Origin: an uncultured bacterium
Lineage (GTDB): Bacteria > Patescibacteriota > Minisyncoccia > UBA6257 > 2-01-FULL-56-20
NCBI GenBank assembly: GCA_963844965.1
Contig: CAWJQC010000006.1
Coordinates: 1 to 64,000, forward strand
Direction of reading: 5' to 3'
Length of the DNA: 64,000 nt
Part shown: piece by piece, positions 1 to 64,000 of the stretch
How the letters are laid out: every line of letters begins with the position of its first letter
Position numbering within the stretch: position 1 is the first letter of the stretch
The notes under the pieces: generated by a model
Told to the model about the DNA's origin: nothing
The model's database searches: none
Seen by the model: the letters and a program-made list of their open reading frames with translations, nothing else
Made by a program: the position numbers and the translations under genes

Positions 1-172
1 CCAGTTTCTACCACATCAACCCGTTGCTGGCCTGACTCAATGTTTGAGATATGCGACTGAGGGCGGCCGATTTTTTTGGCCGCTTGCACTTGAGTGAGCC
101 CGGCTTCTACGGCGGGCCTTTCGGAGACGCTCCACCATATAGGCATATTCCCTCGTCTGGATCGATTTCATA
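1..172 (-). CDS. XRE-family HTH regulator, partial (runs off the window start); inverted copy of 3201-3419 with an indel
   Basis: Reverse complement of 1-230 matches 3190-3370. The mirrored start codon (cat) is at 170-172. Confidence 0.35.
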
Positions 173-372
173 CCTTTTCACGCTATATCCAAGAAAACTA
201 ATATCCAAATATTGGATATTGTGATATTTTTTGGAAGGGTTGGTCTGGCACAATTTGATGCTTCCCGTGGCGGTTTGTTTTTCTTGTCCTCTGGACTTCC
301 ACCACCGCTCAGTCATCAATACCGTCGGGTTATCCCGAAAGGTCGAAACAGAAGACAAATAAAAAAACATGA

Positions 373-1040
373 GTGCATTTTTTGTATTTTCTGTCATTTG
401 TAGCCCTAGGTGTTGAAATCCGCTGGACCGTGAAACCTGTTGATCCCTCAAGCAGCAGACCCGTGGGAAAGTGCTCCTTTGGTACGGTGGGGCATTCCTT
501 CTTCTCTGTTCTCATCGGCGTGTCTTATCTGTTGTCGCCTAGGGCACCCAGCGTCCGTGGCGAACACTACATCGAAGTTCTTGCTCGAAGAGGGAACAAG
601 CCCCGTCCTGCCGCAGCCGTCCCCAGTCGGAGCCCGGGGTCTCAAATTTTGCAGGTCTGACTGACTCCAGTTGAAGAGACCGAATCCAAAACCACAAGCC
701 CGCGTCTGCGCCGCAACGCAATGACTCACCCTGCTCCAGTCTTGAGGCTCCAACTCCAACTCCCGGCTCTTGTACCTACACCTGTGCAGCCGCAAACCGT
801 CTGATATCTGGGAGTACCCCAAACATAAATCCACGCAGACGTTTACCGTGGGGAGTAGCTGGCAGATGACCTGGAGCTATGACCGCTCGACCTTCGGTAT
901 TTTTCTCGGGGGAATTTCCAGGTGTACATTAACACCGCAAACATGTATTGCCCTCGTTCGACAATACCGGCGTGAACCAGCTCGGCGCGTCCTGGGATCG
1001 GAGACGGACTATTACCACACTGCTGGGAGCTATTATTGAG
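373..1040 (+). pseudogene. Degraded copy of a small secreted Pro-rich protein (mirror of 2322-3006)
   Basis: ORFs 373..660 and 770..1039 share the signal-peptide-like N-terminus (FLSFVALGV) and the C-terminal motifs QTFTVGSSWQMTWSYD / TDYYHT with the right-arm gene, but carry multiple indels. Confidence 0.35.
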
Positions 1041-1302
1041 CGGTGAAATTCAGAGGGGGAGCCTGGCACATTGCAAGGCTAAGGGTTAAGGGAGTCGCGG
1101 CACGATCCAATCCTCAATTGAACGGGATTTTATCTGTTTCTTGCTCCGACTAAAAGAGTTGTGCTTTTGCGGAATGCAATGTATTGGGCCTTACAATTTT
1201 GGTATGCTACCGTCTTAATCGCCGCGCATCTAATCTCTCTCTCTCTCGAACCGGCCGCGCCGGTTCGAGTCCCCTCGAATACCTACTAATCCTTAAGCCA
1301 GA

Positions 1303-1690
1303 AGGAAATTCGTCTTTCAGGTTTCTGAGCAAGCTCTCGTTGTATTACCGTGCGCTGAGCATTCCAGTGTACGAGGCGAATAGCTCTGTTCGGTTGGATT
1401 TGCGTCCAGGGCCCGATATTTCGCCTTGTGTTTGCGGTTCGCAAACAACGACCATGATCGGGAAAGTGAACCCATCCAAAGAAGTCGACGCCGGAAGCGA
1501 AGCTCTCAATAAAAATCTTGTCCGGATGAAGGAAAAGCTTGAGCCGTATATCGCCAAGAAATCCGTCAATGTGCGGCATCATGCTTTCCAGATAGTTTTT
1601 GTCACGGGAAAAGAATTGCAAAATCGTCGGCATATCGAAGATAGTATTGTACCTTCATCCCGCGTTTTATGAATTGGTCGAATTCATTCA
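1303..1690 (-). pseudogene. Reverse transcriptase, 3' portion only (motif C onward), left-arm copy
   Basis: YLRYADDF (YADD motif), LKLFLHPDKIFI, GVDFLGW thumb motifs; a frameshift sits ~1440. There are no RT domains 1-4 upstream; the gene is cut at the palindrome centre. Confidence 0.5.
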
Positions 1691-1695
1691 TATAA

Positions 1696-2122
1696 ATGTT
1701 CACTTCGCAACTTCTTGTGAACATTTATATGAATGAATTCGACCAATTCATAAAACGCGGGATGAAGGTACAATACTATCTTCGATATGCCGACGATTTT
1801 GCAATTCTTTCCCGTGACAAAAACTATCTGGAAAGCATGATGCCGCACATTGACGGATTTCTTGGCGACGGCTCAAGCTTGCCCTTCATCCGGACAAGGT
1901 TTTTATCAAGAGCTTCGCTTCCGGCGTCGACTTCCTTGGATGGGTTCACTTTCCCGATCATCGTGTTTTGCGAACCGCGAGCAAAAAGCGAATGTTTCGG
2001 GGCCTGGACGCAAATCCAACCGAACAGACTATTGCCTCGTACGCTGGAATGCTCACGCACGGTAATGCAACGCGACTTGCTCAGAACCTGAAAGACGAAT
2101 TTCCCTTCTGGTTTAAGGATTA
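1696..2122 (+). pseudogene. Reverse transcriptase, 3' portion only, right-arm copy (DGR-type C-terminal signature)
   Basis: QYYLRYADDFAIL ... (frameshift ~1870) ... LKLALHPDKVFIKSFASGVDFLGWVHFPDH ... IASYAGMLTHGNATRLAQNL, then a stop at 2120-2122. Confidence 0.5.
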
Positions 2123-2137
2123 GTAGGTATTCGAGGA

Positions 2138-2175
2138 CTCGAACCGGCGCGGCCGGTTCGAGAGAGAGAGAGAGT
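2138..2175. other. Perfect 11-bp GC hairpin (ctcgaaccggc/gccggttcgag) followed by (AG)7, immediately 3' of the RT stop; mirrored at ~1190-1272
   Basis: Seen directly in the sequence. Confidence 0.5.
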
Positions 2176-2321
2176 AGAATGCGCGGCGATTGAGAGACGG
2201 TAGCATACCAAAATTGTAAGGCCGATACATTGCATTCCGCAAACACAATACTTTTTGTCAAAGCAAGAACATGAGAAAATCCCCGTTCAATTGGGGATTT
2301 TATCGTGCCGCCGGAACTACA

Positions 2322-3006
2322 CTAACCCTTTACCGTAATGTGCCAGCTGCACTCTGAATTCACCTCGAGATAATAGCTGCCACCCGTGTGGTAATAGTCA
2401 GTATCCGATCCAGACGCGCCGAGCTGGTTCACGCCGGTATTGTCGAACGAGGGCGATCCGTTTGCGGTGTTAATGTACACCTGGAAATTCCCCCGATTCC
2501 CAAAGGTCGAGCAGTCATAGCTCCAGGTCATCTGCCAGCTATTCCCCACGGTAAACGTCTGCGTGGGTCTGCGTCCGCTACCAGAGATATCAAGAACGGT
2601 TTGCGGCTGCACAGGTGTAGGGGCGGGAGCGGGAGTTGGAGTTGGAGTGGACTGGAACAGGCTGCGGCGTTGGTTGCGGCGCAGGCGCGGGCTGTGGTTT
2701 CGGCATCGTCTTTACAACTGGAGTCAGAGAGTCCCGCGAAACCGGCTCAGGGCTCGGGGTTGAGGACGGCTGCGCGGCAGGGGCTTGTACTTCTTGCGCA
2801 GGAGCCGATGTCGTGTTCGCCACGGGCGCTGATGCCGTCGGCGACGACGGATCGACACGCCGATGATAAAGAGAAGAAGGAATGCCCCACCGTACCAAAG
2901 GAGCACTTTCCCACGGGTCTGCTGCTTGAAGGATCCACGGTTTCACGAGTCCCACGATTGCAACGCCTAGGGCTACAAATGACAGGAGTCCGAAAAATGC
3001 ACTCAT
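2322..3006 (-). CDS. Small secreted or anchored protein: signal/TM segment, Pro-rich linker (PKPQPAPAPQPTPQPVPV), ~95-aa C-terminal domain; candidate DGR target
   Basis: ORFs 2590..3120 (start at MSAFFGLLSFVALGV, 3006) and 2322..2612 are joined by a 1-nt frameshift. It lies convergent with the RT fragment. Confidence 0.45.
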
Positions 3007-3200
3007 GTTTTTTATTTGTCTTCTGTTTCGACCTTTCGGGATAGCTTTCTTTCCAACACCATTGATGACGCAGCGGTGGTGGAAGTCCAGAGGGCAAGAA
3101 ACCGCCACGGGAACCATCAAATTATGCCGGACCCACCCTTCCAGAATATCACAATATCCAATATTTGGATATTGGTTTCTTGGATATAGCGTGAAAAGGT

Positions 3201-3419
3201 ATGAAATCGATCCAGACGAGGGAATATGCCTATATGGTGGAGCGTCTCCGAAAGGCCCGCATAGAAGCCGGGCTCACTCAAGTGCAAGCGGCCAAAAAAA
3301 TCGGCCGCCCTCAGTCGCATATCTCAAACATTGAGTCAGGCCAGCAACGGGTTGATGTGGTAGAACTCAAGCGCTTCGCCGCATTGTACGGGAAGAGGCT
3401 GAACTATTTTATAAAGTAA
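3201..3419 (+). CDS. XRE-family HTH transcriptional regulator
   Basis: [25 protein letters not shown] is a classic Cro/C1-type HTH. Confidence 0.75.
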   Translation: MKSIQTREYAYMVERLRKARIEAGLTQVQAAKKIGRPQSHISNIESGQQRVDVVELKRFAALYGKRLNYFIK

Positions 3420-3971
3420 AGTTGTTCCAACCTACGACTCGCTGACGGCTTGGGCGAACATTCCCTTCACTTCTAGCGGTGCAGAATTTGGGCTTACTAA
3501 CCGATAGAGCGGGCGTATCTTATCGTGGAACAACCGCCAGAGCGTATTCGCGTACCATTTCGATCGCGCGTAGTAGTTATACCGTAACAGCGCTCAATGA
3601 TTGTAAGCACCGAGCCTGGGATCAATCTCTTTACCAGCTTCAATCTCATCCTCGAACCAGCTGAGCAGCAGGAAGGTCATGCCTTCGAGCAGATAAAATT
3701 GCTTGCACTGTTCATTAAAGCTAAGGCAAAACTCCGGACCAAAGGCAAAAGGGCACTTTTTGTAGAATTCTCTGTCTATCATTTTAGTGTCATTATTTTT
3801 TACAGGAAATCTCCGCGCGCGAATCGCTCGAAGAAATTTCCGCTTCCTGAGGAATCACCATCTGATGATCGACCGCCGCCATCGAACCCTCCTAGGCGCA
3901 ATCCGCCCCCTCCGGAAGAGTATCCACCGCCCGAACCAAACGATCCGCCGGAACTCTCCCTCCAAGACGGA

Positions 3972-5577
3972 TTACTTTCGTATAAACGCTCCGCCGCGTC
4001 TGAAAGCATGCCATGCAGCCGCTCGCTGTTCATCGGCCCGTCGTCGATGAGCGGCGTGAAGGACGGACGCGAGGAAGGGCCGAGGTCGATCCAGTGGCAT
4101 GACGGGCAGGGTGTCGTCGTCCACATAGCCCTCGATGATCTGCCGCACGGCCGTCGTAAAAGCGTCGACCAGATCGTCGAAGCGCTCCGTCCCGAAGCCC
4201 GTGAGCTGCCGGATGAGTTCTTCCGCCCCGTAGCGCGGGAAGAGGACCTTCCCCGCGTAGAGGAGGTCCGTGCACGACGCGAGGCGCGACCTTTTGTCCG
4301 TCGTCACGTGGATGCCCTTGACCTTGTCGTCGTGGATGCCGTCGCTTTTCAGCTGGTCTACCGCCGCCTGCTGGAACTGGTTGTTTCTATGTCGATCTCG
4401 GTATGGCCGCGCTCTGCGAGCGTGCGGTAGAGTTCCTTCATCCTTGCGATCGTGGCCGGAAAGTCCATCCGGTCGTTTACGATCTGCGGCAGGACGTAGG
4501 CCGTGAATTCTTTGCCGTAGCCGGACACCAGATCGGCACCATCGCCGTTTTGTCGGCGGTCTCTTTTTGCGAAATCGCCAAGTCCGTGCCGATGTGGGTC
4601 GCGCGATAGTGCTCGATCTCCGGCAGCTCGTCGTAGTAGTGAATCATTTCATTGCGCACCACTTAATCTTCGTCTGGCACGATATTAAGAAGGTACTCGC
4701 GCTGCCAGGCGATTTCATTGCCGACCCGCAAGCGTTCCTTGATAACGTCCTTGATGCCCGCGTATTTGCCGGGCCAGAGCACGGTGTCGTTCTCGGCGAT
4801 CAGCGGATACCTCTTGTAGGCACCGGAGCGCTTGCCTTCCTCGATCTCCCGGATGAGCCGCATAAGAAGCGAGTCGTCGTGAAGCAGATTCCAGATCACG
4901 ATGAACCGTGTCGTCTTGTCGCCCAAGGGGAAGATGTTACGCGTTACCCATTCGTAGGTGGCATTCCTTGCCTCCTGGGTACGGACGCTCGCAACATCCT
5001 CACAGTCGTCCAGAATGCAGAGGTCGGGTCGGAACGCGCCGTGTTTGATGCCGCGTACGCTCTGCTCGGCGCTCGCCGCCGTAATCCTCGCGTTGTAGTT
5101 CGGGATCACGAGCGAGAAGGAATTCCAATCGTCCTCCTCGCGGAAGGGGCCGAGGTCGTTCCGCAGGAGCGGGTTGCCGTCCAACTGGTCCTTGATGTTC
5201 CGTAAGTACTGCTTCGCCTGCGCGAGCGTCTTGCCGAAGATGACGACGTGTTTTTTCTTTTGCTTTCCCGTGACCGCCCATATCGGATAGAGCTCCGCGA
5301 AGAGGGTCGTCTTGCCGCTGCCCCTGAAGGCCATGACGATGGCGAGGTCCGACGAATCGCTCTCTATGATCTGGTGCATCTCGTAGTGCATGGGTGCGGG
5401 CGCGTACGACATCCTGTCGGGGAAGTAGCACGGCACGAACCAGCTGAAACTCCGGCCCGTGACGGCGACCCTAAAGTCGCGGTCCGTGAGCATCCGCTCC
5501 AGTATCTTCTTGATCTCATCCGCATTTCCGACTCCGTACGCCGGTACATTACTGTTATTGTTTTGATTTTGTTCCAT
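3972..5577 (-). CDS. Phage terminase large subunit (ATPase + nuclease), split by frameshifts into ORFs 4663..5577, 4477..4662, 3972..4307
   Basis: Walker A AFRGSGKTT, Walker B LCILDDCED, nuclease motifs HIGTDLA and DDLVDAF. Confidence 0.65.
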
Positions 5578-6021
5578 TTTGATTGTTGGTATCCGTTAAT
5601 TTATTTTGACCGTCTTTTTCCTCACCGGAACCGACCGCTTCCGGCGGGGATTTGCCCGCAAGGTAAGGAGCATTGATCAGCGCTCGCTCCACCGCCGCCT
5701 GGAATTCCGCGTTCTCCTCCGGCGTCATAATGTTACGCTTCACGTGGGCAGTAACCTCGACTTTCGTGGCGGTACAGTTCGGATGGTGCTGCCGCAACCA
5801 CAGTTGTACTGCTGGGAAATGTTTTTCCCGTAATTCATCGAGATGAGCTGCGACTTCGACATGTCGGTAAGAACTGCCTCACCTTCGGCGATGGCCTGGT
5901 CGGCCCGCTTCGCAAATTCTTTATCCTTTTCACGCCATTCGTAATAGGTGCTTGATCGGCTTTTGATTGCCGCACGTTCGAGCGCGATTTCGAGGATCGG
6001 CATTTTGCGAAACTCCTCCAA
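5555..6021 (-). CDS. Putative terminase small subunit / phage DNA-binding protein (two overlapping frames)
   Basis: Judged by its position immediately upstream of the terminase large subunit and by its size; no strong motif. Confidence 0.3.
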
Positions 6022-6031
6022 GAGCCGCGCC

Positions 6032-7417
6032 TTATTTTGCGTGATTTCGCCTTGATTGATTTATCCCATTTCCAGCTAGGCATGGATTTTCACGGCTTTT
6101 TGGCCGATCAGCTTTTCTATGCGCCGCTTCGCGACCTCGGCATATATCTCGCTCTTTTCCATCGCATAACACCGTCGACCCAACTTGTGCGCCGCAGCGA
6201 TCGGTGCCACCGCTTCCGCAGAAAGGTTCGACCACGTATCGTCCCTGCGCGTAAGTACCTTGAGGTACTAAATGAACACTTTCACAGGCTTCGTGCCGAA
6301 AATTATCCCTTGCCCGGAGTGCTCTGTCGTCCGCCTTGAATTCAATGAAGTCCGTAGGGCATATCTTCTTGCCCTTCTCATACGCCTCAAATTGGGGCTT
6401 TCCTGGAGGCGGCATAGAGAGCATTCAGATATTCCTGCTGAAATAGCTCCTCGGTTCACGGTGCTATTAAGCGCGACTTTGCCCTTCGTCCCAACGAGTG
6501 CGATGTCGTGTTTGTTAAAGAACTTGTATTTCGCGGAAAATCCCTGGGTACGATCTTGCCCTTCGGAACCTCCACACGATCGTGTCGCGATACCGCCAAT
6601 GTTTTTCCATCGCTGTCCAGATGGTTTGCAAATTCTTCGGGTTCTCAAAGATAATAATTGAGAAGTCCGGTTTCTGAACTTTTGCAATACTCGCCATCCA
6701 GCGGTCGCTCAGTGCTGAATGTTTGTGCCGAGATACCTGTGATTGTGCTTGAGGCCGAACCCTCCGGTCGACTTGCCGCTTTTCTTCTTGCCGCGCAAGT
6801 AATCCAAAATGTACGGCGGATCGGTCAGACACATGTCCGCCTTCTCGCCATCCATGATTAAGCATATCGTCTTCGTTCATGGAATTCCGCATCGGATCCG
6901 CGCGGTTGGATCTGCCAGACCGTTCCTTTCTTGGTTTCTATCTTATTAATTTGCAGCTTCTTTAGCTCTTTCTCGAGGATCGAACACCTCGGGTTGTTCA
7001 TCTACGCCGAAGATTTTGTCCATATCTTCTGATGCAAATCCAGCGTTCTTGAGGATGTCCTCGTTAAAATCCTCTAGCATATTCCAATTCCAATCGCCCT
7101 GATGGATGTTGTCCTTCAAGGCCCACTCTTTCTCCTTGGTCTCGGTGAGCTTTGTAATTATCGTGGGCACGGTCATCATGCCCATCGACTTCGCTGCGCG
7201 AGTACGCATACTGCCAGCGACGACTAGAGCAAGCTTCGCCTGTCCGATTAGAAGCGATTACCGGCGCGCCCGCAGGAATTCGGGGTCGTTCTTGATGCTT
7301 CCGCAAAGCGTTTCGAACCCCATAGATAATTTTGCGTGGATTCCATCGAGGCAAGGTGAGGTCTGCGATTTTTACGTCAGTTGTTATTAAGTTATTGAGT
7401 TTGTTAGATTTTTTCAT
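6032..7417 (-). CDS. DNA methyltransferase (N6/N4 MTase family), fragmented by frameshifts
   Basis: The EPFCGSGGT SAM-binding motif in ORF 6032..6424 and the RYRDTIVW motif in 6515..6892; four overlapping minus-strand ORFs cover the span. Confidence 0.4.
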
Positions 7418-7494
7418 ATTTTGTGAATTATTTTTTTATGTTTACCATCGACCGGGATGGTTTCTGTAAATCGAAAGGTGCCATCCCTGGCACC

Positions 7495-8298
7495 TTAGAT
7501 AACGACTCTTGATTTTGGCAGCGTACACTTTACTGCCCCACTTTGTAACGCGTCGATTCCGTACCCGAAAAGCTTGAGCGCTTCCGCTTTGAGGCGCTTT
7601 TTTATCTGCGCCGCACCGCTCCCCGCGATACCGTAGTCCTCAGCAATGGCTTCCATGGTCGGCCTCTCCGATGCAGATCCGGTAAAACCCTCGCTGATTT
7701 CAATGAGTTCGTTTACAAACGTCAGTTGGTTTCCAATATTTTTAGAAACAGGGGTCGCTTTCAAAACTTCAGCGGGGAAAATGTTCGATTGGACTCTGAG
7801 CAATTCCTCCCTTGCGAAAGCCGTCTCTGCTTCGTCAAGCGGTGCGTATGTGCGAATGCCAACCCACCGGGCCTTTTCTCCAGAATTGACTATTTCGTAT
7901 ATAAAATCCCAATTGGTATTCGGCACCATAAGGTAATCAACGAGAATAATCGCCGATATCCCCATCTGACCATGATAGTAAAGATTAAAGGGCAGCTTGA
8001 ATTTCTTACCGATAGCCATAACACGTTGGTAATACAAATCGGCTTCCGGCGGCGTGAACGGCGGATGATACGACATATTCGTAAACAACGGATGTCCGTT
8101 GGTTTTGAACCATTCGTGAATATTCATATGCCGCTCGAGCCACGTCGCGCCCGGATCTTTTACGGTGCCAAATTCCCTTCTCGCCGCTTCGAGAATCCTG
8201 CGGAATTCTCCGGCAAGACAAAGCAGGCCGAGACGCTTCGCGTTTTCAGCAGCCGTTTTTTTCATCGTTTTCTGCCGAAATGTTTCAATGGTATCCAT
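7495..8298 (-). CDS. Hypothetical protein (267 aa) in the phage-like operon
   Basis: Intact ORF with no recognisable motif. Confidence 0.5.
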   Translation of the reverse strand: MDTIETFRQKTMKKTAAENAKRLGLLCLAGEFRRILEAARREFGTVKDPGATWLERHMNIHEWFKTNGHPLFTNMSYHPPFTPPEADLYYQRVMAIGKKFKLPFNLYYHGQMGISAIILVDYLMVPNTNWDFIYEIVNSGEKARWVGIRTYAPLDEAETAFAREELLRVQSNIFPAEVLKATPVSKNIGNQLTFVNELIEISEGFTGSASERPTMEAIAEDYGIAGSGAAQIKKRLKAEALKLFGYGIDALQSGAVKCTLPKSRVVI

Positions 8299-8301
8299 AA
8301 T

Positions 8302-11300
8302 TTACAGTGCTCTTTCAAAAATCCAGCTTTGCGATCCACGTTTGCCTAATACGATGCGCCCGTCAATAGCACCATCTTTGATTGAATACAACAACCCTGC
8401 ATGGCGCGTCCGCAGACCAAACCAATCCTTGAATTCAAATACGACCGCTAAATGATTCCCGTCCGGCGAGAGTTCCGCGACCTCTACTTTGACCCTATTC
8501 CCAAGAACATCCGATGTCTTACTTTCTATGATATTCCAAGTATCGGACTGATCGGCCTTCCTCCGTACGCCGTTCAAAAGATTATTGAGCGACTCGAGGC
8601 GAACATGTCCGTTCGGTATCGTGTCGGTATATCTGAAATGGATTGGTACGCCCGTAATCTCGCACACTCGGAGATCGTCGGGGTGAGAAGGCGCGCCACT
8701 CCACAGACAAATCCTCGCTTCTTGCGCTGCACAATATTTTCCGTTCATTGACCGTACGGCTTCCTGCTCGAGAATCCGCGCGCCCGAAACGCTGCTCGAA
8801 ACGAAATACCGCTTGAGCGCCTTCGTACCGGACGCAGCCGAGCGCTCGAGTTCCGATGGCAACACTTTTTTCCCGCTTATCTCGCAGCGCTCAAGCAGCC
8901 CCGGCATGACGACCTTCCCCGTTATCTCGCATCGCTCGGCTTCCTCGGGCAGCATCGGCTGCTGCGTTTCGGCGCAGAATACGAATTCCCGTCCGTGGCC
9001 GGTTTTGCCCGAAACCGCCGATCGCAATCCCTGATCCAATCGGTATTTCTTCCCGGAAATTTGGCTGACGGCGAGTTCGGCTTCGAGAGCGTCGCTTCCC
9101 GTGATTTCGCAGACTCGAAGTATTGCGGTTCCGCCCGCTTGCCGCTCACCGCAGAGGTTTTTAAGAGATCCTTCGTCACCATCTTGCCGGTCACTGCCGA
9201 CGGTTCAGCTTCGTCCGAAAGAATATGTTTACCACTGACAGCACAGACGAGGACGTGCTCCGGCAAGGCCATCCGTCCACTCATATCGGATTTCTGAAGG
9301 AGATGACGCAAAGCCTCCGCTCCAGTGATGGCACACTGGCCCAAACAGTTACGTGGGATGACCTGCATCGTCAGAGAACAGCGGCTCATCTCGGGTACCA
9401 TAACGATTTTTTCTTCGGATGGAACGAGGGCAAGGAGGCTTGTATACCCGGCCCCGACTCAAACTGATATGCAACCTCAACGTTCAAGCGTCGGTGTATA
9501 GTTCCTTCCAAGCCGACGACGAGGATTTCGAGGCGCGGCGTGAAGTCATCCTCAATCTTCTTCCGTTTCCGCGGATCACTCCCGGCGGCTTCAAGCTCTT
9601 GCGTCAGTCGGGCGTTATAAAACCGGCAAAACTCCGAAATTCCTTCGTCGGATTTTGCTTTTTCCGAAACGTACGAGGCGTTAATGCCGATAGGTTCAAG
9701 ATTTTCAAGAATATCTGGCAAGCGATTTGTTCCGTTAGGATCAGCTTTGCTCCAGTGCTCGTCGAGTGAAAATGGAATCTCGATAAGACGCTCGTAACTG
9801 TCATGGGTTACCGTCGCGCGGACGCGCACCAATGCGGTGCCCGTAAATGAACGTTGGGCATCGCGAATACGTGAGCGTACGTAGTTTGCGTTGAAGCTTT
9901 TCACCCATTCTTTTGCGATCATCTCTGTTTGCGTGATCACATCAGCATCTCCGTCATCGACACGGTGAAGGCCGTTCCCGGTTATTCGACTGACCAACCG
10001 TCCGAACCGCGACGAGCCCGGCTGGTATGAATCCAAAGACCTTTCCTTCTCGCCCACTCCGACGGCATTGAGCGCGGCGGGAATGAATTGATGCGCTTCC
10101 ATCGAATGGATAACCTCCGGCAGGCGCGGAAATGGAATCTCTCCCGCCCCATCGTCCATTCCGCCAAGCATCGCATCAATATTCTTTTCTTCGCGCTCCA
10201 GTTCGACTTTCGCTTCCGCGATGCTTTTCTCCGCTTTCTTCGTGGCTGTTTCAACATCCTTACCCGCAAGGGAGGCAATCACGAGCTTGCGTATCATTTC
10301 TTCGAAGCCGTCGGCCCCATTCTCTTCTTGTTCACCCATGCCGGACGCTTCGAGCAATGCCTCGATATCACCGATCGCGTGCGAAGCCAATTGCAGCTTT
10401 TCCATGAGTCGCCCCACGATGTATTCTTCGAATGTGCCACGGAGGACGATATTGAAGATGCAGACGTTCGCGTGCTCCGACGCCAATCGCTGGATGCGGC
10501 CGATGCGCTGTTCCACAACCATCGGGTTCCACGGCAGGTCGAAATTCACAAGCACGTTTGCGGCTTGGAGATTGACACCCTCCGCACCAGCTTCAGTGGA
10601 CACGATCACGTGGATTCAGGCGGATTCCTCTTAAGATTGGTTATCGTTTCCTGATTGCGTACGCCCGAATCTCCATTGATGAGCCCGCAGGAGATTCCAC
10701 GCTCGCCGAGGAACGCTTCGATCGTCGTCTGCGTTTCGCGGCGAGTCGTAAACACGACTGCCCGCCAGTCGTCGGGATTCTCGGCTCTTAGTTTGTCAAT
10801 GAGCGTTCCTAGGCCGCGCAGCTTCGCCGTTAATATTATCCGACTCACCACCTCGTGAACATCCGCCGCGAGCGATTCTGGAATCGTTTTGTGCAGGGCC
10901 ATGCCTCTCAGCTGCGCATCAAGCGCATGCGGGCTACTGATGAGCGCTTGGAGGATAGATATCTGCGCGAGGCGATTCAATTTTTGAATGGGTTCGGCAA
11001 TGAGATTGATAAGCTCAAGTTCCTCCGGCGTTGGATCAACGTGGTGCATCTGCACGATGCGTTCCGGGAAGTGGAGGTTGGCATCGGCGCGGCGGATGCG
11101 CGACATATAACCGTACACGATGGAACGGAACTGATCCTGCATCGCAGGATTCAAGCGACGAGCTTCCGTCCGGTTGTCGGCGATGAACGTGCGGGCGAAC
11201 ATGCCCGGAACTCCCGAAAGGGTTCTGATGGCCGCGGGCGACCGTGAGGAGGTCAATGAGGGAATAGATGTCCCAAAGGCGGTTCTGAATCGGAGTCGCC

Positions 11301-11930
11301 GTGAGCATGAGGACGTACTTGAATGTCCGGTCTGCCAATGCTTTTTTGAATCGTTGTGCGACTTGCGGCGCTTGGTCGGTACCGTAGAGATTGCGGAGTT
11401 TATGGGCCTCGTCGAGAACTAGCATATCGAAACCCACGGGAACGAGCGCGTCGAGATATATCCGCGCGGAGTGATACGTCGTGATTACCACCCCACCTTC
11501 TTCCGGCGGCTCAACATCAGCAAGATCCTTACCTGTCGCGATAACCGAGGGAATGCCAAACTTGGTATCAAGTTCTTCTTGCCATTGCGGCATCAGAAGC
11601 TTCGGGCAGACGACGAGGATTTTCGCGATGCGGTGCCGCGCCATAAGCTCGCTCATAACCAGACCGGCACTTATGGTTTTCCCTAAGCCCACATCGTCAG
11701 CGAGGAGCGTGAACAGGGAGCCTGCGGCAGAACGCAATCAGATTTTTCACTTGGTGATGGTACGGCTCGAGCTTGTCCCTCCATTTCGCCTCTGACTTGA
11801 GATCGTCCCGATCCCTGATAAGGATCGGCTCGATAAGATCCCACTCAAGCGCCGCGCGGTACAGTTTGTACGCGTTTGGGTCAGACGTTTTTCGTAAGCT
11901 CTTGCTGTGAAGTTGGGGCTGATTGTCCAT
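8302..11930 (-). CDS. SNF2-family helicase with a long C-terminal repeat region, split into six ORFs by frameshifts
   Basis: Motif I DDVGLGKT, motif II DEAH (LVLDEAHKLRN), helicase C-domain QRIGRIQRLAS. The C-terminal part (8302-9401) carries ~22-aa repeats of the form C(E/A)I(T/S)GK...L. Confidence 0.6.
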
Positions 11931-11937
11931 GGGAAGG

Positions 11938-13419
11938 TTAGTCGGTTATTTGATGTAGCGCTTTCCAAATCGTGTACATCGCGTACGAATCCGTACCGCA
12001 ATATTTTTTCAGCGCTTCGCGCAGCCTTTCGGACTCGGCACCGTTGAGCTCGCCCGAAGCGATTTTCAACCACGTGATCGCCGCCGTCCCGCCCTCACGA
12101 ATATCGAGTTCCTTGTAGCTCAGCTCCGGCGCGAGGACGGGGAGGACATTTTTAATGGAAACCTTACCCCACAAATCTTTATGGACGTAATACTGCTTCG
12201 AAAAAATATCCATGAGATCGTAGATGCGGCTGTTAAAGTCGGTCATGAATCCTTGGAGGTCGGGAATCCTCGCAGCGATGGCTTGATTGATGCTCGACTC
12301 GAATCTTTTATTCCAAACGATGATGGTTCCCTTTGGTCCGATGTACTCTTGGAGCGACGCCGCAAGTGGGCGGCTCGGATCCTCCATGGTGGTACTCAAA
12401 AATTCTTTGTGAATCGGCTCTTCGCCGGGAGCGTTCACGATATGCAGGGAATATTGAAACGGAACGTGGTGATACGGCGAATAGCCGTCGAAGAGCGGTA
12501 TCGCGGACGGATAGGTCTCGTAGTCAATGAAATAAAGTGGGAAGGCCAGTGTTCCCAGCTCTGTCGCGATTTCCGCCTTGCGTGCCGTAGTTCCGGAATT
12601 GAACGCGCGGATCTGCTCCTGCTGGATCTCGCTCAGTCCGATGTGCGTCGGTATCTTGTCCAGCCCGAAAATTCCGGCGTCCACCATCTCTTTCAGCTTT
12701 TTGGGACTATTTCCGATGCGGGCAATGTCATGGACGCCATATTCCGGCACCTGCGGATTCGAATATTTGAAGGTGCTACAGTGCCGCGAGCGACCGCGAT
12801 AAATGCAAATGCAGAAGCCGGGCGGCTCCTTGTCGCTCGACAAATATGCCTTCGCCTCCTCCATCTCTTTTGCCACTACCGACGCGACCTCCTCCACCTT
12901 TACCGTCATGTCGGCGTTGATGAAAAGTTTTTCGAGATCCAACGGCCCAGATCGCACGTATTCGGGATTGAGATGGGTAATGAACGCCTGGTCGATTTTC
13001 AAGCCGCAGCGACGGAGCAATAATACCTGAAACGCGAGGTCGTACAAATGCTCATCCTTCGGCTTCGTTGAAGACTTTATTTCATAGATGATATAGCCGC
13101 CAGTAGCGTTGTTATATTTGAGGACGTCTATCGCAGCCAAGAAGCCATCTTTCTCAAGGACTGGTTGAAAGAGAATGGGCGTCTTCGCGGCGAGAAGTTG
13201 CGCCGTTTTTGCTTGCGCGGCAGCATCCCGGCCCTCGATCAAAATGCCGTCTGGGAAAAGCCCATGGGCGATATCCTCGACTTCGTTGCCGCTTTCCATC
13301 ACGGCTCTATCGAATTCACTCAGCTCGAGGGTGCTATATATGTCCGGCTTGTGAATCCTAATCCACGCGTTCTTCGGACATTCACGCCAGATGATGTAAT
13401 CGGTTTTCGATAGGGCCAT
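11938..13419 (-). CDS. Cas4/RecB-family PD-(D/E)xK nuclease with Fe-S cysteines and a DUF2779-like C-terminal half
   Basis: An N-terminal Cys (WRECPKN) plus the CICIYRGRSRHC cluster, IYEIKSS (the catalytic K region), and a C-terminal FIDYETYPSAIP motif. Confidence 0.55.
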   Translation of the reverse strand: MALSKTDYIIWRECPKNAWIRIHKPDIYSTLELSEFDRAVMESGNEVEDIAHGLFPDGILIEGRDAAAQAKTAQLLAAKTPILFQPVLEKDGFLAAIDVLKYNNATGGYIIYEIKSSTKPKDEHLYDLAFQVLLLRRCGLKIDQAFITHLNPEYVRSGPLDLEKLFINADMTVKVEEVASVVAKEMEEAKAYLSSDKEPPGFCICIYRGRSRHCSTFKYSNPQVPEYGVHDIARIGNSPKKLKEMVDAGIFGLDKIPTHIGLSEIQQEQIRAFNSGTTARKAEIATELGTLAFPLYFIDYETYPSAIPLFDGYSPYHHVPFQYSLHIVNAPGEEPIHKEFLSTTMEDPSRPLAASLQEYIGPKGTIIVWNKRFESSINQAIAARIPDLQGFMTDFNSRIYDLMDIFSKQYYVHKDLWGKVSIKNVLPVLAPELSYKELDIREGGTAAITWLKIASGELNGAESERLREALKKYCGTDSYAMYTIWKALHQITD

Positions 13420-13420
13420 C

Positions 13421-13756
13421 TTATTTTTCGATTTCCCTTACGGCCTTTTCCACCCCTTGCACGTCGAGCATGATGTAATAGGCCCGCTTGCCGCCACGCG
13501 AGATTTCCGTCCGCTTCAAAATACCCGCACTCACCAGCGGCCGTAGGTTGGGAAGCCACTTGATGCTGCTCGTTTCTTGGACTTCCTGCAGCACCCATGC
13601 ACCGGCGAAACCGTGCTCCTTGGTCCGCTTTGCTTCCTTAATGGCTGCCGCCAAAATCGGGAGCCATGTGGGATGATCGCGAAGGAATCGCTGTGTAGCG
13701 ATGTATCCGTTCAGGGGACCAACTTGTTTAGACATGCCGCCATCATATGTCATCAT
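13421..13756 (-). CDS. Small putative winged-helix/DNA-binding protein, first gene of the operon
   Basis: 111-aa ORF whose stop overlaps the nuclease start; an operator-like palindrome lies just upstream. Confidence 0.4.
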   Translation of the reverse strand: MMTYDGGMSKQVGPLNGYIATQRFLRDHPTWLPILAAAIKEAKRTKEHGFAGAWVLQEVQETSSIKWLPNLRPLVSAGILKRTEISRGGKRAYYIMLDVQGVEKAVREIEK

Positions 13757-13788
13757 TCGTCATCATGTCAAATCTCGCAAAAGCATAG

Positions 13789-13833
13789 AAAAAATCCCAT
13801 ATCGGACATGTCCGATATGCCTTGGATTGTCCG
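13789..13833. promoter_or_regulatory. Operator-like site: perfect 20-bp palindrome ATATCGGACATGTCCGATAT plus two extra TGTCCGA half-sites
   Basis: Seen directly; located in the promoter region upstream of 13756. Confidence 0.45.
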
Positions 13834-14154
13834 ATTTGTCCGAAATGGATCTCCGCCTTAAAATTCAAGAGCGACCTCCCGGCTTCGAAAACCGCTTTTC
13901 CAAGAAAGCCCTGAAAGGCTCATCAAAAAGAGGTTCCCGACCGAGGATCACCGCAAATGATTTTGCGTGCTCTTCTGAGCTACGCAAAACCATCTTGTTT
14001 GAGTGGGAGGATTCGAACAGTGGAGGGGGTCGGGGAACTGCTTAGTTCCCCGCGTAGGAGATTATTCAGAACCGAGGGTTCTGAAAAGCGAGCGGAGCGA
14101 GCGCGTTCGAATAGCGAAACGCCTCTCGCCTCCGCAGGAACATACACCCCATTT

Positions 14155-14718
14155 TTATGTAGAGACTTCTTTCTGCGCTCCGGGAGAAGAAAGTATTTTC
14201 TCTAAATTCGGCTTCATAAGCGCGTGCACTGCGATTCCGCAGAGAATTCCGACGAGCGCGCCGCCCAAAATATCAAGCGGCCAGTGAACGCCGACATAAA
14301 TTCGCGCAATGCCGTTTATCGCGGCGAAAGCGAGATACCACCATCCAAGCCTGTGGCTCAAGTAAAACGCCACCACGGCCAAGGAAAAGAAAAAGGCGGC
14401 GTGCCCCGACGGAAAAGAGTAGCCGGATTCGCTCACAAGCGGCGTAAAACTCAGGACGTCAAACGGCCGCGGATAGTGGTAAAAGAATCTCACAACTTCC
14501 GTGATGATGCCGCGCGAGAGAATTACCGCGAGGGCACCCTCCGCGATTATCAAAAAACGCAGTCGCCACTCTCCCCGCCTCCAGGCGTAAAGCAAAAACC
14601 CCAAAACCAAAAAATACGGCAGATACTGCGCGAGGAAAATCCCAACATCATCAAGGACAAAGTTACTCCCCGCGAACTGGTGGATAAATTCAAAAATTTG
14701 CTGATTTAAATTAGCCAT
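14155..14718 (-). CDS. PAP2-family phosphatase (undecaprenyl-diphosphatase-like)
   Basis: SFPSGH and GVHWPLD motifs; multiple TM segments. Confidence 0.8.
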   Translation of the reverse strand: MANLNQQIFEFIHQFAGSNFVLDDVGIFLAQYLPYFLVLGFLLYAWRRGEWRLRFLIIAEGALAVILSRGIITEVVRFFYHYPRPFDVLSFTPLVSESGYSFPSGHAAFFFSLAVVAFYLSHRLGWWYLAFAAINGIARIYVGVHWPLDILGGALVGILCGIAVHALMKPNLEKILSSPGAQKEVST

Positions 14719-14869
14719 GGGCGATTGCGGATTTTTTACACATCACAATCCACGAGTACAATTATAACCGATTTTTCTCTTAGGCGACAAATTCCCGGAA
14801 AAAGAAAAAGGAGGCTTCGGTGAAACCTCCTACGCGAAAACAGTTAGTATGCATTGGTAGAAACTTAGC

Positions 14870-15148
14870 CTAGGGAACGATTCCGATGTCCCACTCGTAT
14901 GTCTCCGGGCCGTCCTCCCCGTCGCGCGCTTTACGCACAAATTCGCGGTACTCCTCGGATTCGCCAAAGACATAAGTGCCCTCTCGCAGAACGATTGGAC
15001 ATCCGAGGAGCGCGCGGACTGCCTGGTCAACAAACCACGCTCTACGACGTTCTTCATAAGTCCCGCCGTATCGCGCAATAAGCTCGAGGGCTTTCTCAGT
15101 CCGAACTCTAAGCTCTTGAACTTCCTTATTTTCGGAGCCGCTCTCCAT
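14870..15148 (-). CDS. Hypothetical small protein
   Basis: ORF only. Confidence 0.4.
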   Translation of the reverse strand: MESGSENKEVQELRVRTEKALELIARYGGTYEERRRAWFVDQAVRALLGCPIVLREGTYVFGESEEYREFVRKARDGEDGPETYEWDIGIVP

Positions 15149-15300
15149 CGGTTTTACCTCCTCGGGCCTTTCGTCTGTCGGTCATTCTGATGCCCAAAAC
15201 AGCTTTCTAAGTTATAGAAAATTTTCTATTAAAAGTCGAGTGTGCGCGCCTAATTCTTAATCTTCCGGCTTTCGCTCAAATCCCAAATACAATTACCGCG

Positions 15301-15504
15301 CTATTTCCGCACATACGGCAGAAGACCCATGAATCTCGCGCGCTTTATCGCTTCGGCGAGTTTCCTCTGATGCTTCGCGCAAACGCCGGTGTGCTTCGGG
15401 TCTATAATCTTCATCTGGCCGGAAATAAAACGCCTCAGGAATTCGGATTCCTTGTAATCAATATACTTTATGTTTTGGGAACAGAAAAAGCACTGCTGCA
15501 GCAT
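15301..15504 (-). CDS. rpsR: 30S ribosomal protein S18
   Basis: KYIDYKESEFLRRFIS...GVCAKHQRKLAEAIKRARFMGLLPY. Confidence 0.85.
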   Translation of the reverse strand: MLQQCFFCSQNIKYIDYKESEFLRRFISGQMKIIDPKHTGVCAKHQRKLAEAIKRARFMGLLPYVRK

Positions 15505-15594
15505 GATGATTAATTGAAAATGTAAAAATCAAAGTTAAAAATGTAAGTTGTCCGCTTCACGAACTCCATAATTTTATATTTTGATTTTTTAATT

Positions 15595-16158
15595 TTATAC
15601 TTTTTTGACCTGCAACGAGTCCAGCTCCACAGCCGTGTCGCGGCCGAAGATCGGCACCATTACCTTGATCCGCCCTTTTTCTTCGTCAATTTCCGAAATC
15701 TTGCCGTCATACTCCTTGAACGGCCCGTCTATTATCTTTACCAAATCCCCCACGCGCAAGTCAACGTTAAATTTGCTCTCCTCTTTGCCGGTGCGCGCGA
15801 GCAGGGCGTCAATTTCATCCTTAGAAAGCGGCGTGGGGTTCGTCGTATCGGTGCCGACAAAGCCTGTCACGCGCGGCGTGTTGCGCACGACATACCATGA
15901 ATCCTCGGAAAGGATCATCTCCACGAGCACGTACCCCGGATAAATCTTTTCTTCAATCGTCTGCCGCTTACCGCCCTTCACTTTTATTTTCTTTTCCTTC
16001 GGGACGACGACGTTGAAAATCTTGTCGCCCATGGCGAGCGACTCCACTCTTTGCTTCAGGTAACGCGCCACCGCTTCCTCATAGCCGGAATAGGTCTGAA
16101 TGGCATACCACTGGCGCAACTTCGGTTTTTCTTTCTCCGCGTTTGGATGGATAATCAT
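15595..16158 (-). CDS. nusG: Transcription antitermination factor NusG
   Basis: NGN domain (WYAIQTYSGYE) and a KOW motif (GDLVKIIDGPFKEYDGKI); canonical position after secE. Confidence 0.85.
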   Translation of the reverse strand: MIIHPNAEKEKPKLRQWYAIQTYSGYEEAVARYLKQRVESLAMGDKIFNVVVPKEKKIKVKGGKRQTIEEKIYPGYVLVEMILSEDSWYVVRNTPRVTGFVGTDTTNPTPLSKDEIDALLARTGKEESKFNVDLRVGDLVKIIDGPFKEYDGKISEIDEEKGRIKVMVPIFGRDTAVELDSLQVKKV

Positions 16159-16162
16159 GGAA

Positions 16163-16351
16163 TTATCTTAAAACAAATGATTTCACGAGGTTCGTAAAAA
16201 TGTAATCAAAAAGCCCCAAAAAAAGCGCGAGCCCCAAAGACAGGCCGATAACGATGGCCGTTAAACGAACGGCTTCATCGCGCGTCGGCCAGTTGACGTG
16301 GCGGAATTCCACGCGCGCCTCCTCAAAAAATTTTTTAATTCTGGCGAACAT
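16163..16351 (-). CDS. secE: Preprotein translocase subunit SecE
   Basis: 62 aa with a single TM segment, immediately upstream of nusG. Confidence 0.7.
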   Translation of the reverse strand: MFARIKKFFEEARVEFRHVNWPTRDEAVRLTAIVIGLSLGLALFLGLFDYIFTNLVKSFVLR

Positions 16352-16386
16352 CTATTTGTACCGAAGTATTTTATATCAAAAATCGT

Positions 16387-18483
16387 TTAGACGTCAAGGT
16401 TCTGCACCGCGGCGGCGTGCGCCTGTATAAATTTCCTGCGCGGCTCCACTTCGTCGCCCATAAGCACACTGAAAAGCTTGTCAGCTTCGGTGGCATCATC
16501 TATCGCAACCTTCCTCAATACTCTGTTCGCCGGATTCATGGTTGTTTCCCAGAGCTGGTCGGGATTCATTTCGCCGAGACCCTTATAGCGCTGGATGCTT
16601 ACTCCGGCAATCTTTTCTCCTTCGCCCGCCGCAGCTTCAGTGGAGGCGGGGCCGCCTTCCATATTGCCTCCCTCGCCGGCTTCGGATTCGGCAATCTCTC
16701 CTTTTGACTCTTCTTTTGACTTTCCTTTTTTGGATTCCGCCTTTTTTGACTGCAGTTCCTTAACTACTTTATCTTTCTCGGTGTCCGAAAAGGCGTAACG
16801 AAACTCTTTGCCGACCTGCACGCGGTAAAGCGGCGGCTGGGCTATATACAAATAGCCGCCCTCTATAATCTTCACGAAGTACCGGTAGAAAAGCGTGAGC
16901 AAAAGCGTCCGGATGTGCGCGCCGTCAACATCGGCGTCGCTCATGAGAATTATCTTGTGATAACGCAGTTTCGCCATGTCAAATTCCTCGGCTATCGCCG
17001 TACCGATGGCCACGACAAGCGCGCGAATTTCGGCGTTGGCGAGCATTTTATCAAGCCGCGCCTTCTCAACGTTTAAAATCTTCCCGCGGAGCGGAAGGAT
17101 TGCCTGCGTCCGGCGGTCGCGTCCGGATTTCGCGCTTCCGCCCGCGCTATCCCCCTCCACGACGAACAATTCCGACTCCGAAGCGTCCCGCGAAGTGCAG
17201 TCGGCCAATTTCCCCGGAAGCGTAAGCCCTTCAAAAGCGCCCTTCCTGAGAACGGTTTCTTTGGCGGCTTTTGCCGCCTGCCGCGCCTTCGCGGTCAAAA
17301 GCACTTTCTGCAGAACATTCCGCGCCTCCTGCGGATGCTTTTCCAAAAATTCCTTGAGTCCCTCGTTCACCACGTTTTCAACCGCAGTCCGCGCGTCGGG
17401 ATTGCCGAGACGCGCCTTCGTCTGCCCCTCAAATTGCGGCTCACGCAACTTCACTGAGACCACGGCCACAAGCCCTTCCCGCGTGTCGTCACTTATCAGA
17501 TTCTCATCTTTTTCCTTCAAATACGCCTCGGACCGCGCGTAGTTATTCAAAGAGCGGGTGAGTGCGGAGCGGAAACCGGTAAGGTGCATACCACCGTCGG
17601 ATGTATAAATATTATTGGCGAAACTCAATTCTTCCGTTTTCACGTCGTCAACGTAAACGAACGCAGCCTCCACTTCCATTTTTTCGTGTTCTTTGTGCAC
17701 ATAAAACATATCCTCCTGCAACGGTTTTTTATTCTGCGCAAGATGTCTCACAAAAGAGAGAAGGCCACCCTCAAAATAAAATCCATGGGCCGTGGGAATT
17801 TTTCCGCGCTTATCCAAAACGTTTATACGCACGCCTTTCGTGAGATAGGCCTGCTGCCGCAGGTGATCCACTATCGTTTTCCAGCCAAAATTGATTTCCT
17901 TGAAAATTTCGGGGTCCGGCGAAAAAATAACTTTCGTGCCGTTATTCTTGCAAGCGCCGATTTTTTTCACCTTCGCTTTGGGTTTCCCGCGCACATATTC
18001 CTGGATATACAGGCCGCCATCGCGGCAAACTTCCACACGCAGCCAATCCGAAAGTGCGTTTACCACCGAAACTCCCACGCCGTGCAAACCGCCGGACACT
18101 TTATACGATTCGCCGCCGAATTTTCCTCCGGCATGAAGCGTGGTCATCACGGTCTCAAGCGCCGACTTTTTTGTCTGCTTGTGAATATCAACTGGAATGC
18201 CGCGGCCGTCGTCCGTCACGGCGACTTTGTTTTCGGGCAGAAGCTCAACCGTGATGTTTTTGGCGAAACCGGCCATCGCCTCGTCAATGGAATTGTCCAC
18301 AACTTCCCAAACCAAATGGTGCAATCCGTCAACTCCCGTCGTGCCGATATACATCCCAGGCCGTTTTCTCACCGGCTCCAATCCTTCAAGAACGTAAATA
18401 TCCTTCGCTTCATACGAAGGCTGTTTTTTGGCTTCCTCTCGGGAAGCCTGTTTTTCCTTTGTTTTACTGGACTTTCTAGGCAT
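16387..18483 (-). CDS. gyrB: DNA gyrase subunit B
   Basis: GHKL ATPase motifs (EVVDNSIDEA, GGLHGVG), Toprim (EGDSAGG), and the C-terminal GyrB tail. Confidence 0.9.
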   Translation of the reverse strand: MPRKSSKTKEKQASREEAKKQPSYEAKDIYVLEGLEPVRKRPGMYIGTTGVDGLHHLVWEVVDNSIDEAMAGFAKNITVELLPENKVAVTDDGRGIPVDIHKQTKKSALETVMTTLHAGGKFGGESYKVSGGLHGVGVSVVNALSDWLRVEVCRDGGLYIQEYVRGKPKAKVKKIGACKNNGTKVIFSPDPEIFKEINFGWKTIVDHLRQQAYLTKGVRINVLDKRGKIPTAHGFYFEGGLLSFVRHLAQNKKPLQEDMFYVHKEHEKMEVEAAFVYVDDVKTEELSFANNIYTSDGGMHLTGFRSALTRSLNNYARSEAYLKEKDENLISDDTREGLVAVVSVKLREPQFEGQTKARLGNPDARTAVENVVNEGLKEFLEKHPQEARNVLQKVLLTAKARQAAKAAKETVLRKGAFEGLTLPGKLADCTSRDASESELFVVEGDSAGGSAKSGRDRRTQAILPLRGKILNVEKARLDKMLANAEIRALVVAIGTAIAEEFDMAKLRYHKIILMSDADVDGAHIRTLLLTLFYRYFVKIIEGGYLYIAQPPLYRVQVGKEFRYAFSDTEKDKVVKELQSKKAESKKGKSKEESKGEIAESEAGEGGNMEGGPASTEAAAGEGEKIAGVSIQRYKGLGEMNPDQLWETTMNPANRVLRKVAIDDATEADKLFSVLMGDEVEPRRKFIQAHAAAVQNLDV

Positions 18484-18568
18484 TAAATATAAAATAGCCG
18501 CACCTCACGGCATCTTAATTTTAGCACAAAACAGAGCGGTTTACCAGTGGAATTTTTGACAAAAAATG

Positions 18569-18603
18569 CCCAAAAACCGCTATTTCGTACAGCGGTTTTT
18601 GGG
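18569..18603. other. Perfect 13-bp stem hairpin (cccaaaaaccgct / agcggtttttggg) in the gyrB upstream region
   Basis: Seen directly. Confidence 0.5.
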
Positions 18604-18755
18604 CGTTGCGGGCAGGATAGGACGATATCCGAACGATTTTGATTCAAGGATCAGGCTGGTAAACCACAAAGTGGGGCCGAATTTTGGCACCCCTTGCTTA
18701 AATTTTTAATCCGATATTTAATTAACTTAGCGGTTTAAATTTTACAGAAACTGAG

Positions 18756-19028
18756 GTGATTATGCCCCACATAGAAATCAAACCCAGGTTAGACGATTTG
18801 GATGATTTAGACCTTGATGAGAATAGCAAAGAACAGATAAAAGCAGCTCGTTTGGAGGCCGCCGATTGCGCTCAAAAGTTGGCTTTACTGTCCGATCATG
18901 CTCTTAACCTTTCTGAAGTCGAGGCTTGTTTAGAAGGATGCCTAACTTCAATCAGGAAGGAAATGAATATTCAGATAATGATCAGAAAAAGCAAAGAAGA
19001 GGAAGGTCGGCTCCCTGCGTCTCCGTAA
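18756..19028 (+). CDS. Hypothetical acidic small protein
   Basis: ORF only. Confidence 0.35.
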   Translation: MIMPHIEIKPRLDDLDDLDLDENSKEQIKAARLEAADCAQKLALLSDHALNLSEVEACLEGCLTSIRKEMNIQIMIRKSKEEEGRLPASP

Positions 19029-19102
19029 CCCGAGCACGAGAAAGGAAATTTGGCTTAAGTCCATAGCTTAAGCCATTTTTTATATAAATTAGATTATTTA
19101 TG

Positions 19103-19120
19103 GTCCTCGGGTAGCGGAGG
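19103..19120. repeat. attL-like direct repeat of the tRNA-Ser 3' end (gcggagggggagggaatc)
   Basis: 17 of 18 nt match 26533-26550. Confidence 0.55.
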
Positions 19121-19277
19121 GGGAGGGAATCTCACACGAACACATGTTTTGCCCCGACCCCCTGACTTTTAAAACCCACGGTTTTTAATATTTTCCTACA
19201 CGGGGCAAAACGGTTCGAATCCCTCGGCTCATAGTTGCAAAAAGAAAACACCTCTTCGGGTGTTCCTTTTTGCAATT

Positions 19278-19365
19278 GCGGTGTCTGCTTGAAAATATCC
19301 GAACCGAACTGAATGGGCTTTTTAACGATAACGGACATAAATAGTTTTTAATCGGAACGGAAAGG
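19278..19365. repeat. IR arm T' (88 bp), perfect inverted copy of 20715-20802
   Basis: Direct comparison. Confidence 0.8.
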
Positions 19366-19397
19366 ACGATTTCAAGTTTTTCTTTGACGGCTTCATT

Positions 19398-20336
19398 TTA
19401 AATTTTTCTATTTTCCGTGTTAGAGCCTGTCGTCAGAAGGTCAGATTCCTTTTCAAATTCTTGCTGATTAATTAAACGCAATAAAAGATGGCGCACTGTG
19501 TAGTTCTTTATTTTGGCTGGATTATTTCCATCCTCAGTTTCAGTTACTACAAATTCATCAAGAGTTATTTTTCTTACCCAACCAGTTTCTAAGTCCATAT
19601 AAATATCTCCTTTGTATTCAGAACCACCCTCTGTTTTAATATATTTATCTTCAGAAGATTTGACAGCCATTTTCAGAGTGCTTTCGCCAGAATCATATCC
19701 AATTATCGCGCAGACAGCTCTATCAACTATGCTTGCTCCCTTAAATTCAAGCGTGACTTCCCCATTGCGAAAAACCGATCCTGGCTTAATAGTTGTGCCA
19801 AGATTAACAGGTGCCTCGCTAAAAGCCGCCGGATGCACAATCTTATCACCTATTAATTTCAATGCATCTATTCCTTTTCCAAAAAGCGGTCTTGAAAAGA
19901 TATCATTCAGAGCGTGAAAATCAATGAAATTATTGTATATTGCATAACAAAATTCAGGAGAAATTTTATTCCCCTTGCTGTCACTTATACCTTCAAATTT
20001 ATCATGCGGAATTCCGAATACAGGGCCTTTATCAAGTACGCCTGACATCCTATTAAATTCATAGTTCCATGATTTGAGTGCAGGAATAGTAACAATATTT
20101 TCAGAATTTAATTGTAAACAAAATTCTTTAATAGTACATTGATCTAATTTTTTCTCTGACAATGTTGCGGGAATGTAGCGGAGTTTTAATGAATATGTTT
20201 CGGTGCCTGTGCGTTTTCCGTCAAACCCCATGTGAATAAACTGGGTTCGCATATGATAATACTGGGTTTCCAGTTTTCGATTAATTGAAAAATCAAATTG
20301 GCATGCGAGATTTTGTAAAAGAGTTTTATTCCCCAT
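19398..20336 (-). CDS. Hypothetical protein (312 aa), the AT-rich cargo of unit A
   Basis: Intact ORF, no motif recognised. Confidence 0.6.
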   Translation of the reverse strand: MGNKTLLQNLACQFDFSINRKLETQYYHMRTQFIHMGFDGKRTGTETYSLKLRYIPATLSEKKLDQCTIKEFCLQLNSENIVTIPALKSWNYEFNRMSGVLDKGPVFGIPHDKFEGISDSKGNKISPEFCYAIYNNFIDFHALNDIFSRPLFGKGIDALKLIGDKIVHPAAFSEAPVNLGTTIKPGSVFRNGEVTLEFKGASIVDRAVCAIIGYDSGESTLKMAVKSSEDKYIKTEGGSEYKGDIYMDLETGWVRKITLDEFVVTETEDGNNPAKIKNYTVRHLLLRLINQQEFEKESDLLTTGSNTENRKI

Positions 20337-20340
20337 ATCT

Positions 20341-20556
20341 TTATTTCATTAAATTATCAATCGTAATGCCAAGTCCGTTGGCAATTTTTACGACAGTCTG
20401 AATAGACGGCTTAGTAATAACATTACTTTCGATTTTAGTAAGCGTTGTGTAGGGAAGGTTGGATTTTCTTGCCAGTTCGTCTTGCGTTAGTTCTTGCTTA
20501 TTCCTAAGCTGTTTTATTTTATCTCCAATCGTTTCCTTGTTGTTTTGACTTTTCAT
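20341..20556 (-). CDS. XRE-family HTH regulator
   Basis: LTQDELARKSNLPYTTLTKIE. Confidence 0.75.
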   Translation of the reverse strand: MKSQNNKETIGDKIKQLRNKQELTQDELARKSNLPYTTLTKIESNVITKPSIQTVVKIANGLGITIDNLMK

Positions 20557-20714
20557 AGTTTCCTAAGTATGATAGTATTAGTATGGGTGCTTATTTGACC
20601 CTTCATAATTATACTAACAAATTTTATGAGATTAGTCCACTCAAAAAATAAAAATCCGCTTTTAGCCTGTATAAAGTACGAGCCGACATTTTTGACGGGT
20701 TCTTTGGCAGTTTG

Positions 20715-20802
20715 CCTTTCCGTTCCGATTAAAAACTATTTATGTCCGTTATCGTTAAAAAGCCCATTCAGTTCGGTTCGGATATTTTCAAGCAGACACC
20801 GC
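20715..20802. repeat. IR arm T
   Basis: Inverted copy of 19278-19365; ends with the core caccgc. Confidence 0.8.
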
Positions 20803-20880
20803 CAGTTAAGAAATGGCTCGCCTTGCAGTCGGGCTCGCCAGCCGTTTTGTGGGGAAATTTCAAGCCGTTTCGCATTAAGA
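20797..20880. repeat. IR arm P (84 bp), perfect inverted copy of 22265-22348 (the 3' end of recombinase 1)
   Basis: Direct comparison. It lies 26 bp upstream of the recombinase 1 start codon. Confidence 0.85.
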
Positions 20881-20906
20881 AAGGCTAAAAGCAGATTTTC
20901 TAAAAT

Positions 20907-22349
20907 ATGAGATATTTTATCTACACAAGGAAATCAACCGAGAGCGAGGACAGACAGATGATGTCGCTGGAATCGCAGCTGAACGAGCTGAAAGAATTTG
21001 CCGTCAAAGAAAAACTTGAAATCGTCGCTTCGCTGAGCGAAGCGCAAACCGCCAAAGAACCAGGGCGAAAGATTTTTGCAGAAATGCTTGATCGGATTTG
21101 CGCAGGAGAGGCCGACGGAGTTTTGGCTTGGCATCCCGACCGATTGGCCCGCAATTCGATAGACGGCGGAAAGATTATATATCTCTTGGACACAGGAAAA
21201 ATCAAAGACCTCAAATTTCCGACGTTCTGGTTCGACAGCACGCCGCAGGGGAAATTTATGCTGAACATGGCCTTTGGACAGAGCAAATACTATGTGGACA
21301 ATTTGAGCGAGAATATTAAACGAGGACATCGAGCAAAACTAAGAAAAGGAATTTGGCCCGGCTTCGCCCCGCTTGGATATCTGAATAATCCAAAAACAAG
21401 GGCTATTGATGTTGATAGCGAAAGAGCACCGATTATTAGGAAAGCGTTTGAACTTTACTCAATCGGCGAATATACCCTGAAAGCCCTTGCCAAAGTTTTG
21501 GAACAAGCGGGACTAAGAAGCCATAAAGGCAATATTCTTGTCGTTGCCTGTGTCCAGCGACTTTTGAAGAATCCGATTTACTACGGCGTATTCTCTTTCA
21601 ACGGTGAAGTATATGACGGAACGCACGAGCCTATTATTTCCAAGAAACTTTTTGATTCTGTTCAACAAGTGATGAGCAATCGAGGAAAGAAGCAACGAAA
21701 ACGAAAACACGACTTTGCTTTTTCAGGATTTATGCGTTGCGGAAAGTGCGACTGCCTTATCACCGCCGAAACGCAGAAGGGACACACCTATTATCGTTGC
21801 ACCAAGAAAAAGCAAACTTGCAATGAAAAGTATTTGCGCGAGGAAGTTCTTGTTGAACAGATGAAATCCGTCATTCAAAAAGTTTCAATTCCCGACGACT
21901 GGGCGGACAATATGCTTGCCGAGATAGACCGAGAGAAAGAAAGCATACAAAACGAGGGCTTTGTTTTTGTCCAAAATCTCAAAACGCAGAAAGTGGAAGT
22001 TGAGCAGAAAATAGATCGCTTGCTCGATATCTACATTGAGGGTAAGGGCATATCGCCCGAAGAATATCAGGACAAGAAAGCGAAATTGCTCAACGAGAAG
22101 GGCGACATCGAGCAAAGAATTAGAGATTTTGGGCAAAAGGGAAATAACCGGCTCGAACTTATCCGAGAAGTGATTTTACAGAGTAGCCAAGCCAAAATTG
22201 TTTTATCGCAGGGCGATAAAAAGCAAATCCGCGAATTTCTCAAAAATGTCGGCTCGAACTTTACTCTTAATGCGAAACGGCTTGAAATTTCCCCACAAAA
22301 CGGCTGGCGAGCCCGACTGCAAGGCGAGCCATTTCTTAACTGGCGGTGA
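20907..22349 (+). CDS. Large serine recombinase 1 (resolvase catalytic domain + recombinase domain + Zn ribbon + coiled coil)
   Basis: YTRKST...R (catalytic Ser region), AWHPDRLARN, CGKCDCLITAETQKGHTYYRC. Confidence 0.85.
   Translation: MRYFIYTRKSTESEDRQMMSLESQLNELKEFAVKEKLEIVASLSEAQTAKEPGRKIFAEMLDRICAGEADGVLAWHPDRLARNSIDGGKIIYLLDTGKIKDLKFPTFWFDSTPQGKFMLNMAFGQSKYYVDNLSENIKRGHRAKLRKGIWPGFAPLGYLNNPKTRAIDVDSERAPIIRKAFELYSIGEYTLKALAKVLEQAGLRSHKGNILVVACVQRLLKNPIYYGVFSFNGEVYDGTHEPIISKKLFDSVQQVMSNRGKKQRKRKHDFAFSGFMRCGKCDCLITAETQKGHTYYRCTKKKQTCNEKYLREEVLVEQMKSVIQKVSIPDDWADNMLAEIDREKESIQNEGFVFVQNLKTQKVEVEQKIDRLLDIYIEGKGISPEEYQDKKAKLLNEKGDIEQRIRDFGQKGNNRLELIREVILQSSQAKIVLSQGDKKQIREFLKNVGSNFTLNAKRLEISPQNGWRARLQGEPFLNWR
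22265..22348. repeat. IR arm P' (inside the recombinase 1 3' end; its stop codon overlaps the core)
   Basis: Inverted copy of 20797-20880. Confidence 0.85.
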
Positions 22350-22572
22350 GATATTAGACTTTGCTCGAACCCACTTCGCACGCGCGGAGCGCGTGGTGGC
22401 TTGAACCGGAAGCGTACGCCCCGATTCCGCTGACAGCGCCTCGACCGCGCTCGCGGACTCGCGCGGGCAAACCCAAAAATTTCCTTGCATTTTCTTTGCG
22501 CGGCTCCTCCCCCCACCCCTCCGCCGCAAGGCGGGAAATGAAGGAAAGGAAATTTTTGGTTTGCGTCGCCAC
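22349..22572. repeat. IR arm Q' (~224 bp), inverted copy of 24631-24860; contains a ~96-nt hairpin with a G-rich loop
   Basis: Direct comparison. The table ORFs inside it (22354..22707, 24595..24849) mirror each other and are probably non-coding. Confidence 0.8.
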
Positions 22573-22781
22573 AAGGAAACTCCACAAAGAGTAACAAAAG
22601 ATTTCATCAAATGAAACCCTTTGCTCCGTATCCTTGTGGCGACCCGAGGCGCAATACAATGCGGTTTGCGCTAGGGCACAATCATATTTGATATGTGCTT
22701 GCCCCACCCGCCCAGTGCGCGCACAACCAGCCCGGCCGTTTTTAGGAGAAATTATAAAACGGCGGGGCTGGCTCCCTTGAA

Positions 22782-23387
22782 TTACTTAAAGCAAGTGAAC
22801 TGAGGCAAGACCACAGATAACGCAACAAATGCCAGTCCTAATATAAAGGTAGCCGTTATGAGATTTGCATTTGAGAAAAGATTCTCACCCAATTCTTTCA
22901 AAATTGTATTTTCGTAGGCATCCGCTTCCTCCATGTCGGGGTTATTCCTCATGTCATGATATTTTTTCTCAAATTCTTCCAATTTCGGCTTGTATTCCTC
23001 TGGGGCAATTTCACCCGTCGAGAATTGTGTGCTGACATAGGAAAAGTCGCCAAGAGTTTTCTGAATGCCCTTCAAGCCCGCCGTATATTTTGCGCCAAAA
23101 ATCAGATTGCGTTTGAAACCAAGGAATGCAACAACAACCGCGATGACAAAAAATATAAATCCTACGCTGGCAAGCATGTCATTTTTTGGAAAGTTGCTTG
23201 CCAACAGCGCTTGAGTTAAACCTGCGAAAATGCCGCAGACCGTGACTATATACTCGTAGTATTTTCTGTGGCTACTCTTAAACCCATCAATTTGCGGGCT
23301 TGTAGTCAGAATAAAACTGTGAATTTTCTCCTTATAGGATTGCGCTTTTTGCTTCAATTTACTTACTTCTTCATCAGTCATAGACAT
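22782..23387 (-). CDS. Membrane protein, hypothetical (cargo of unit B)
   Basis: Four predicted TM segments. Confidence 0.55.
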   Translation of the reverse strand: MSMTDEEVSKLKQKAQSYKEKIHSFILTTSPQIDGFKSSHRKYYEYIVTVCGIFAGLTQALLASNFPKNDMLASVGFIFFVIAVVVAFLGFKRNLIFGAKYTAGLKGIQKTLGDFSYVSTQFSTGEIAPEEYKPKLEEFEKKYHDMRNNPDMEEADAYENTILKELGENLFSNANLITATFILGLAFVALSVVLPQFTCFK

Positions 23388-23389
23388 TT

Positions 23390-24367
23390 TTATTTCAAAA
23401 GATTGTTGATGTTTTGAATAATACCGGCGCTTTCAACCTGCCCGGTCACTACCCAGGTCGGTATGCCAAGAAAACAAACCTTTCCGTTTTCTTTTGCCAA
23501 CGCGAGGCCGCCAGAATTTCCGTGGTCGACTTTCGCAGACACTAAGTAATCACTGATTCCGTAGCTGGCATCATAACCGCTGATAATTCCCGTGGTAACA
23601 CTTTCAGGCGGCGCAAACTGTTCCAGATTTACCGAAGAGGCAGGATAGCCAACTATTGCAACTGATGTGCCAACGGTGGCTTTTTGCGAGCATCTGGTCA
23701 TTGTTCCAACCCTGTAATCCAACTGGTTAACCTCTAAATATTCATCGAGCGGCGCACCATTTTGGTGCGCGATGGTCCGTGCCTTCTCATTTCTACTAAA
23801 AGGGACGATCGCGAAGTCGCGTTCGGCGTTAGGTTTATAGGCATTTGCTAAATCCAAAATATAAGCACCCGAACGATACGACATTCCATTGACTTCGTAC
23901 TTCGGATTCATAAATTTATCGTTCACAAACAAACATGTATCCATTCCACTGACCACATGCCAATTCGTAAGCAGTTGTCCCGTTTTATAAAGTATGGCGG
24001 TGCCGACATACTCATTGTTATCAGTGTCAAAACAGGTAACTACTCCGACTGTATCAAGATAGGGTTGGATGTCGGAGGAAGATAGGTCTTGAGAAATATT
24101 TGCATTAGTTGCTTTCTGGTTGCTCGCTTGATTAGATTTAACTTGTTTCTTCAAATCTTCCACCTCTTGCTTTAGTTGGTCGATTTCCGAAGCAGGCGGT
24201 GTTGTCGTCCCAGAATTAGCGCTATTCGCCGGAGTTTGCGAAGTATTTTCTACCGGATGATTTTTAATCTGTTTCCATCCAAAATATCCCGCGCCGCCCA
24301 AAACCAAAATTCCCGCAATAATTGCGATGAGGAGCGGTATTTGAATAAATCCCTTTGAGTTTTTCAT
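23390..24367 (-). CDS. Trypsin-like (S1) serine protease with an N-terminal TM anchor
   Basis: Catalytic triad context TNWHVV (His), DFAIV (Asp), GNSGG (Ser). Confidence 0.7.
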   Translation of the reverse strand: MKNSKGFIQIPLLIAIIAGILVLGGAGYFGWKQIKNHPVENTSQTPANSANSGTTTPPASEIDQLKQEVEDLKKQVKSNQASNQKATNANISQDLSSSDIQPYLDTVGVVTCFDTDNNEYVGTAILYKTGQLLTNWHVVSGMDTCLFVNDKFMNPKYEVNGMSYRSGAYILDLANAYKPNAERDFAIVPFSRNEKARTIAHQNGAPLDEYLEVNQLDYRVGTMTRCSQKATVGTSVAIVGYPASSVNLEQFAPPESVTTGIISGYDASYGISDYLVSAKVDHGNSGGLALAKENGKVCFLGIPTWVVTGQVESAGIIQNINNLLK

Positions 24368-24371
24368 AAAT

Positions 24372-24575
24372 CTATTTTAGCAGTTTATCAACCGAAACCC
24401 CAAGCGCTTGAGCCAACCTTTCCAACTGTTGAATGGTGATATTTTTCTTCCCGTTTTCGATTGCACTCATATATCCTCTGTCCATATCAAGCGCTCGACA
24501 AATATCGCCTTGTGTCATTTTCTTTTGCGTCCTGATTTTCTTAATGTTTCCGCCAAGGCGTTTACTTATCAACAT
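24372..24575 (-). CDS. XRE-family HTH regulator
   Basis: MTQGDICRALDMDRGYMSAIENG. Confidence 0.7.
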   Translation of the reverse strand: MLISKRLGGNIKKIRTQKKMTQGDICRALDMDRGYMSAIENGKKNITIQQLERLAQALGVSVDKLLK

Positions 24576-24630
24576 TAGTATAGCATAGGAGATATTGCAC
24601 TTTCAAACAATCTTGAACTATAATTCAATA

Positions 24631-24860
24631 GTGGCGACGCAAACCAAAAATTTCCTTTCCTTCATTTCCCGCCTTGCGGCGGAGGGGTGGGGGGAGGAGC
24701 CGCGCAAAGAAAATGCAAGGAAATTTTTGGGTTTGCCCGCGCGAGTCCGCGAGCGCGGTCGAGGCGCTGTCAGCGGAATCGGGGCGTACGCTTCCGGTTC
24801 AAGCCACCACGCGCTCCGCGCGTGCGAAGTGGGTTCGAGCAAAGTCTAATATCTCACCGC
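24631..24860. repeat. IR arm Q
   Basis: Inverted copy of 22349-22572; hairpin 24640-24735 with the loop GGAGGGGTGGGGGGAGG. Confidence 0.8.
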
Positions 24861-24986
24861 AGATAGAAACTTCGCGTTCGGACAGAGCCGCGCCGCTGTG
24901 CGGCGCGGCAGAGTGGGCGGGCAAGAAATGCCGCCGCGAAGCGGCGAATTGGCTCGGCGGGGGGAATCCGAAATGCGGGGATTTGG
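24857..24986. repeat. IR arm S (~130 bp), perfect inverted copy of 26408-26535
   Basis: Direct comparison. It lies 26 bp upstream of the recombinase 2 start. Confidence 0.85.
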
Positions 24987-25011
24987 CTCTTGTTTCAAAT
25001 CCAAGAACTAT

Positions 25012-26420
25012 ATGAATATCAAACCAAAATATTTTCTATACGCGCGTAAGAGCACCGAGGACGATGACAGGCAAATCATGTCCATCGAGGCACAGCTTTT
25101 TGAGTTGCGGGAGATCGCGCGTAAAGAAAATCTTGAAATTCTTGAGGAATTTCAAGAGTCGAAAAGCGCAAAGACACCGGGGCGCGAAATATTTGGCGAG
25201 ATGATGCGCCGCGTAGAAGAAAGCGATGGTGTTGGTATTTTGGCGTGGCATCCCGATCGATTGGCGAGAAATAGTATTGATGGCGGGCGCATCATCTACT
25301 CTGTTGATACGCGCAAGATCGTTTCTTTGCGCTTTCCGACATTTTGGTTTGAACCAACCCCGCAGGGGCTCTTTATGTTGCAAGTGGCGTTCGGGCAATC
25401 TAAATATTATTCGGACAATTTGAGCGAAAATATCAAGCGCGGCATCCGCCAAAAATTGCGTCGGGGCGAGTGGCTCAATCGTGCGCCCTTTGGCTATCAA
25501 AATAACCCGCGAATTCGCAATATCGAGCCGCATCCAGACAAACGCGCGTATTGTGAAATTGGCGTACGAGGAATACGCCAAAGGGTCGCATACGCTGATT
25601 TCGTTGTCGCAATTTTTGGCGGACTTGAATGTGGTTACTTCTCACGGAACGCCACTTGCCAAAGTTTCCATCAAACGACTGCTGACACATCGGGTATATA
25701 TTGGCTTCGTCAAACATGGTGCTGAATGGTTTGATGGAAACTTTGAGCCGATTCTAACTCCCGCATTGTTTGAAGCCGTGCAGAGGGTTGTGGCGGGCAA
25801 GGAGCGGCCGCGCACGCGCAAGGTGAAGCATGATTTTCCACTTGTCGGCCTCTTTCGCTGTGGCGAGTGCGGCGGCATGATTTCCGCGCAGTGGGCAGTC
25901 AATCGTTGGGGTACAAAATATCGCTACTATCGCTGTTCTAAAAAGCACGGCCGTTGCTCGCAACCGTATGTGCACGAAGGCCGAGCTTGCCGACAAGATA
26001 CGGCACGGCTTCAAACAATCTCGCTTTGCGATCGCTATACCGATTGGATGTTGACGAAAGTGAAAGAGTGGGAGCGCGAGGAAGTTGGAGCGTCGCAAAG
26101 CGAGGTTCAAAATCTTTCCGCAAGTATCAAAGCGGACGAGGAGCGCATGGAAAAGCTAGTTTCCGCGTATCTCGATGGCGATGTACCGAAAGCAAATTTA
26201 TCTTGACCAAAAAAGATACGCTCATGCGCTCTCTCGCCGCTTTGCGGGAAAAATTGAAAGATTTTGAACGCGGGAGAAAGAATTGGGTCGAACCCCTGCG
26301 GGAATGGATTTTGGATTTGAAACAAGCCGATTTTTTGTCCCGTTCGAATGATTTGTACCAAATCAAGCAGTTTGTACAAAAAATCGGAACGAACCCTATG
26401 GTTCGTGCCAAATCCCCGCA
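25012..26420 (+). CDS. Large serine recombinase 2 (paralog of 20907-22349), two frameshifts (~25530, ~26190)
   Basis: YARKSTEDDDRQIMSIEAQ, AWHPDRLARNSIDGGRIIY, CGECGGMISAQ...YYRCSKK. The C-terminus IKQFVQKIGTNPMVRAKSPHFGF is homologous to the recombinase 1 C-terminus and lies in arm S'. Confidence 0.7.
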
Positions 26421-26535
26421 TTTCGGATTCCCCCCGCCGAGCCAATTCGCCGCTTCGCGGCGGCATTTCTTGCCCGCCCACTCTGCCGCGCCGCACAGCG
26501 GCGCGGCTCTGTCCGAACGCGAAGTTTCTATCTGC
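26408..26535. repeat. IR arm S' (abuts the tRNA-Ser 3' end)
   Basis: Inverted copy of 24857-24986. Confidence 0.85.
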
Positions 26536-26619
26536 GGAGGGGGAGGGATTCGAACCCTCGATACCTTGCGGCATACACGCTTTCCAAGCGTGCGCACTAG
26601 GCCACTATGCGACCCCTCC
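26535..26619 (-). tRNA. tRNA-Ser (anticodon GGA), type II with a long variable arm
   Basis: Manual fold: acceptor GGAGGGG/CCCCTCC, anticodon stem CACGC/GCGTG with loop TTGGAAA, T-arm GAGGGTTCGAATCCCTC. Confidence 0.8.
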
Positions 26620-26791
26620 TTATCAACCAAAATCTTACAACTTAAATTTTAAATTTTCCAATTTTTAATTTTCAAACCGACACCGCCTGTAATGCCTTAA
26701 TCCTTTCTTTAATCCCTGCCTGCCGGCAGGCAGGGATGCGCCTCTACGTCGCACTAGTGCGCCGAGGAGGCGTAATGCGACCCCTCCGAAA

Positions 26792-27484
26792 CTACTCAAT
26801 TATTGTGCCTCGGAAACTCTCGCCCTTCAAGAGCCGCCCGAAATTTTTCAAATCCTTGCCGTTTATGATTATTGATTTGAGTCCGCGCCGCTCCGAAAGC
26901 CGCGCGGCTATGGGGTCAACCGGCGCGTGCGAGCCGGGAATCCATTTGCCGGGAATTAATTTGCGGTATTCGCGCCAGCCGATTTTTTCATACGGGCGCG
27001 CGTCTTTGTGCAGGGATGGATCTTTGTGATAGACGTGCGCCGGTTTTCCGGCCACGATAAACTCGGGAATCCGCAAATCGGCGGCAATCGCCGCCGCCAC
27101 GAAGTCCGTTGACCATCCCGGACGCCAGCCGGACGCGATCGTTATCGGATATTTTATTTTTTTCATCTTTCCTCTCTTATCAAAAACAACCGGATCGGCA
27201 ATCCTCCGAAAAATCGTGCGCAGAAGATGCGCGTTCAGGCGCGTGGCGTGAATTCCTATCCAATCCTTGTCTTCGTTCGCGAGCGGCGATACATTGTGCG
27301 CGGCATTTTGAAAAACGCGGGCCAATCGCCCGCCGCCGACCACAATTACGAAGCGCTTCCCTCTCTTCAAAAGTTTTTCTATAAACTTCTTGAAATTTTT
27401 TAAATAACCGGTGTCTATGTCGTCCGGATAGATAACCGAACCTCCAAGCGCGACCACCACCGTTTTGCCAAAAGCGTATTTCAT
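26792..27484 (-). CDS. pyrH: Uridylate (UMP) kinase
   Basis: Amino-acid-kinase fold with VVALGGS / IVVGGG motifs. Confidence 0.8.
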   Translation of the reverse strand: MKYAFGKTVVVALGGSVIYPDDIDTGYLKNFKKFIEKLLKRGKRFVIVVGGGRLARVFQNAAHNVSPLANEDKDWIGIHATRLNAHLLRTIFRRIADPVVFDKRGKMKKIKYPITIASGWRPGWSTDFVAAAIAADLRIPEFIVAGKPAHVYHKDPSLHKDARPYEKIGWREYRKLIPGKWIPGSHAPVDPIAARLSERRGLKSIIINGKDLKNFGRLLKGESFRGTIIE

Positions 27485-27488
27485 AAGC

Positions 27489-27863
27489 TTATTTTTTGCC
27501 GGTCCGGCCCTCGTTCCAATCTATCCGTCTCCCCTTTCGCCTCGCTCTTTTTACGGTAAAACCACTAGGATATCTTTTTTCAAGTTTTTTGATATTTTCT
27601 CCCAACACTTCGTCCATGTCCCAGTTAAAATAATTACATATCATGGCGGCGTACCAGAATATATCTCCCAAATTCTCGCGAATGCCGCTCCTCTGATCGT
27701 TCGCGTGACTGAAGGTTTTCTTGATGCAACCGGCGACATCGCCCGCTTCGCCCGCGATTCCCAGTCCCCAAATAAATATTTCTTTTTCTCTGTTCCCAAA
27801 TTTCTTCGCGGTCCTCTTGCAGAGTTTCTGGTATGTTTTTAAGTTGTTCGTTTTTTGGCTCAT
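27489..27863 (-). CDS. MazG-like nucleotide pyrophosphohydrolase
   Basis: GLGIAGEAGDV (the EAGE-type motif). Confidence 0.7.
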   Translation of the reverse strand: MSQKTNNLKTYQKLCKRTAKKFGNREKEIFIWGLGIAGEAGDVAGCIKKTFSHANDQRSGIRENLGDIFWYAAMICNYFNWDMDEVLGENIKKLEKRYPSGFTVKRARRKGRRIDWNEGRTGKK

Positions 27864-27898
27864 GGAATACCGGCTGCCGAAAATAACGGTAATAAAAA

Positions 27899-28802
27899 TT
27901 ACACGGAGATTGCCTGTAGCGCCTTAATCCTGTCTTCAATGGGAGGATGAGTCATAAACAGTTTGTGCCACCAGGAAACCTGGCTGCCCTTGAACGGATT
28001 GTCAATCCACATATGCGCCGTGGAATCCTTCGCAGAGCGCATCGGCGTCTGGTCCGCCTCTATTTTCCTCAAGGCGGAGATAAGGCCTTCCGGATAGCGC
28101 GTGAGCAAAACTCCAGAGGCGTCGGCCAATGCCTCGCGCCGGCGTGAGATAGCGAGCTGGATGAGCATCGTGCCGATGGGAGCGAGGATGGAAAGTATTA
28201 TGGCAAAGATAAAGAATATTTCACCGGCTTCGTCGTTCCTGCCACGCCGCCCGCCCATGCCGCCGAAGAAGAGCGACCTCAGAAAAATGTCGGCAAGAAG
28301 GGAAATTATTCCTGCGAGCACGGCCGCCACCGTGGAAACCAGAATATCGCGGTTGCCGACGTGCGAAAGCTCGTGCGCGAGGACTCCTTCAAGCTCGGTC
28401 TTATTGAGACGCTGGAGCGCGCCGGCTGTTACCGCAACCGCCGCATGCTTCGGAGTCGCGCCCGGTGGCGAAAGCGTTTATCTGCATCTCGGGCGTCACG
28501 TAAATTTTTGGCACAGGCAAACCCGAGGCGATACAAAGATTTTCCACGACGTTGTAGAGCGTCGGATTGTCTTTTTTTTCAATCGGCTGCGCCTTCGCCA
28601 AAGCCAAAGCAATTGAAGCCGAAGAATAATAGCTGATAAGAGAATAAATTATGGTAAAGATTATGGCGAAAACAATAAAACTATAGTCGTTGTAAGCCAT
28701 TGAGAACGCGTAGCCGATGCCCACGACGACGACAAAAAAAACGCCGAACAAAAGCCACGTGCGGTGAACGTTTTGCGATTGGTATTGGTAAAGATTGGCC
28801 AT
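27899..28802 (-). CDS. htpX: HtpX-like M48 zinc metalloprotease (frameshifted into three ORFs)
   Basis: HELSHV is encoded at ~28350-28380, the IYVTPEMQINAFATG N-terminus is in ORF 28401..28802, and the C-terminus is in ORF 27899..28330. Confidence 0.7.
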
Positions 28803-28817
28803 AAAAGAAGAAATGAA

Positions 28818-29081
28818 TTAACGATAAATATCCTTGCGATTTCCGACATCAATCAGATAAACCGCGCCGTCAGGAAGAAATTTGAAGATGGAGCGGTAAT
28901 CTCTGCTTATTCTAAAAGAATAACAACCGGAAAGCTTTCCAGTCAGCGGTTTTGTATGAAGCAGCGGGTGAAATGAATCTGTTGATAAAAGGTCAAGACA
29001 AAATTTAAGCTTCGGCTTTAGTTTGCCCTCCAACCTTTTAGCGGAATTAAGAAAATTATCGCCGAAGATAAGCCGCCGCAT
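28818..29081 (-). CDS. RelE/ParE-family type II toxin
   Basis: YSFRISRDYRSIFKF. Confidence 0.65.
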   Translation of the reverse strand: MRRLIFGDNFLNSAKRLEGKLKPKLKFCLDLLSTDSFHPLLHTKPLTGKLSGCYSFRISRDYRSIFKFLPDGAVYLIDVGNRKDIYR

Positions 29082-29306
29082 CTATCGTGATATTTGGCGC
29101 AAAAAAGTTTTGGGATTATAAGTATAAACCGGTTTTTCTTTCGCCGCTTTCAAAACCTCCTTTACAAATTCTTCTTTGTATTCTCCTTCCGGGTCTTTAA
29201 CGCCATTCAGTAAGATGGGCAATATGAATTCCTGCAGCAATTCCTGTTTAATCTCTTTTTTAAGTTTTTCTAACGTTTTTGTGGACATAGAAAGATAATA
29301 CGCCAA
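29082..29306 (-). CDS. Putative cognate antitoxin
   Basis: Small ORF immediately upstream, abutting the toxin. Confidence 0.35.
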   Translation of the reverse strand: MAYYLSMSTKTLEKLKKEIKQELLQEFILPILLNGVKDPEGEYKEEFVKEVLKAAKEKPVYTYNPKTFLRQISR

Positions 29307-29385
29307 AACAAGCCACGAGTCAATTTCAAATTTTTCTTTGCCTTGCCAGGTGTAGCCTTAGCGAAGCTAGGGCGGCAAATTCTTA

Positions 29386-30063
29386 TTAAATTTTGTCCTT
29401 TTTACCTTGATTGCATTCCCAACACAAAGTTTGTAAATTTTCTATATCACTTTGACCATTCTTTGCGACTGGAGTTTTATGATCAACTTCTAACCGCACT
29501 TTATTATCAACGGAAGGGCTTCTGCCACACTTAACACATCTGTAGTTATCCCTCTTTAGTACGTCCCAGCGGGTTTTCAGAGGTAAAGCGGCCCTCGCCT
29601 GCCTTGAAGCAACATTACCTAATAATTGTTGCTCCGAAATTTCGCCTCTCTTAAAACGAGCGAGTAGAACGCACGCCTTACGTAAACTACCCCATTGCCT
29701 TTGGTAGGGGTTAGTGGAAATCCTGAATCCGTGTTTCGCTATGGAGGGCTGGCCAGGCGGTCTCCCGAGTTCTCGCCAGACAAGTTCTAAATTATCCATG
29801 AGCTCCTGAGGCGAAAATCTACGGGATTTCACTCCAGTTTCAATGCCAATCAATGCGAGCGCTCGGCGCCAGCTCCCGAACCTATTCGAAACGGTCCATG
29901 AATGGCAGACTTTATCTTTCCATCGATCATATTCTCTTGTGGTGAAAGGACGAAGGTTGCGCCTTTGCGCAAAGTCGCGAAGCGAATCGAGGATTTTCTT
30001 ATCAGTGATATGGGTGATCTTCGCATCGAGACGGAATTCAAATTCGTCATTAGACGTAATCAT
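29386..30063 (-). CDS. HNH endonuclease with an N-terminal accessory domain
   Basis: Cys-rich C-terminal region CVKCGR...DHKTPVAKNG...CWECN. Confidence 0.7.
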   Translation of the reverse strand: MITSNDEFEFRLDAKITHITDKKILDSLRDFAQRRNLRPFTTREYDRWKDKVCHSWTVSNRFGSWRRALALIGIETGVKSRRFSPQELMDNLELVWRELGRPPGQPSIAKHGFRISTNPYQRQWGSLRKACVLLARFKRGEISEQQLLGNVASRQARAALPLKTRWDVLKRDNYRCVKCGRSPSVDNKVRLEVDHKTPVAKNGQSDIENLQTLCWECNQGKKDKI

Positions 30064-30174
30064 TTTATTAAATCTTCAATTGAAACGCTCAACGCTTTGG
30101 CGATTTTCGCCATTGCCATCAAGATGGTTTATCAATAACTCCTCTTTTGATTTCTAGGTAAAGAACTCTAGAGG

Positions 30175-30720
30175 TTAGAACTTCACCTGCACCGGCTGCT
30201 TTTCCGCGTCGCTCAAGTCACCGAAAAATTCCATCGGCTTGAAACCGAAAGAGTTGGCTATCAGATTCTTCGGGAAACTTTGGATGGCGATATTGAGGTC
30301 GCGGACACTGCCGTTGTAGAAGCGGCGGGCGGCCTGAATCTTATCTTCGGTATCCGTCAGCCCATCCTGAAGTTTGGCGAAATTCTCGTTCGCCTTCAAT
30401 TGCGGATAGTTCTCGGCGACGGCGAAAAGCGACTTCAAGGCGCCGGAAAGGGCGTCCTCCGCACCAGCTTTTTCCTTGCCCATCGGCGCGCCCATCGCCC
30501 GCGCCCGTGCGGCGGTTACATTTTCAAAAACCTGCTGCTCATGCGTCATATAACCCTTCACGGTCTCAACGAGGTTCGGAATCAAGTCATAACGGCGCTT
30601 CAACTGCACGTCTATGTCCGACCACGCCTCCTGGGTCTGGTTCCTCAAGCGAATCAGCCCGTTGTACGCAAACACAAGCCAAATAACGACTATGACCAAA
30701 ATCACCAGTAACCAAATCAT
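30175..30720 (-). CDS. lemA: LemA-family protein
   Basis: N-terminal TM segment and a conserved LemA core. Confidence 0.8.
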   Translation of the reverse strand: MIWLLVILVIVVIWLVFAYNGLIRLRNQTQEAWSDIDVQLKRRYDLIPNLVETVKGYMTHEQQVFENVTAARARAMGAPMGKEKAGAEDALSGALKSLFAVAENYPQLKANENFAKLQDGLTDTEDKIQAARRFYNGSVRDLNIAIQSFPKNLIANSFGFKPMEFFGDLSDAEKQPVQVKF

Positions 30721-30922
30721 GGATTAATTTGTAATTGTTAATTTATATTATTGCTTTAATTATATAGGTAAAACGAAGCGGGTGCAAACGTTGCTAACTT
30801 GCACCGCCAGTGCCGGCGGAAAACGAACCTGATTCGCGATAACGCTATGCACAGATTAGTTTTCAGTTTTGCAACGGAGTTCGTTTTATTGACCCTTCTC
30901 GGTATCCAAAGGTAAAAGGTCG

Positions 30923-31294
30923 GTGGATGATCTAAATTCAACGCAAAACCAAATGAGACTAGGGATAAAGATTTCCGCTGTTCTGTCGCTGATTTTACCG
31001 TTCGTCGCCTCCGCTCAGCAAAATGTTCCGCCGCCGATGACCGATATATCGGGGTTCGTCGGGCTTATCTGCACCGTGGTTAACTGGCTTTTCACCTTCC
31101 TCATTGTTCTCACGATCCTCTTTATCATCGTCGCGGCGTTCATATACGTTACCGCCGGCGGCGATCCCGAAAAAGTGCGTGGCGCCACGGGTTGGATAAT
31201 TTATGCGGTGGTAGCGATTGTGATCGCAGTCCTCGCTAAAGGTATTCCTTTGATTATCGGCAGCTTCCTTGGCGCTTCGTTCACCGGCTGCTAA
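30923..31294 (+). CDS. VirB2/TrbC-like pilin-family small membrane protein
   Basis: GGDPEKV...IIYAVVAIVIAVLAKG...GASFTGC; paralog of the 59.7-61.7 kb cluster. Confidence 0.55.
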   Translation: MDDLNSTQNQMRLGIKISAVLSLILPFVASAQQNVPPPMTDISGFVGLICTVVNWLFTFLIVLTILFIIVAAFIYVTAGGDPEKVRGATGWIIYAVVAIVIAVLAKGIPLIIGSFLGASFTGC

Positions 31295-31316
31295 AAACTG
31301 CCGCAGCGGCAAAAGC

Positions 31317-31346
31317 AAAAATGGGGCGATTGGCCCCATTTTTTTA
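31317..31346 (+). terminator. Intrinsic terminator (ggggcgattggcccc followed by a T-run)
   Basis: Seen directly. Confidence 0.6.
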
Positions 31347-31383
31347 TTTACCTACACCGGAAATTCGCACCGGCGCACTTAGA

Positions 31384-31956
31384 TTAAATAAGCGCCGACT
31401 GCTGCTTCGCGAATTCAACTTTAATCATCTCACCGGTTTTTTTGTCCGGCACCATAAAAAACCTCTGCTTGCGGTATAAATCGTAAAGCTCCTTGGTTAA
31501 TTTAACGTCGTTCAAACAATACTCCTTAAGCTCTTCCATTTTGCCGTCCCGATAAAGATTGATGGCCTCGGCTCCATGATGTTCCTTCTTCACCCCCAAA
31601 TTCACCTCTGCCAACTTGGACAAGCTTATCCTCTGCCTTGTAGCTAATTCAATTTCTTCCAGCAAGTCCACGCGCTCTTTCTCCCAAATGTTCGGAGTGG
31701 CGGCATTCAGTTTCTGAAAATAGAGATTGAGGACGGGCACGTCGTAGCGGTTCATGCTGAAACCGACAATGCGCCGAGCGGAATTAAAAAGTTCGGACAA
31801 TTTTTCCATCTCCGCTTCTTCAAAACAAAAATATTTGTCGCGAAGGTAAGAATAAACCCCGACAACGGAAATTTTAAGCGCCGCAAAATTGTCCCAGCCA
31901 ACGCCCGGATCGGTGAAAAAATTCTGCGTTTCTATGTCAAAAACCAAAGTGTCCAC
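31384..31956 (-). CDS. DnaQ-like 3'-5' exonuclease
   Basis: VFDIETQ (Exo I) and YCLNDV (Exo III). Confidence 0.65.
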   Translation of the reverse strand: MDTLVFDIETQNFFTDPGVGWDNFAALKISVVGVYSYLRDKYFCFEEAEMEKLSELFNSARRIVGFSMNRYDVPVLNLYFQKLNAATPNIWEKERVDLLEEIELATRQRISLSKLAEVNLGVKKEHHGAEAINLYRDGKMEELKEYCLNDVKLTKELYDLYRKQRFFMVPDKKTGEMIKVEFAKQQSALI

Positions 31957-32027
31957 GTGTAAAAATTTTACAATTTATAATTTCCAATTTTACAAACTCC
32001 ATATTCTGAAAATTGATTGCTCCGCAA

Positions 32028-32531
32028 TCAAACGTGCCTATCCGCCACGTTGGACGCCGCGTAACTTTCGGGCTTCGTCTTCGCTTCAAAATTGTTGGCG
32101 CGGACCATATTCACCACCTCCTGAATCATCACTTTGGTCGGCCCATTTTCGCCAACGTCAACGTGTATCTCAAAACCAAACTTGGGCAGAGGAAACTTAT
32201 TAAGTTCCAGAAGAACGTCCTTCGCGATATCCAGCGAAATCAAAACTTCTTTTATAATCCGGTCACGGAGCGTGTGCAGTTTGTCATGGCTCACCCTGCG
32301 CCAAAAATACCGTCCGCCGTTTCCCACCCGATGCACAACGACCGCGGTGACAAAATCGGCCTTGTTGTTCTCGTAAAGCTCGGAGTCCGTCCCGATCGTA
32401 ACTTTGTAATACCTGCCGGAATCGGCACGCATGAAGTTCACAATTTCCCGCACGACTTCGGCGGCGGTCAGTTTCAAGCCGAGTGAACTATATAAAAATT
32501 CGGGCATCCCATACACTATAAGACCGACCAC
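32028..32531 (-). CDS. YkuK/DUF458-family RNase H-like protein
   Basis: IGTDSE...FVTAVVVH...NGGRYF. Confidence 0.5.
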   Translation of the reverse strand: MVGLIVYGMPEFLYSSLGLKLTAAEVVREIVNFMRADSGRYYKVTIGTDSELYENNKADFVTAVVVHRVGNGGRYFWRRVSHDKLHTLRDRIIKEVLISLDIAKDVLLELNKFPLPKFGFEIHVDVGENGPTKVMIQEVVNMVRANNFEAKTKPESYAASNVADRHV

Positions 32532-33090
32532 TGTTTTTTGTCAATCACCGCGGGCTAAAGCCCGCGGCTTGTGTTCGGCTCCTGTTCCCACTGGTTTCTG
32601 ATATATTCTCTCATCGCTTTTTCGTTTTGACGGCCAACGGTTTCGGCAAAGTAACCATCCTGCCACAAGCTGTCTCCCCAGAGGAATTCTTCCAGCTCGG
32701 GAAATTCTTTTCTGACAGCCCTGGACGTACCGCCTTTGAGATAAAACACCGCTTTGGCAACCGTCAGGGTAGCAGGAATTTGAAGCAATAGATGGACATG
32801 GTCGGGCATTATCTGCGCTTCATGGATGAACCATTTATTCATCTTGGCGGCTTGAAAGAACAATGTCTTGAGTCGCCCGACCATGTCCCCTCGCAGTATC
32901 GAGCGGCGGTACTTTGGGCAGAAAACAACGTGGTACAAACATCGCGTATAGCTGTGGTTGCTTGGCCAGAATCCAGAGGGCATTATCTTCATTATCGCAC
33001 CGGCAGAAACCAGTGGGAACAGGCAAATAAGCCCTCCGCCCCTCGCTTCGCTCGGGGCTACGGGGTCGCCTTATCCTCGGCCTAAAGGCC
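32524..33090. mobile_element. IS200/IS605-family element (tnpA only) with subterminal hairpins
   Basis: Hairpins ccgcgggctaaagcccgcgg (32542-32561) and ggcctaaaggcc (~33075); 20-bp inverted repeats at 32563-32585 and 32999-33020. Confidence 0.5.
32555..32992 (-). CDS. tnpA: IS200-like Y1 (HUH) transposase
   Basis: YHVVFCPKYRR and the HVHLLL (HuH) motif. Confidence 0.85.
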   Translation of the reverse strand: MKIMPSGFWPSNHSYTRCLYHVVFCPKYRRSILRGDMVGRLKTLFFQAAKMNKWFIHEAQIMPDHVHLLLQIPATLTVAKAVFYLKGGTSRAVRKEFPELEEFLWGDSLWQDGYFAETVGRQNEKAMREYIRNQWEQEPNTSRGL

Positions 33091-33299
33091 GGGGCTTGCG
33101 GCGGAGCGGGTCAAACCTCCGCGTCTATACGAGAGCGCAAAACGCACCGCAGCTACCGCTCGCGCAATAGATGCGGCTTCGGTTGAATCATAGCCAATCA
33201 GTAAAACTTTGATTTCAAAAGATGCCCCCGCATAGGCACGGCGGCTAAACAAAAAATGTAGCGCAAGATAAACGGTTCTCTGCGCACAAATCAATATTC

Positions 33300-36200
33300 C
33301 TAATTCTGTACGGTCACCGTCAGATAATCCGACGCCTGGAAATTGCCGGCGGCATCATACGCCATAAGGTAAATAACGTGCGGACTATTGTCCTCTTTTG
33401 TCGTATCCCAGGAGAAACTATAAGGAGGCAACGTCTTGCTGTCTTTGAGCATCGCATCCACATAAAACTCAACTTTGGTAACTCCTACATTATCTGACGC
33501 ATTAGCAGATACTGTAACCACGCCCGACAGCGTGGAATTGTCGGCTGGACTCGTAACCGTTATCGTCGGCGGAATCGTGTCAAGCGGCGGGGGAGAAATA
33601 CTCACGTTGTTGGTCGGCGAAGTCCCGACGTTGCCGGCGGTATCGTAGGCCTTCGCGTAAAACGGATAAGGACCACCGCTCGGAAAGCCAGAGACGTTAA
33701 AGTTGGCGGCATAAGGGGACGAGGAAGCGAAAGAAATCAAAATGCCTTTGATGTAAAACCCCACCTTCGTCACGCCGCCATTCTTCATATAGTCCTCCTG
33801 CACCCAGCCGCTGGGACCGGAATCAAAATTAACATTCCACCACCAGGAAGCGTTGCTGTAAACCGGTCCGCCCACCACCGTCCCCTGCGCTCCGCCCATA
33901 TCCCACGCACTAGCGGTAAATTGAAGAGTATTGCTGTTCACCGTAGAGCCGTCTGCGGGAGAGGTCAGAGTAACCGTCGGCGGTACGGTATCCACGGTAT
34001 ACGTCTGCGTGCCGACGGGAGTTCCCGCAGCGCAGGTAGAAGGAGCTGACGTTACGGCAATGTTGGTAGCGCTGGACGTCAGTATCACCCGCTGGCCTAT
34101 TGTGAATTTTGTGGAAGGCGGCGGTGCAGTCGTCACGATGCTTACCGGCGTTGACGCGGACGAATTATTTCCGGCTGCGTCAAATGCGGAAACAGCATAA
34201 GTGTAACATGCCGAGCCGCTAACACTATTATCCGCATATGACGGGGTTGACGAAACGGTGGCGATAACAGAACCGTTGCGCATTATCTTATATCCAGCCA
34301 CGGCAATATTGTCGCTTGAAGGACTCCAGGTGAGATTGATCCGCGTCAACGAGACGACCTGGGCTACGAGACCGGTCGGCGTCGTGGGCGGAGTTCTGTC
34401 TATGCCGAACGTATTTGTCGTGGACGATGAGTTGTTGAATATATCGGTCGCTACCGCTTTAACGGTATGAATTCCCTCGGCGGTCCCGGAGGTATTCCAC
34501 GAATATGAATAAGGGGGCACTGTGGGGCTGGCGACAAGATTGCCATCAATGTAGATATCCACCTCTGAAACGGCGGTGTTGTCGGTTGCCGTCACGTAAA
34601 CGCTTGCCGTACCTCCCGGAATGAAAGAATTATTCTTCGGCGAGTTAATCACGACCGTCGGCGGAGTTGTATCCGCCGTCGGCAACGGCCCGTAATTGTA
34701 AAAACCGAGATCGTCAAACCAGGCGCTGCCGACGCCATCAGTGTCTTCGTCCGTAACAAGAAGGAAGCGCACGCTTTTCGCAGTCCAGGGAGCGGTAAAG
34801 TGATTGGAAAAATTGGTCCAACCTCCGCTACCCAGTATGCCGCCGACATAATCCACGCGCACTAGATTCCCCTGAGGATAAATCGAACTCATGGATGATA
34901 GAAGGGGGTAATAGGGCGTAGAACTTGAGGACCAAAGCAGGTAAATCCTCGCGCCAGAACCACCGACGCCACTTGCTTTTATCCATCCCGACGCCGTGTA
35001 GGAGGCTCCCGGAATTATATTCGTCACGTCTTGAGATACCATCTGCAGACCGGTACTCAGAACATCAATCTCTTCTGAGTGAGTTCCACCGTGGAAATCG
35101 GATGTCGTAACCGACCTGCCAGGAAAAGCCGAATCAGACCAAGCGGAACCGCCCAACTCAAAACCCGGGTCAATCAAAAGATTTTCGGAAATTCTCTCCA
35201 AGTAATTCTCGGCGACCCAACCTTCCGCTCCGGAGTCAAAACTTACCTCCCACCAGAAATAAGTGTCAGAATATTCTGAGCCGCCGATAACCGTCCCCAC
35301 AGAGCCCTCGGGTTCAACGGCAAGTGACGGCGCGAAAGTTGACGGCAGCGAACGGACATTCACCGAACTCATGGCCATGACGCGGTCGCCTATGGAAAAT
35401 TTGGTGCTCGGCGGAGGATTTTTCACGCCCACGATTACGGGCGGCGATGTGCCAAGATTATTAGAAGCGTCGTGGGCGATAGCGTTTAAAGTATGGCTAG
35501 CATTATTGGTAGCCAGATTCGTATCCCACAAAAACGTGTAGAACAAGCTTTTCACCGGCGAGCTCGTAACTGCCGGGCCGATGGCCGCGCCGTCAGCGAG
35601 AAGATTAATGTCCGCAACCGCGACGTTATCCGTGGCGCTCACGGACACTCTCGCAACGCCAGATACCGTCTGGCCGTTGAGCGGATAGGAAATGCGCGCG
35701 ACTGGCGGAGTTGTATCGGGATTATTGGTAGTCACGACAACGGGCAGGGAAGACGTCCCGTTTCCCGCGCCGTCATAAGCCACGGCAACAAGCGTATGGG
35801 TAGCATTCAATGTGCTTGAAGTATCCCAAACGAAAGAATATGGGAGTTGGGTGTCAGCACCCTTATACGTGCCGTCAACGTACAAGTAAACCCTGGCGAC
35901 GCCGACGTTGTCGGTGGCGTTAACTAAAACATTAAAAGTTCCCGATATGATCTCGCTGCTTGTGGGAGAAACTATGGAAACAACCGGCGGAGTCGTGTCC
36001 GGCGGCGGAACATATTTCTTCAGTGAATCTTCCGGACTCCAGCCGCTCGGGTCGGAATCATATTTTATGAACCACCAACCCTGGCCGTTCACGTAAACCG
36101 GACTGCTTGTTGATATAAAACCCAAAGTTCCCGAGGAATGCGTACCCAGCAGTTGTCCGAAAACCGACGGCCCCGAGCTTATTGTGCTCGACGGAGTGAT

Positions 36201-38153
36201 ATCCGCATAGACATTTGTGGTGGTTGTGGAAACCTGAACCCGGTCGCCGGCATTGAACTTTGAACTGTTGTTGATGTTAACGGTTACTGTCGGCGACGCG
36301 TAAGAATTTCCGGCGGAGTCATAGGCCTTTACGACAATGTCTTCTTTGCCATTAGCGAAGTTGAGCGTACTGATGGAGAACGAATAGGGCGGCGAATAAC
36401 CAACGAAATACACGCTTCCGCCCCAATAAAGCTCGACTCTGCTTATAGAGCCGCCGCCGGAAACTGTGGCTGTAATCGTTATGTCTCCCGAAACGGTCGC
36501 ACCATTAGTCGGCGAGGTGATATTTACGGTCGGTCCTCCGGTTACGGCGTTTGCCAAATAATTTTCTACGCTCCAGCCGGATGGACCGGAATCATAATTC
36601 ACATCCCACCACCAGTAGTTATCATAAAAATAGGAAATGCCGGTAATAGTTCCCTGCGCGCCGCTTGGCTGCGTACCCAATATGGTGCTCGATACCATCG
36701 GCAGAGTATGTATGTTCAAGTTGGCGGTGGTCTTGACGCGGTTACCGGCGGCGAATTTACTTGAAGAGGCGTTGAGCTCGCTCGCGGCAATTTTTATCAA
36801 GTAACCCTCGACGCTCCATCCCGAAACAGCGTCATCGTACGTCACTTGCCACCAATTATACGAGTTGGCATTAATGGGACCGCCGCTTACTATCCCCTGC
36901 GCTCCCGCGCTCTCCGTACCGACAATAGCGGCGGAAAGCGACTGACCAGCCCTGACGTTCAAATTCACCGTCGCTTGCACCTTATCGCCTATGGAAAATT
37001 TATCGGAAATAACAGCCTTGGCTAAACCCGACTCGTAGCACCACCCCGTAACCGCATCATTGAAAGTCACCTTCCACCAAATATAGCCATCGGCGGGCGT
37101 GGGACCACCGCTTATAGTGCCGCGCGCTCCCGCCTTTTCCGTCCCCACAGCCACGCCCACGGTCGTGGGAGTTGACAGAACACTCAAGTCCGAGTTTGTT
37201 TGCACAATGTCGCCCATTGAAAATTTATTGCTCGTGGTCGGCGCGATACTCACAAGATACTCCTCTATACTCCAGCCGCTTGTCGCATTATCGTCATACT
37301 TCACGTGCCACCAGACAAAACTGTCGGAACTCGTCGGGCCGCCGATAATACTGCCGAGAGAATTCGGCGCCTCTACCCAACCAATGGTGGATGAAAGCGA
37401 GGGGTCGGAACGAACATTCAGATTAGTTGTCGTCCGCACGCGGTCGCCCATTGAAAACGCCACGTAGGTACTCGTAGCCGTGACGGATTCCGTAATTTTC
37501 ACCAAATAATCCTCAACGCTCCACCCCGAGATGCCGTCATCATATATCACTTGCCACCAGGCATAGCCATCAGCGGCAACAGGGCCGCCCATAATGTGGC
37601 CGAGCGTCCCCGAAGCCTCAGACGTCACAATCGTGCCGGAAAGCGAAGGCGTTGAGCGCACATTCAAACTCTCCGTTGTTTGCACGCGATCGTTCTTTGA
37701 AAATTTCACGGAAACCGCCATTGTCGTCGCACTGACGGGCTCGGACCAAGCCGAGACATTTCCCGCGGAATCATAAGCGGCAATCACGTACGTGTACGTG
37801 GTGGCGGGCAGAAGACCTGTGTCAGCATACGTCGTTCCGACTATGCCACTTATGGGAGGAGGCGTACTGTCTCTCAGAATCGCGTAACCAGCCACTCCAA
37901 TATTGTCGGTTGCTGCATCCCAGCTGAGGTCAATTTCTGTGGTCGAAGCTTCCACTACCTTGAAATTAGTGGGGGTGGACGGCGGCGTAACATCTCTTGT
38001 GCTTGTGGCTTGCGCGTGCGCCGTGGCAAGAGAACAAAAAAGTGGGAATATGAAAAACAAAACAAAAACTCCGCACGTAAATAGCCGGAGGTTCTTTGCG
38101 CACCGCTTGTACGTCTTTAGAATAACCGCCGAGATAAAGAGAGTACTTGGCAT
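33300..38153 (-). CDS. Giant secreted/surface protein (1617 aa): signal peptide, FN3 and Ig-like domains, ~10 bacterial SH3-like repeats, CBM-like module
   Basis: Repeats of the form KFS.GDRV.TT.NLNVRS.PSLS..I........G.I.GGP......WW.V.YDD...GW..E.YL. Confidence 0.8.
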   Translation of the reverse strand: MPSTLFISAVILKTYKRCAKNLRLFTCGVFVLFFIFPLFCSLATAHAQATSTRDVTPPSTPTNFKVVEASTTEIDLSWDAATDNIGVAGYAILRDSTPPPISGIVGTTYADTGLLPATTYTYVIAAYDSAGNVSAWSEPVSATTMAVSVKFSKNDRVQTTESLNVRSTPSLSGTIVTSEASGTLGHIMGGPVAADGYAWWQVIYDDGISGWSVEDYLVKITESVTATSTYVAFSMGDRVRTTTNLNVRSDPSLSSTIGWVEAPNSLGSIIGGPTSSDSFVWWHVKYDDNATSGWSIEEYLVSIAPTTSNKFSMGDIVQTNSDLSVLSTPTTVGVAVGTEKAGARGTISGGPTPADGYIWWKVTFNDAVTGWCYESGLAKAVISDKFSIGDKVQATVNLNVRAGQSLSAAIVGTESAGAQGIVSGGPINANSYNWWQVTYDDAVSGWSVEGYLIKIAASELNASSSKFAAGNRVKTTANLNIHTLPMVSSTILGTQPSGAQGTITGISYFYDNYWWWDVNYDSGPSGWSVENYLANAVTGGPTVNITSPTNGATVSGDITITATVSGGGSISRVELYWGGSVYFVGYSPPYSFSISTLNFANGKEDIVVKAYDSAGNSYASPTVTVNINNSSKFNAGDRVQVSTTTTNVYADITPSSTISSGPSVFGQLLGTHSSGTLGFISTSSPVYVNGQGWWFIKYDSDPSGWSPEDSLKKYVPPPDTTPPVVSIVSPTSSEIISGTFNVLVNATDNVGVARVYLYVDGTYKGADTQLPYSFVWDTSSTLNATHTLVAVAYDGAGNGTSSLPVVVTTNNPDTTPPVARISYPLNGQTVSGVARVSVSATDNVAVADINLLADGAAIGPAVTSSPVKSLFYTFLWDTNLATNNASHTLNAIAHDASNNLGTSPPVIVGVKNPPPSTKFSIGDRVMAMSSVNVRSLPSTFAPSLAVEPEGSVGTVIGGSEYSDTYFWWEVSFDSGAEGWVAENYLERISENLLIDPGFELGGSAWSDSAFPGRSVTTSDFHGGTHSEEIDVLSTGLQMVSQDVTNIIPGASYTASGWIKASGVGGSGARIYLLWSSSSTPYYPLLSSMSSIYPQGNLVRVDYVGGILGSGGWTNFSNHFTAPWTAKSVRFLLVTDEDTDGVGSAWFDDLGFYNYGPLPTADTTPPTVVINSPKNNSFIPGGTASVYVTATDNTAVSEVDIYIDGNLVASPTVPPYSYSWNTSGTAEGIHTVKAVATDIFNNSSSTTNTFGIDRTPPTTPTGLVAQVVSLTRINLTWSPSSDNIAVAGYKIMRNGSVIATVSSTPSYADNSVSGSACYTYAVSAFDAAGNNSSASTPVSIVTTAPPPSTKFTIGQRVILTSSATNIAVTSAPSTCAAGTPVGTQTYTVDTVPPTVTLTSPADGSTVNSNTLQFTASAWDMGGAQGTVVGGPVYSNASWWWNVNFDSGPSGWVQEDYMKNGGVTKVGFYIKGILISFASSSPYAANFNVSGFPSGGPYPFYAKAYDTAGNVGTSPTNNVSISPPPLDTIPPTITVTSPADNSTLSGVVTVSANASDNVGVTKVEFYVDAMLKDSKTLPPYSFSWDTTKEDNSPHVIYLMAYDAAGNFQASDYLTVTVQN

Positions 38154-38260
38154 GACGGCTTACACACTTATTATAGCAAAATCAACTTGGGCGCCGTTTA
38201 ACAACTGCCGCGCCCGGCTGCGGTATCTAATGACGGAGGTTAAGAATCATATTTTCGCGC

Positions 38261-39745
38261 TCAAACCCAGCCGAGCTTGCCGGTGAGGGTGGCCACGGCG
38301 CCGCGGTTCAGCTTGTCGCCGATTTCGGGAAATTTCTCCAGCTCATCGGCAATAATGTTCTTCACACGGAGAACTTCGGCTTCGTTCCCACCTTCCGCGC
38401 GAACCGTGATATACGGCGACGTATTTGAGGCGCGCACCAATCCCCAACTTTTTTCTCCGACTTGAAAACGGACACCGTCAATCAAGGAGGACTTGAACCT
38501 GCCGCTCAAATCTTTTTGAATCTTGCCGATGATTTCAAATTTTTTCTCGTCGGCGCACGGCAATTTTATCTCCGGCGTGCTCAGGCGCTTGGGTATGCCC
38601 GCGAAGAGAGTGGAAAAGGGCGCACCACTCCGTGACAGGAGTTCAAGCATCTTTCCCGCTCCCCAGAGACCGTCGTCAATTTTAAAATAATCCTCCGTGA
38701 AATAAATATGGCCAGAAGTTTCGCCGCCCAAGATAATATCGTCGTCTTTTCTCAACGTTTCTTTTATCGGCGCGTGCCCCGTGCGGTGCATCAAGGGAAT
38801 GCCGCCATACGAAGGAATCAGCTCCGAAAGAAGTTGCGTACACTTGACGTCGTACAAAATTTTCTTACCGGGATGTCTGCTTAATACATCCTTCGCCAAA
38901 ACAAGAAGTGCTACGTCGCCGGATATAAACTCCCCTTTTTCCGAAATGAAACCGACGCGGTCGCCGTCAGCGTCAAAAGCAATGCCGACATCGGCTTTTT
39001 CCTCTACAACTTTCTTTTGCAAATCAACGAGCGATTCTCTGGCTTCTGGGTCGGGAATATGGTGCGGAAAAGTAGCATCAGGTTCTATGTAAAGGCCGAC
39101 GACGTCGCAGCCCAATGCCCCGAATAGGTCCGGCGCGAAAACTCCGGCGCTGCCATTGCCCGTATCAATCACTACCTTAAACGGCTTTGCGATCTTTATA
39201 TGCTCCAAGAAATACTCGCGGTATGATTTATAGCCGTCAAGCTTTTTAAGTTTTCCTATTTTATCATCCAATAATTTTCCCGACTCAATCATCCCGCGCA
39301 TTTTCTGCAACTCCTCTCCGAAAAGTGGCCAGTTGTCCTTTTTCATCAACTTAAAGCCGTTGAAAAAATAAACGTTGTGGCTGCCGGTCACGTTAACGCC
39401 GCCGTCAAAATGCACATACGCGGTTATAAAATAAACAATAGGAGTAAGCGCCACGCCCAAATCGGTTACATCGCAGCCGGTTTTCCGTACGCCCTCAATG
39501 AACGCTCCCGTAAGCTCGTCAGCAAACGGGCGCAATTCATGCCCGACGACGACATTTTTTCCACCCCCTCTGCGTATGATCGTGCCGTAGGCCTGACCGA
39601 TGGCCCTCGCGGCGTCAAGCGTAAGCGTTACGCCCGGAAACGGTCCGTACCACCTCTCGTATTCTTCCACTATTTTCTTATTAAACTCGCTGCCGGCAAT
39701 TCCGCGGATGTCGTACTCGCGGAAGATTGATTTATTGATTGTCAT
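38261..39745 (-). CDS. Phosphoglucomutase/phosphomannomutase family protein
   Basis: Start at MTINKSIFREYDIRG (39745) and the GGETSGH motif; the table ORF is extended upstream by ~123 codons. Confidence 0.8.
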   Translation of the reverse strand: MTINKSIFREYDIRGIAGSEFNKKIVEEYERWYGPFPGVTLTLDAARAIGQAYGTIIRRGGGKNVVVGHELRPFADELTGAFIEGVRKTGCDVTDLGVALTPIVYFITAYVHFDGGVNVTGSHNVYFFNGFKLMKKDNWPLFGEELQKMRGMIESGKLLDDKIGKLKKLDGYKSYREYFLEHIKIAKPFKVVIDTGNGSAGVFAPDLFGALGCDVVGLYIEPDATFPHHIPDPEARESLVDLQKKVVEEKADVGIAFDADGDRVGFISEKGEFISGDVALLVLAKDVLSRHPGKKILYDVKCTQLLSELIPSYGGIPLMHRTGHAPIKETLRKDDDIILGGETSGHIYFTEDYFKIDDGLWGAGKMLELLSRSGAPFSTLFAGIPKRLSTPEIKLPCADEKKFEIIGKIQKDLSGRFKSSLIDGVRFQVGEKSWGLVRASNTSPYITVRAEGGNEAEVLRVKNIIADELEKFPEIGDKLNRGAVATLTGKLGWV

Positions 39746-39902
39746 GCTTAAATATCTTGTCAAATTCAGTATAACTCCCCCCTTAAATAACAAAAGTGGC
39801 TTTCTTGTGGAGTGTGAAAAAAGTTGTTGCAATTTTATCAGGAATCTGCTTAAGTTAGCGTAGATTTTTCGAGAAGCAATCGGTAATAATCTGGAGGCGA
39901 AA

Positions 39903-40665
39903 ATGCCTAAGCGCAAGTTGCAATTGTTAGTGGATCCAAATAAGTGTCTTGATATATTTGGCGCACTAAACCTCCTCGTCAGTTCACAACCGCTGTCCCT
40001 ACGCGAGCAGGAACTACTTGCAAATCTCATAAAGAATCGCGCCCGAGTACTGGAATCATTGAATCTCTTGGTCAGCCCGATAGTAATGGTACACGTCCTG
40101 CCGGGAGGAATCATGCCCAGAAGGATGACGCCAGGCGCTATTGGTTATGATGTCGGTCTAAGGGCTCTGGTTTCTCCTTGGGACATGGAAGAAGAAACTC
40201 CCCATCTGAGAAAAAAAATTGTTCGGCTTTGATTGCAGAACGTCGGAATACCCGGAAATCATGAAAAGCGTGGCTGAGATAAGAAACGAGAACGACAAAC
40301 CGGAGTTGGTGTACCGACTCCATCCGGGAAAATCGGTGACGGTGGGCGTTGGATTTGTCACCGCAATGCCGTTCCCCATGTTTTACTGGGATACTCCCCG
40401 CAGCGGATTGGCGTCAAAATGGCTCATCACGCTCGGTAATGCTCCGGGGACGGTTGACCCCGATTACCGCGGAGAGGCTGGCGTAATTGTAGTAAATAAC
40501 AGCGATAAAGTTTACGAGCTCAGACACAACATGCGCATCGCCCAAATTATCTTTACTTTCGCGCTGATTCCTAAACTCATACCGGTCGCAAAATACGAAG
40601 TATCTGCCAAAAACCATCCGCGGCGCCGGTGGCTTCGGCTCAACCGGTATGCGATAAAAAATTAA
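39903..40665 (+). CDS. dut: dUTP diphosphatase with a ~50-aa N-terminal extension; frameshift ~40210
   Basis: GAIGYDVGLRA, PRSGLASK, VDPDYRGE, MRIAQ motifs spread across two frames. Confidence 0.65.
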
Positions 40666-40726
40666 GGCGGTCGCCTGAGGCGACCGCTCTTTTGTTTCCA
40701 GTGCCAAATTCTTGACTCCCCTTCCG

Positions 40727-41020
40727 TTATTTTTTCGCCGCCGCCATAAAATCCCTCATCTCCGCGACAAGCTCATCAACTATTCCGTCTCTCATCTCGT
40801 CAAGGTCGGGAATTTTATTTTCCAGAAAAGAATTTATCTTTTCGGCGTCGCCTTCTTCGGTCAGCTTGTCAAACTCCTCCTGGTCTTTTTCGTTCAGCCT
40901 GTCGTAAACACGCAAAACGAGACGCTTCAAAAGCGAGTCCGCAAGTTGCACCATAATCGCATCTTTGTCTTCCTGGGTTAAGTTCTCACCCAGCCCAAGT
41001 TCTTTTATTAAGTCCCTCAT
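40727..41020 (-). CDS. Hypothetical small acidic protein
   Basis: ORF only. Confidence 0.5.
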   Translation of the reverse strand: MRDLIKELGLGENLTQEDKDAIMVQLADSLLKRLVLRVYDRLNEKDQEEFDKLTEEGDAEKINSFLENKIPDLDEMRDGIVDELVAEMRDFMAAAKK

Positions 41021-41073
41021 TGTTATTTTTTTATTATACCATTACCAGTTATGAAGCCACAACAAATAACCCG

Positions 41074-44000
41074 TTACATGGTCGGCATCGGCACGTTCTT
41101 GTCAACAACGTCACCGACAACCTCTCCCACTGCACACTCCTTGGCAACGCTCCACGGCATTCCCGTCCTCTTTACGGTCTCGCGAAGAGCCGCCTCAAAG
41201 ATCCCTTCTTTGTAATTCTGGACGTCTTCAACCCTCGGACCAATTCCATAGCCATAAGGACCTCCCCAGCCGCCGTAAAGACTGCCGCCTATGCCCATTC
41301 GCCCGCCCATAAAACCGCGGTAGAACATGCCCCCGCCGTATCCTGTGCCATATACTTGCGGCTGTCCAAAATCAATGACCGAAGAAGACGACTTGAGGAA
41401 ATTCTTGGCGCTGTGCAAGAAATGATGACCCAATAATTTTCCCACTTTCATATGTTTTATGGCGTCATAATCCTGGAGTGTCATGCCGACCTTATCCGTT
41501 ACTTTAATCTTATCCAAAATCTCTGTCTGGAGATATTCTACGCGCGCCCTGAAGAGCGGCGTGTTCTCAGTATCGTTCAGCATCGCTTCGTACCAATTTT
41601 TAAGCGCGTGGTTGGATGTTTTCTTGACCAACTTGGCCAATCCATCCACGGTTTGGCTCTGTTCAGAGAAACTGGCGTGCGAAAATTCGCCTTCCATGTG
41701 GTTCTGGATATTGGCCTCAAAGTAAGCGAGAGCTTCGCCGCTCAACTTATGCGCCTCGGCGGATTTCATTTGGTTGGCCACATCAACAATGCTTTGAGAT
41801 TTTGAGAAGACACCGTTCAGATAATTGTCTATCGCGGCCCTCTGTGCCGGCGCGATTCCCCTCACTGCTTCTGCAGCCGCTTCGGCATGCAGAACGGGCG
41901 CGGCTTCGGCTCCCGGCGCCGTCATTTCCGTTTGTGGCGCAACCTCGTGGAACTTCGGCAATAACCTCCATAAGTTCCATTCCTCGCCTATACGTATACG
42001 CAACTCCGGCGCACAACTGGATCTTTCGCAAAATTTCCTATAAGATGGGAGCACCAATCCTTAAGCGAGGGGTCTGAAGATCTGACAAGAAAGCGGAGCA
42101 TTCCCTCATACATTTGTTGCTGCTCGGAAAAACTGCCGTGAGTAAACTTGTCTGCGATTTCCTGGATATTCTTATCCTCAAAATATTTCTGGGACGCGCT
42201 GTCCAATGTGTGCGCCGCCTGAAACTTCTCCAGGCTGTTTAAATGGTCATGCCAATCGGTAAATTTACGCGCATACTCAAAATACTGGTCTATTCCCGCC
42301 TTCATATTCGGGGCGTGCGCAATCCGAGCTGCCATTTCGTCGGGAGAAATCGTTCCGACGCCGCTCGCGTGCGCCGCCTCGGCGCCGGTCGGATGCGTCA
42401 CGGGGACTTCCGCTGTCGGATGAGCGCCGACAGCCGCTCCGTGCTCCGCCAATTTTCCGACGATAAGCTGTTTATGACCCGTGGCTTTCAGAAGCCAATC
42501 CGGCACGGGCTTATGCCCCTTCACGAACGCTTTATAAAGATCCTCATTGGTGCCGAAACGCAAATTTTTGGCATAATTGACAACTTCAAAATGTCCGCCT
42601 TGTGCGTCCGGCGTGAAAATAATCTGGTCATGCGCGTGGCTCAGGCCAACTTCGTTTATGGGAACCTTTATGCCGTTTATCTCCACAGTGGAATGCGCCC
42701 AAGCGTGCCTGAACTGTTCCTCATTTAAAGCCCTGCCGACAAACGAATGCGCCGCCTTCCAAATATTTCCTCCTTTCTCAATCGTCGCGACGTTGTGCGA
42801 CTCTTTGGCCACAGCTTCAAGATGCGAAGCTAACTTTGCGCCAGTGGGAATTTCGTGCTTTACGGCTGCGGCTTCCACCGCGAGCTTCGCAGCCGCGCCC
42901 TTATGCACCGCTGCCCCCGCACGCTTTACCCCGCTGTGTTCTTTCTCCCAAGCGGACCTCAGAAAATCGTAAGTGGCGCCCAATCTTTGCTTGAGCTCCA
43001 GCTTGCCAGACAGATAATCAACGGGGTGGATCCCGGTCATATCGGCGACGTTCCTGATAGCCAAGGCGGACGCGCCGGAACCAACCACCAATCCCGCCGC
43101 CCCCGCAAACAACCACCGGCGCTGTTTCAAGCGGCGCTCTTTTTCGCGCAAAGATGCTTCGCTGGATTCAAATTCTTTCAGCATGGCCGCATCCTCGCTT
43201 TTCAAAAACTGCGCCAGTCCTTCGGCAACCTTTCCTTTTTCGATTTTTTCCATAGCCTCGCCAATCTTGGAACCAATTAGGTGCTCGAGCTCCTTGGCGA
43301 TTTTTTGCTCGTGCCCTTTCCGCATGCCCTTCTCCAGGGCTACAGCGAGAGACGCGCCGCTCATCACTCTCAACGCAGCGATGCCTGCCCCACCCGACAA
43401 CGAACCGACCGCGACAGATATCACAACCTTCTTTTTCCAATCTACCTTGCCGTACCAATTCACGAAGTCATAGATCTTTTCTCTATATTTGTGCAGTTTT
43501 TTATTTTCCTCGATCTCCAGTGCCGTCTTCGTGTCGTAAAGCTGCTTGAATTCGCCGACCAGACCGAAGGTGGTAAATTTTTTAATCTCAGCTTCTTTCT
43601 CTTCCGCGGCAAACTCTCCGGCTTTGATTTTCCCATCAGCTTCTTTTTCAAAGAAACTCAATTTGTATTCAAACTCCTGCTTGCGCGCTTCCAAATATTC
43701 TTTTTGCGCCGCTTCCAGTCCTGTTTTCAATTTTTCCGCCTCTGCCCTCTCCTCCGGTTTTTTGCTTCCTTCAAGTTTTTTAATTTTGCGGCTTAGCTCA
43801 GCGTACTTCGCGCGCTCCTCGCCTAGATTTTTCTCTAATGCTTCGTATTTTTTGCGCTCCTCGCGCTCTTCCGGCGTTTCCGGCACTTTTTCTTTTTTGG
43901 CTTTCTCCTTGTCTCCGGCTTTTTCCTTGGCCCGAACTCCTCCCTCGGTCAGAACTGGCTCTTTTTCTGCAACTATTCCTTCTGCCGGTTTGGCCTCCGT

Positions 44001-45014
44001 TTTTTGACCGGCTGGTTGACCACCTTCGGACATGGCAACCTTAAGTCTGGCAATCAAATCCTCTGGCCGTCCTTTTTTTACTTCATCCTCAGTTGCCACT
44101 CCCAAAGTCAACAATACATGTTCCAATTTCTTACTTATAAAAGCTGGCACACCGCCCTTGTCCGTCGCGCTCAAAATTTCTCTCGCAATTTGCTTGGCTC
44201 GTTCAGCTTCTTTATCCTCAACAACCACCTGCTTCTGTTCCTTCTTTACAACGCCAGGCGCCCCTTCCTGCGCAAGCGGAACTTCGCCGGCTTCCGTTTC
44301 CGGTCTAGCTTCGGACCTGCTCGCTAACTTTTCCCTAATTATTGCGTACAATTCGTTTGGTGATTTCCCTTGTAATTCCGTGTCGCGGAATCCATAGGCT
44401 CTGAGAATTTCCTCTGCCCGCCTCGGCTGATACGATAAACCAGTATCTATTTCCGACAAAAGGCGGCGCGCGGCTTCGTCTGCCTGCTCTTCCAATGTTT
44501 TCGCCGGCGGCAGCTCAACGGCATATAACTCAGCCGACGGTTTTTCTCCGATTTCCGTCTCCGCAACCGCTTGTTTGACCTCTGCCGGCGCGGTTTCCAC
44601 GGGTGACTTCAGCGCGGTCAAAGCTTCTTTTGAGAATTGCTCCAGCTCTGCTTCGGAGATGCTCCCCTTCTCCTGGAGTTTAGCGGCCTCCTGCATAATT
44701 TCGTCATCGCGCACGTAATAATCTTCTTCGGAGAATTCCTGCTTTCCGTAAAAAGCTTCTGGAGCTCGTTGCGCTGGGAGCGAAGATCTTAACAATTCTG
44801 ATTTCTTCTCGGCTGGCGTAGGCACCACCTCCTGTGCCCGTTCCGTTTCCGACATCACAACTTTTCCGACGCTTTCCGGCACTGGAGCTTCCGCGGCAGG
44901 TTGTGCCGACTCGGCTCCCAAATCTAAATCAAGAATCTTATCGATTCTCTTGGGTCCTTCGGAGGTCGAGACGGCTTTTTTCTTCGCATGTCCCTCACCA
45001 AAAAGTTTTGCCAC
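41074..45014 (-). CDS. Large (~1300 aa) coiled-coil / charged-repeat protein with a Gly/Tyr-rich tail; probably one gene split by a frameshift near 42000
   Basis: ORFs 41988..45014 and 41074..42057 overlap; EK-rich coiled-coil segments; GYGGGMFYRGFMGG tail. Confidence 0.5.
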
Positions 45015-45765
45015 GGCGGCTCCGCCTTTTTAGCCGCAGCTCCCGTCTTCTCAATTAATCTGGCGCCGCTGCCTTTCGCCCGCCTCGCAAATTCAGCGAT
45101 TTGACTTTGCGTCGCGCCGGCATCCTCAGCCGCTGCCCTAACTTCAGTCGCACCATCTTTTGCTTTTTCTCCTGATCCGGAGTAGCCTCCCTGATTCTCC
45201 TTTCAACATCACTAAGAAACTTTTCCAGTCGGCTTTCTTCCTCCAAGGTTTCGGGAGGGCGGGTGCCGCCCGCCTCGGCGGTCCCCGCTTCGTGCTTTCC
45301 TATATTGACTTTAGGTAGAAGAGGTTTTTCTTTCATTGAATGTTATGCGCCTTTATGCGACGCTTTATATTCTGAAGCTTAAGCTCTTTTATTTCCTCCA
45401 ATATGTCATCAATCTCCTTTTTGTGCTCCTTTTTTAGGGCATCCACTTCCTTTATGAATTCATCAAGTATTTTCTTCAGAGTCGCCAATTTATTATCAGG
45501 CATTGTATGTTAATTATAGCAAATAATAAGGCGAATCTTATGTTTCAATTTATGCTTCAATTATAGCAATTATCCATCAGAATGTCAAGTTCGGCTGGTA
45601 ACACGCGCCAGCCATCTGAAAATCGTTCAAATCATCGCAGATTGTTGTCGTAATTCAATTTTGCCCGCCGAACAAACTCCGCAATGTAAAAACCGCACTT
45701 ATCGGCGGGCGCTAAAGAGAAAATATTTACTTACCGACGGATGTGGAGGTAAAATATAAGTATCA

Positions 45766-47948
45766 ATGGCAAAAAGAAACGGCAAAAAGGAACGTAAAGA
45801 AAAAAACAATAGAAATGACGCGCGGCGCGAACCGCCGCGCGAAGAACGGCTCCATCCCGACACGAAAAAAAGCATCTGGGCGATAACTTTTTTGGGTCTC
45901 GCTGTTATTTTCACCCTGGCCGCCTTCGCTAAAGCGGGACCTTTCGGCGACTTTCTGCACGGAATATTCGCAACGCTTTTCGGAGCCGGCTACTTCATGC
46001 TGCCCCTCGGCCTCACACTCGCCGCGGCCATCCTGCTCCTCACAGAAAGGCAAAGGGTCGTTGGCATTACAACGCTCGGCGCCGCGCTTATAGTTTGCTC
46101 GGCGCTCGGGCTCATAGAACTTGCCTCCGCCGGCAAGGGCGGCTGGCTCGGCCTCGTTTTCGGCTCTCTTAGATTGCCGTTCGGGACAACGGCGGCCGTG
46201 GTATTGAACATCGCGATTCTTGTAATCGGCATCCTCATTACCGTCAATATCCCACTCAAGCTCAGAAGACAGAGGAAAGATCTGGCCGCTGGCGAGGAAG
46301 GGAAAACGCTCGTGGTCACCGGCGAAGAGGCGGATGAACGACAAGAGACAGGCGGCAAAGGACAAGGGACAAGTGGCGAAAAGACAAAGGATGCGGAAAC
46401 CGAAAGAAACGCAAGTAAAGCCGAGATCGTTGAAAACGCCGCGCTCGCCGTGGAACCGAAAAAGGTCAGTCCGCCAAAATTCGCGGACTACATCCCGCCG
46501 CCACTCTCGCTCCTCAAATCCACCGGCGAGAAACCGACGACCGGCGACCTTCTCGCGAACGCCAACGTAATCAAGCGCACGCTTGATTCTTTCGGCATCG
46601 CGGTGGAAATGGGCGAAATAAACGTGGGGCCGGCCGTGACACGCTACACACTGAAACCGGCGGAGGGAATGAAGCTCTCGCGCATTGAGGCGTTGCACAA
46701 TGATCTGGCGCTGGCCTTGGCCGCGCACCCGATAAGAATAGAGGCGCCGATTCCTGGAAAATCTTTGGTTGGGATTGAAGTGCCGAACAAAGCCGCCGCG
46801 CTCGTGCGGCTCGGCAGTTTAATGACCTATCCGGAATTCCAAAAATCCGGTCCCTTGGGCTTCGTCCTCGGCCGCGACGTCTCCGGCAATCCGGTCTTCG
46901 CCGATATAGAAAAGATGCCGCACATGCTCGTCGCCGGCGCGACCGGTTCGGGAAAATCCATTCTGATACATTCGCTTCTTGTATCGCTTTTGTACAAAAA
47001 CTCACCCGCCACGCTTAAACTCATCCTCATAGACCCGAAACGCGTTGAACTTTCGGTTTACGACCATATACCGCATTTAGTGGGTCCCGTAATCATGGAA
47101 AGCAAAAAGGCGCTTGGCGTTTTCCGCTGGGCAATAAACGAAATGGAACGGAGATATGACCTACTTCTCCATGCCGGCAGCCGCGACATCAAAAGCTACA
47201 ACCAAAACGGCGGTAAGGACGAACCGCTCCCCTACCTTCTTATAGTCATAGACGAACTCGCGGATATGATGGCTTCATACGGCCGCGAAGTTGAGGGCTC
47301 AATCGTGCGTTTGGCACAGATGGCGCGGGCGACGGGCTTCATCTCATACTCTCAACGCAAAGGCCGTCGGTTGAAGTTATCACGGGGCTCATCAAGGCGA
47401 ACATCACGTCCCGCGCGGCGCTGCAGGTCGCAAGCCAAGTTGACTCACGGACAATATTGGATATGGGCGGCGCGGAAAAACTTCTGGGCCACGGCGACTT
47501 GCTTTATGTTTCTTCGGAACTTTCAAAACCCAAGAGAATCCAGGGCTCTTACATCACGGAGGAAGAGATAAATAAGGTGGCGGACTTCATACGCGACAAC
47601 AACATCCCGGACATAACCGGAATGACCAGCTTCGCGCCTGCCGCGGATTCGGAGCCAGACGAGAAAGGCGGGGGCGGAATGTTTGATGAATACCTTGAAG
47701 ATGAGGATGACGAACTGTATGATGAGGCGGTTGAAGTCGTGCGCGAGGCGAAAAAAGCATCGGCTTCGCTCCTCCAGCGGCGGCTCAAGGTCGGCTATGC
47801 CCGGGCCGCGCGGCTTCTGGACATTATGGAGGGGCGCGGCATTATCGGGCCGGGCGAAGGCGCGAAACCACGGGATGTTTATTTAGAAAAAATACCTGGA
47901 GGCCATGACGCCACCGGCTACGGAAACGAAGCCGGCGAAGAAGAATGA
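45766..47948 (+). CDS. ftsK: DNA translocase FtsK (frameshift ~47335, G-run)
   Basis: N-terminal TM segments, Walker A GATGSGKS, winged-helix gamma domain SLLQRRLKVGYARAARLLDIMEGRGIIG. Confidence 0.85.
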
Positions 47949-48045
47949 AAGGTGTCACAATGAATCCCGTTAGAAGCCGCGATCGCTAAATGCAATATAT
48001 CAATTTTTATAGAATGGATAATTGTTTCCGTAAGTTAATAAATTC

Positions 48046-48771
48046 TTGTGGGTCGCTGATCGCGAATCTGCTTCTAACGGGATGAACCCCGAAGATAACT
48101 TGGAAAATCTCGATTTTGCGCAATTTTTGCGCGGGCGACTAAAAGAACGTGGATTCAATCTGAAAAAACTTTCGGAAGTTTCCGGTGTCTCCGCAAAGCA
48201 TCTGGAAGCGCTCGCATCCGGCAATTTCCAGCATCTTCCTTCAGCCCCCTACTTCCGCGGATATGTAGCGCGCCTCGGGCAAATTCTGGATTTTGACGGC
48301 GAGTTCTGGTGGAAAAAACTGAGGGAGGCCGAATCGGTAAAGAGTTCGGAAAAAAGCGACGAGCCGTCCGAAAACAGATTCGTGCGCGCGAAGAACAAAA
48401 AAATCGCGGCGTGGATCGCTGCCGCGGCGCTGATGATAATTTTATTTTTCGGATTCGGGCTCGCGAGAATATCCGGCAAGCCAGTCATAAAAATCACAAG
48501 TCCTTCGGGAAATCCGGCAATCGTGGACACCGCTCAAATTGACATCACGGGTACCCTGAAAAACGCGAGCGAACTTTACGTGAACGGCGAACTCGTAAAT
48601 CCGAGCCCGGACGGCTCATGGACCAAAACTGTTCTCTTGGGCGCCGGCGCCAATTCGTTTGAAATCCTCGCCAAAAAATTCCTCGGCGGCGAAACGAAGA
48701 TCGTAGAGCAGATCATTTATGAACCGCCGGCCACAACAACGACTTCAACCGTTGGCTTGAATCTGAGATAG
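48046..48771 (+). CDS. RodZ-like HTH + TM cytoskeleton-associated protein
   Basis: An N-terminal XRE-like HTH, a single TM segment and a beta-rich C-terminus. Confidence 0.55.
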   Translation: MWVADRESASNGMNPEDNLENLDFAQFLRGRLKERGFNLKKLSEVSGVSAKHLEALASGNFQHLPSAPYFRGYVARLGQILDFDGEFWWKKLREAESVKSSEKSDEPSENRFVRAKNKKIAAWIAAAALMIILFFGFGLARISGKPVIKITSPSGNPAIVDTAQIDITGTLKNASELYVNGELVNPSPDGSWTKTVLLGAGANSFEILAKKFLGGETKIVEQIIYEPPATTTTSTVGLNLR

Positions 48772-48796
48772 ACAGCAAATGTGCTAATATAAAATA

Positions 48797-50530
48797 ATGA
48801 AACAGGCGGGGCAACTATTAATATTTTCCATTTTACTACTTTTGGCGGTAGGAAGTTTCGCGCGCGCGCAATCCGCGGACACCATCCCCCCGTCGGTTCC
48901 GACCGGCGTTACCGCGACCGTTCTTCCCGGCTTGCAAGTTCAGGTTTCCTGGACCGCATCAACTGACAATGTCGGCGTCGCCGGGTATTACGTTTACCGG
49001 AACGGCATGCTCATCGGCAGTACCTCAGATCTGACGTTCACCGATAAGGTGCCGTTTCAGGGATTATATTCCTACACCGTTTCCGCTTATGACGCGGCCG
49101 GGAATCTGTCGCCAAACCAATCACTTCCTTCCAGCATCGTAACAGTTGCGAGCGATACGACGCCTCCTTCCGTTCCCGCCAGCCTCGCGGTAACAACGAT
49201 AACCAGTTCATCCATCACCATTTCCTGGGCCGCGTCAACGGATAATGTCGGCGTCGCCGGATATTACGTTTACCGGAACGGCAGCCGGCTCGTCATCTCC
49301 ACATCAAGCGCCCTCACAGCGACAACCTATACCGACTCCGGACTCACTTGGGGCACCACCTACATCTATACCGTCGCCGCTTACGACGCATCGGGAAATA
49401 TTTCCAGTCAGTCAAGTCCGGTCACCGCGACCACAATATCCGACATCTATCCCCCCTCAACCCCGTTCCTTCTCTCAGCCACCACAAAATCGTCCGGCGA
49501 AATTGATATCACCTGGAGTCCTTCAACCGACAATGTCGGTGTGGCGGGATACTATATATACCGAGGCGGAAGTCAGATTGCGGCCGTTTCATCCACCCCA
49601 CTCGCCTACAAAGATACAGGCCTTTCCGCCGGAACCGATTATTCCTATTATATTGCCGCCTACGACGCAGCGGGAAATATTTCTCTGGACAGCAATTCGC
49701 TGGACACGACGACATTTCCTCCGGACACTATACCGCCATCAATGCCGGACGGCTTCACGGCCAAGGCCGTTTCCGCGTCGCAAATTCAGTTGAGCTGGAT
49801 GCCAGCATCGGACAACGTCGGCGTCGCCGGATATCATCTTTATAGAAGCGGCGGCCAACTCCCCAATTCCACCACCACTTTCAGCAGCAACAGCCAAATT
49901 TTAGACACCACATCCACTTCCTACATGGATACCGGCCTCGCTTCCGATACAATATACGTCTACGCGGTAGAGGCCTACGATGCAGCAGGAAATCTTTCGC
50001 CGCAATCCACCGTCACCGCGACGACACTTTCGTCTGGAACGATTGCCCCCACGACTACGTCGCCCGCTGTTACGAGCAATCCCACCGCCGTGAATCCACC
50101 AGCGACAACGGCTCCGACCGTCACGGCCACGGCACCCGCAAATAATGCCGCCGTTTTTACAACAACTTTATATATTGGACTGCGCAGCGATGAAGTGAAA
50201 ACTTTGCAGTCATTTTTAATACAGGAAGGTTATCTCGCGGCGGGAAATGACACGGGATTTTTCGGACAACTGACCCAGAGCGCGGTTCAGAAATTCCAGT
50301 GCGACCAGAACATTGTTTGCTCCGGCGATCCGCAGAGCACCGGCTGGGGATTGGTCGGCGCAAAAACGAGAAGCGCACTGAACGCGCTCTATTCCGCTCC
50401 CACTTCCGCGCAAGCGCCCGCCGCGAGCGGCGGCGCTCCATCAGTGGCACAGCTGCAGGCGCAAATTCAATCGCTTGAAGCGCTATTGCAATCGCTTGAA
50501 GCACAACTCAACAACCAAAACGCGAAATAG
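48797..50530 (+). CDS. Secreted protein with ~5 FN3 domains and a C-terminal peptidoglycan-binding domain
   Basis: Repeated W..S.DNVGVAGY.(V/I)YR motifs; C-terminal LQSFLIQEGYL...GFFGQLTQSAVQKFQ. Confidence 0.75.
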   Translation: MKQAGQLLIFSILLLLAVGSFARAQSADTIPPSVPTGVTATVLPGLQVQVSWTASTDNVGVAGYYVYRNGMLIGSTSDLTFTDKVPFQGLYSYTVSAYDAAGNLSPNQSLPSSIVTVASDTTPPSVPASLAVTTITSSSITISWAASTDNVGVAGYYVYRNGSRLVISTSSALTATTYTDSGLTWGTTYIYTVAAYDASGNISSQSSPVTATTISDIYPPSTPFLLSATTKSSGEIDITWSPSTDNVGVAGYYIYRGGSQIAAVSSTPLAYKDTGLSAGTDYSYYIAAYDAAGNISLDSNSLDTTTFPPDTIPPSMPDGFTAKAVSASQIQLSWMPASDNVGVAGYHLYRSGGQLPNSTTTFSSNSQILDTTSTSYMDTGLASDTIYVYAVEAYDAAGNLSPQSTVTATTLSSGTIAPTTTSPAVTSNPTAVNPPATTAPTVTATAPANNAAVFTTTLYIGLRSDEVKTLQSFLIQEGYLAAGNDTGFFGQLTQSAVQKFQCDQNIVCSGDPQSTGWGLVGAKTRSALNALYSAPTSAQAPAASGGAPSVAQLQAQIQSLEALLQSLEAQLNNQNAK

Positions 50531-50544
50531 CAGGAGTTTCTCGG

Positions 50545-50650
50545 CTCAAACGCAAATTCCCTTGAGATCGGCGCGAAAAAATTCCTCGGCGGCGAAACGA
50601 AAATCATTGAGCAGATTATTTGCGAACCAACGGCGACATCTGCCACACCT
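50545..50650. repeat. ~105-bp direct repeat of the 3' end of 48046-48771 (copy of 48655-48770)
   Basis: Direct comparison, ~85% identity. Confidence 0.6.
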
Positions 50651-50714
50651 TTCGGCCAAAATCCATAACCGCATAATTGTTTGAGAGGGTCGCGGAAGGA
50701 ATGAAAAACTGCCG

Positions 50715-51101
50715 TTACTGCGCGGCAGTTCCTTCTTCGGGGTTTCTGTGTGTCAACTTTTCGCCACACTCTTCGCATTTAAACCAATCGCTACACTTGC
50801 TACCATCCCATTCCAATCCCGGAACTATTATCCCGGAGCGGATTGCCCGCGGGGGGTCGTCGTTGCGTTGGCCAAAATGAACATGGGGTGTTTCTTTTTG
50901 GCACTTGCGGCAAAACAAAACTATAGTCATTTCGGATTTTGGGTCGCCGCCGACCGTCACCGTCTTCGCGTCTATCCTATTCCCGCGGCCTAAGCCACCT
51001 TTCATATATTGGGGCCATTCATCAACTTGCGCAGCAGTGATTTTCGCAAAATTCCAGAAACCTCTCTCTTTTTCATTTTCAAGACTCCTTCTCGTTCCCA
51101 T
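50715..51101 (-). CDS. Hypothetical zinc-ribbon protein
   Basis: CRKC...C.EC pairs. Confidence 0.45.
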   Translation of the reverse strand: MGTRRSLENEKERGFWNFAKITAAQVDEWPQYMKGGLGRGNRIDAKTVTVGGDPKSEMTIVLFCRKCQKETPHVHFGQRNDDPPRAIRSGIIVPGLEWDGSKCSDWFKCEECGEKLTHRNPEEGTAAQ

Positions 51102-51329
51102 TTTGCTACCCCCTTTTCAGACAGATAAATTAACTTCTATTACTGTACACCTATTCAAAGACTTCATCAAGCTGTTGTACGCTGGATTCAAACTCCCACT
51201 TCGTTTGACAACCAAAACCATTGTTGTAAACTCAATACCATATAAATTAAATAAGCTTTTAGGTTTTAGCTGTTAGCTTTTAGGAAAAACCCGAAGGGCA
51301 ACTCAAAGCTAAAAGCTCAATAAATACAC

Positions 51330-52432
51330 ATGGTTCAAGCCGCCGCTCCAAAAAAATCCAAAGAAGGTACGCCGCAAAGTAAAGAAGAAAATCAAAAGCA
51401 GCTAGATAATCTTCTCTCTTCGCTCCAGGAAAAATACGGCGAAGGAGCGATTATGAAATTGGGCGAAGCGCGCAAAGTTGACGTGGCGGTCGTGCCAACC
51501 GGCTCGTTTTCGCTGGATATGGCGCTTGGCGTCGGCGGCTTGCCTCGCGGGAGAATTATTGAAATCTTCGGGCCGGAGATGAGCGGGAAAACCACACTCG
51601 CCTTGAATGTCGTCGCGCAGGCGCAAAAACAAGGCGGTAAAGCGGCTTTCATTGACGCCGAGCATGCCCTGGACCCGGAATATGCCGCTAAGCTCGGCGT
51701 GAAAGTCAATGAACTTTTGATATCGCAACCCGACAACGGCGAAGAAGCGCTGAATATTCTGGAAAGCCTGGTCAGGTCGGAGATGATTTCCGTTGTTGTC
51801 GTGGACTCCGTCGCCGCGCTCACGCCAAAAGCGGAACTTGAAGGAGAGATGGGCGAACAACATGTCGGGCGGCAGGCAAGGATGATGGGCCAAGCCATCA
51901 GAAAGCTGACAGCAATCGCCGCGAAGACGCAAACGATGGTGATTTTTATAAACCAGCTGAGGATGAAAATAGGGATAATGTTCGGCAATCCCGAAACGAC
52001 GCCGGGGGGGATGGCCTTGAAGTTCGCCGCCTCCGTCCGCATTGACGTCCGCCGCATGGCCCAGGTCAAAAAAGGAGAAGAGGTTGTCGGCAACCGCGTC
52101 AAGGCAAAAGTCGTTAAAAACAAAGTCGCGCCGCCGTTCAAGCTCGCGGAGTTTGACATTATGTTCAGCGAAGGAATTTCCTATGAAGCCGATGTGCTGA
52201 ACGCCGGGATAAGATACGGAGTCATCAAAAAATCCGGCGCGAGTTACGGCTTTTCCGCCCAAGGCGGATCCGCCTCTGGCGGAGAGACGATAAAATTGGG
52301 CACGGCTTTGATAATGTCCGCCTGAAGCTGAAAGAGGACAAGAAATTACTGAACGAGATCAAAAAGAAAGTGACGGAGACAGCGAAAACAGGAGTGATAG
52401 CGGCGAAGAGCGAAAAGGGAGAGGAAGAATAA
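51330..52432 (+). CDS. recA: Recombinase RecA (frameshift ~52245-52275; the C-terminal tail is in the +1 frame)
   Basis: Walker [10 protein letters not shown] plus loop L1/L2 regions; the tail [22 protein letters not shown] continues in another frame. Confidence 0.9.
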
Positions 52433-52451
52433 CGCAACCGATAGAAAACAA

Positions 52452-52483
52452 AAAGAGGCGCAAAAGCGCCTCTTTAGTTTTTA
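52452..52483 (+). terminator. Intrinsic terminator (agaggcgc aaaa gcgcctct followed by a T-run)
   Basis: Seen directly. Confidence 0.6.
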
Positions 52484-52517
52484 TATATCCAGTTCATAAA
52501 TTCTGGCGAAATCGGAA

Positions 52518-52784
52518 CTAATGCAAAAAGTGGTACGGGTATGCATCAGTGGCCGACGTCGGTTTCCTAACCGGCCTCGGATAATAATGTCCGAAGTACC
52601 AACCACCGCGATAGCGATATGTACGAACGTGGTCGTCAGGATGCGCACGCTTGAATGCAATCATCGCCGTAACCGCTTCGGTTTGCGTTTTGTATCGTTC
52701 TTTTCCGTCACATGCGTTTCTTCTAAGCCTGCGCTTGCTGGCCACAACCCCCTCCTTCCTTAGAGAATCAACGTACCGCGACAC
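52518..52784 (-). CDS. Hypothetical small basic protein
   Basis: ORF only. Confidence 0.4.
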   Translation of the reverse strand: MSRYVDSLRKEGVVASKRRLRRNACDGKERYKTQTEAVTAMIAFKRAHPDDHVRTYRYRGGWYFGHYYPRPVRKPTSATDAYPYHFLH

Positions 52785-52834
52785 GCTGGCCTTATCCTAA
52801 ACCACTCTTCCAAAATTAGCAACAGGAGCAAATT

Positions 52835-53909
52835 TTAAAGCCGCGCTATCGCCTGCTTCAGCCCGTCAAGCGAAGTGCTCATCATCAAGTATCCCTGATA
52901 CCAGCCGTAGACAAACGTTGCGCCCGGCTGCGAAAACGCAAGCGCTCGGAAAGACGAATTCGCCGCAGTGACATCTTGAAATCCCACAGCCGAAGGGTCG
53001 CCGGGAGAAACCAAAAAGAAATTTTCAATTTTGGTCGTCATTGCTTCAAGTTTCGCCACGTTGTCCTTAAGAAACAGCCAATTTTCCGCCGGCTTCAATT
53101 TCAAAACATACCCAGGCCAAATGCCGTTCGCGTCTTTGTAGGCAAAAACTGTGGCGTCGGGGTTAAAATGCGCGAGAACATACTGTGGGTCAAGAACGGC
53201 GGTATCCGCGGCGGAAAAAATATCGTTCACGTAGGCATCGGTGCCATCGGCTTTCTTCGCGTCAATTTCAAAAAATGTGGACGTGGGGCGGGCTCCGGCA
53301 AAGATACCCGAGAAGCGCTGCGGGAACGTCTGCAGATCCGAAGCGTTCTGCGCGGCGCTACTCAAAGTCAATGTTAGCGTCTGATCAACCGGCTTGCTGA
53401 ACAAAGTGGCGTGCGTGAAACTTGCGCCGACCGGCTGAGGATTGGTATATTGCTGTGTTTGACCTTGCGTCGCAGCCGGAGCCGACGTTCCGGAAACATT
53501 TCCACCGCCAAAGAATATGCTGTAAGCCAAATATATGATGGCCGCGAGAACTATAAGCGCTACAACGGCCACAAAAACAACGGGCCAGAAACATTTTGGG
53601 TCTTACCTCGCTTTCTTTGTTTTCCGGCGCGCGCTCTTTCTTCGCGACTGCCGCGGCTACATCCCCGCCGCCAAGCGCCGCGAATCTTTCCTCAAGCTGG
53701 TTGACCTCTTTGGACGGCTCTTCCTCACTGGCTATCTCGTCATAAGCCGGCAATTTCGGAGCTTTGACGCTTTTAAATTCCGGCCCTCCCCCAGGGCGAG
53801 ACATCGCCTCAAGATCGCTTTGCATCGTCCGCACCTTTACATCCGGCGGCGGAGGCGGAGCCGAAGGAATTTCGGCTATTCCCAAATTTTCGTTTGAAGT
53901 ATCGGCCAT
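52835..53909 (-). CDS. Hypothetical membrane-anchored protein (frameshift ~53570)
   Basis: Two overlapping ORFs; a TM segment VVALIVLAAIIYLAY. Confidence 0.5.
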
Positions 53910-54003
53910 TGCAATTTAATTTTAGCACGAAAGAACCACGCAAAAAAATAGTCGGCTCCCGAGAAGCCGACTAAATCCTCAATCTCCAGAAATAAACAGG
54001 GGG

Positions 54004-54867
54004 TCACGCAGCTATGGGATACTCAATTTCCTTAGGCAGCAACCCGACCAAAGCCAAGTCGGACCTAATCTCCCCGATAATATCATCATCGGGACGGCCG
54101 TCATTTACCACAACGGCTTTCTTCAACAGGGCATCCTCTTGACCGGGGAAAATCCTAATTGACCGATTAAAAATTTTGGCGGCCCAAACTGACGATTTGA
54201 CCTGGTAAATTATTCTTCCGACAGATTCGCCAGCTTCCCTCTTGACGCTCCATTTCAAACTAACATCTTCGCCATAGTGGTCGCTGATATCGATCTTGCC
54301 TTTCTTTGGACGATGCCTGCCGGAACGCACGCACTCCATCCACAAAACACCGGGCAGAAGTTCCTTAATTGAAGCAAGAAGCCGCTCCGCCAAACGATGA
54401 AATCTCTCCTCGTTGCGGTCGCCTTTCTCGTTCGCCTTGCGCAAACGCCTTAATACGCCCTTCTTACGAATACGAACCCTTGGAGTGTGAAGAATGTTCC
54501 GATTAGCAGAATGACCATAAGAACTCGGCCTATCTGGTGGCGGCGGCGCAACGACTTTTTCTGGTTCGGTTTGAGGCGGCGATGGTTCGACTCGCAGAGA
54601 TTCCTTTTTTACATCTGCGTTTGGTTTGACGACCATCACGCCGACCAGAACACCCCTCGCGTTGTATCTGCACTGAACTTTTCCGCTTTGTTCCAATACC
54701 CTGATGATAAACGCAGAGCGCCGTCTGCCGGTATTAATCGGCCAACCAAAATTATCGAGAAGCATATCACTCAGGCACTTGAGCGGATTTTTCAAATATT
54801 CGCCGGCATGCGCACTCAAATAAACTAAAACCGCGGCTCGTTCTTTATCCGGAATCGCATACAGCAC
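54004..54867 (-). CDS. Hypothetical protein
   Basis: ORF only. Confidence 0.5.
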   Translation of the reverse strand: MLYAIPDKERAAVLVYLSAHAGEYLKNPLKCLSDMLLDNFGWPINTGRRRSAFIIRVLEQSGKVQCRYNARGVLVGVMVVKPNADVKKESLRVEPSPPQTEPEKVVAPPPPDRPSSYGHSANRNILHTPRVRIRKKGVLRRLRKANEKGDRNEERFHRLAERLLASIKELLPGVLWMECVRSGRHRPKKGKIDISDHYGEDVSLKWSVKREAGESVGRIIYQVKSSVWAAKIFNRSIRIFPGQEDALLKKAVVVNDGRPDDDIIGEIRSDLALVGLLPKEIEYPIAA

Positions 54868-54960
54868 ACGACACCTCCGAAACTATAAGCTACCGACATC
54901 TTATCATAAACTAACTACTGCGTCAAGCCGGCTGGCTGGGCTAGACCGTGCCGTGCCAAC

Positions 54961-57135
54961 CACTATTGCAATTGTTTTATGGACAGCCCGATTCTGCCGT
55001 CTTCGTCGGCACGTATTATCTTTGCGCGGACGAAATCGCCCACCTTAACTACTTCGGTGACAGTTTTAACATAGCCGTTTTTAAGTTCGGAAACGTGGAT
55101 CATCCCGTCGCGACCGCCGCCCAAATCCACTATCGCGCCGAAATCCAGGGTTTTTATAACCGTTCCCTCAATGATGTCGCCGATCTTATATTCTTTGGTA
55201 AGCGCCGTGATTTCCGCGACCGCCGCGTCCGCCTTCGCGACATCCGGCCCGAGACGAACACGCCGCCGTCTTCCTCCACGTCAATACTCGTAAGCCCGTA
55301 TTTCGCGATCAAACCGTTGATCATCTTGCCGCCGGGACCGATAAGCGCGCCGATCTTCGACGGATCGATCTTAAGCTGGCGGATTATCGGGACGTACTTT
55401 GACAACTGCGGCCGCGGCTTGGCGATAACGGATCATCATGTATTTCAAGAATCTCAAGCCGCGCTTTCTTCGCCTGCTCAAGCGCTCTTTCCAGCATTTC
55501 GTGCGTCAAACCGTCAACTTTCACGTCCATCTGCAAGGCGTTCACGCCGTCTTCCGTACCAGCAGCCTTCAGATCCATGTCACCGTGATGGTCTTCCGGA
55601 CCCTGGATGTCGGTCAAAATCTTATATATATCCTTTCCGCCAAAGGCGGATCCGCCTTTGGCGGACATCATTAGCCCCATTGCCGTGCCCGCCGCCGGTT
55701 TTTTTATCGGCACACCAGCGTCCATAAGCGACAGAATGGAAGCGCAAACGGTCGCCATTGACGACGAACCGTTTGAGGACAAAATTTCGGAAACAACGCG
55801 GATCGTGTATGGAAATTCTTCTTTAGGAGGTATAAGGGGCTCAATTGCTTTACGCGCCAAATTGCCGTGGCCGATCTCTCTCCTGCCCGGACCGCGGAAA
55901 GCGCCGATTTCTCCGACCGAATATGGCGGGAAATTGTAATGCAGCATAAAACGCCGCTTGCCGGTCATTTCCATCGTCTCTATGAACTGCTCCTGCCCCG
56001 GAGGAGCGAGTGTCGTTATCCCCAAAGCATGCGTGTTTCCCCGCATGAATAAGGCCGACCCGTGCGTGCGCGGGAAAAGCCCGACTTCGGCGTTAAGTGC
56101 GCGTACTTCATCAAGCCGCCTGCCGTCGGGACGCTTTTCTTTTTCCAAAATATTCTTGTGGACAAGTTCGTTTATCGCTTCCTCAAATAAATAGTCCGCG
56201 TCCTTGAGGATGTGTTCTTCTCCGCCAAAGGCGAATCCCTGCCCGCCGGCAGGCGTGGCGCCTCTGGCGGAAAAATGCTCTTTGACATGCGCGCGCAATT
56301 CCTCGCGCAGTTTCCCAGTGGCGCCCGAAAATTCAACCTTGGTCTGTCTGTATACCGCTTCCTCAAGTTTGTCCGATAAGAATTTTTTAACCATAACCTT
56401 CAGCGGTTCGTCAAATTCGTGCAATATAAGCCCCTCTTTGGGCTTGCCGATCTCCTTTATTATCTTTTTCTGGAATTCTATCAGCTTGTCGTTCTCTTTC
56501 TGCGCCAGCGCGAACGCCGCGAGTATGTCTTTTTCGCCTGCCTCGTCGCCGCCAAGTTCTATCATGTTTATCCTTCCCAAAGAACCGGCGAGGAAGGCAT
56601 CAAACTTCGGTTTCGTTTCTTTTATTTCCGAATTTGTCGGATTGATGGCGAACCTGTCGCCGAACTGCGCCACGCGGACGCCGGCGACGGGACCTCCCCA
56701 GGGAATGTCGGAAATACCGAGCGCGGTTGAAGCGCCCGCGAGTCCCACGAATTCCGGGTCGTTCTCTTCGTCGTAAGCGAGAACGGTCACGACCACCTGG
56801 ATTTCGCGCCTGATGCGCTGGTCAAAAAGCGGGCGGATCGTTCTGTCAACCGTCCGTCCCGCCAAAATCGCGTCTTCTGACGGCCGTGATTCGCGGCGTA
56901 TGAAACGGCTGCCGATTATTTTTCCGGCGGCGTAAAATCTTTCCTCATAATCCACGCGGAGCGGCATATAATCCGCGTCAATGTCCTCTTTGGACATTAC
57001 AACGGTCGTGAGCACCGCCGTCTCGCCGTACTGTGCCAAAACAGCCGCGTTCGCTTGTTCGGCAATCGGCGAAATTTCAAGCGTCAAAGTTTTACCACCG
57101 ACATCGGTGGTGAATTTTTTGCGTGGTATTGGCAT
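54961..57135 (-). CDS. pnp: Polynucleotide phosphorylase (the KH and S1 domains are in shifted frames)
   Basis: Two RNase PH domains in ORF 55384..57135, a KH domain (IGPGGKMINGL) in ORF 55154..55405, and an S1 domain encoded at 54961-55150. Confidence 0.85.
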
Positions 57136-57150
57136 AATTCAAAAAATTGT

Positions 57151-57714
57151 TTAATTTGATTTTTTTGACTTAAAATAATTACCGATTTTTGATTCGGCAT
57201 CGTCTAGCAACGCCTCGACGGAAGGAAACAGCTCTTCAATCTCTTCACTCTCGTCGGCCACCCACTCTGCCGGTTTTCCATACATTATCTTTGCCTGCAA
57301 ATGTGACATTCCCTCATGTATTGGGTCGAAAAGCGGTGAAAATTTCCAGAAAAACTCCGATGGCGCATCTTTCCACTTATGATAAATTGCATTATATCGT
57401 TGAACTATGGCATCCAATCGTTTCCTGGCGTAGCTTAAGTACTCTTCCTCCGATTTAAGCATCGCTATCTTTCCTTCTAACGAGGGTGTCTGTTTGACAA
57501 CGGGCGGCGCTACCGAAAGTTCATGCGTCAACTCGCCACTCTTGCCACTGATTTTCGCGGTCTCCGCACCTTCTTCCAAGCGCCTTTGCCATTCTTCAAA
57601 CTCCGCACGTTTTTTATCCTTTCTCTGCCTTTCGGCCCCATACTCCTGCTGAACGGCATTCAATTCATTCACGCTCAAATCATTTTCTTTTTTCCCCGCG
57701 CTTTTCCGTTCCAT
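57151..57714 (-). CDS. Hypothetical protein
   Basis: ORF only. Confidence 0.5.
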   Translation of the reverse strand: MERKSAGKKENDLSVNELNAVQQEYGAERQRKDKKRAEFEEWQRRLEEGAETAKISGKSGELTHELSVAPPVVKQTPSLEGKIAMLKSEEEYLSYARKRLDAIVQRYNAIYHKWKDAPSEFFWKFSPLFDPIHEGMSHLQAKIMYGKPAEWVADESEEIEELFPSVEALLDDAESKIGNYFKSKKSN

Positions 57715-57716
57715 GT

Positions 57717-58343
57717 TTAAATCGAAGCTCTCGTGCGCATTATCGCCCGCGGAATTTCCTCTATATTTATGAATTTGTCAGCGGCTTCCTGAAGTTTAGC
57801 AGACGCGCTGCGCTTGAATGCCGCTACTTCAACAAAACGACCCACGCCCCACTTCAGATAATCAATGAGCGGCAAATGATCTCCGTCGCCGGTGACAAGT
57901 ATTATAACATCAAGAAAAGACGACATACGGATGGCGTCAACCGCCATGCCGACATCCCAGTCCGCTTTTTTATAGCCGTCAGCGTAAATCTGAATATCCT
58001 TTAAACGAAGCTCCAAGCCGGCTTTTTCCAGCGCTTCAAAAAATGCCGCCTCGGATGAAAGCGCGTGCTCGCCGTCCGGACGCAAGACAGGCTGGGGTAC
58101 TACGCGGCGCTCCCCCGTAGGCCTGTGGTAAGGCTCAACTCCTTCGCTCTTCACGACATAGGCCAGGGCACGGATAAGCTGGCGGTCGCCCACGAGATAC
58201 TTAATAAGCTCGCTGTAATTTACGCGGCCGTGATAAAGATTCTTCGCGGAGTGGTAAAGATTTTGAACATCAACGAAAATACCGACGCGCTGATTGGAAT
58301 AACTGGGAGTGGACTTCATGCCTTGAGTATAATGCGAAACCAC
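57717..58343 (-). CDS. NYN/LabA-domain (PIN-like) protein
   Basis: GIFVDVQNL ... ILVTGDGD. Confidence 0.65.
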   Translation of the reverse strand: MVSHYTQGMKSTPSYSNQRVGIFVDVQNLYHSAKNLYHGRVNYSELIKYLVGDRQLIRALAYVVKSEGVEPYHRPTGERRVVPQPVLRPDGEHALSSEAAFFEALEKAGLELRLKDIQIYADGYKKADWDVGMAVDAIRMSSFLDVIILVTGDGDHLPLIDYLKWGVGRFVEVAAFKRSASAKLQEAADKFINIEEIPRAIMRTRASI

Positions 58344-58413
58344 GAACTATACATGCGAATTATGCGAAAGGGATTCGCAGCATTCGCATATACATTCGCG
58401 GCATTCGCATTAT
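58332..58413. promoter_or_regulatory. Dyad array of 7-mers: ATGCGAA x3 then TTCGCAT x4
   Basis: Seen directly, between the rpsO 3' end and the start of the NYN gene. Confidence 0.4.
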
Positions 58414-58418
58414 GTTTT

Positions 58419-58684
58419 TTATTTTTTTAAGTCTAATTTTTTAATAAGCTTTTCGTATTCCTTGGGTTGTTTCTTCTTGAGATACGCCAAAAGCCGGCGC
58501 CTGTGACTCACCATCTTTAGAAGCCCGCGCCTTGAGTGGTGGTCCTTCGGATTTTTCTTCAGATGTTTCGCGAGTTCGTCAATCTGGCGGGAGATTACCG
58601 CGATCTGCACCTGTGCGGAGCCGTGTCTTTTTCGTGCGCCCGATGTTCGCTGATTATTTTGGATTTAACACGCTTGGTAAGCAT
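58419..58684 (-). CDS. rpsO: 30S ribosomal protein S15 (frameshift at ~58620, a G-run deletion)
   Basis: [23 protein letters not shown]; the N-terminus [14 protein letters not shown] is in another frame. Confidence 0.8.
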
Positions 58685-58764
58685 TCGGGTATTGCAACTT
58701 CAATCTGTATGTAAATATTATAACCAATTCGTTAAAAATAAACAAAGAAAGTATCGCGCTTATA

Positions 58765-59034
58765 AAAATAGGGAGGGCTCGCGGGCGCTTTAGTGAATTT
58801 GCCATTGCGCGGCGAGCCCTTCGTACATCGATACACACATAAGGGCTGGGGGGGCGGTTCGAATACTAGCCGCCGCCCTGCCCAATCTGCGCGCCTGCTA
58901 ACTCCGCCGAGGCCGCAGATCTACGCGGGGGCTCGGGCCGAGACCGCACCATTATCGGCCATTCTTACGATAATCCCTGGCCGAAAAACAGTCGGCTGCC
59001 GCTGCCCGCCGCAACTTGGATCCGAATCCAAAGA
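58765..59034 (-). ncRNA. Candidate ~270-nt GC-rich structured ncRNA (identity unresolved; weak resemblance to the RNase P RNA CR-II region)
   Basis: A near-consensus promoter sits upstream and a hairpin plus T-run lies at 58765-58830. There is no ORF on this strand. The segment GGGATtATCGTAAG...GGTGCGGT resembles the RNase P motif GGGAUCAGGUAAG..GGUGCGGU. Confidence 0.3.
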
Positions 59035-59041
59035 GCAACTA

Positions 59042-59069
59042 CTTTACCTGCATTATACACGATGGAAAA
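59042..59069 (-). promoter_or_regulatory. Sigma70-like promoter (TTGACA, 16-nt spacer, TATAAT) on the minus strand
   Basis: Revcomp of 59042-59069 reads ttgacaaatattttccatcgtgtataat. Confidence 0.45.
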
Positions 59070-59116
59070 TATTTGTCAAGTGCCAATTTTGTGATAGATG
59101 AAACGCAACTTGTCCC

Positions 59117-59226
59117 CACACCAACGCCATGTGCCGCGGGAGAGATTCGAACTCTCATAGTCTTACGACTGCTGGCTCATACTCGCCCCGTACCGAGCTT
59201 TGCTCCGGTGCGGGGAAGCCAGTGCG
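59117..59226 (-). other. tRNA-like fragment (T-arm GAGAGTTCGAATCTCTC plus a CCGCGGCA 3' end) with an adjacent long hairpin; no complementary 5' acceptor strand found
   Basis: Manual folding attempt failed to close the acceptor stem. Confidence 0.2.
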
Positions 59227-59237
59227 CCACGCACTAA

Positions 59238-59319
59238 ATTTTGCCGGTGCCGAGGGTGGGATTCGGACCCACAACCCTTTCGGGACAGCGTCCTAAGCGC
59301 TGCGCGTATTCCATTTCCG
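59238..59319 (-). tRNA. tRNA-Leu (anticodon TAG), type II
   Basis: Manual fold: acceptor GCCGAGG/CCTCGGC, anticodon stem CAGCG/CGCTG with loop CTTAGGA, variable arm with a CCC-GAAA-GGG hairpin, T-arm GTGGGTCCGAATCCCAC. Confidence 0.7.
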
Positions 59320-59636
59320 CCACCTCGGCAAAATTTAGTGCGGTGTTCCGCCACCGCGACATTTGCGCGGGGATGAACCTGCCTACCAGCAAGCAGGCCC
59401 GCCAACCTGCCCGCACCGCTCCCATCACTGTTTATCTTAAATCCCGCCATCGTTTTATTCAACAACACGGCAGAATTCCGCAACGCCCATAAAAATGCCG
59501 GTGAGATAAAGCTCCATGGGCTTACCTGCGCTTCGCCGAGGCTGCGGCAAGGCGAGCGCCCGTGGTATCTGGAAGCTTTACCCCGCCCCGACCGCGGTCG
59601 GGGCGGGGTATTCAGCGGGGATTTAATATAAAAAAC

Positions 59637-59683
59637 CAAAAGCCCCCTCCGGCGCAAGGCCGAAGGGGGCTTTTTTCTTTTCT
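59637..59683. terminator. Bidirectional intrinsic terminator (gccccctccggcgcaaggccgaagggggc flanked by A/T runs)
   Basis: Seen directly, immediately 3' of the pilin gene at 59707. Confidence 0.6.
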
Positions 59684-59706
59684 GATTTAATCTCTAAATC
59701 AGAAAT

Positions 59707-60048
59707 TTAGCAGCCGGTGAACGAAGCGCCGAGGAAGCTGCCGATGATCAGAGGAACGCCCTTCGCGAGAACGGCGATGACCACGGCGACTACGGCGTAG
59801 ATAAGCGTGCTCGAAGCGCCCTTAACCTTCTCCGGATCGCCAGAGGCAGTCAAATACTTGTAGGCGGCGACGAGTATGAAAACAATCGCCAAAACGACGA
59901 GAAGCGTGAAAAGCCAGTTGACGGCGGTGCAGATAAGCGCGATAAATCCGGTTAAGCTCGTAACGGTCGTCGGCGCTGTCTGTTGGGTCCCGCCACAAAA
60001 GGCAGGGTCAACCCCAAAACCAGCGATTTTATTGACTTCATGTTAAGA
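59707..60048 (-). CDS. VirB2/TrbC-like pilin-family protein (frameshift ~59960; the N-terminal signal peptide is in another frame)
   Basis: C-terminus SGDPEKVKGASSTLIYAVVAVVIAVLAKGVPLIIGSFLGASFTGC; the upstream frame encodes MKSIKSLVLGLTLPFVAG and ICTAVNWLFTLLVVLAIVF. Confidence 0.55.
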
Positions 60049-60131
60049 ATTCGGTATTGACCGGAATAATGTTTTTTTTCGACCTTTCTCCTTATATAAA
60101 AAGCATAGCACAAACCATGCAACACTACAAC

Positions 60132-60518
60132 CTAAGGACATAACGCTACCGCTGCCGAGTTCGCACCAAAGATATTAAGAACAATCAGCGGTACGGATTT
60201 CGCAAGCAATGCCACCACCAAGCCAACCACGGCGTAGGTAAGCATCTTCGTGGCTTCGCTTACTTTGGTCGGGTCGCCGGAAGAGGTCATATACTTATAC
60301 GCCGCGACAAGCACCAAAAGTATGACCAATGCCATGAGAATGTACCACATCCAGAAAGCAACCTCGCAAATCACATTGTCAATAAGCTGATCTGGAGTGC
60401 TATATGTCGGTACGGGAATTACCGATTGTGCGAAAACCTTATTCGCAGAAAGGAGCAGCAACTGGGATAGAAGCAGAACACCATACCGATATTTCACGGC
60501 TGAAAATAAATTTTTCAT
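60132..60518 (-). CDS. VirB2/TrbC-like pilin-family protein
   Basis: SGDPTKVSEATKMLTYAVVGLVVALLAKS. Confidence 0.6.
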   Translation of the reverse strand: MKNLFSAVKYRYGVLLLSQLLLLSANKVFAQSVIPVPTYSTPDQLIDNVICEVAFWMWYILMALVILLVLVAAYKYMTSSGDPTKVSEATKMLTYAVVGLVVALLAKSVPLIVLNIFGANSAAVALCP

Positions 60519-60644
60519 ACAATATTTTTTAACTTTATAACCGGCTGAAACGCTTATTTTCGGCCTTTTACGTTGTCTTTATCATACCACAAACTCCGAG
60601 AATTGCACTGGGGATAAAGGTGCTGCTTAACCTACCGCACCACC

Positions 60645-60992
60645 TCAACAGCCTCCACTGACGCTACTGGCACCGACTATACTGGCGACTATTGACGGGA
60701 CGGACTTCGCGAGAATTGCCACAATGATGCCTGCAGCGGCATAAGCAAGCGTCTTATGCGCCGAACTCACTCTTTCTGCGTTATCGCCGCCGGTAACATA
60801 GAGAAACCCGGCGTAAATTATCATAATCACGGAAAGCGCCATCAGAATGTAAAACATGGCAACGGCGATCGGGCAGAGAATTTTACTGGTAATATCCGAA
60901 ACGCCGCCGCTGAAAGTTATGCCGGAAACGTCGGCATAAGCGCCGCTTACGCCAAAAAGTTTCAGGAAACCGAGAATCAAAACCGGCGACAT
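60645..60992 (-). CDS. VirB2/TrbC-like pilin-family protein
   Basis: GGDNAERVSSAHKTLAYAAAGIIVAILAKS. Confidence 0.6.
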   Translation of the reverse strand: MSPVLILGFLKLFGVSGAYADVSGITFSGGVSDITSKILCPIAVAMFYILMALSVIMIIYAGFLYVTGGDNAERVSSAHKTLAYAAAGIIVAILAKSVPSIVASIVGASSVSGGC

Positions 60993-61092
60993 TATGGTCC
61001 TCGTTTTCGGCGAGTTTCACAATGTAATTAACTATTTTCATAGTCCTTTCCTGCCTATTAATTTTAACACACCGGGCAAGTTATAAAACTAT

Positions 61093-61659
61093 TCACCCCC
61101 CGACCCCGAAAATCGCCTGGATAAGGCTGACCACGCCTTTCGCCGCGAGAACCGCCACAAAACCGATGGCCGCGTAAAGAATCGTGTTCCTGCCGTTCTT
61201 GAACTTTTCCGGATTGCCGCCGGCGGTTATTATCTGGAATCCGCCGTAAAGAACCATAATGGCGACTATGGGAACGGCTATCGTGATCAAAAGGTCAATG
61301 ATCTTATTGGCACAATCCGTGATGGTTGAGCACGCGCCCTGGAGAGGATTGGTAAGCGAGCCGCTGAGAGTCACGTTGCTGCCGGGTGATTGACCACTTG
61401 GCGACTGACCGCTGGGTGATTGACCGCTTGGCGACTGACCGCTGGGTGATTGACCGCCAGGCGTGCTCGCAGTCCATTGGCAAGCACCATTACCACCGAA
61501 AGCGCCAACACACGCACTCTGGGTCGTATAAAGCGTGCAGTTGGCGGACTGACAGTTCGCGCCAGTAGTATCTTGGGTACAAGTACCTCCGCTACACGCA
61601 GCAGTGCATGAAGCGACAGTATAAGAACAGCCACCAGTGCTGCAGTAATATGGCGTCAC
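61093..61659 (-). CDS. VirB2/TrbC-like pilin-family protein with a Cys-rich N-terminal region and a (SPSGQ)5 tandem repeat
   Basis: GGNPEKFKNGRNTILYAAIGFVAVLAAKG; a 15-nt tandem repeat at ~61375-61450. Confidence 0.6.
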   Translation of the reverse strand: MTPYYCSTGGCSYTVASCTAACSGGTCTQDTTGANCQSANCTLYTTQSACVGAFGGNGACQWTASTPGGQSPSGQSPSGQSPSGQSPSGQSPGSNVTLSGSLTNPLQGACSTITDCANKIIDLLITIAVPIVAIMVLYGGFQIITAGGNPEKFKNGRNTILYAAIGFVAVLAAKGVVSLIQAIFGVGG

Positions 61660-62819
61660 GGCGCTACACGTGCCGCCGCTGGTGCCAGCAGGCGATGTTG
61701 TAACACATTCACCGGTAGTAGTATTGCAGTAGGGGGCGTTACTGTATGCAGCGGCGCACTGACTGTTGCTGCTACACCCAACGCATGCATTATTAACGCA
61801 GATGGGCTGGGTCTCGACCGTGCATTTGGTGCTATCAGTGCCACAGCCGCTCGGCGCGGTCGTAACACATTCACCGGTAGTAGTATCGCAGTAGGGAGCA
61901 TTACTATATGCAGCGGCGCACTGACTATTACTGCTACATGCAGAGCATATATTATTGACGCAGATAGGTGCCGTCTCGCTCGTACAAATACACTACTATC
62001 ACCACTGCAACTGGTCGGCGAGGTTGTGACACATTCACCGGTATTAGTATTGCAGTAAGGAGCATTACTATATGCAGCGGCGCACTGACTATTACTGCTA
62101 CACCCAACGCACGTGCCACTAGAGCCACAGATGGGCTGGGTCTCGCTCGTGCATTGACTGCTATCGGTGCAGCTACCGCCGCCGCTGCATTGATTGGTGC
62201 TCGGCAAGCCGGGCGCCAGACAGCCCGAAGAACCATACCAGCCGCATCCCGCACTACAGCAGGTAGGTTGATCAATGCAATTACTGCAACTGGATAAGTT
62301 ACACGAACTGCCGCCGGTGCTCGCATTGCATACTTGCCCGCCGGCGCAACCACTATCGGAGCTGCAGGAGTTGCCAACGCCGCTACTATTGGCGTTATTT
62401 GACAGACAACTGCCAATCTGGGGGGATGCCACCGCGCAAGTGCAACCGACCCCAGTATAACAATTTCCCGCCGGCGAAGCGGAAGCGCAACTGCAAGTAA
62501 CCCCATCAGAATTAGTATTGCATACCTGGCCACCAGCGCAGCCGGAGTCGGTCGTGCAGTTTCCGCCGCCGTTGGATGGGTTGCAAGACACGGAACAATT
62601 ACTATCGGAGTAAGCGTTGGTTCCACAGCCTGCTGGATCTAAACAATTACCGGCCAGACAGTCATCGTTCGTCATGCAACTCGAACCGCAGGCTTCATAG
62701 AACGTACTGGGACAGGCCTGCGCGTGACTTACAGATGGTCGGCCAAAACCGAAAATAAAAGCGGCGATGACCACAAAAGCGAAAATCAGAAGCCGCTTCT
62801 TCATAATTTTATTATACAT
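61656..62819 (-). CDS. Secreted Cys-rich repeat protein (three ~165-nt tandem repeats; frameshifted)
   Basis: Signal peptide; repeated GNCTTDSGCAGGQVCN modules; repeat units start at ~61690, ~61866 and ~62030. Confidence 0.5.
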   Translation of the reverse strand: MYNKIMKKRLLIFAFVVIAAFIFGFGRPSVSHAQACPSTFYEACGSSCMTNDDCLAGNCLDPAGCGTNAYSDSNCSVSCNPSNGGGNCTTDSGCAGGQVCNTNSDGVTCSCASASPAGNCYTGVGCTCAVASPQIGSCLSNNANSSGVGNSCSSDSGCAGGQVCNASTGGSSCNLSSCSNCIDQPTCCSAGCGWYGSSGCLAPGLPSTNQCSGGGSCTDSSQCTSETQPICGSSGTCVGCSSNSQCAAAYSNAPYCNTNTGECVTTSPTSCSGDSSVFVRARRHLSASIIYALHVAVIVSAPLHIVMLPTAILLPVNVLRPRRAAVALIAPNARSRPSPSALIMHALGVAATVSAPLHTVTPPTAILLPVNVLQHRLLAPAAARVAP

Positions 62820-62828
62820 TATTTGGCG

Positions 62829-63347
62829 CTATTCGGGCAGAAACTTAGACCATAGTCCTTGCCAGACAGAGCTTTCGTTAACGAAAGCTGGCACCGTCAG
62901 GGCGACTTTCAATAGGCAGGCCTGCGGCTGCGTAATACCCAGGGCGCTGAGAAAATCAGATTCCGCCCGACTGCGCACTTCGTTGAAAGGATTGTTAAGT
63001 ATAGTGATGAGGAAGCTGCTGTCAGCAGGAAAGTAAAGAATGTGGTAATCTCCGGTGCTTCTGAACAAAACATAATCACCCGCTTCTACTCTCACGGCAT
63101 TTTTATAGGGATTTTTTACTTCCACGCTGCCGTTGGGCGTACCGATGGTAATCGTATCTCCCTCGGGGACGGGGATTGGCGGCGGAGGAGGCGTTGGTGA
63201 CGTGGGCGGGGAAATCGGCGGCAAGCCGCCGGGACCGGTACTTCCGGCAGGAGAGGTCTTGTTCCTGACAACCAAAACGACAACTACTCCGACGACTAGC
63301 ACAAGAAAAATTACCGCTATAATAATTATTCTTCTCGTTTTTAACAT
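62829..63347 (-). CDS. Membrane-anchored Pro-rich hypothetical protein
   Basis: N-terminal TM segment and PPISPPTSPTPPPPPIP. Confidence 0.45.
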   Translation of the reverse strand: MLKTRRIIIIAVIFLVLVVGVVVVLVVRNKTSPAGSTGPGGLPPISPPTSPTPPPPPIPVPEGDTITIGTPNGSVEVKNPYKNAVRVEAGDYVLFRSTGDYHILYFPADSSFLITILNNPFNEVRSRAESDFLSALGITQPQACLLKVALTVPAFVNESSVWQGLWSKFLPE

Positions 63348-64000
63348 GATAACTTATGAGGACTTGGCGGGGTGAAATTGCATGTGCAGTTCACACTCCA
63401 GTTATCCCATGCCCGGGAATTGGCGGCAAGGGGACAAGCAGCGTTAATATTCGGGCTCGATTTTGTGGCGTCGGTGACACACTTTTTATACAGTGATGTA
63501 TTTACAACCTGACAATGGTAAACATGGTTTGTGCTGTCCCACTGAGCTGCGTGGTTAAAGGCGCTGGGACAGCCATCGCCGTTCACGTCATTTACGGTCA
63601 GGTTGATTTGGAACAGTCCCCACGAGAAAACACTGTTATCTTCCGCGCACTTATCCGACGTGCTCGGCGCCGTAGGATCGCCGCCACTTTCCTTGCTGGC
63701 AATGGAGGAAGCGTCATACGGACCATTACCGATACCGCCGAAACACGAACTGTTGAGGTTGTCTTGTGAAGCATCGCCGCTTGTAAGTGGCGCGCAATTT
63801 CCACTTGAATTGTTGCACGGACTGCCCGGATCGCAACTGCCCGGATAGCAATTTGAGGTTCCTCCGGCATTACTTTGACAATCTGCCTGGCTTGAGTAAT
63901 TAGCTACACACATATTTCCGGCGGCTGATACCTGACACAGTTGGTAAGATGTAGAGCCTCCGCTCGCCGTCGGCGCCGCCACCTGTACCGAAACACCAGG
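63341..64000 (-). CDS. Cys-rich protein with a lytic-transglycosylase (SLT)-like motif, partial (N-terminus beyond the window end)
   Basis: ESGGDP...SVFSWGLFQIN. Confidence 0.45.
   Translation of the reverse strand, partial: PGVSVQVAAPTASGGSTSYQLCQVSAAGNMCVANYSSQADCQSNAGGTSNCYPGSCDPGSPCNNSSGNCAPLTSGDASQDNLNSSCFGGIGNGPYDASSIASKESGGDPTAPSTSDKCAEDNSVFSWGLFQINLTVNDVNGDGCPSAFNHAAQWDSTNHVYHCQVVNTSLYKKCVTDATKSSPNINAACPLAANSRAWDNWSVNCTCNFTPPSPHKLSC

Follow-up and report, generated by a model that had tools for sequence, protein, structure and literature searches.

Does the large palindrome that opens this window (the whole stretch of 64,000 nucleotides analysed here, from an uncultured member of the Patescibacteria) exist in the genome of the organism, or did it arise after the DNA had left the cell? 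The 3.4-kb imperfect palindrome described in the initial annotation is present in the sequence, far above chance expectation. A repeat search and a global alignment delimit two arms around a 13-nt loop (Table 1), and 1500 of the 1736 columns of the arm-to-arm alignment are identical. Beside the loop, the central 153 bp of each arm (1551-1703 and 1717-1868) differ by one 1-nt indel only, and as single-stranded DNA the positions 1540-1880 have a folding energy of -201 kcal/mol (z = -41). The hairpin at 1669-1753 that had been taken as the centre exists, but it is merely the core of this far longer stem. Rfam returned nothing but sub-threshold "miRNA precursor" matches at the palindrome centre and at the hairpin that follows the reverse transcriptase (RT) gene; these matches are of the generic long-hairpin type, and a known RNA was rejected for both positions.

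As annotated before, both arms contain an XRE regulator gene, a gene for a Pro-rich membrane-anchored or secreted protein and an RT fragment, which the open reading frames and Pfam confirm. The 3' ends of the latter two, given earlier as about 200 bp apart, are separated by 199 bp between the RT stop at 2123 and the secreted-protein stop at 2322. In the left arm every open reading frame is broken, and in the arm alignment it falls 55 nt short of the gene set of the right arm. It ends at window position 1 and holds nothing beyond the content of the right arm, and no unique sequence flanks it on its left side in the window. By our estimate, a window boundary would fall inside a given 1.7-kb arm with a chance of about 3%. 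Exact 40-mers had no match in viral, genome and metagenome collections, and the exact XRE and RecA proteins were likewise unmatched.

Table 1. Coordinates of the features at the palindrome and of the neighbouring terminase gene.
Feature	Position	Strand	Remarks
Left arm	1..1703	-	Error-rich reverse-complement copy of 1717-~3365 (right arm); cut by the window start
XRE regulator, left-arm copy	1-171	-	Frameshifted; gene truncated by the window start
Secreted-protein gene, left-arm copy	369..1060	+	Multiple frameshifts; both invariant Cys replaced; C-terminal strand destroyed
RT fragment, left-arm copy	1286..1721	-	About 9 internal indels
Single-copy loop TTCGCAACTTCTT	1704..1716	+	Genuine RT coding sequence T-S-Q-L-L of motif 4; continuous with the right arm
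RT 3' half assigned to the DGR clade, right arm	1699..2123	+	Motif 4 'TSQ' through motif 7 and C-terminal tail; Pfam RVT_1 E=1.3e-8
GC-rich hairpin CTCGAACCGGCGCGGCCGGTTCGAG followed by (AG)7	2138..2174	.	Hairpin 2138-2162, (AG)7 2161-2174; between the convergent RT and secreted-protein genes; mirror 1235-1269 (hairpin 1245-1269, repeat 1235-1246)
Membrane-anchored protein with Pro/Thr/Ala-rich linker	2322..3006	-	C-terminal beta-jelly-roll of ~90 aa (predicted) with two invariant Cys
Operator-like palindrome AATATCACAATATCCAATATTTGGATATTGG	3145..3178	.	Divergent promoter region of the XRE and secreted-protein genes; mirror 195-228
XRE-family HTH regulator, 72 aa	3201..3419	+	Intact; Pfam HTH_3 E=7.8e-13
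Phage terminase large subunit	3972..5577	-	In at least 3 frames; Terminase_6N; phrog_38 256-525 and 644-731 in different frames

The turn of the palindrome lies within the conserved GNLTSQ motif (RT motif 4), and the loop is flanked by TTCAC and GTGAA, an inverted microhomology of 4-5 nt. An adapter as origin of the loop was ruled out, since its 13 nt read TSQLL in the frame of the right-arm RT; homologues read GLPLGNLTSQLLVNIYMNEFDQF at this position. As the fold point interrupts GNLTSQ and the loop stays in frame, the break lies at an arbitrary intragenic point and not at a site-specific structure. Such a point, with a short microhomology and without a biological site, is what a fold-back artefact would have as its junction. 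A palindrome would also result if a linear replicon ended in a covalently closed hairpin telomere and the sequence were read around the turn; long reads across such telomeres give terminal palindromes in assemblies, and the structure does stand at the window start. However, the turn would then lie inside a conserved protein-coding motif and remove the 5' half of the gene, the same contig carries gyrB, recA, ftsK and pnp, and we know of no linear chromosome in the Patescibacteria lineage. We consider a telomere at this place extremely improbable.

What is left of the RT gene are its 3' 141 codons, with the motifs YADD (1786-1797), RLKLALHPDK, GVDFLGW (1923-1943) and IASYAG... (2031-2048). Coding sequence is present only from motif 4 onwards, where the fold point lies, so that the gene is incomplete, and its truncation at the palindrome centre had been recognized correctly. 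RT domains 1-4 had been described as absent; this applies to motifs 1-3 and the LGN half of motif 4, but the TSQ codons of motif 4 are present at 1702-1710 and overlap the loop. Near 1867 a 1-nt deletion shifts the frame of the right-arm RT, and adding one nucleotide makes the frame continuous and colinear with the homologues. The search for RT homologues yielded 1896 sequences (best identity 72%), the closest of which, at 55-72% identity, are mostly from Patescibacteria and adjoin a bAvd gene, and in this identity the fragment resembles the DGR RTs of CPR/Patescibacteria (architecture B3; Wu et al. 2018, PMC5758913). One of these relatives, L001, has a TR/VR pair in which 11 of 11 mismatches fall on TR adenines. 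The best match among solved structures is the 328-aa RT 8ub7 (E=8e-11, against 5e-7 for group II RTs), which we take to be bRT of the Bordetella phage BPP-1, the DGR prototype, and the fragment shares with such RTs the TSQ of motif 4, YADD and the SY.G.L.HGN tail. Group II intron, retron and defence (DRT) RTs were rejected as their NCBIfam matches are weak and partial (58.7 bits against a cut-off of 300). Judged by the conserved TSQ, YADD and tail and by homologues that are DGR by context, the fragment is thus a DGR-clade RT for the part that is present, as had been suggested.

Many RT homologues in the databases are only 138-144 aa long and start with MPLGNLTSQ, a count that the word-based selection of candidates, which may favour short entries, could have raised. 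A natural class of truncated RTs was rejected: the contexts of such entries reveal ordinary DGR RTs whose N-terminal half is present and which have been broken, in L001 by a deletion or frameshift and in two others (L002 and L003) by a TAG codon in frame, in the place of a conserved Trp.

A "DGR cassette", as the initial annotation had it, is not contained in the window, which lacks an Avd gene, a TR/VR pair and the RT 5' half. The RT 5' half with motifs 1-3, which that annotation had proposed to look for, was not found in the 64 kb by tblastn with two N-terminal-half queries, and Avd had no tblastn match in the window either (E > 1). In relatives bAvd lies directly upstream of the RT, so that here it would fall past the fold point. 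The proposed search for a template repeat matching the 3' part of the supposed target gene returned, for 2322-2560, only the other palindrome arm, and there is no TR/VR pair in the window. The arms themselves were rejected as such a pair, as they show no adenine specificity: A occurs in either arm at 2 of the 21 substitutions in this region, and at most 41% of all arm substitutions have A in one arm. That a clean A-to-N pattern was missing had been noted before and is correct. With neither Avd, TR and VR nor a complete RT or a target of C-type lectin or Ig type in the window, the locus differs from CPR DGRs.

The secreted protein had been called target-like, and this did not hold. Its six homologues belong to prophage lysogeny modules, beside integrases or serine recombinases, and an RT was absent from both of the two contexts examined. 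The predicted model of the C-terminal domain (pLDDT 89.9) is a beta-jelly-roll and not a C-type lectin, with the C-terminal jelly-roll of Tk-SP and PPC as best folds (TM 0.58-0.65). A DGR target was therefore rejected, and on this modelling and context the protein is a lysogeny-module protein of prophages with a predicted PPC/CBM-like beta-jelly-roll. Its right-arm gene has one frameshift in the linker (~2640-2655); the earlier view that the right copy is comparatively intact and the left degraded is correct, except that all three left-arm genes are degraded and not this one alone. The hairpin with (AG)7 after each RT stop is indeed present and mirrored, and within the window it is confined to the two arms. 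A homing role, as it had been considered, finds no link to homing here, and L001, the one relative checked at this position, lacks the element behind its RT stop. An intrinsic terminator was rejected, as a terminator scan gave no call and a U-tract is missing.

The arms are not identical, as had been stated, and the kind and place of their differences carry most of the argument. They amount to 114 substitutions (61 transitions and 53 transversions) and 69 indel events, that is 0.6 indels per substitution. The indels are mostly of 1-2 nt (44 of 69 of a single nucleotide), and in 48 of the 69 events, with 86 nt, the extra bases are in the left arm, which thus has a net insertion; 20 of its 30 single-base insertions duplicate a neighbouring base. 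Only 3 of 18 differences in the RT are synonymous. Where the arms differ, the right one has the residue that is commoner among homologues in nine cases and the left one in three for the RT, and in nine and two cases, respectively, for the secreted protein. Changes in the left arm hit alignment columns with no or almost no variation among 120 RT homologues (L of GVDFLGW, K, R and M are substituted), and both invariant jelly-roll cysteines as well. The RT fragment of the right arm has two internal indels and one frameshift, and its conserved columns are unaltered. Apart from error, concentrated in the left arm, the two arms would be the same, and their differences look like sequencing noise.

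The initial annotation took the non-identity as an argument against a chimera and saw two diverged mirror cassettes; the one-sided damage, the error-like spectrum of short indels and the noise elsewhere in the window speak against both. Here the pnp gene is spread over three frames, with matches to the PNPase model at positions 2-541, 545-602 and 638-688, one break being a homopolymer deletion from GGGCCCGG to GGGCCGG. The motor and gamma domains of ftsK lie in different frames, and frames are likewise broken in the genes for a serine recombinase, an SNF2 helicase and the terminase. Since pnp and ftsK are frameshifted, the assembly carries indel errors, and the terminase neighbourhood is a prophage-like region with such errors; the terminase search gave a single viral-contig match with 42% identity and without an RT. 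Among the close RecA relatives are Paceibacterota MAG contigs of nanopore style, which fits, without proving, such a data source. The assembly is probably of long-read origin.

Had a truncated DGR cassette been duplicated in inverted orientation long ago, with arms that truly diverged by about 7-14% in the genome, selection or gene conversion could account for the uneven spread of the differences. However, the truncated RT would be non-functional in either arm and of no more use in one than in the other, so that natural decay should strike both alike, and it is strongly asymmetric. Decay of bacterial pseudogenes is dominated by substitutions and biased towards deletions, unlike the indel share and insertion bias found here. 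The right-arm RT is also no worse damaged than pnp or ftsK, and the adenine-specific pattern is missing; we regard an old duplication as very unlikely. An assembly path that runs out along the locus of one strain and back along that of a second, about 90% identical one would agree with the metagenomic derivation of these Patescibacteria and with the lack of identical sequences in public collections. A second strain would, however, have kept its open reading frames; in the left arm, dozens of 1-2-nt indels disrupt the frames of all three genes, and invariant residues are replaced non-conservatively, so that we give such a path a very slim chance.

We think it likely that the palindrome derives from a fold-back chimeric long read that extended a contig end in an error-prone assembly, and that the other DGR parts are located outside this contig. 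We infer the sequencing platform, the contig end at window position 1 and the exact chimera mechanism. The single real locus would be the right arm, with the XRE regulator, the secreted jelly-roll protein and the 3' part of a DGR RT gene. A DNA molecule or read would have broken inside RT motif 4, and the strand could have continued on its own complement, either by a snap-back of the 3' end at the TTCAC/GTGAA microhomology that leaves the 13-nt loop, or because one read ran through from the template strand into its complement. The assembler would then have extended the contig by 1.7 kb of reverse-complement sequence from this chimeric read. Such an extension would be backed by very few reads and, in nanopore data, would also be the poorly called second arm of an inverted duplicate, so that the left arm would keep approximately the raw-read error and the right arm ordinary consensus quality. 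The remaining DGR would lie past the contig end; relatives have all of its parts (RT 5' half, Avd, TR and target) upstream of the RT. Whole-genome amplification is known to yield long reads with artificial palindromes, which interfere with assembly (Warris et al. 2018, PMC6218980), and nanopore reads that cross inverted-duplication junctions have low phred scores close to the junction, with bases called wrongly or missed (Spealman et al. 2020, PMC7229812).

A recent fold-back duplication in vivo, in this prophage-like region of a Paceibacteria genome, would likewise explain the left-arm divergence as sequencing noise. Template switching or hairpin-primed repair at TTCAC/GTGAA would have truncated the RT in all or part of the population, and the near-identical central 153 bp would fit a recent event. 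Natural snap-back events share the short loop, the short inverted microhomology and the long arms, so that this reading has the same junction geometry, and base-calling of nanopore data degrades one arm of real inverted duplications as well (PMC7229812). In contrast to natural snap-backs, which have two arms of equal quality and unique flanks, only the left arm is degraded here, whereas a fixed palindrome, which reads would enter from either side, should give a similar consensus in both, and the sequence stops inside the left arm instead of running on past it. Instability in vivo is moreover expected, through hairpin processing of the SbcCD type, for an inverted repeat that is near-perfect over 153 bp and has a spacer of 13 nt. 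We think that a fold-back in the cell is unlikely. If it were real, the RT would be destroyed, the module of XRE and secreted protein duplicated and the 153-bp hairpin persisting at least in a subpopulation. The template switch or inverted duplication that the initial annotation listed as an alternative thus came close, but it most likely took place in the tube or the sequencer.

With the artificial palindromic reads (PMC6218980, PMC7229812) the locus shares a head-to-head reverse-complement duplication at an arbitrary point, a short unique loop, one far less accurate arm and its place at the end of the available sequence of an indel-prone assembly. It departs from them in the uneven error along the bad arm and in the net insertions. 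The arm differences are over-dispersed (index of dispersion 2.7): the 153 bp beside the loop and the outer ~230 bp are near-identical, and the middle differs by up to about 20%. This unevenness was noticed before, but it is not confined to the 3' end of the supposed target gene. Uniform read error does not predict it, and gene conversion in a real palindrome could explain it; the nanopore effect at inverted repeats is described mainly as missed bases, against the net insertions of the left arm. At 1867 there is a 4-nt difference between the arms, and the spacing in homologues is not reproduced exactly by either, which means either an error in both arms at one spot or an ambiguous alignment.

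At face value the locus is an unusual mirrored and decayed DGR, with the risk that two RT pseudogenes, two regulators and two "targets" are counted. Recognition of the fold-back averts false calls of structural variants, pseudogenes and DGR architectures, and flags the first ~12 kb of the contig, and the assembly generally, as indel-prone. The real remainder of the DGR (RT 5' half, Avd, TR and target) is to be sought on another contig, one starting with ...GLPLGN|LTSQ. The phage association of CPR DGRs has been described as essentially uncharacterised (PMC5758913). The biology that remains after removal of the probable artefact is modest: a Patescibacteria genome has an RT assigned to the DGR clade with an XRE gene at ~1.3 kb distance and a terminase nearby, which hints at a phage association of a CPR DGR.

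The window opens with an imperfect palindrome of 3.4 kb, and each of its arms carries three genes: an XRE/HTH_3 regulator, a protein anchored in the membrane whose linker is rich in Pro, Thr and Ala, and a reverse transcriptase (RT) of which the 3' portion is present. The RT fragment is convergent with the gene of this neighbouring protein (right-arm stops at 2123 and 2322). In both arms the RT stop is followed by a GC hairpin and then by (AG)7. When the right arm is aligned globally with the reverse-complemented left arm, 1500 of 1736 columns are identical, with 114 substitutions and 69 indel events as differences, and the innermost 153 bp differ by a single 1-nt indel. As single-stranded DNA, the region 1540-1880 has a computed fold of -201 kcal/mol (z = -41). 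The operator-like palindrome in each arm is probably a binding site of the XRE regulator. The initial annotation had read the structure as two diverged mirror copies of a truncated cassette of a diversity-generating retroelement (DGR). Its description of the palindrome and the genes is accurate apart from three small points: the centre lies in the loop at 1704-1716, the TSQ of motif 4 is present in the RT fragment, and the degradation of the left arm affects all three genes.

Coordinates of features in the window and, where stated, in the contig of a relative
Feature	Coordinates	Remarks
Palindrome arms	1-1703 and 1717-~3365	around 13-nt loop TTCGCAACTTCTT at 1704-1716
Operator-like palindrome ATATCCAATATTTGGATAT	3145-3178, mirror 195-228	divergent promoter region, XRE gene/secreted-protein gene
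Terminase large subunit	3972-5577	split across frames
ParB-like/methyltransferase-like fragment	6946-7209	
SNF2-family helicase	9386-11737	split across frames
DUF2779 protein gene	11938-13419	intact
Inverted repeat pair, segment 1	19267-19365/20715-20813	99 nt, 95%
Inverted repeat pair, segment 2	20797-20880/22265-22348	84 nt, 100%
Inverted repeat pair, segment 3	22343-22572/24631-24860	230 nt, 100%
Inverted repeat pair, segment 4	24857-24987/26407-26537	131 nt, 100%
Internal repeats	33300-38153	in 1617-aa ORF
ftsK	45766-47948	motor and gamma domains in separate frames
Four ~282-nt FN3-type repeats	48945-49853	in 577-aa protein with peptidoglycan-binding domain
pnp	54963-57135	single-copy housekeeping; three frames = PNPase model positions 2-541, 545-602, 638-688
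Tandem ~162-nt coding repeats	61691-62150	in 387-aa ORF
Template repeat, contig L001 of a relative	3976-4092	
Variable repeat, contig L001 of a relative	3493-3609	3' end of upstream gene

The right-arm RT fragment (1699-2123) belongs to the DGR clade, as the initial annotation had proposed. Once one nucleotide is added near 1867, it is a single frame of 141 codons, colinear with its homologues, and it matches Pfam RVT_1. The 1896 database homologues, with a top identity of 72%, come chiefly from Patescibacteria and share the pattern ...GLPLGNLTSQLLVNIYMNEFDQF...YADDF...LHPDK...GVDFLGW...SY.G.L.HGN. Their genomic contexts are canonical DGRs with the accessory protein gene bAvd directly upstream of the RT, and in L001 the template and variable repeats differ at 11 positions, all 11 at template adenines. 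The best match among solved structures is a 328-aa RT (8ub7, E = 8e-11), with group II intron RTs at 5e-7, and the group II, retron and defence RT models of NCBIfam gave only partial matches far under their cut-offs; these comparisons thus do not place the fragment among group II or retron RTs, the outcome that would have spoken against the initial annotation. In related Patescibacteria the DGR RT gene is itself broken shortly before motif 4: in L001 (4490-5417) by a deletion with frameshift that lies between motif 3 and motif 4, and in two further contigs, L002 and L003 (4221-5435), by a TAG standing in frame where a Trp codon is conserved. Several RT database entries start at MPLGNLTSQ. These interruptions and starts may reflect inactivated DGRs, assembly errors or gene-calling.

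The neighbouring protein (right-arm gene 2322-3006, minus strand), which the initial annotation called target-like, has only six homologues in the protein collection, with 59-79% identity. Two of these lie on longer contigs within prophage lysogeny modules, adjoined by a tyrosine integrase or serine recombinase and HTH regulators, and an RT is absent from both contexts. Its conserved domain is modelled with confidence (pLDDT 89.9) as a small beta-jelly-roll that resembles PPC/CBM-type domains, and not as a C-type lectin.

The assembly of the window is demonstrably prone to residual indel errors. One of the breaks in pnp is the loss of a base in GGGCCCGG, a GGGCCC run; ftsK, a serine recombinase, the SNF2 helicase and the terminase beside the palindrome are likewise split across frames. 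The right arm, with about one frameshift per 0.5-0.7 kb, is somewhat above these split genes, and the left arm, worse by a factor of some 30, retains no intact ORF. Where the arms differ, the residue common among homologues stands in the right arm at 9 RT sites and in the left at 3, with 9 versus 2 for the jelly-roll domain. The left arm has lost the invariant L of GVDFLGW, both invariant cysteines of the jelly-roll domain, and a K, an R and an M conserved in 118, 113 and 114 of 120 RT homologues, and of the 11 internal RT indels about 9 fall in it. As a 5'-truncated RT would be useless in either arm, natural decay should have been symmetric. A truly diverged old duplication, a chimeric path through two strains and a hairpin telomere are even jointly very improbable.

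The spectrum of the arm differences looks like sequencing error: the ratio of indel events to substitutions is 0.6 (44 of 69 events single-base), transitions hardly exceed transversions (61:53), and 3 of 18 RT differences are synonymous. Among the single-base insertions in the left arm, 20 of 30 extend a neighbouring base, and this arm has a net gain by insertion (86 nt against 36 nt). The differences are over-dispersed (index 2.7), nearly nil in the 153 bp beside the loop and the outer ~230 bp and dense between. This unevenness could stem from bursty read error or partial polishing, and gene conversion could also produce it in a real palindrome. We regard a fold-back in vivo, fixed or in a subpopulation, as unlikely.

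We think that the mirror cassette is quite probably a fold-back chimera lying where an error-prone assembly ends. The left arm is cut off by window position 1 and holds nothing beyond the content of the right arm, so the palindrome is not seen embedded in unique sequence. By our estimate a window boundary would fall inside a given 1.7-kb arm with a chance of ~3%, and a contig-end artefact would always lie there. The position of the fold point is arbitrary: it falls within GNLTSQ, a conserved motif, the loop belongs in frame to the RT coding sequence (T-S-Q-L-L) and runs on into the right arm, and the sole homology at the junction is a 4-5-nt TTCAC/GTGAA. Artificial palindromic long reads from whole-genome amplification are known to disturb assembly (PMC6218980), and nanopore reads across an inverted-duplication junction are of low quality, with wrong and missed calls around it (PMC7229812). 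Both fit the pattern seen here, but the latter study does not stress an insertion bias such as the left arm shows; this bias and the uneven density of differences are what the chimera leaves unexplained. A long-read source is compatible with the nearest genomes by RecA (80-89% identity, placing the organism in Patescibacteria/Paceibacteria), several of which are long-read-style MAG contigs.

The window contains further repeats. Between 19267 and 26619, four segments abut one another, and each has long inverted repeats of its own at its borders. They join at short GCGGTG/CACCGC-type cores in alternating orientation, and the array stops precisely at a tRNA-Ser gene (26534-26619). Large serine recombinases that are paralogous to each other are encoded in two segments (20907-22349, intact; 24898-26652, frameshifted), and a trypsin-like peptidase and a membrane protein in one; the array may consist of tandem integrative elements or form a multi-inversion system. 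A 249-nt inverted repeat (31047-31295 versus 59706-59954, 73% identity) spans 28 kb, with a tRNA-Leu gene (59246-59329) near its second copy. The repeat-bearing 387-aa, 577-aa and 1617-aa products are probably cell-surface proteins.

The DGR-type RT itself is real, with only its 3' half on this contig. Searches of the 64 kb by tblastn, for which two N-terminal RT halves and two Avd proteins served as queries, found neither the 5' half nor Avd. Within the window, the other arm holds the only second copy of the neighbouring gene's 3' end, and just 2 of the 21 substitutions there have an adenine in either arm. A single dominant architecture has been reported for CPR DGRs (PMC5758913), and since in relatives the RT is preceded by target, template repeat and Avd, the missing parts would fall left of the fold point. 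The rest of the DGR, including the RT 5' half, would thus lie beyond it, and the 3' end of that half would overlap CTCACTTCGCAACTTCTTGTGAACATTTATATGAATGAATTCGACC. On its other side, the palindrome adjoins a prophage-like or mobile region (3420-11800) with the terminase, the ParB-like/methyltransferase-like fragment and the SNF2-family helicase, and ordinary chromosomal genes (nusG, gyrB) follow the DUF2779 gene. The mirror cassette allows no new conclusion about DGRs; what is left as a real point is modest, namely that in a Patescibacteria genome an RT of the DGR clade has a prophage-like XRE/terminase module as its neighbour.

Follow-up and report, generated by a model that had tools for sequence, protein, structure and literature searches.

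A terminase-containing operon of a Patescibacteria contig as a candidate satellite-like mobile element with defence-type cargo

Introduction

Described phage satellites that have no capsid genes depend on the large terminase (TerL) of their helper (PMC9618062; PMC10085698). The cfPICI are satellites that encode both a small terminase (TerS) and TerL; in addition, they encode capsid, portal and head-tail adaptor/connector proteins, and 11 core components are recognised (PMC10085698). The PLE of Vibrio cholerae can use a large serine recombinase, and marine VEIMEs carry TerS, restriction-modification and Abi-like genes (PMC9618062); both have replication modules and rely on the large terminase of the helper.

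The elements described here resemble PICI and SaPI in being compact islands of ~8-15 kb with a recombinase at one end and a putatively repressor-controlled operon, and in having their own small terminase and accessory or defence cargo without virion or lysis genes (for the core features of PICI see PMC10085698). They differ in the use of a large serine recombinase instead of a tyrosine integrase, in the lack of a primase-replicase module and of a capsid-size-redirecting gene, in the possession of their own large terminase and a ParB-methyltransferase, and in their Patescibacteria hosts. They share the TerS-TerL pair with cfPICI but are set apart from them by the absence of capsid, portal and head-tail adaptor/connector genes, and they have no sequence relationship to PLE or VEIMEs. 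The closest phage TerL proteins are those of Mu-like (transposable) phages (PHROG 38), in which portal, Mu-F, protease, capsid and tail genes come after TerL; this arrangement never occurs in the element family. Variable anti-phage cargo at fixed positions beside conserved core genes is likewise known from the P2/P4 defence hotspots, whose core genes, recombinase type and host phylum are different.

Little is known of the phages and mobile elements of CPR bacteria (Patescibacteria), in which CRISPR is rare. Here we analyse a block of genes near the start of a 64-kb stretch of DNA, referred to as the window. The original prediction weighed an integrated or decaying phage against a defence island. 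Our results suggest that this was a false choice, and on balance we consider it probable that the block belongs to a satellite-like integrative mobile element, in which a phage packaging core is combined with defence-type cargo, and comprises its regulator, cargo and packaging genes. No description of this element family was found in the literature searched.

Results

A conserved core with variable cargo

The element family is widespread in Patescibacteria (CPR). Its core, which hardly varies, lies on one strand and comprises, in this order, a ParB-N6/N4 methyltransferase, TerS, TerL, 0-7 cargo genes and, usually, a large serine recombinase. Clustering of the region ±10 kb around TerL in 43 loci, 39 IMG/VR loci among them, found the methyltransferase and TerS in 43/43 each, TerL in 42/43 and the recombinase in 32/43, many contigs ending before it would be reached. 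The same core is present in L035, the closest relative of the window copy, in L038 (Ca. Microsyncoccus archaeolyticus), in L040 and in L036, where a complete element of ~7.7 kb is bounded by host pilus genes and the recombinase. Many of these islands are listed in IMG/VR as viral contigs.

The cargo varies on both sides of the core. It is dominated by restriction-modification systems, helicases (SNF2 and others), reverse transcriptases (RTs) and LexA/S24-type repressors, the latter divergent from the operon in 7 loci, and it also includes nucleases. Among 72 downstream and 92 upstream cargo ORFs, the 25 commonest Pfam families include type I, IIG and ISP restriction-modification, SNF2, PIF1, RVT_1, ThsB-TIR, OLD/AAA_15, RmuC and S24/LexA, in agreement with PADLOC. 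Neither the conserved clusters nor the commonest families of cargo include a replication family, and circular or terminally repeated contigs of the family were not seen.

Virion genes are equally absent. The 64-kb window contains no portal, capsid or tail genes, its remainder being host genes, and no portal, capsid, tail or lysis genes were found within ±10 kb around TerL in the 43 loci; the latter survey covers the 25 commonest Pfam families, and rarer structural genes may have escaped it. In addition, 96 structural-region ORFs from 10 true phages with distant TerL relatives had 0 matches in the 43 loci and the window; as a positive control, the same ORFs had conserved counterparts in 21-25 phage loci. 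In the same ±10 kb region, virion genes able to supply capsids were not seen next to any family member.

The packaging core of the window copy

In the window, the regulator, cargo and packaging core form a tightly packed minus-strand operon that reads from 13756 to 3800. The limit of the block given earlier, 3597, comes from a spurious ORF on the plus strand that overlaps the TerL end; TerL itself stops at 3800. The domains listed in the original prediction were recovered, whereas the absence of open frames as assembled for 4/8 block genes (SNF2, ParB-methyltransferase, small and large terminase) had been left out of it; the DUF2779, 267-aa and 111-aa ORFs are uninterrupted frames.

The first core gene (about 6076..7417, minus strand) encodes a ParB_N domain (9e-4 on one fragment) and an N6/N4 DNA methyltransferase, which after repair matches type II MTase models at 1e-25. 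Alignment to the intact homologs of L004 and L122 reveals ~14 frameshifts of mixed indel size (1, 2, 4 and 7 nt) and an in-frame TAG at 6268; compared with L122, amino-acid identity is 85% and dN/dS is 0.055. The second core gene, an HTH-type small terminase (about 5555..6060, minus strand), was located by alignments to the 148-aa and 162-aa homologs of L004 and L035 and has one frameshift near 5834; phrog_4044 TerS is matched by 40/40 scanned family members and phrog_309 TerS by 36. The third, the large terminase (3800..5577, minus strand), matches phrog_38 in its N-terminal (6e-47) and C-terminal (6e-9) parts and Terminase_6N (2e-5). The gene is broken by a CAA->TAA stop codon at 4663-4665 and by one-base indels close to 4531, 4385 and 4098. 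Its amino-acid identity to the L035 TerL is 93%, and dN/dS is 0.026, the same before and after the stop, indicating strong purifying selection. Across the 19 family members compared, the Walker A and Walker B motifs and the nuclease aspartates show no variation. TerL homologs number more than 1000; the best phage relatives are the Mu-like terminases of BalMu-1, SuMu and 3927AP2 (25-32% identity). The predicted identities of the methyltransferase and both terminases are thus borne out.

Cargo genes

The SNF2-family helicase (8302..11930, minus strand; SNF2-rel_dom 3.7e-25, Helicase_C 2.8e-12) would have ~1205 aa if repaired. Its domains agree with those expected, but the gene is not a single open frame: it is split over 6 frames by 5 one-base indels near 11713, 11215, 10616, 9452 and 9113. 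The homolog in L123, a sister long-read assembly, has 10 frameshifts. The C-terminal repeats noticed earlier are real: the region ~9330-8305 contains ~13 tandem 15-residue repeats of the pattern [C/S]x[I/V][S/T]GK..., with a small alpha+beta domain after them, and no solved fold matching the repeats was found. DrmD models give the helicase core its best scores, and, as in DISARM, a methyltransferase is located nearby. However, DrmA, DrmB, DrmC and DrmE are absent from the window, the match is of a generic SNF2 core only, the methyltransferase belongs to the terminase core and not to the helicase, and the helicase neighbours are DUF2779 and the 267-aa ORF rather than DISARM genes.

The intact 493-aa protein encoded at 11938..13419 (minus strand) belongs to DUF2779 (PF11074, E=1.3e-38) and has a putative Cas4-like PD-(D/E)xK region at its N-terminus. 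Of its earlier description as a Cas4/RecB-like Fe-S nuclease, the DUF2779 assignment stands, while the similarity to Cas4 is weak (Pfam 0.0019, 18.8 bits versus a cut-off of 22.7; PADLOC 2e-7); a cysteine pattern C14 ... CxCx8C was read by eye. The gene has no indels, its product is 94% identical to the L121 protein (dN/dS 0.12), and homologs come mainly from Patescibacteria MAGs. The intact 267-aa ORF (7495..8298, minus strand), directly upstream of the methyltransferase, has no match to any family in profile searches; only 2 homologs exist in 5.8e9 protein clusters, both directly upstream of a ParB-methyltransferase, and dN/dS against the 250-aa homolog in L122 is 0.115. Structure prediction, suggested earlier for this ORF, yielded an unusable AF2 model (pLDDT 38).

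Presumed regulator, operator-like site and possible right boundary

The presumed regulator is an intact 111-aa ORF (13421..13756, minus strand), 80% identical to a 109-aa ORF upstream of DUF2779 in L121, with dN/dS of 0.11. It had been called a winged-helix protein; searches of Pfam, PHROGs, PADLOC and PDB sequences gave zero matches and lend this no support. The operator proposed near it has a counterpart at 13798..13850, upstream of the ORF, where direct reading of the sequence and a self-match showed a perfect 22-bp palindrome (CATATCGGACATGTCCGATATG, 13798-13819) and two further GTCCGA(T/A) half-sites. This operator-like site is placed just upstream of a minus-strand promoter-like site at 13771-13742 (TTGACA, 18 nt, TATGAT; score 11/12), and the stretch 13790-13849 is conserved at 92% in L121 versus 78% for the adjoining gene. 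The palindrome also scores as a hairpin with a T-run and may alternatively be a terminator.

A 99-bp segment at 13860..13958 marks the right limit of similarity to L035 (blastn, 94% identity to L035 2209-2307), where it matches the last 36 nt and the terminator-like hairpin of the serine-recombinase gene; the minus strand has a hairpin with a T-run at 13896-13870. The segment is possibly the element boundary or a leftover of a lost recombinase gene. No further copy of it was found in 123 fetched loci or IMG/VR, nor were direct repeats or a tRNA found at the right end of the block. Intact host genes (PAP2, NusG, GyrB) follow from 14155 onward.

Left end of the window

Positions 1..1710 form a garbled mirror image of 1711-3370, with inverted repeats across the whole stretch; the palindrome arms (1-3370) show 1459 matches, 183 mismatches and 42 indel events. 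Positions 1..1710 are best explained as an artefact of assembly, a foldback chimera, rather than as biological sequence. The "RT locus" assigned earlier to 1-3420 is an imperfect palindrome with two mirrored copies of the C-terminal half of an RT only. Probable cargo downstream of TerL occupies 1711..3420 and includes an HTH_3 gene (3201-3419, plus strand; HTH_3 8e-13), a 227-aa ORF (2590-3273, minus strand) and the RT C-terminal half (1699-2120, plus strand; RVT_1 1e-5). The 227-aa ORF is open in the right palindrome arm only, and its homologs directly adjoin TerL in L035, L036, L045 and L052. The RT fragment aligns to residues ~200-377 of RTs carried as cargo by 6 related elements. In 6 related loci the RT cargo is accompanied by an Avd-like gene, and the RT of L040 adjoins bAvd; of the features of a diversity-generating retroelement, the window has neither an Avd match nor a repeat pair, and its RT is half-length and mirrored. 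In relatives the serine recombinase comes after TerL. In the window the palindrome replaces that side, and the recombinase end expected in this copy is lost in the palindromic left end.

Frame disruptions

The ~23 frameshifts and 2 in-frame stops of the window copy all fall within four genes. Most of them are likely long-read assembly errors that cluster near the foldback-chimeric end and not biological decay, because the copies in L035, L121 and L122 lack them and because positions 1-3370 are a garbled palindrome. These three copies, from other assemblies with ~85% nucleotide identity, carry the genes without the window disruptions; in the L035 TerL itself, one homopolymer frameshift may be present close to the 5' end. 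The density of disruptions drops away from the window start, from 15 per 3.6 kb to 5 per 4.4 kb to 0, a trend that does not hold in strict order: the methyltransferase is hit harder than TerL, though TerL is nearer to the window start, and DUF2779 and the 267-aa ORF are clean.

Discussion

Judged by genes alone and at the level of the family, the PICI combination of integrase, regulator and TerS without structural or lysis genes is present (recombinase in 32/43 loci, TerS in 43/43, S24/LexA in 7, with the regulator and operator-like site in the window), and the primase-replicase module of PICI is absent. In such an element, the recombinase would carry out integration and excision and the repressor would hold the operon silent. 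Upon induction, the methylase would mark the element DNA, and TerS and TerL would cut it and pump it into helper-phage procapsids, as phage satellites do; in the integrated state, the cargo would protect the cell. Several observations count against the satellite reading. The att sites to which the original prediction had pointed were searched for, and neither they nor an excised or circular form or a terminal repeat were found; the core has no replication module of the kind present in PICI and P4; and we know of no helper phage for the family. In addition, the element's own TerL is unexplained, because known capsid-less satellites use that of the helper. We put forward only tentatively the wider proposal that the elements with ParB-methyltransferase, TerS, TerL and serine recombinase are a new Patescibacteria-specific class of phage satellites, with a complete terminase and no capsid genes, which may load themselves and their defence cargo into CPR phage procapsids and may be a main vehicle of defence-gene exchange in these reduced genomes.

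That the block is the leftover of a complete tailed prophage minus its structural genes, as originally thought, is very improbable. TerS, TerL and the ParB-methyltransferase stand in typical phage order, TerL is distantly akin (about 25-32%) to Mu-like phage terminases, and the window does not show the element's left end. Of the features of a tailed prophage (Caudoviricetes), the block has a large terminase, but portal, major capsid and tail genes are absent beside it. The 43 loci share this structural-gene-free layout, with the recombinase after TerL directly or past defence cargo; L036 is host-bounded at ~7.7 kb; the search with phage structural proteins gave 0 matches; and identical independent decay across dozens of lineages is implausible. 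Taken together, the 43 structural-gene-free loci and the TerL dN/dS of 0.026 favour a distinct, maintained element over a decaying prophage. Since the window and the 43 loci lack virion genes and share the core and defence cargo, and since terminase homologs reside in compact defence-flanked islands and not in phage genomes, we take the block to be neither a prophage nor its remnant; what survives of the proposed phage-derived module is the two terminases following the ParB-methyltransferase. The lack of virion genes and the defence-gene setting of the homologs had both been named in the original prediction as grounds for refuting it. It is also unlikely, if less so, that the trio is a cellular anti-phage device, cutting or mis-packaging phage concatemers or acting as a decoy, with the recombinase only moving a defence island and no encapsidation. 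The trio is always found among defence genes, replication genes, virion genes and free forms were not found for the 43 loci, and terminases are known as targets and sensors in phage defence. However, TerS and TerL retain all packaging-motor motifs and the canonical phage gene order, the divergent S24/LexA-type repressors of 7 loci resemble induction switches of mobile elements, and PADLOC offers no precedent, the core yielding generic methyltransferase matches only.

A less remote alternative, though we still regard it as doubtful, accepts the same element family and holds that this copy is truly decaying: the methyltransferase, TerS, TerL and helicase would be pseudogenes, and the nuclease, 267-aa gene and regulator would be kept in an immobilised, partly domesticated island. 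Islands often lose mobility genes and retain cargo; here the 23 frameshifts and 2 stops are confined to four genes with three interleaved genes intact, one disruption is a substitution (the CAA->TAA of TerL), the methyltransferase indels are mixed in size, and a second recombinase, distant from the window end, is likewise frameshifted. Yet the broken SNF2 is cargo and no mobility gene, every frameshift in SNF2 and TerL is single-base, the adjoining garbled palindrome has the same indel spectrum, and the sister assembly L123 is similarly fragmented. Moreover, dN/dS of the broken genes (0.026-0.16) is not above that of intact neighbours and, in TerL, is equal on both sides of the stop. On dN/dS, however, random sequencing errors have the same effect as neutral mutations.

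The apparent pseudogenes and the "RT locus" are probably artefacts of long-read assembly, and such artefacts can mislead both sequence-only readers and automated virus callers. A large terminase of its own in the absence of capsid genes gives the candidate satellite-like element an unusual design. Being compact and easily recognised, the element family would offer a concrete way to study the acquisition and exchange of immunity among CPR bacteria and to learn which phages infect them.

Gene Content of the Block

The genes of the block form a tightly packed string on the minus strand from 13756 to 3800, with gaps of 0-77 nt, and six of the eight proposed genes are backed by family searches. All on this strand, these include a DUF2779 protein with a weakly Cas4-like N-terminus (11938-13419; PF11074, 1.3e-38; Cas4, 0.0019; PADLOC Cas4, 2e-7), a SNF2 helicase (8302-11930; SNF2-rel_dom, 3.7e-25; Helicase_C, 2.8e-12), a ParB_N/N6-N4 methyltransferase (about 6076-7417), identified by family searches and by alignment to intact homologs, the small terminase TerS (about 5555-6060), weak on its own but with 40 of 40 family homologs matching PHROG TerS models, and the large terminase TerL (3800-5577; phrog_38, 6e-47). 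Two ORFs, of 111 aa (13421-13756) and 267 aa (7495-8298), had no matches in family searches, and a PDB sequence search returned nothing significant for either of them or for the DUF2779 protein. The winged-helix label originally attached to the 111-aa ORF is thus unsupported by family or PDB sequence searches. Structure prediction for the 267-aa ORF, from an alignment of three sequences, gave an unusable model (pLDDT 38). This ORF extends 17 codons (7495-7548) beyond the stop of both homologs (...GYGIDA), and by this comparison its stop codon appears to have been lost or misread in the window.

The region 5' of the 111-aa ORF contains a perfect 22-bp palindrome (13798-13819), two further GTCCGA(T/A) half-sites, and a promoter-like site (11/12). 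This operator-like stretch is 92% conserved in one relative, versus 78% identity of the adjacent gene, which fits a putative regulatory site. The palindrome scores as a hairpin with a T-run too, and may alternatively act as a terminator.

The original prediction of C-terminal repeats in the SNF2 helicase was borne out: a 15-residue unit, [C/S]x[I/V][S/T]GK..., is repeated in tandem about 13 times. Seemingly stand-alone homologs of 200-430 aa are mostly gene fragments. The DUF2779 and SNF2 genes are also adjacent, in either order, in two further loci (L007 and L121), which suggests that they may constitute a two-gene helicase-nuclease module. Beyond the helicase core, no PADLOC system was matched by this pair; membership of the helicase in DISARM, BREX, or Zorya is ruled out, the match being confined to the core. 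At position 10170, inside the SNF2 gene, identity to L121 falls sharply from 92-99% (13.2-10.2 kb) to 63-78% (10.2-8.3 kb), as would be produced either by a recombination breakpoint within the helicase gene or by a chimeric consensus.

Assembly Error versus Decay

Frameshift-tolerant alignment of the region to intact homologs revealed five frameshifts in the SNF2 gene, about 14 frameshifts and one in-frame stop (TAG) in the methyltransferase gene, one frameshift in TerS, and three one-base indels and one in-frame stop (CAA to TAA at 4663) in TerL; SNF2 and TerS have no in-frame stops, and the DUF2779 gene and the 267-aa and 111-aa ORFs are intact. An alternative genetic code is ruled out, because the in-frame stops are of all three types (TAA, TGA, and TAG) and the reading frame itself shifts at the breaks. 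Cluster look-ups yielded relatives from other assemblies that are about 85% identical at the nucleotide level: L035 has TerS and TerL without the disruptions of the window, L121 has an intact SNF2 (1208 aa) together with DUF2779 and a 109-aa ORF, and L122, a k141 short-read contig, has the end of SNF2, an ORF of 250 aa, and a methyltransferase truncated by the contig end.

The left flank of the block carries an HTH gene, a 227-aa ORF, and a reverse transcriptase (RT) fragment. Here positions 1-3370 form an imperfect palindrome centered near 1710; when its arms are compared, 1459 positions match, 183 are mismatched, and indel events number 42 (about 86% identity). RT homologs match with their C-terminal halves only, once in each arm; the RT locus originally placed at 1-3420 thus holds two mirrored copies of this C-terminal half alone, and the 227-aa ORF is open in the right arm only. 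A foldback-chimeric long read at the end of a contig would look like this, and, judged from its sequence, the palindrome is most likely such an artefact; therefore any finding that rests on 1-3420 calls for caution. Template or variable repeats of a diversity-generating retroelement were found neither in the window arm nor in a related locus, L045.

We consider assembly error the probable source of the disruptions, and genuine recent decay of this copy a distinctly weaker candidate. The density of disruptions decreases away from the palindromic end, from about 15 per 3.6 kb (3.8-7.4 kb) to 5 per 4.4 kb (7.5-12 kb) and 0 at 12-14 kb, beyond which there are open ORFs of 2-4.9 kb. Other assemblies in the ERZ250395xx series ("contig_N") contain frameshifts as well, namely 10 in the SNF2 homolog of L123 (1652-5332) and a G5-versus-G4 frameshift near the TerL 5' end of L035 (about 10022), which points to this series as a probably indel-prone data source. 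On the other hand, the methyltransferase gene is more damaged than TerL, though TerL is nearer the palindromic end, two interleaved genes are clean, and a recombinase gene at 25-26 kb is frameshifted as well (two frameshifts, 24850-26538), all of which would fit decay. The dN/dS values of the broken genes (TerL, 0.026, equal before and after the stop; methyltransferase, 0.055; SNF2, 0.16), set beside 0.11-0.12 for the intact DUF2779 gene and 267-aa and 111-aa ORFs, give no evidence of relaxed selection; yet dN/dS does not discriminate between error and decay, as random errors would affect this statistic in the same way as neutral mutations. Single-base indels were dropped as a discriminator too, since indels of 1-7 nt occur in both the methyltransferase gene and the palindrome arms.

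The Element Family

Homologs of the TerL N-terminus number more than 1100 at E<=1e-10. Identity is about 50% for the best 120 listed, and the few of these with a source name are almost all labelled Patescibacteria. The family architecture was derived from four genome contexts (L035, L036, L038 from Ca. Microsyncoccus archaeolyticus, and L040) and 39 IMG/VR loci. Their common order is ParB-methyltransferase (at times with a second methyltransferase), TerS, TerL, 0-7 other genes, and a large serine recombinase. Clustering recovered only these four families as conserved: methyltransferase in 43/43 loci, TerS in 43/43, TerL in 42/43, and recombinase in 32/43, the last count being held down by contig ends. 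In L036 the entire element spans about 7.7 kb, with host pilus genes on one side and the recombinase on the other. The Walker A and Walker B motifs and the nuclease aspartates of TerL are invariant and the gene is under strong selection; the terminase is maintained in the family.

The cargo, located between TerL and the recombinase and upstream of the methyltransferase, consists mostly of defence-type genes: type I, IIG, and ISP restriction-modification systems; SNF2, PIF1, and other helicases; RVT_1 reverse transcriptases, with Avd-like partners in six loci; ThsB-TIR, OLD/AAA_15, and RmuC; DUF2779; and S24/LexA repressors. Between the window and L035, TerS/TerL are 86.5% identical at the nucleotide level, and the cargo between shared ends differs. 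At the end opposite TerS/TerL, a 99-bp segment (window 13860-13958; L035 2209-2307) is 94% identical next to unrelated cargo. It corresponds to the final 36 nt of the L035 recombinase gene together with its terminator hairpin. In the window there is no recombinase at this position, and a search for further copies of the segment found none.

Some relatives carry extra TerL or core copies (L047, L053, L061, L062, L077; L078; L054/L067), with two tandem TerL paralogs of about 520 aa each in some elements, two complete methyltransferase-TerS-TerL cores 9 kb apart in one contig, and two cores within a 55-kb contig in another. In addition, members of a protein family that lacks annotation (about 230-320 aa) are encoded directly beside the terminase in five elements (window 2590-3273, minus strand; L035 11700-12668; L036 11542-12375; L045 5485-6234; L052 5931-6677). 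The gene lies tail-to-tail with an RT in the window and L045, and the PADLOC match of the family is weak (PD-T4-6, 1.5e-4).

To the right, the block is flanked by PAP2, NusG, and GyrB genes, and further right by two serine recombinases, surface proteins, phosphoglucomutase, FtsK, RecA, and PNPase. Three large serine-recombinase genes (window 20797-22348 and 24857-26537; L035 550-2219) are each flanked by inverted repeats, which measure 84, 131, and 126 nt and are perfect (100%). The right arm is each time the 3' end of the gene itself, a Hin-like layout that places the recombinase inside an invertible segment of its own. For the 131-nt repeat, the right arm ends flush with the 3' end of tRNA-Ser(gga) (26534-26619). 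A second mobile region probably lies at 18500-24500, a low-GC stretch (38-46% versus about 50%) in which the intact recombinase cassette is accompanied by a 312-aa unknown ORF and by genes for DUF2207-like and trypsin-like proteins.

Comparison with Phage Satellites

The original prediction of an integrated or decaying phage anticipated virion genes elsewhere on the contig and att sites; the 64-kb window contains no virion genes, and neither att sites nor a tRNA were found at the right end of the block. As a positive control we used IMG/VR loci with a distant TerL (only about 26% identity), which proved to be Mu-like phages with the canonical order of TerL, an ORF of about 540 aa at the portal position, one of about 433 aa, and further conserved ORFs of capsid/tail size; 96 structural-region ORFs from ten of these phages had no match in the 43 loci or the window. 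A prophage remnant is unlikely. The gene order of the family is fixed; a recombinase is associated with it, its regulators are of repressor type, its defence cargo is swappable, and it has zero virion genes.

The element resembles PICI-type satellites (PMC10085698, PMC9618062). Four features set it apart from these: its recombinase is of the serine type, where they have a tyrosine integrase; it lacks a primase-replicase module; it carries a ParB-methyltransferase; and it has a TerL of its own but no capsid genes, so that it is not a cfPICI either (PMC10085698, PMC9618062). In the proposed cycle, the serine recombinase would insert the element into the host chromosome, and a repressor would silence it, possibly the 111-aa protein acting on GTCCGA sites in the window and an S24/LexA-type protein in other copies. 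Upon induction the element DNA would be methylated, and its own TerS and TerL would load it into helper-phage capsids. No helper phage was found, and no circular or terminally repeated contigs, or other free form, were seen for the family. Alternatively, the trio of methyltransferase, TerS, and TerL could by itself serve as a defence device. No description of the family was found in the literature searched; coverage was incomplete, which makes this no more than absence of evidence. Overall, we rate the family as satellite-like integrative elements with defence hotspots; the window copy is a poor specimen, and the interest lies at the level of the family.

What the first reader, a model, noticed from the sequence alone, without database searches (positions are those of the whole stretch)
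8302..9401. Unusual ~22-aa Cys/Ser-Gly-Lys repeat array at the C-terminus of the SNF2 helicase
After the helicase core there are at least six tandem repeats of the form (L/V)..C(A/E)(I/V)(T/S)GK..(L/M)...L(L/E)..S, for example CAVSGKHIL, SAVTGKMVT, CEITGKVVM, CEISGKKVL, SAASGTKAL, CEITGVPIH. A ~120-aa terminal domain follows. I do not recognise this repeat family.

It could be a nucleic-acid or metal-binding array that targets the motor.
Basis: seen in the sequence. Interest (0 to 1): 0.5.

Follow-up and report, generated by a model that had tools for sequence, protein, structure and literature searches.

The report
Unannotated 15-residue repeat rod on helicase
The tail of this (here frame-broken) SNF2 helicase gene encodes 17 tandem 15-residue zinc-knuckle-like hairpin units, a conserved repeat domain with no match in any library searched, which reaches about 70 units in related helicases; its function is unknown.

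Summary
The repeat is real and is not a frameshift artefact. The period is exactly 15 aa (autocorrelation z=12.6), not about 22. There are 17 units (window 9383-8623, minus strand), not six. A ~105-aa terminal domain follows.

The window copy of the gene is split by five frameshifts, one of them inside the array at 9114-9116. In about 60 of 80 related genomes from many phyla, the same SNF2 core, middle domain, array and terminal domain form one intact ORF of about 1235 aa.

Units group in Cys-Ser-Ser triplets. Relatives carry 25 to about 73 units. Pfam, NCBIfam, PADLOC, PHROGs, PDB and the literature searches describe nothing beyond the helicase core.

A Cas4-like/DUF2779 nuclease lies adjacent in about 30% of loci, including this window, and is fused once. 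The most likely role is a rigid, length-variable arm of a helicase-nuclease island module. That role is inferred, not shown.

The parts
8302..11930 (-). Whole SNF2-array helicase gene. In this window it is broken into six reading-frame pieces by five frameshifts near 11711, 11209, 10615, 9453 and 9114-9116.
   Evidence: tblastn of the intact 1247-aa L007 homologue covers residues 24-1245 in frames -3, -1, -2, -1, -3, -2 at 50-75% identity. ORF map and three-frame translation.
10480..11918 (-). N-terminal region plus SNF2 ATPase core (DEAH box; Helicase_C ends about 10480).
   Evidence: Pfam SNF2-rel_dom E=3.7e-25 on 11039-11737 and Helicase_C E=2.8e-12 on the start of 9389-10615. Closest solved cores are RapA and Sulfolobus Rad54-like, with matches only within residues 54-596.
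9384..10479 (-). Helical linker and alpha/beta middle domain (about 330 aa). It is specific to this clade, with conserved motifs VRVRATVxHDSYERLV and EFCRFYxERR...RKRKKLEDDFTPRLE. It contains the frameshift near 9453.
8623..9383 (-). Array of 17 tandem 15-aa units. Units 1-6 span 9383-9114, units 7-14 span 9114-8755, and units 15-17 span 8754-8623 (unit 15 is one residue short). Consensus: x-[C/S]-x-[V/I/L]-[S/T]-G-[K/R]-x-[V/A]-L-x-x-E-L-x.
   Evidence: Unit coordinates. Periodicity z=12.6. Per-position profile: position 2 is C 54% / S 45% and position 5 is S 56% / T 43%. Cys or Ser is conserved site by site in 233 sequences. AlphaFold2 pLDDT is 91-96 with a repeating loop / 3-residue strand / 3-10 turn / 3-residue strand pattern.
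9112..9118 (-). Frameshift inside the array, consistent with a 1-nt deletion. The last codon of unit 6 and the first codon of unit 7 share base 9114.
   Evidence: Homologues read ...SGKRAEPQYFxxCEFTG... in one frame.
8305..8622 (-). C-terminal alpha+beta domain of about 105 aa (helix plus 4-5 strand sheet). The stop codon is at 8304-8302.
11938..13419 (-). Intact upstream gene (493 aa) in the same orientation, with a 7-nt gap. It encodes a Cas4-like PD-(D/E)XK nuclease plus a DUF2779 (RNase H-like) domain, and is the recurrent partner of the helicase.
   Evidence: Pfam DUF2779 E=1.3e-38 and Cas_Cas4 E=0.0019. PADLOC Cas4 E=2.2e-7. Homologues are adjacent on the same strand in 18 of 64 intact loci and fused to the helicase in L042.
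7495..8298 (-). Downstream 267-aa ORF, 3 nt after the helicase stop. It matches no family and is not a conserved neighbour.
   Evidence: No Pfam, NCBIfam, PADLOC or PHROGs hit. It did not cluster with neighbours in other loci.

Best explanation
Window 8302-9401 encodes the C-terminal accessory module of a widespread clade of SNF2 ATPases that databases name only as generic helicases.

Shown or predicted:
- The module is a tandem array of 15-residue units.
- Each unit is predicted to form a zinc-knuckle-like turn ([C/S]-x-x-[S/T]-G-[K/R]) followed by a tight beta-hairpin.
- In long-array relatives, units group in triplets with a Cys-Ser-Ser pattern at position 2 (about 45 aa per triplet).
- The array is capped by a small alpha+beta domain.
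- Array length is 17 units in the window's subfamily, 25 in a sister group, and up to about 73 in others.

Inferred:
- The array is a self-stabilised, largely metal-free structural rod or scaffold. Hydrophobic positions 4, 9, 10 and 14 would form its core, and Lys/Arg-Glu pairs between units would staple it together.
- It holds the terminal domain at a defined distance from the DNA-translocating motor and/or docks partner proteins.
- One such partner would be the Cas4-like/RNase H-like nuclease, with which the helicase forms a two-gene (once fused) module in mobile or defence-type genomic islands.

The copy in this window is interrupted by five frameshifts. It is either a decaying pseudogene or badly consensus-called, and as written it cannot make the protein.
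For: The repeat is real and strictly 15-periodic.

The fusion is real. About 60 of 80 loci from GTDB species genomes have one ORF of about 1235 aa with DEAH, GKT and the array. More than 120 full-length proteins are named only as helicases.

Positions 2 and 5 are the only positions restricted to two residue types (C/S and S/T).

Triplet organisation: the Cys-at-position-2 indicator autocorrelates at 3, 6, 9 and 12 units, and super-repeats of 45, 90 and 180 aa occur.

Length variation always comes in whole units: 17, 25 and up to 73 units, with an 8-unit duplication.

Intra-hairpin (position 9 with 14) and Glu(i, position 15)-Arg(i+2, position 8) couplings appear. Charged residues make up about 27% of the array, yet net charge is about zero.

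Partner nuclease: adjacent on the same strand in 18 of 64 intact loci, with gaps of about -106 to +287 nt (many 3-4 nt). It lies on either side, is fused in L042, and is present and intact in the window.

Island context: integrases, OLD, HerA, DISARM, AriA, KilA-N and IS elements nearby.
Against: No experiment or coordinate-level inspection backs the 'rigid rod' reading. I could not read model coordinates, so neither the overall shape nor the Cys-Cys distances are known.

Cys is invariant at specific units (1, 2, 4, 7, 10, 11, 12) across 233 sequences, while Ser is invariant at others. This is stronger than expected for a merely small polar residue, and it leaves room for metal or redox chemistry.

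Two thirds of loci lack the nuclease partner, so the module may work alone or with unlinked partners.

No defence phenotype is known, and PADLOC models hit only the generic SNF2 core.

The remaining 213 weaker hits of the representative search were not inspected.
Confidence: 0.5

Rival explanations
1. The array is a genuine metal-binding (Zn or Fe-S) finger array. Cysteines from neighbouring units combine to ligate metals, and the metal sites rigidify the array or mediate binding.
Against: No unit has a CxxC or CxxH pair. Position 5 is Ser or Thr in 99% of units, and position 2 is Ser in 45%. The C-S-S triplet gives one thiol per 45 aa. The putative CCHC residues C226, H242 and also C21 are not conserved in long-array relatives (P0252, P0255, P0271 sequences). 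Ser/Thr rarely ligate zinc (established knowledge).
Confidence: 0.15
2. The array is a nucleic-acid-binding track. Lys/Arg at the knuckle tips (positions 7-8) follow the DNA or RNA backbone and target or anchor the SNF2 translocase.
For: Position 7 is Lys/Arg in 62% of units and position 8 in 38%. The array is attached to a DNA motor. The variable number of modules recalls C2H2 or TALE arrays.
Against: Net charge is about +4 over 255 aa, and negative in long arrays (-3 to -19). Acidic residues at positions 3, 12, 13 and 15 balance every unit. No match to any nucleic-acid-binding family. Each orthologous unit has its own conserved identity rather than a few variable 'reading' positions.
Confidence: 0.2
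3. The array is a variable sensor surface of an immune-type protein. It recognises invader proteins or structures, as LRR or TPR sensor arrays do, and its expansions reflect an arms race.
For: Unit number varies widely between clades, from 17 to 73. The context is defence or mobile islands, with a nuclease partner.
Against: Within the 17-unit subfamily the array is among the best-conserved parts, at 43-60% identity across phyla. It shows no indels over the 210 residues of units 1-14 and many invariant columns. That is not the signature of a fast-evolving sensor.
Confidence: 0.1
4. The repeat is an artefact of translating a frameshifted or erroneous sequence in the wrong frame.
For: The window gene does contain five frameshifts, one of them inside the array. 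ftsK and pnp in the same window are also frame-broken.
Against: The same units, in the same order and register, occur in intact single ORFs in about 60 independent genomes, including isolate genomes of Bradyrhizobium, Rhodopseudomonas, Bosea and Granulicella.
Confidence: 0.01

Closest known systems
Defence-associated bacterial SNF2 helicases (DISARM DrmD, BREX BrxHI, Dpd DpdE, Zorya ZorD, Hma HmaA) and RapA
   Same: They share the SNF2 ATPase core (SNF2-rel_dom plus Helicase_C). The best PADLOC and NCBIfam matches are BrxHI (1.4e-58), DrmD (about 1e-55 to 1e-59) and DpdE. RapA is the closest solved core. Some loci lie next to defence genes.
   Different: Scores are far below the curated cut-offs (DrmD 202 bits against 610; DpdE 174 against 500). 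Matches stop at about residue 590. The middle domain, array and terminal domain (about 650 aa) have no counterpart. No DISARM, BREX or Dpd partner genes lie next to the window gene.
Cross-braced / treble-clef zinc fingers (FYVE, RIM-rabphilin, PHD, LIM, C1)
   Different: There are no paired Cys/His ligands. The array has strict 15-aa tandem periodicity over 17-73 units. There is no sequence similarity (4-13% identity), Foldseek finds nothing, and the array is probably metal-free.
Pfam PF09866 (DUF2093), a small uncharacterised bacterial domain
   Same: Single units give recurrent weak matches to profile positions 9-27: E=0.00025 at 20.8 bits in P0257, 0.01 in P0267, and 0.06 in the window fragment.
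   Different: All matches are below the gathering score of 25 bits. DUF2093 is a single 42-residue domain, not an array. I treat this as a lead only and did not follow it.
Solo Cas4-like / DUF2779 nucleases (e.g. MMSYN1_0389 of JCVI-syn3.0; TM0106-type RecB-like nucleases)
   Same: The partner gene at 11938-13419 has the same two-part make-up. It combines a Cas4-like PD-(D/E)XK N-terminal part with a DUF2779 RNase H-like C-terminal part (PMC13621843 and PMC3985635, read).
   Different: Those papers do not describe any link to an SNF2 helicase. No paper in the library holds both DUF2779 and SNF2.
Short-period beta-rich repeat proteins (pentapeptide-repeat MfpA/Qnr; 15-residue CfAFP beta-helix)
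   Same: Short, strictly periodic repeats build an elongated domain. The weak matches are MfpA at E=0.063 and CfAFP at E=0.97.

Membership tests
SNF2 family ATPase (superfamily 2) | SNF2-related N-lobe domain and Helicase_C lobe above Pfam gathering scores, with a DEAH box | tested here: met
   Window fragments: SNF2-rel_dom 89 bits (cut-off 24.9) and Helicase_C 47.3 bits (cut-off 23.5). DEAHK is present in the 11039-11737 piece. Intact homologues show the same domains.
SNF2 family ATPase (superfamily 2) | An uninterrupted open reading frame able to make the protein | tested here: not met
   In this window the gene is in six frame pieces. It is intact in about 60 of 80 other loci.
DISARM DrmD | NCBIfam NF038317/NF038318 equivalog score at or above cut-off (610 / 950 bits) | tested here: not met
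   Scores are 202 and 187 bits for the intact L007 homologue, and the match is confined to the core.
DISARM DrmD | Neighbouring drmA, drmB, drmC and methylase genes | tested here: not met
   The window's neighbours are a Cas4/DUF2779 nuclease and an unknown 267-aa ORF. DrmD and DrmA appear only as separate neighbouring genes in 2 of 61 loci.
BREX BrxHI / Dpd DpdE / Zorya ZorD | Full-length match to the family model, and system context | tested here: not met
   The matches are partial, core-only alignments: BrxHI profile 436-665 of 933, DpdE 174 bits against cut-off 500, and ZorD 69 bits against cut-off 1500.
Zinc finger (FYVE/PHD/treble-clef type) | Four Cys/His ligands per metal, supplied as CxxC/CxxH knuckle pairs | tested here: not met
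   The knuckle motif is [C/S]xx[S/T]. Position 5 is never Cys, and position 2 is Ser in 45% of units.
Zinc finger (FYVE/PHD/treble-clef type) | Knuckle-plus-hairpin backbone geometry | tested here: met
Zinc finger (FYVE/PHD/treble-clef type) | Bound metal | not testable with these tools
   This needs metal analysis of purified protein or an experimental structure.
Pfam DUF2093 (PF09866) | Score at or above the gathering threshold (25 bits) | tested here: not met
   The best score is 20.8 bits (P0257). The window fragment scores 13.2 bits.
Tandem-repeat protein domain (new family proposed here) | Strict periodicity, conserved unit motif, conservation in homologues, confident repeated fold | tested here: met
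   Lag-15 z=12.6. Unit spans are often exact multiples of 15 over as much as 585 residues. Positions 2 and 5 are each restricted to two residue types. pLDDT is 91-96 with identical secondary structure per unit.
Anti-phage defence system (helicase plus nuclease type) | Conserved multi-gene operon, enrichment in defence islands, protective phenotype | tested here: inconclusive
   The nuclease partner is adjacent in 18 of 64 intact loci and fused in one. Scattered defence and mobile genes lie nearby. There is no match to any PADLOC system-specific model beyond generic SNF2 and Cas4. The phenotype cannot be tested here.

The most novel reading that the evidence does not exclude
The array is a previously undescribed protein repeat fold: a metal-free descendant of zinc-knuckle hairpins, built from 15-residue units in Cys-Ser-Ser triplets. 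It forms a rigid arm of tunable length (17 to about 73 units). Together with the SNF2 motor and a Cas4-like/RNase H-like nuclease, it would constitute a new helicase-nuclease system directed against mobile DNA. In that system, arm length would set a distance or reach, acting as a molecular ruler between the motor and the effector or terminal domain.
Probability: 0.25. Interest if true: 0.75.

Novelty: new variant of a known kind. Interest (0 to 1): 0.55.

Why it matters
SNF2 motors are usually specialised by their accessory domains. Here about half of a 1235-aa protein is unannotated, and in relatives that share reaches 1500 aa. This holds in a family found in Acidobacteriota, Nitrospirota, Patescibacteria, Alphaproteobacteria and other phyla.

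The central element is a strictly periodic, confidently predicted repeat that no curated library describes. If its fold and role were established, three things would follow:
- A new repeat class would be added to domain libraries, improving annotation of at least several hundred helicases (363 representative clusters matched at E<=1e-3).
- It would be an example of a zinc-finger-like scaffold that has lost its metal ligands yet expanded into very long arrays.
- It might define a new helicase-nuclease island module.

Culturable carriers make this experimentally tractable. They include Bradyrhizobium nitroreducens TSA1, Rhodopseudomonas pseudopalustris DSM 123, Bosea thiooxidans DSM 9653 and Granulicella sp. 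L46.

Tried and rejected
1. DNA-level tandem repeat: Tandem Repeats Finder found none.

2. 'The array protein is a separate gene of about 640 aa'. This was suggested because the first word-indexed search returned only proteins of 641 aa or less, and two contexts showed called starts at the same place. I rejected it for these reasons:
- Those two are IS-truncated remnants.
- The genome scan shows single ORFs of about 1235 aa.
- A full-length query retrieves more than 120 full-length proteins.
- The earlier result is probably a limit of the search index for C-terminal words.

3. Family libraries (Pfam, NCBIfam, PADLOC, PHROGs) hit nothing beyond the SNF2 core, including for proteins with 40-70 units.

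5. Plasmids (PLSDB), phages (INPHARED) and IMG/VR viral contigs: no relative found. This argues against a phage- or plasmid-borne gene, despite the terminase genes next to it in the window and in L007.

6. Literature: no paper links DUF2779 or Cas4-like nucleases with SNF2. The TM0106 hits were irrelevant.

7. Mutual-information contact inference was mostly swamped by a two-clade phylogenetic signal. Only the position 9-14 and position 15(i)-8(i+2) couplings looked structural.

8. A CCHC zinc site at the array's end (C226, C234, H242, C249) was considered and downgraded. C226 and H242 are not conserved in long-array relatives.

9. Exact look-up of the source contig through P0002 failed.
Full report
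**1. What is in the window**

On the minus strand between 11930 and 8302 lie six overlapping ORF pieces in three frames. Together they align end to end with an intact 1247-aa protein of a Patescibacteria genome (L007). The alignment covers residues 24-1245 in frames -3, -1, -2, -1, -3, -2 at 50-75% identity.

The gene therefore carries five frameshifts, near 11711, 11209, 10615, 9453 and 9114-9116. The one at 9114-9116 is consistent with a 1-nt deletion between repeat units 6 and 7.

Pfam recognises only the SNF2-related domain and Helicase_C in the upstream pieces. It finds nothing in 8305-9458.

**2. The repeat**

I stitched the two frames using homologues as a guide. The array then reads as 14 units of exactly 15 residues in perfect register, followed by three more after a one-residue shift. 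Units 1-17 span 9383-8623.

BLOSUM62 autocorrelation peaks only at multiples of 15. The z-scores are 12.6, 9.3, 8.7 and 8.5 at lags 15, 30, 45 and 60 against 500 shuffles.

But the period is 15 aa rather than about 22, the count is 17 rather than 6, and the strings come from two reading frames. No DNA-level tandem repeat exists.

A terminal domain of about 105 aa (8622-8305) follows.

**3. Not an artefact, and truly fused to the helicase**

A scan of one genome per GTDB species found 116 loci, of which 80 were kept. The phyla include Acidobacteriota, Nitrospirota, Patescibacteria, Alpha-, Gamma- and Deltaproteobacteria, Ignavibacteriota, Elusimicrobia, Verrucomicrobiota, Planctomycetota and a cyanobacterium. 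Isolates of Bradyrhizobium, Rhodopseudomonas, Bosea and Granulicella are among them.

In about 60 loci a single ORF of 1209-1269 aa contains GKT, DEAH and the array. A full-length query returns more than 120 proteins of about 1230 aa. Their only names are 'DEAD/DEAH box helicase', 'SNF2-related protein' or 'superfamily II helicase', and their only Pfam domains are helicase domains.

My first search, using the array alone, returned only fragments of 641 aa or less. Two of these proved to be IS-truncated remnants. That result reflects the search index, not the biology.

**4. Anatomy of the unit**

I pooled 14 units from each of 60 intact homologues:

| Position | Residues |
|---|---|
| 2 | Cys 54% / Ser 45%, nothing else |
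| 4 | hydrophobic, 79% |
| 5 | Ser 56% / Thr 43%, nothing else |
| 6 | Gly 68% |
| 7 | Lys/Arg 62% |
| 9 | hydrophobic, 65% |
| 10 | hydrophobic, 59% |
| 13 | Glu 42% |
| 14 | hydrophobic, 71% |

Each orthologous unit keeps its own identity across phyla. In 233 sequences, position 2 is invariant Cys in units 1, 2, 4, 7, 10, 11 and 12. It is invariant Ser in units 3, 5, 8, 9 and 14, and mixed in unit 13.

**5. Predicted structure**

I ran two AlphaFold2 predictions:
- a 641-aa homologue (P0013) with 73 aligned sequences, mean pLDDT 89.7 and 93-97 across the array;
- the window's own units 7-17 with 84 sequences, pLDDT 91.4 and pTM 0.69.

Both give the same pattern for every unit. A six-residue loop holds [C/S]xx[S/T]G[K/R], followed by a 3-residue strand, a 3-residue 3-10 turn and a 3-residue strand.

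I therefore read the unit as a zinc-knuckle-plus-hairpin element whose CxxC has become [C/S]xx[S/T].

Coupled columns fit this reading. Positions 9 and 14 couple within a unit, which is hairpin pairing. Glu at position 15 of unit i couples with Arg at position 8 of unit i+2, which looks like an inter-unit salt bridge. Most of the mutual-information signal, however, is phylogenetic. I had no access to model coordinates, so overall shape and thiol distances remain unknown.

**6. A larger family with expandable arrays**

I searched the 170-residue window array against 1.84 billion cluster representatives. It gave 363 hits at E<=1e-3, and 132 at E<=1e-30.

Many hits are 1400-2098 aa long with 7-14 matched stretches. 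Of the 60 longest, all but six contain DEAH. They have the same N-terminal region, middle-domain motif and terminal domain.

Unit counts are 17 in 98 sequences and 25 in 25 sequences, and then a spread up to 71-73. Spans are often exact multiples of 15, for example 585 residues = 39.0 units. The 25-unit forms arose by an in-register duplication of eight units.

Along long arrays, position 2 follows a Cys-Ser-Ser triplet rhythm. The Cys indicator autocorrelates at 3, 6, 9 and 12 units. Super-repeats of 45, 90, 180, 181 and 240 aa occur, and one clade has a 59-aa four-unit repeat.

**7. What it is probably not**

*Canonical metal binding is unlikely.*
- Each knuckle offers at most one thiol.
- The C-S-S pattern gives one thiol per 45 aa.
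- The candidate CCHC site at the end of the 17-unit array is not conserved in long-array relatives.

The unit-specific invariance of Cys still keeps this rival alive.

*A classical nucleic-acid-binding array is also not favoured.* About 27% of residues are charged, but net charge is +4 to +6 for 17 units and -3 to -19 for long arrays. No nucleic-acid-binding family matches.

*A fast-evolving sensor is unlikely.* The 17-unit subfamily shows strong conservation and no indels over the 210 residues of units 1-14.

**8. Context and likely role**

The only recurrent neighbour is a protein of about 500 aa. It has a Cas4-like PD-(D/E)XK part and an RNase H-like part (Pfam DUF2779 or RNase_H_2).
- It is adjacent on the same strand in 18 of 64 intact loci, on either side.
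- It is fused to the helicase in L042 (1777 aa).
- It is present and intact in the window at 11938-13419.

These points rest. DUF2779 proteins are described in the literature as Cas4-like plus second-exonuclease fusions of unknown role (PMC13621843; PMC3985635).

Other neighbours are heterogeneous and typical of genomic islands. They include integrases, serine recombinases, IS elements, OLD-family nucleases, HerA, DISARM genes, AriA, KilA-N and Gp49-like toxins.

No relative occurs in PLSDB plasmids, INPHARED phages or IMG/VR contigs.

My best reading is that the array is a rigid, length-variable arm or scaffold. It would position the terminal domain and/or a partner nuclease relative to a DNA-translocating SNF2 motor, within a helicase-nuclease island module. 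This reading is inferred, not shown.

**9. State of the window copy**

The island from 4 to 12 kb is syntenic with L007. The gene order is nuclease, helicase, ParB-methyltransferase, small terminase and large terminase.
- The helicase has 5 frameshifts.
- The large terminase has 2.
- The small terminase has 1.
- The ParB-methyltransferase has several out-of-frame stretches.

Housekeeping genes elsewhere in the window are also broken: ftsK once and pnp twice. In contrast gyrB, nusG, the nuclease, a 1619-aa surface protein and a 1013-aa ORF are intact.

Indel density is thus higher in the island, at least 13 in 8 kb. But it is not zero elsewhere. I cannot separate true decay from poor consensus, for example low coverage of a mobile element. 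Either way, the window copy as written cannot make the protein.

**10. Verdict**

It is a conserved, uncurated repeat domain of one SNF2 clade. In kind it is a new accessory-domain variant of a known motor family.

Its function remains unknown, and the copy in this window is broken. I score interest as moderate (0.55).

Noticed in passing
window 47290-47330 (ftsK) and 54900-55390 (pnp): Two housekeeping genes are also frame-broken. FtsK switches frame once inside its ATPase domain. PNPase switches twice before its KH and S1 domains. This suggests the assembly has indel errors in general.
   Followed up: partly
window 4080-7224, minus strand: A phage-like module lies downstream of the helicase and is syntenic with L007. 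It holds a ParB-DNA methyltransferase (6079-7224, several out-of-frame stretches), a small terminase (5672-6033, two frames) and a large terminase (4080-5499, three frames). GC content is 0.58 here against about 0.49 in the flanks.
   Followed up: partly
window 20904-22346 (+), 25027-26026 (+), 26534-26619 (-): An intact large serine recombinase, and a second, frameshifted copy lying next to tRNA-Ser(GGA). These may be remnants of integrated elements.
   Followed up: no
L042:5804-11134: A single 1777-aa ORF in a Pyrinomonadaceae MAG in which the Cas4/DUF2779-type nuclease is fused N-terminally to the SNF2-array helicase.
   Followed up: partly
L001:8652-9805 and L002:1-560: In two unrelated contigs, IS elements (rve transposases) truncate the helicase within about 20 residues of the same point. 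The cut lies just before the middle domain and leaves a middle-domain/array/terminal ORF of about 635 aa.
   Followed up: partly
P0145 (1330 aa), C-terminus: One relative carries an extra canonical zinc ribbon (CPKC...CWKC) after the terminal domain. It also has a different number of array units.
   Followed up: no
P0257 residues 963-1550: One long-array clade uses a 59-aa four-unit super-repeat with Cys at position 2 in three consecutive units, instead of the Cys-Ser-Ser triplet.
   Followed up: partly
window 33303-38159 (-) and 41991-45029 (-): An intact 1619-aa protein with six Big_7 Ig-like domains plus SH3_3 and fn3 domains, and an intact 1013-aa ORF with no Pfam match.
   Followed up: no
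window 7495-8298 (-): A 267-aa ORF starts 3 nt after the helicase stop. It has no match in Pfam, NCBIfam, PADLOC or PHROGs and is not conserved next to the helicase elsewhere.
   Followed up: partly
tool behaviour, vs 60: The word-indexed protein search returned only proteins of 641 aa or less when queried with the C-terminal array, although hundreds of full-length proteins of about 1230 aa exist. C-terminal words of long proteins seem not to be indexed.
   Followed up: partly

Follow-up and report, generated by a model that had tools for sequence, protein, structure and literature searches.

The window, a stretch of 64,000 nucleotides from an uncultured bacterium of the Patescibacteriota, probably carries at 19114-26537 a tandem array of integrative elements that belong to one very large family driven by large serine recombinases (LSRs). 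The array is placed between host genes on one side and the 3' end of a tRNA-Ser(GGA) gene (26534-26619, minus strand) on the other. It consists of two islands, element A (19278-22348), which has an intact recombinase gene, rec1, and element B (22343-26537), whose recombinase gene, rec2, has two frameshifts, together with the stump of a third (remnant C, 19114-19277), which appears to be the deletion remnant of an older element; all three lie head-to-tail. In the target tRNA gene, the core is formed by the acceptor end and the discriminator (CCGC), and the T-loop, GTTCGAAT, lies 11 nt from it. The chain of inverted repeats in the window is not a local oddity but an instance of this family.

A previous reading of this DNA from the sequence only (the sequence-only reading) described four chained, abutting inverted-repeat pairs at the tRNA-Ser 3' end, and this was confirmed. 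The T pair (19278-19365 and 20715-20802) is perfect over 88 bp and 95% identical over 99 bp, and the P pair (20797-20880 and 22265-22348; 84 bp), the Q pair (22343-22572 and 24631-24860; 230 bp) and the S pair (24857-24987 and 26407-26537; 131 bp) are 100% identical. Perfect repeats of 84-230 bp cannot have arisen by chance. Neighbouring arms meet at C(A/T)CCGC, as had been noted, with an overlap of 4-6 nt. The sharp alternation between GC-rich arms and recombinases and AT-rich cargo that had been reported was found only in part: the GC contents of the P, Q and S arms are 0.54, 0.61 and 0.67 and those of the two cargo segments 0.35 and 0.43, but the T arm has only 0.41, and rec1 (0.44) and rec2 (0.49) compare with ~0.50 in the flanks.

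In element A, the outer copy of the L arm (T', 19278-19365, minus strand) starts at junction J1, (T|Y)', with the core GCGGTG at 19278-19283. The inner L arm T (20715-20802) and the R arm P (20797-20880) form the internal site T|P (20715-20880, plus strand), which is intact and attP-like, with the core CACCGC at 20797-20802. At the junction (Q|P)' (22265-22572, minus strand), P' (22265-22348) and the outer L arm of element B, Q' (22343-22572), meet at GCGGTG (22343-22348), and both arms are of the attP type; Q-like arms were also found after rec1-like genes in two other loci (L098 and L154). The internal site of element B, Q|S (24631-24987, plus strand), is likewise intact and attP-like, with the L arm Q (24631-24860) and the R arm S (24857-24987) sharing the core CCGC (24857-24860). 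The array ends with S' (26407-26537, minus strand) in the junction (tRNA|S)', a hybrid site of the attL/attR type at the tRNA.

The sequence-only reading had proposed a search for the same repeat embedding in other genomes, and the layout was found in more than 100 independent assemblies, mostly of Patescibacteria. It reads (L|X)' - XRE-led cargo - L|R - recombinase - (tRNA|R)'; the 3' end of the recombinase gene overlaps a tRNA gene that converges on it. Over 7000 homologs belong to the recombinase family at E<=1e-20. In their C-terminal tails they have the sequence NWRRGRDSNPR, which corresponds to the antisense of a tRNA over its CCA end, acceptor stem and T-loop. Among 80 genome loci, a near-perfect repeat of 75-115 bp surrounds the recombinase gene at nearly every locus with enough flank, and a second, abutting pair of ~100-130 bp surrounds an upstream cargo of 1-8 kb. 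The recombinase 3' end adjoins a convergent tRNA gene in 113 of 143 loci, the target being tRNA-Ser in 85 of the 113 and tRNA-Trp, tRNA-Gln or others in the remainder. Tandem arrays with attP-like inner junctions are present at L041, L068, L098, L099, L154 and L158, and a four-pair chain is found in L068 (AP024682.1, a record titled 'complete genome'). No published description of the family was found in literature searches, and the earlier statement that this is not a described element family holds as far as these searches show.

Comparison of the junctions shows the pattern of classical site-specific exchange, in which L|R has the part of attP, and the tRNA 3' end plus the flank downstream of it (tRNA|X) that of attB. 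The likely best explanation of the data as a whole is that the outer junctions are hybrid products of an attP x attB exchange. In the junction listing of 47 loci, R is common to L|R and tRNA|R, and L is common to L|R and L|X, with a core of 3-8 nt. In all 15 loci that have the strict motif, the distance between the T-loop motif and the core is greater in L than in the tRNA by exactly 5 nt, and when 43 junction pairs were scanned for offsets without bias, the peak fell at +5 (0.379, compared with <=0.285 for shuffled arms). In one locus (L163), a whole L'..R' unit lies inside the recombinase gene of another family member, and the flanks of this insertion are contiguous (610|612) in three relatives (L005, L009 and L010) that represent empty-site counterparts; the bipartite unit therefore inserts precisely (within 1 nt) and without target duplication. 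The earlier proposal of bipartite units inserted serially at the tRNA end by core exchange agrees with the family junctions, the 5-bp geometry and L163. The family-wide junction comparisons also match its proposal that the composite site occurs twice per unit in inverted orientation: the long repeats are the two attP arms, each present twice, because a second, inverted and intact attP is kept in every element. Across the family, one attP copy overlaps the last 25-30 recombinase codons and the other lies 25-65 bp upstream of the start codon. A circular-looking contig of 4.6 kb (L008), with no tRNA and an N gap at the upstream site, is an ambiguous candidate for a circle and could be a graph artefact of the repeats.

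The rec1 gene (20907-22349, plus strand) encodes an intact LSR of 480 aa with Resolvase, Recombinase and Zn_ribbon_recom domains, and its ATG is located 26 bp after the end of the P arm. Pfam domains and PDB matches group the protein with the large serine integrases, which was counted as weaker support, as was the lack of a predicted sigma-70-like promoter in front of either recombinase gene. No recombination directionality factor was identified. Of the two recombinase genes described previously, only rec1 is intact, and rec2 (25012-26652, plus strand) is a pseudogene, which had been overlooked. It has two 1-nt frameshifts, at ~25.5 kb and ~26.2 kb, and its coding sequence runs through three frames (25012-25725, 25481-26206 and 25954-26652); tblastn with the intact relative from L098 aligned in frames 2, 3 and 2. 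The earlier reading placed the last codons and the stop of each recombinase in its own arm. In rec1, the last 28 codons lie inside P' and the stop TGA is formed across the P'|Q' junction; rec2 has no stop inside S', and its last frame runs through S' and the antisense of the tRNA to 26652.

Both cargo segments start with an XRE gene beside the internal junction, in line with the XRE-led cargo recognised earlier. In element A (cargo at 19398-20556, minus strand), the XRE-family HTH gene (20341-20556) precedes a 312-aa ORF (19398-20336), for which no match was found in Pfam or PADLOC. Element B (cargo at 22782-24575, minus strand) has an XRE gene (24372-24575), a trypsin-like protease (23390-24367) and a membrane protein (22782-23387), with a promoter-like site at 24606-24577. 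The XRE and recombinase genes are divergent, and the second attP site between them may serve as an operator.

Short inverted copies of rec1 are also present in element A. A micro-copy of codons ~31-41 (19360-19391, minus strand; partner 21000-21031) is located directly inside the outer L arm, and 36 of the 39 related elements have conserved it. Further micro-copies lie at 20651-20720 (minus strand), after the XRE gene and before the inner L arm; they correspond to the rec1 leader (partner 20875-20899), to rec1 codons 46-52 (partner 21039-21061) and to a 3' coding stretch of rec1 just before P' (partner 22240-22263; codons 445-454 family-wide). The attP model leaves two facts unexplained, namely these conserved recombinase micro-copies in the cargo flanks and the identity of the arms far past the recombinase half-site.

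At the left end, the sequence-only reading had placed an 18-nt copy of the tRNA 3' end at 19103-19120 and a T-arm-like fragment at 19203-19217; the copy is actually 15 nt at 19114-19128 (minus strand), identical to the tRNA-Ser 3' end, and the fragment is at 19212-19225. The remnant of a third element had been overlooked here. The 15 nt more probably represent the core end of an L-type arm that belonged to an older, deleted element. The T-loop-like GTTCGTGT lies 17 nt from the core, which is the attP-type spacing, and the remnant ends in the start of an R-type arm, AATTGCAAAAAGG (minus-strand reading), adjoining J1.

In the proposed life cycle, the recombinase would recognise the tRNA T-loop and the acceptor end, both of which are mimicked by the L arm, where the T-loop motif is 5 bp more distant. 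If the outer hybrid sites recombined, a circle would be released in which two inverted attP copies enclose the recombinase gene, and integration via the attP copy at the recombinase 3' end would result in the stable orientation that is observed, in which the recombinase gene and the tRNA gene converge. A newcomer would enter at the tRNA-proximal junction, turning it into an attP-like L_new|R_old, and repeated arrivals would lead to chains of abutting repeats in which hybrid ends are kept only by the whole array. The inner junctions of the array in the window are all attP-like, therefore hybrid ends for canonical excision exist only at the whole-array level, and element A, bounded by the attP-like junctions T|Y and Q|P, cannot exit alone by attL x attR. 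Together with the two frameshifts in rec2, the stump C and the dead, locked derivatives that are common in the family, this could mean that the array is a fossil in which no element can move any longer. We consider this rather unlikely. C is a scar and rec2 is dead, but rec1 is full length and looks functional, and all eight T, P, Q and S arms are perfect or near perfect. The outer sites (L_C|X)' and (tRNA|S)' are still hybrid and could release the whole array, and rec1 could in principle act on related sites.

Between L110 and L151, a natural pair whose contigs were assembled across a repeat of 90 bp at an unknown k-mer size, the recombinase segment differs in orientation. Host flank, tRNA and R arm match in reverse with 100% identity over 396 bp, while R, leader and rec match on the same strand with 99.9% identity over 1269 bp. 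This bears out the earlier remark that the gene survives inversion of its segment. A tRNA upstream of the recombinase gene was also found in L058 and L093-097. It is possible, as a tentative suggestion, that the second attP and the long R repeat allow the recombinase segment to flip relative to the tRNA promoter, being off when converging on the tRNA gene and on when co-directional; the off state would be the resting state. If the attP copies were equivalent, both orientations would be expected equally, and one of them is found in >95% of loci, which can be reconciled only by assuming in addition that the other one is unstable. Recombination of attP with attL or attR is not known for canonical large serine integrases, so flipping would have to occur by homologous recombination or under relaxed rules.

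A resident, shufflon-like locus, in which the recombinases flip the four segments as a programmed multi-inversion switch of the cargo and their own genes, could also account for perfect inverted repeats around every segment and for the L110/L151 pair. A second class of rearrangement, with the recombinase gene split at an inverted micro-repeat of 35-70 bp (L142), truncation of the gene at codon 29-32 in nine independent loci and the ultraconservation of the repeated stretches at synonymous sites point in the same direction. However, most split-recombinase variants have lost the N-terminal piece and are dead ends rather than switch states. The position and strand of the XRE gene, and with it the cargo orientation, are the same in 28/28 related elements where it was detected, and the 113 recombinase 3' ends toward a tRNA contrast with 3 independent reversed cases, so the control of cargo operons by multiple inversion, suggested previously as an alternative, fails. 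The junctions follow an integration logic, with hybrid sites, host-specific X flanks and many tRNAs, hosts and phyla, and the nested L163 insertion is precise and matched by an empty site in relatives, which makes such a switch improbable. It is also very unlikely that each segment is its own mobile unit, with R-rec-R' as an IS-like element with ~80-bp terminal inverted repeats, L'-cargo-L as a non-autonomous cassette mobilised in trans, and the chain arising from neighbouring insertions. Near-identical recombinase modules (99%) with different cargo in L114 and L142, many database contigs of 1.6-1.9 kb, about the size of R-rec-R', and long perfect arms resembling terminal repeats would fit this. 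Yet among the loci inspected where sequence was available, a recombinase without an L arm next to R was never seen (upstream, 78 were L-like and 6 tRNA, the other 42 being rearranged, truncated or missed by the pattern), and the L163 insertion carried cargo and recombinase in one piece. Target duplications are absent, the arms have attP-type half-site geometry rather than transposase-type ends, and short contigs are the usual assembler output at inverted repeats longer than k.

Mis-assembly, whether from chimeric reads or from an inverted duplication that was collapsed or wrongly joined, is extremely unlikely to have created the repeats, even though they are 100% identical, another large near-palindrome lies at the window start (1-3365) and short k-mers cannot fix the orientation of segments between the 230-bp and 131-bp repeats. 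More than 100 contigs that differ in project and assembler (SPAdes NODE_, MEGAHIT k141_, JGI and the 'complete genome' record) show the same architecture, and the arms are lineage-specific, have boundaries exactly at the att core and co-vary with the recombinase C-terminus and the target tRNA.

Integration by attP x attB exchange, our preferred reading, can be compared with a known system. In the LI integrase, the zinc-ribbon-domain motif is shifted between attP and attB (PMC3783163), and the 5-bp shift of the T-loop motif in this family is equal to the attP/attB shift known for LI integrase and the large serine integrases.

The chain of inverted repeats ends on its right at the minus-strand tRNA-Ser(GGA) gene (26534-26619), and all four pairs lie to the left of it: T (19278-19365 and 20715-20802; 88 bp, perfect) and P (20797-20880 and 22265-22348; 84 bp), which are the arms of element A, and Q (22343-22572 and 24631-24860; 230 bp) and S (24857-24987 and 26407-26537; 131 bp), which are those of element B. 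Adjacent arms share an overlap of 4-6 nt, and all six junctions (J0-J5, from left to right) contain CCGC (GCGG), corresponding to the tRNA acceptor end plus discriminator. Both cargo segments are opposite in strand to the recombinase genes, and the first gene of each, adjoining the inner junction, is an XRE gene. The array is flanked by host genes, gyrB at the left and an amino-acid-kinase-family gene, MazG and an M48 peptidase at the right. The alternation of GC content between segments described in the sequence-only reading holds in part only, and a structured-RNA reading of the GC-rich Q and S arms was unsupported, as an Rfam scan of 18-28 kb (E<=1) matched only the tRNA. Each Q arm has its own 22-nt inverted repeat (86%) around a G-rich stretch (22470-22562 and 24641-24733), and Q-like arms also come after rec1-like genes in two relatives, L098 and L154.

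The recombinase gene of element A, rec1 (20907-22349), encodes an intact large serine recombinase (LSR) of 480 aa. Its final 28 codons are the P' arm (the prime marks inversion), its stop codon is formed across the joint of P' with Q', and the inverted P copy ends 26 bp upstream of its ATG. The gene of element B, rec2, is a pseudogene starting at 25012 and distributed over three frames, the final one crossing S' and the antisense tRNA up to 26652; the intact gene of L098 aligns with it in frames 2, 3 and 2. Pfam PF00239 (Resolvase), PF07508 (Recombinase) and PF13408 (zinc ribbon) match rec1 as well as the rec2 frames. Two 1-nt frameshifts, at ~25.5 kb and ~26.2 kb, interrupt rec2 (25012-26652), yet its 230-bp and 131-bp arms are perfect; rec2 is either a very recent pseudogene or the outcome of sequencing errors.

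Homologs of rec1 are numerous, with more than 7000 at E<=1e-20 in one search, and 548 stretches of the family were confirmed in a set with one genome per species. By their source names, some of the homologs come from Patescibacteria, Brocadia, Nitrospira, Thermodesulfovibrionales and Saganbacteria. When 80 loci from one-genome-per-species contigs and 80 metagenomic loci were each compared with themselves, a near-perfect inverted repeat of 75-115 bp was found to bracket the recombinase gene in nearly all loci with enough flank, one arm forming the last 25-30 codons of the gene and the other lying 25-65 bp upstream of the ATG. Directly adjoining it is a second pair, typically ~100-130 bp and at most ~290 bp long, whose arms enclose 0.8-8 kb of upstream sequence. 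L068 (AP024682.1, a record titled 'complete genome') has four chained pairs that run up to tRNA-Ser(GGA), as in the window, and chains are present in L041 and L098 too. The 3' end of the recombinase gene overlaps the convergent 3' end of a tRNA in 113 of 143 loci with flank (Ser isoacceptors in 85, Gln in 10, Trp in 7 and others in the remainder), while the other 30 ends are mostly tRNA fragments or joints to a next element. Viral contigs yielded just two truncated close matches to the recombinase, and the possibility of a phage integrase family was rejected on this near-absence.

We found no description of the family or of its architecture in the literature. Contigs with family members are often 1.6-1.9 kb long, or stop 100-300 bp upstream of the recombinase gene, and the inverted repeats of the family (75-290 bp) seem to be systematic break points in short-read assembly; the architecture has been overlooked so far, probably because the repeats fragment such assemblies. 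At its left end (1-3365), the window also has nested inverted repeats of 80-100% identity, which make up a near-palindrome of ~3.3 kb centred near 1710.

Junctions are written here as left arm/right arm, with the core oriented as C(A/T)CCGC, where L (T and Q in the window) and R (P and S) are the arms of an element and X is the host flank. Across the junctions listed from 47 loci, R is common to L/R and tRNA/R, L is common to L/R and L/X, X differs without relation between hosts, and the common core is 3-8 nt. From this pattern of shared arms, L/R can be recognised as attP and tRNA/X as attB, giving two hybrid sites. The L arm copies the tRNA end (…GTTCGAAT…CACCGCCA) with the T-loop-like motif placed farther from the core, and the shift between L and the tRNA is exactly +5 nt in 15/15 loci having the strict motif. 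An unbiased offset scan of 43 non-identical junction pairs also peaked at +5, where the match fraction was 0.379; the background was ~0.25, and shuffled arms did not exceed 0.285. With the centre set in CC/G, GTTCGAAT lies at about -19..-12 in the tRNA and at -24..-17 in L. The sites of the LI/A118 integrase have the zinc-ribbon-domain motif at bp 11-19 in attB and at bp 16-24 in attP, so that in attB it is displaced by 5 bp towards the centre (PMC3783163). By the +5 geometry, L therefore belongs to the attP type of half-site and the tRNA end to the attB type. The rule is valid for the left half-site only: a search of the right half-sites (R and X) for dyad symmetry or for a motif like the T-loop gave nothing convincing, which makes the sites strongly asymmetric. 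As these half-sites are motif-free and X is unconserved, recognition seems to be mainly based on the left half.

The placement of the sites also determines how the recombinases end. Family proteins vary in length only past a conserved …GWRAL..GEP.F.NWR, and many of them go on with RGRDSNPR, which is translated antisense tRNA, TGG being the complement of CCA and GATTCGAACC that of the T-loop. Read into its own L arm instead, as expected in a circle or after a flip, the recombinase would acquire another conserved tail, NWR-C-x-F/Y-E-N/K-I-R-T-D/E-F/L.

Evidence for movement as one precise unit came from L163, where a complete unit of the rec2-like subfamily (L' 4695 to R' 8020) lies inside the recombinase gene of another family member. 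Its flanks, 259 bp on the left and 260 bp on the right, are contiguous (610/612) in the uninterrupted genes of L005, L009 and L010. From this comparison of an occupied with empty sites, cargo and recombinase move together and without target duplication, which fits conservative serine recombination. This one-piece insertion also speaks against the segments being separate IS-like units. The insertion point in L163, in the AFGQSKYY region, has neither a T-loop-like motif nor a clear 2-nt common core, which makes the event an off-target or pseudo-site insertion.

Besides the two hybrid sites, each integrated element keeps an intact attP (L/R) in inverted orientation to them. The retained attP puts each arm into two copies, which accounts for all of the repeats. 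If the hybrid sites recombined with each other, the element would be released as a circle in which the recombinase gene lies between two inverted attP copies, and we infer such a two-attP circle as the free form. A candidate for it is L008, a contig of 4636 bp with a 51-bp terminal overlap, without tRNA or host genes, with the recombinase gene leading into R'/L' and with restriction-modification cargo; besides an XRE gene, it carries a C5-methyltransferase and a Vsr-like gene. The contig could represent the element in its free state, or its apparent circularity could be an artefact of the assembly graph. L008 is the one locus of 177 with a terminal overlap, and a 10-N gap exactly at its upstream L/R site keeps it from being decisive.

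The junctions of the window follow the same arm-sharing rule as those of the relatives, without target duplication. J1 (T/Y), J2 (T/P), J3 (Q/P) and J4 (Q/S) are attP-like, and hybrid junctions are restricted to J0 (LC/X, where LC is the L arm of a third element, C) and J5 (tRNA/S); in arrays, the joint between elements is Lnext/Rprevious and is attP-like on both sides. The 'tRNA copy' at the left was found to be 15 nt at 19114-19128, which differs from the sequence-only reading, and the T-arm-like fragment, which had also been misplaced, lies at 19212-19225. Y starts in the manner of an R arm, and the arm that the 15-nt copy closes has the spacing of an attP; the best reading of 19114-19277 is therefore that it is what is left of element C. 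A newcomer would insert at tRNA/Rprevious, which is the most plausible site as X is not recognised, and the inferred order of arrival, C, then A, then B, would follow from such tRNA-proximal insertion. Insertion at the distal junction would yield an identical map. Past the 5' end of the tRNA, at 26640-26870, there are three short matches: 26646-26665 is similar to 19395-19414, 26668-26690 is an 87% copy of the T-arm core end and 26775-26787 repeats the tRNA 5' end. Taken together, these matches could represent a further remnant, located beyond the tRNA. An exact look-up of a host-flank protein of the window returned no record, and thereby no assembly of the same organism or empty site.

A survey of 91 cargo proteins found at least 9 DNA methyltransferases and several nucleases, restriction or related (Mrr, BsuBI/PstI, ResIII and Z1/DUF4420), in addition to transporters, trypsin-like proteases, a radical-SAM enzyme and repeat proteins. 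Most cargo proteins, including the 312-aa protein of the window, had no match, and none of the 91 was a replication gene. The only conserved partner of the recombinase gene is the XRE gene, detected in 28 of the 39 elements with both repeat pairs. In all 28 the two genes are on opposite strands and the XRE start lies 107-291 bp inside the inner L arm, a fixed placement which indicates that the cargo does not flip.

The recombinase gene, for its part, faces the tRNA in almost all loci, with three independent exceptions (L058, L093-097 and L151) in which the tRNA is upstream and co-directional. L151 and L110 are from sister samples: over 396 bp, they share host flank, tRNA-Ser(TGA) and R arm at 100% identity but in reverse orientation, while R, the leader and the recombinase gene are 99.9% identical over 1269 bp on the same strand. 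The pair can therefore be read as the same element in the same host with both orientations of the recombinase segment, with the caveat that the contigs were assembled across a 90-bp repeat. In L058 and L093 the repeat is absent, so the orientation is unambiguous, and both are rearranged. In L093-L097 (protein P0034; five samples), tRNA-Ser(+)/R is followed by the leader and by recombinase codons 1-452 fused in frame to the XRE gene; the R'/L' site is absent and the fusion is called as a single protein of 559 aa.

The retention of a second attP could be explained in different ways. The reading that we favour, though at somewhat below even chances, is that its purpose is to act as an orientation switch for the recombinase gene. 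In the resting state, the gene would converge on the strongly transcribed tRNA gene, while a rare flip, either by homologous recombination via the long R repeat or by the enzyme itself under relaxed rules, would place it downstream of the tRNA promoter and alter its C-terminal tail. The bias towards one orientation, despite two identical attP copies, could arise if the off state were absorbing, as we propose. Alternatively, the second attP could, by analogy, be an operator between the divergent XRE and recombinase genes, such as the resolvase has at res. The second attP could also have no function beyond its history. A promoter-like site is predicted upstream of the XRE gene of element B, beyond the Q arm, and none is predicted before rec1 or rec2, which as a prediction weighs little.

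Taking the orientation switch and the two tails together, the duplicated inverted attP would turn the recombinase gene into a self-contained, self-editing switch, a joint reading that we consider unlikely. Either orientation of the gene would be possible between the attP and the tRNA junction. At rest, it would converge on the tRNA and be silenced, with the antisense-tRNA tail …NWR-RGRDSNPR; in the flipped or circular state, read-through would drive it and its tail would come from its own L arm. The enzyme would thus receive a different C-terminus according to how its DNA site is arranged, which could set integration versus excision without a directionality factor, and the micro-copies in the cargo flanks, described below, would be further parts of the control circuit. 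Both conserved tails could instead be by-products of DNA constraints only.

These micro-copies, inverted copies of pieces of the recombinase region, were present in the cargo flanks of 36 of the 39 elements, and in the window at 19360-19391 and 20651-20720. At the outer L arm, the inner flank has a copy of recombinase codons (17/28/34)-40; at the inner L arm, the cargo side has one each of codons 46-52, codons 445-454 and the leader hairpin. In the gene itself, the copied stretches show extreme conservation of third codon positions (0.85-0.91 vs 0.5-0.6 elsewhere), and codons 41-45 form a small palindrome with synonymous compensatory changes between the window and L008. The simple att model leaves the micro-copies unexplained. 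An interpretation of the A and B micro-copies as pseudo-att sites was raised by CCGCCA in some elements and was dropped because the motif is unconserved, its window counterparts being CCGTCA and CTGCCA; for an origin by inverted dimer or fold-back at the codon 41-45 palindrome, no simple derivation fits.

The micro-repeats are breakpoints in natural variants. In L142 (1-500, 2433-3808) a break at codons 28-48 divides the gene, whose N-terminal part is inverted, and in nine independent loci the gene is truncated at codon 29-32 with co-directional cargo upstream; the split or truncated variants at codon 29-32 are L142, L007, L021/L088-092, L028, L035, L119, L134/135, L139 and L150. From their sequences, these variants look like the result of an inversion at the codon 28-40 micro-repeat followed by deletion, and most of the split, truncated or fused variants are dead, locked islands. 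In a separate comparison, the recombinase gene and upstream attP region of L114 and L142 were 99% identical and the cargo entirely different, which indicates that cargo has been swapped between otherwise identical backbones with breakpoints at micro-repeats.

The family is widespread in Patescibacteria and other uncultivated phyla, where gene mobility is almost unstudied, and, given the cargo rich in restriction-modification and further accessory genes, the elements are probably a main vehicle of defence-gene exchange in these tiny genomes. Its integrases read a universal feature, the tRNA T-loop plus acceptor end, which attP mimics with the textbook 5-bp shift; knowing this mode of recognition helps to understand how serine integrases work, and may help to re-target them. 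With a spare intact attP kept in the integrated element and an integrase gene that ends in its own site, the family poses a testable question, namely what governs direction and expression when no directionality factor is known.

Among known systems, large serine integrases (A118/LI, SPbeta SprA, Bxb1, phiC31) have the same domain set, including a zinc ribbon with a coiled-coil region, the same conservative exchange at a short core without target duplication, and the same 5-bp offset of the motif, which is nearer the centre in attB than in attP half-sites. The PDB matches of rec1 are the A118/LI and SPbeta integrases, a distant relationship at E about 1e-5. Unlike these integrases, the family is nearly absent from viral contigs, targets tRNA 3' ends with the T-loop as motif, has its attP laid over the last part of the integrase gene (the 3' end), retains a second intact inverted attP in the integrated element, and has no recombination directionality factor identified. 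An IS or DDE-type transposon was rejected, as the sole enzyme is an LSR and neither the L163 insertion nor the window junctions show a target duplication. Tn4451 and Tn5397 have an LSR (TnpX, TndX) that excises the element as a circle and integrates it without a separate excisionase, which is the one-enzyme mode that an element without a directionality factor would need. Their ends are short and GA-centred and their targets loose, and they are without tRNA targeting, a duplicated inverted attP or a recombinase gene bracketed by repeats of its own 3' end.

Other systems resemble the family in arrangement more than in enzyme. In SSV1-type integrases, attP is inside the integrase gene, so that integration into a tRNA gene changes the integrase ORF, much as integration in the family swaps the residues after NWR; SSV1, however, uses a tyrosine recombinase whose gene is split in two, whereas in the family only the extreme C-terminal tail changes and the functional length is kept. 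The proposed free circle would be like the yeast 2-micron plasmid with Flp in having two unique segments and long perfect inverted repeats that hold the recombinase's own site, with the recombinase gene in one segment. In contrast to 2-micron, the family has a serine rather than a tyrosine recombinase, lives integrated, the free circle being hypothetical, and no replication origin or replication gene was found. With Hin, Gin and Pin, shufflons and invertons, it has in common a serine recombinase gene beside repeat-bracketed DNA and, in one contig pair, both orientations. Invertible switches use sites of 14-30 bp for small invertases and flip promoters or gene ends of resident loci, whereas the arms here are 75-290 bp, the cargo is unflipped and the locus is an insertion.

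In lifestyle, the comparison is with tycheposons, whose integration leaves direct repeats of a part of the tRNA. As small islands that are neither conjugative nor phages, they lie at tRNA 3' ends, have variable cargo including defence genes and form tandem arrays; 910 of 937 have tyrosine recombinases and a few have LSRs, and many have replication genes (Hackl et al., bioRxiv 10.1101/2020.12.28.424599). Small cargo islands at tRNA 3' ends, possibly in tandem, are thus common to both, whereas the family differs by its LSR, its core of 3-8 nt, the absence of replication genes among the 91 cargo proteins and the nested inverted repeats that result from the duplicated attP. The elements therefore resemble large serine integrases in enzyme and chemistry and tycheposon-like tRNA islands in lifestyle, and what sets them apart is the T-loop-directed tRNA targeting, the attP over the gene 3' end, the retained inverted attP and the network of micro-repeats.
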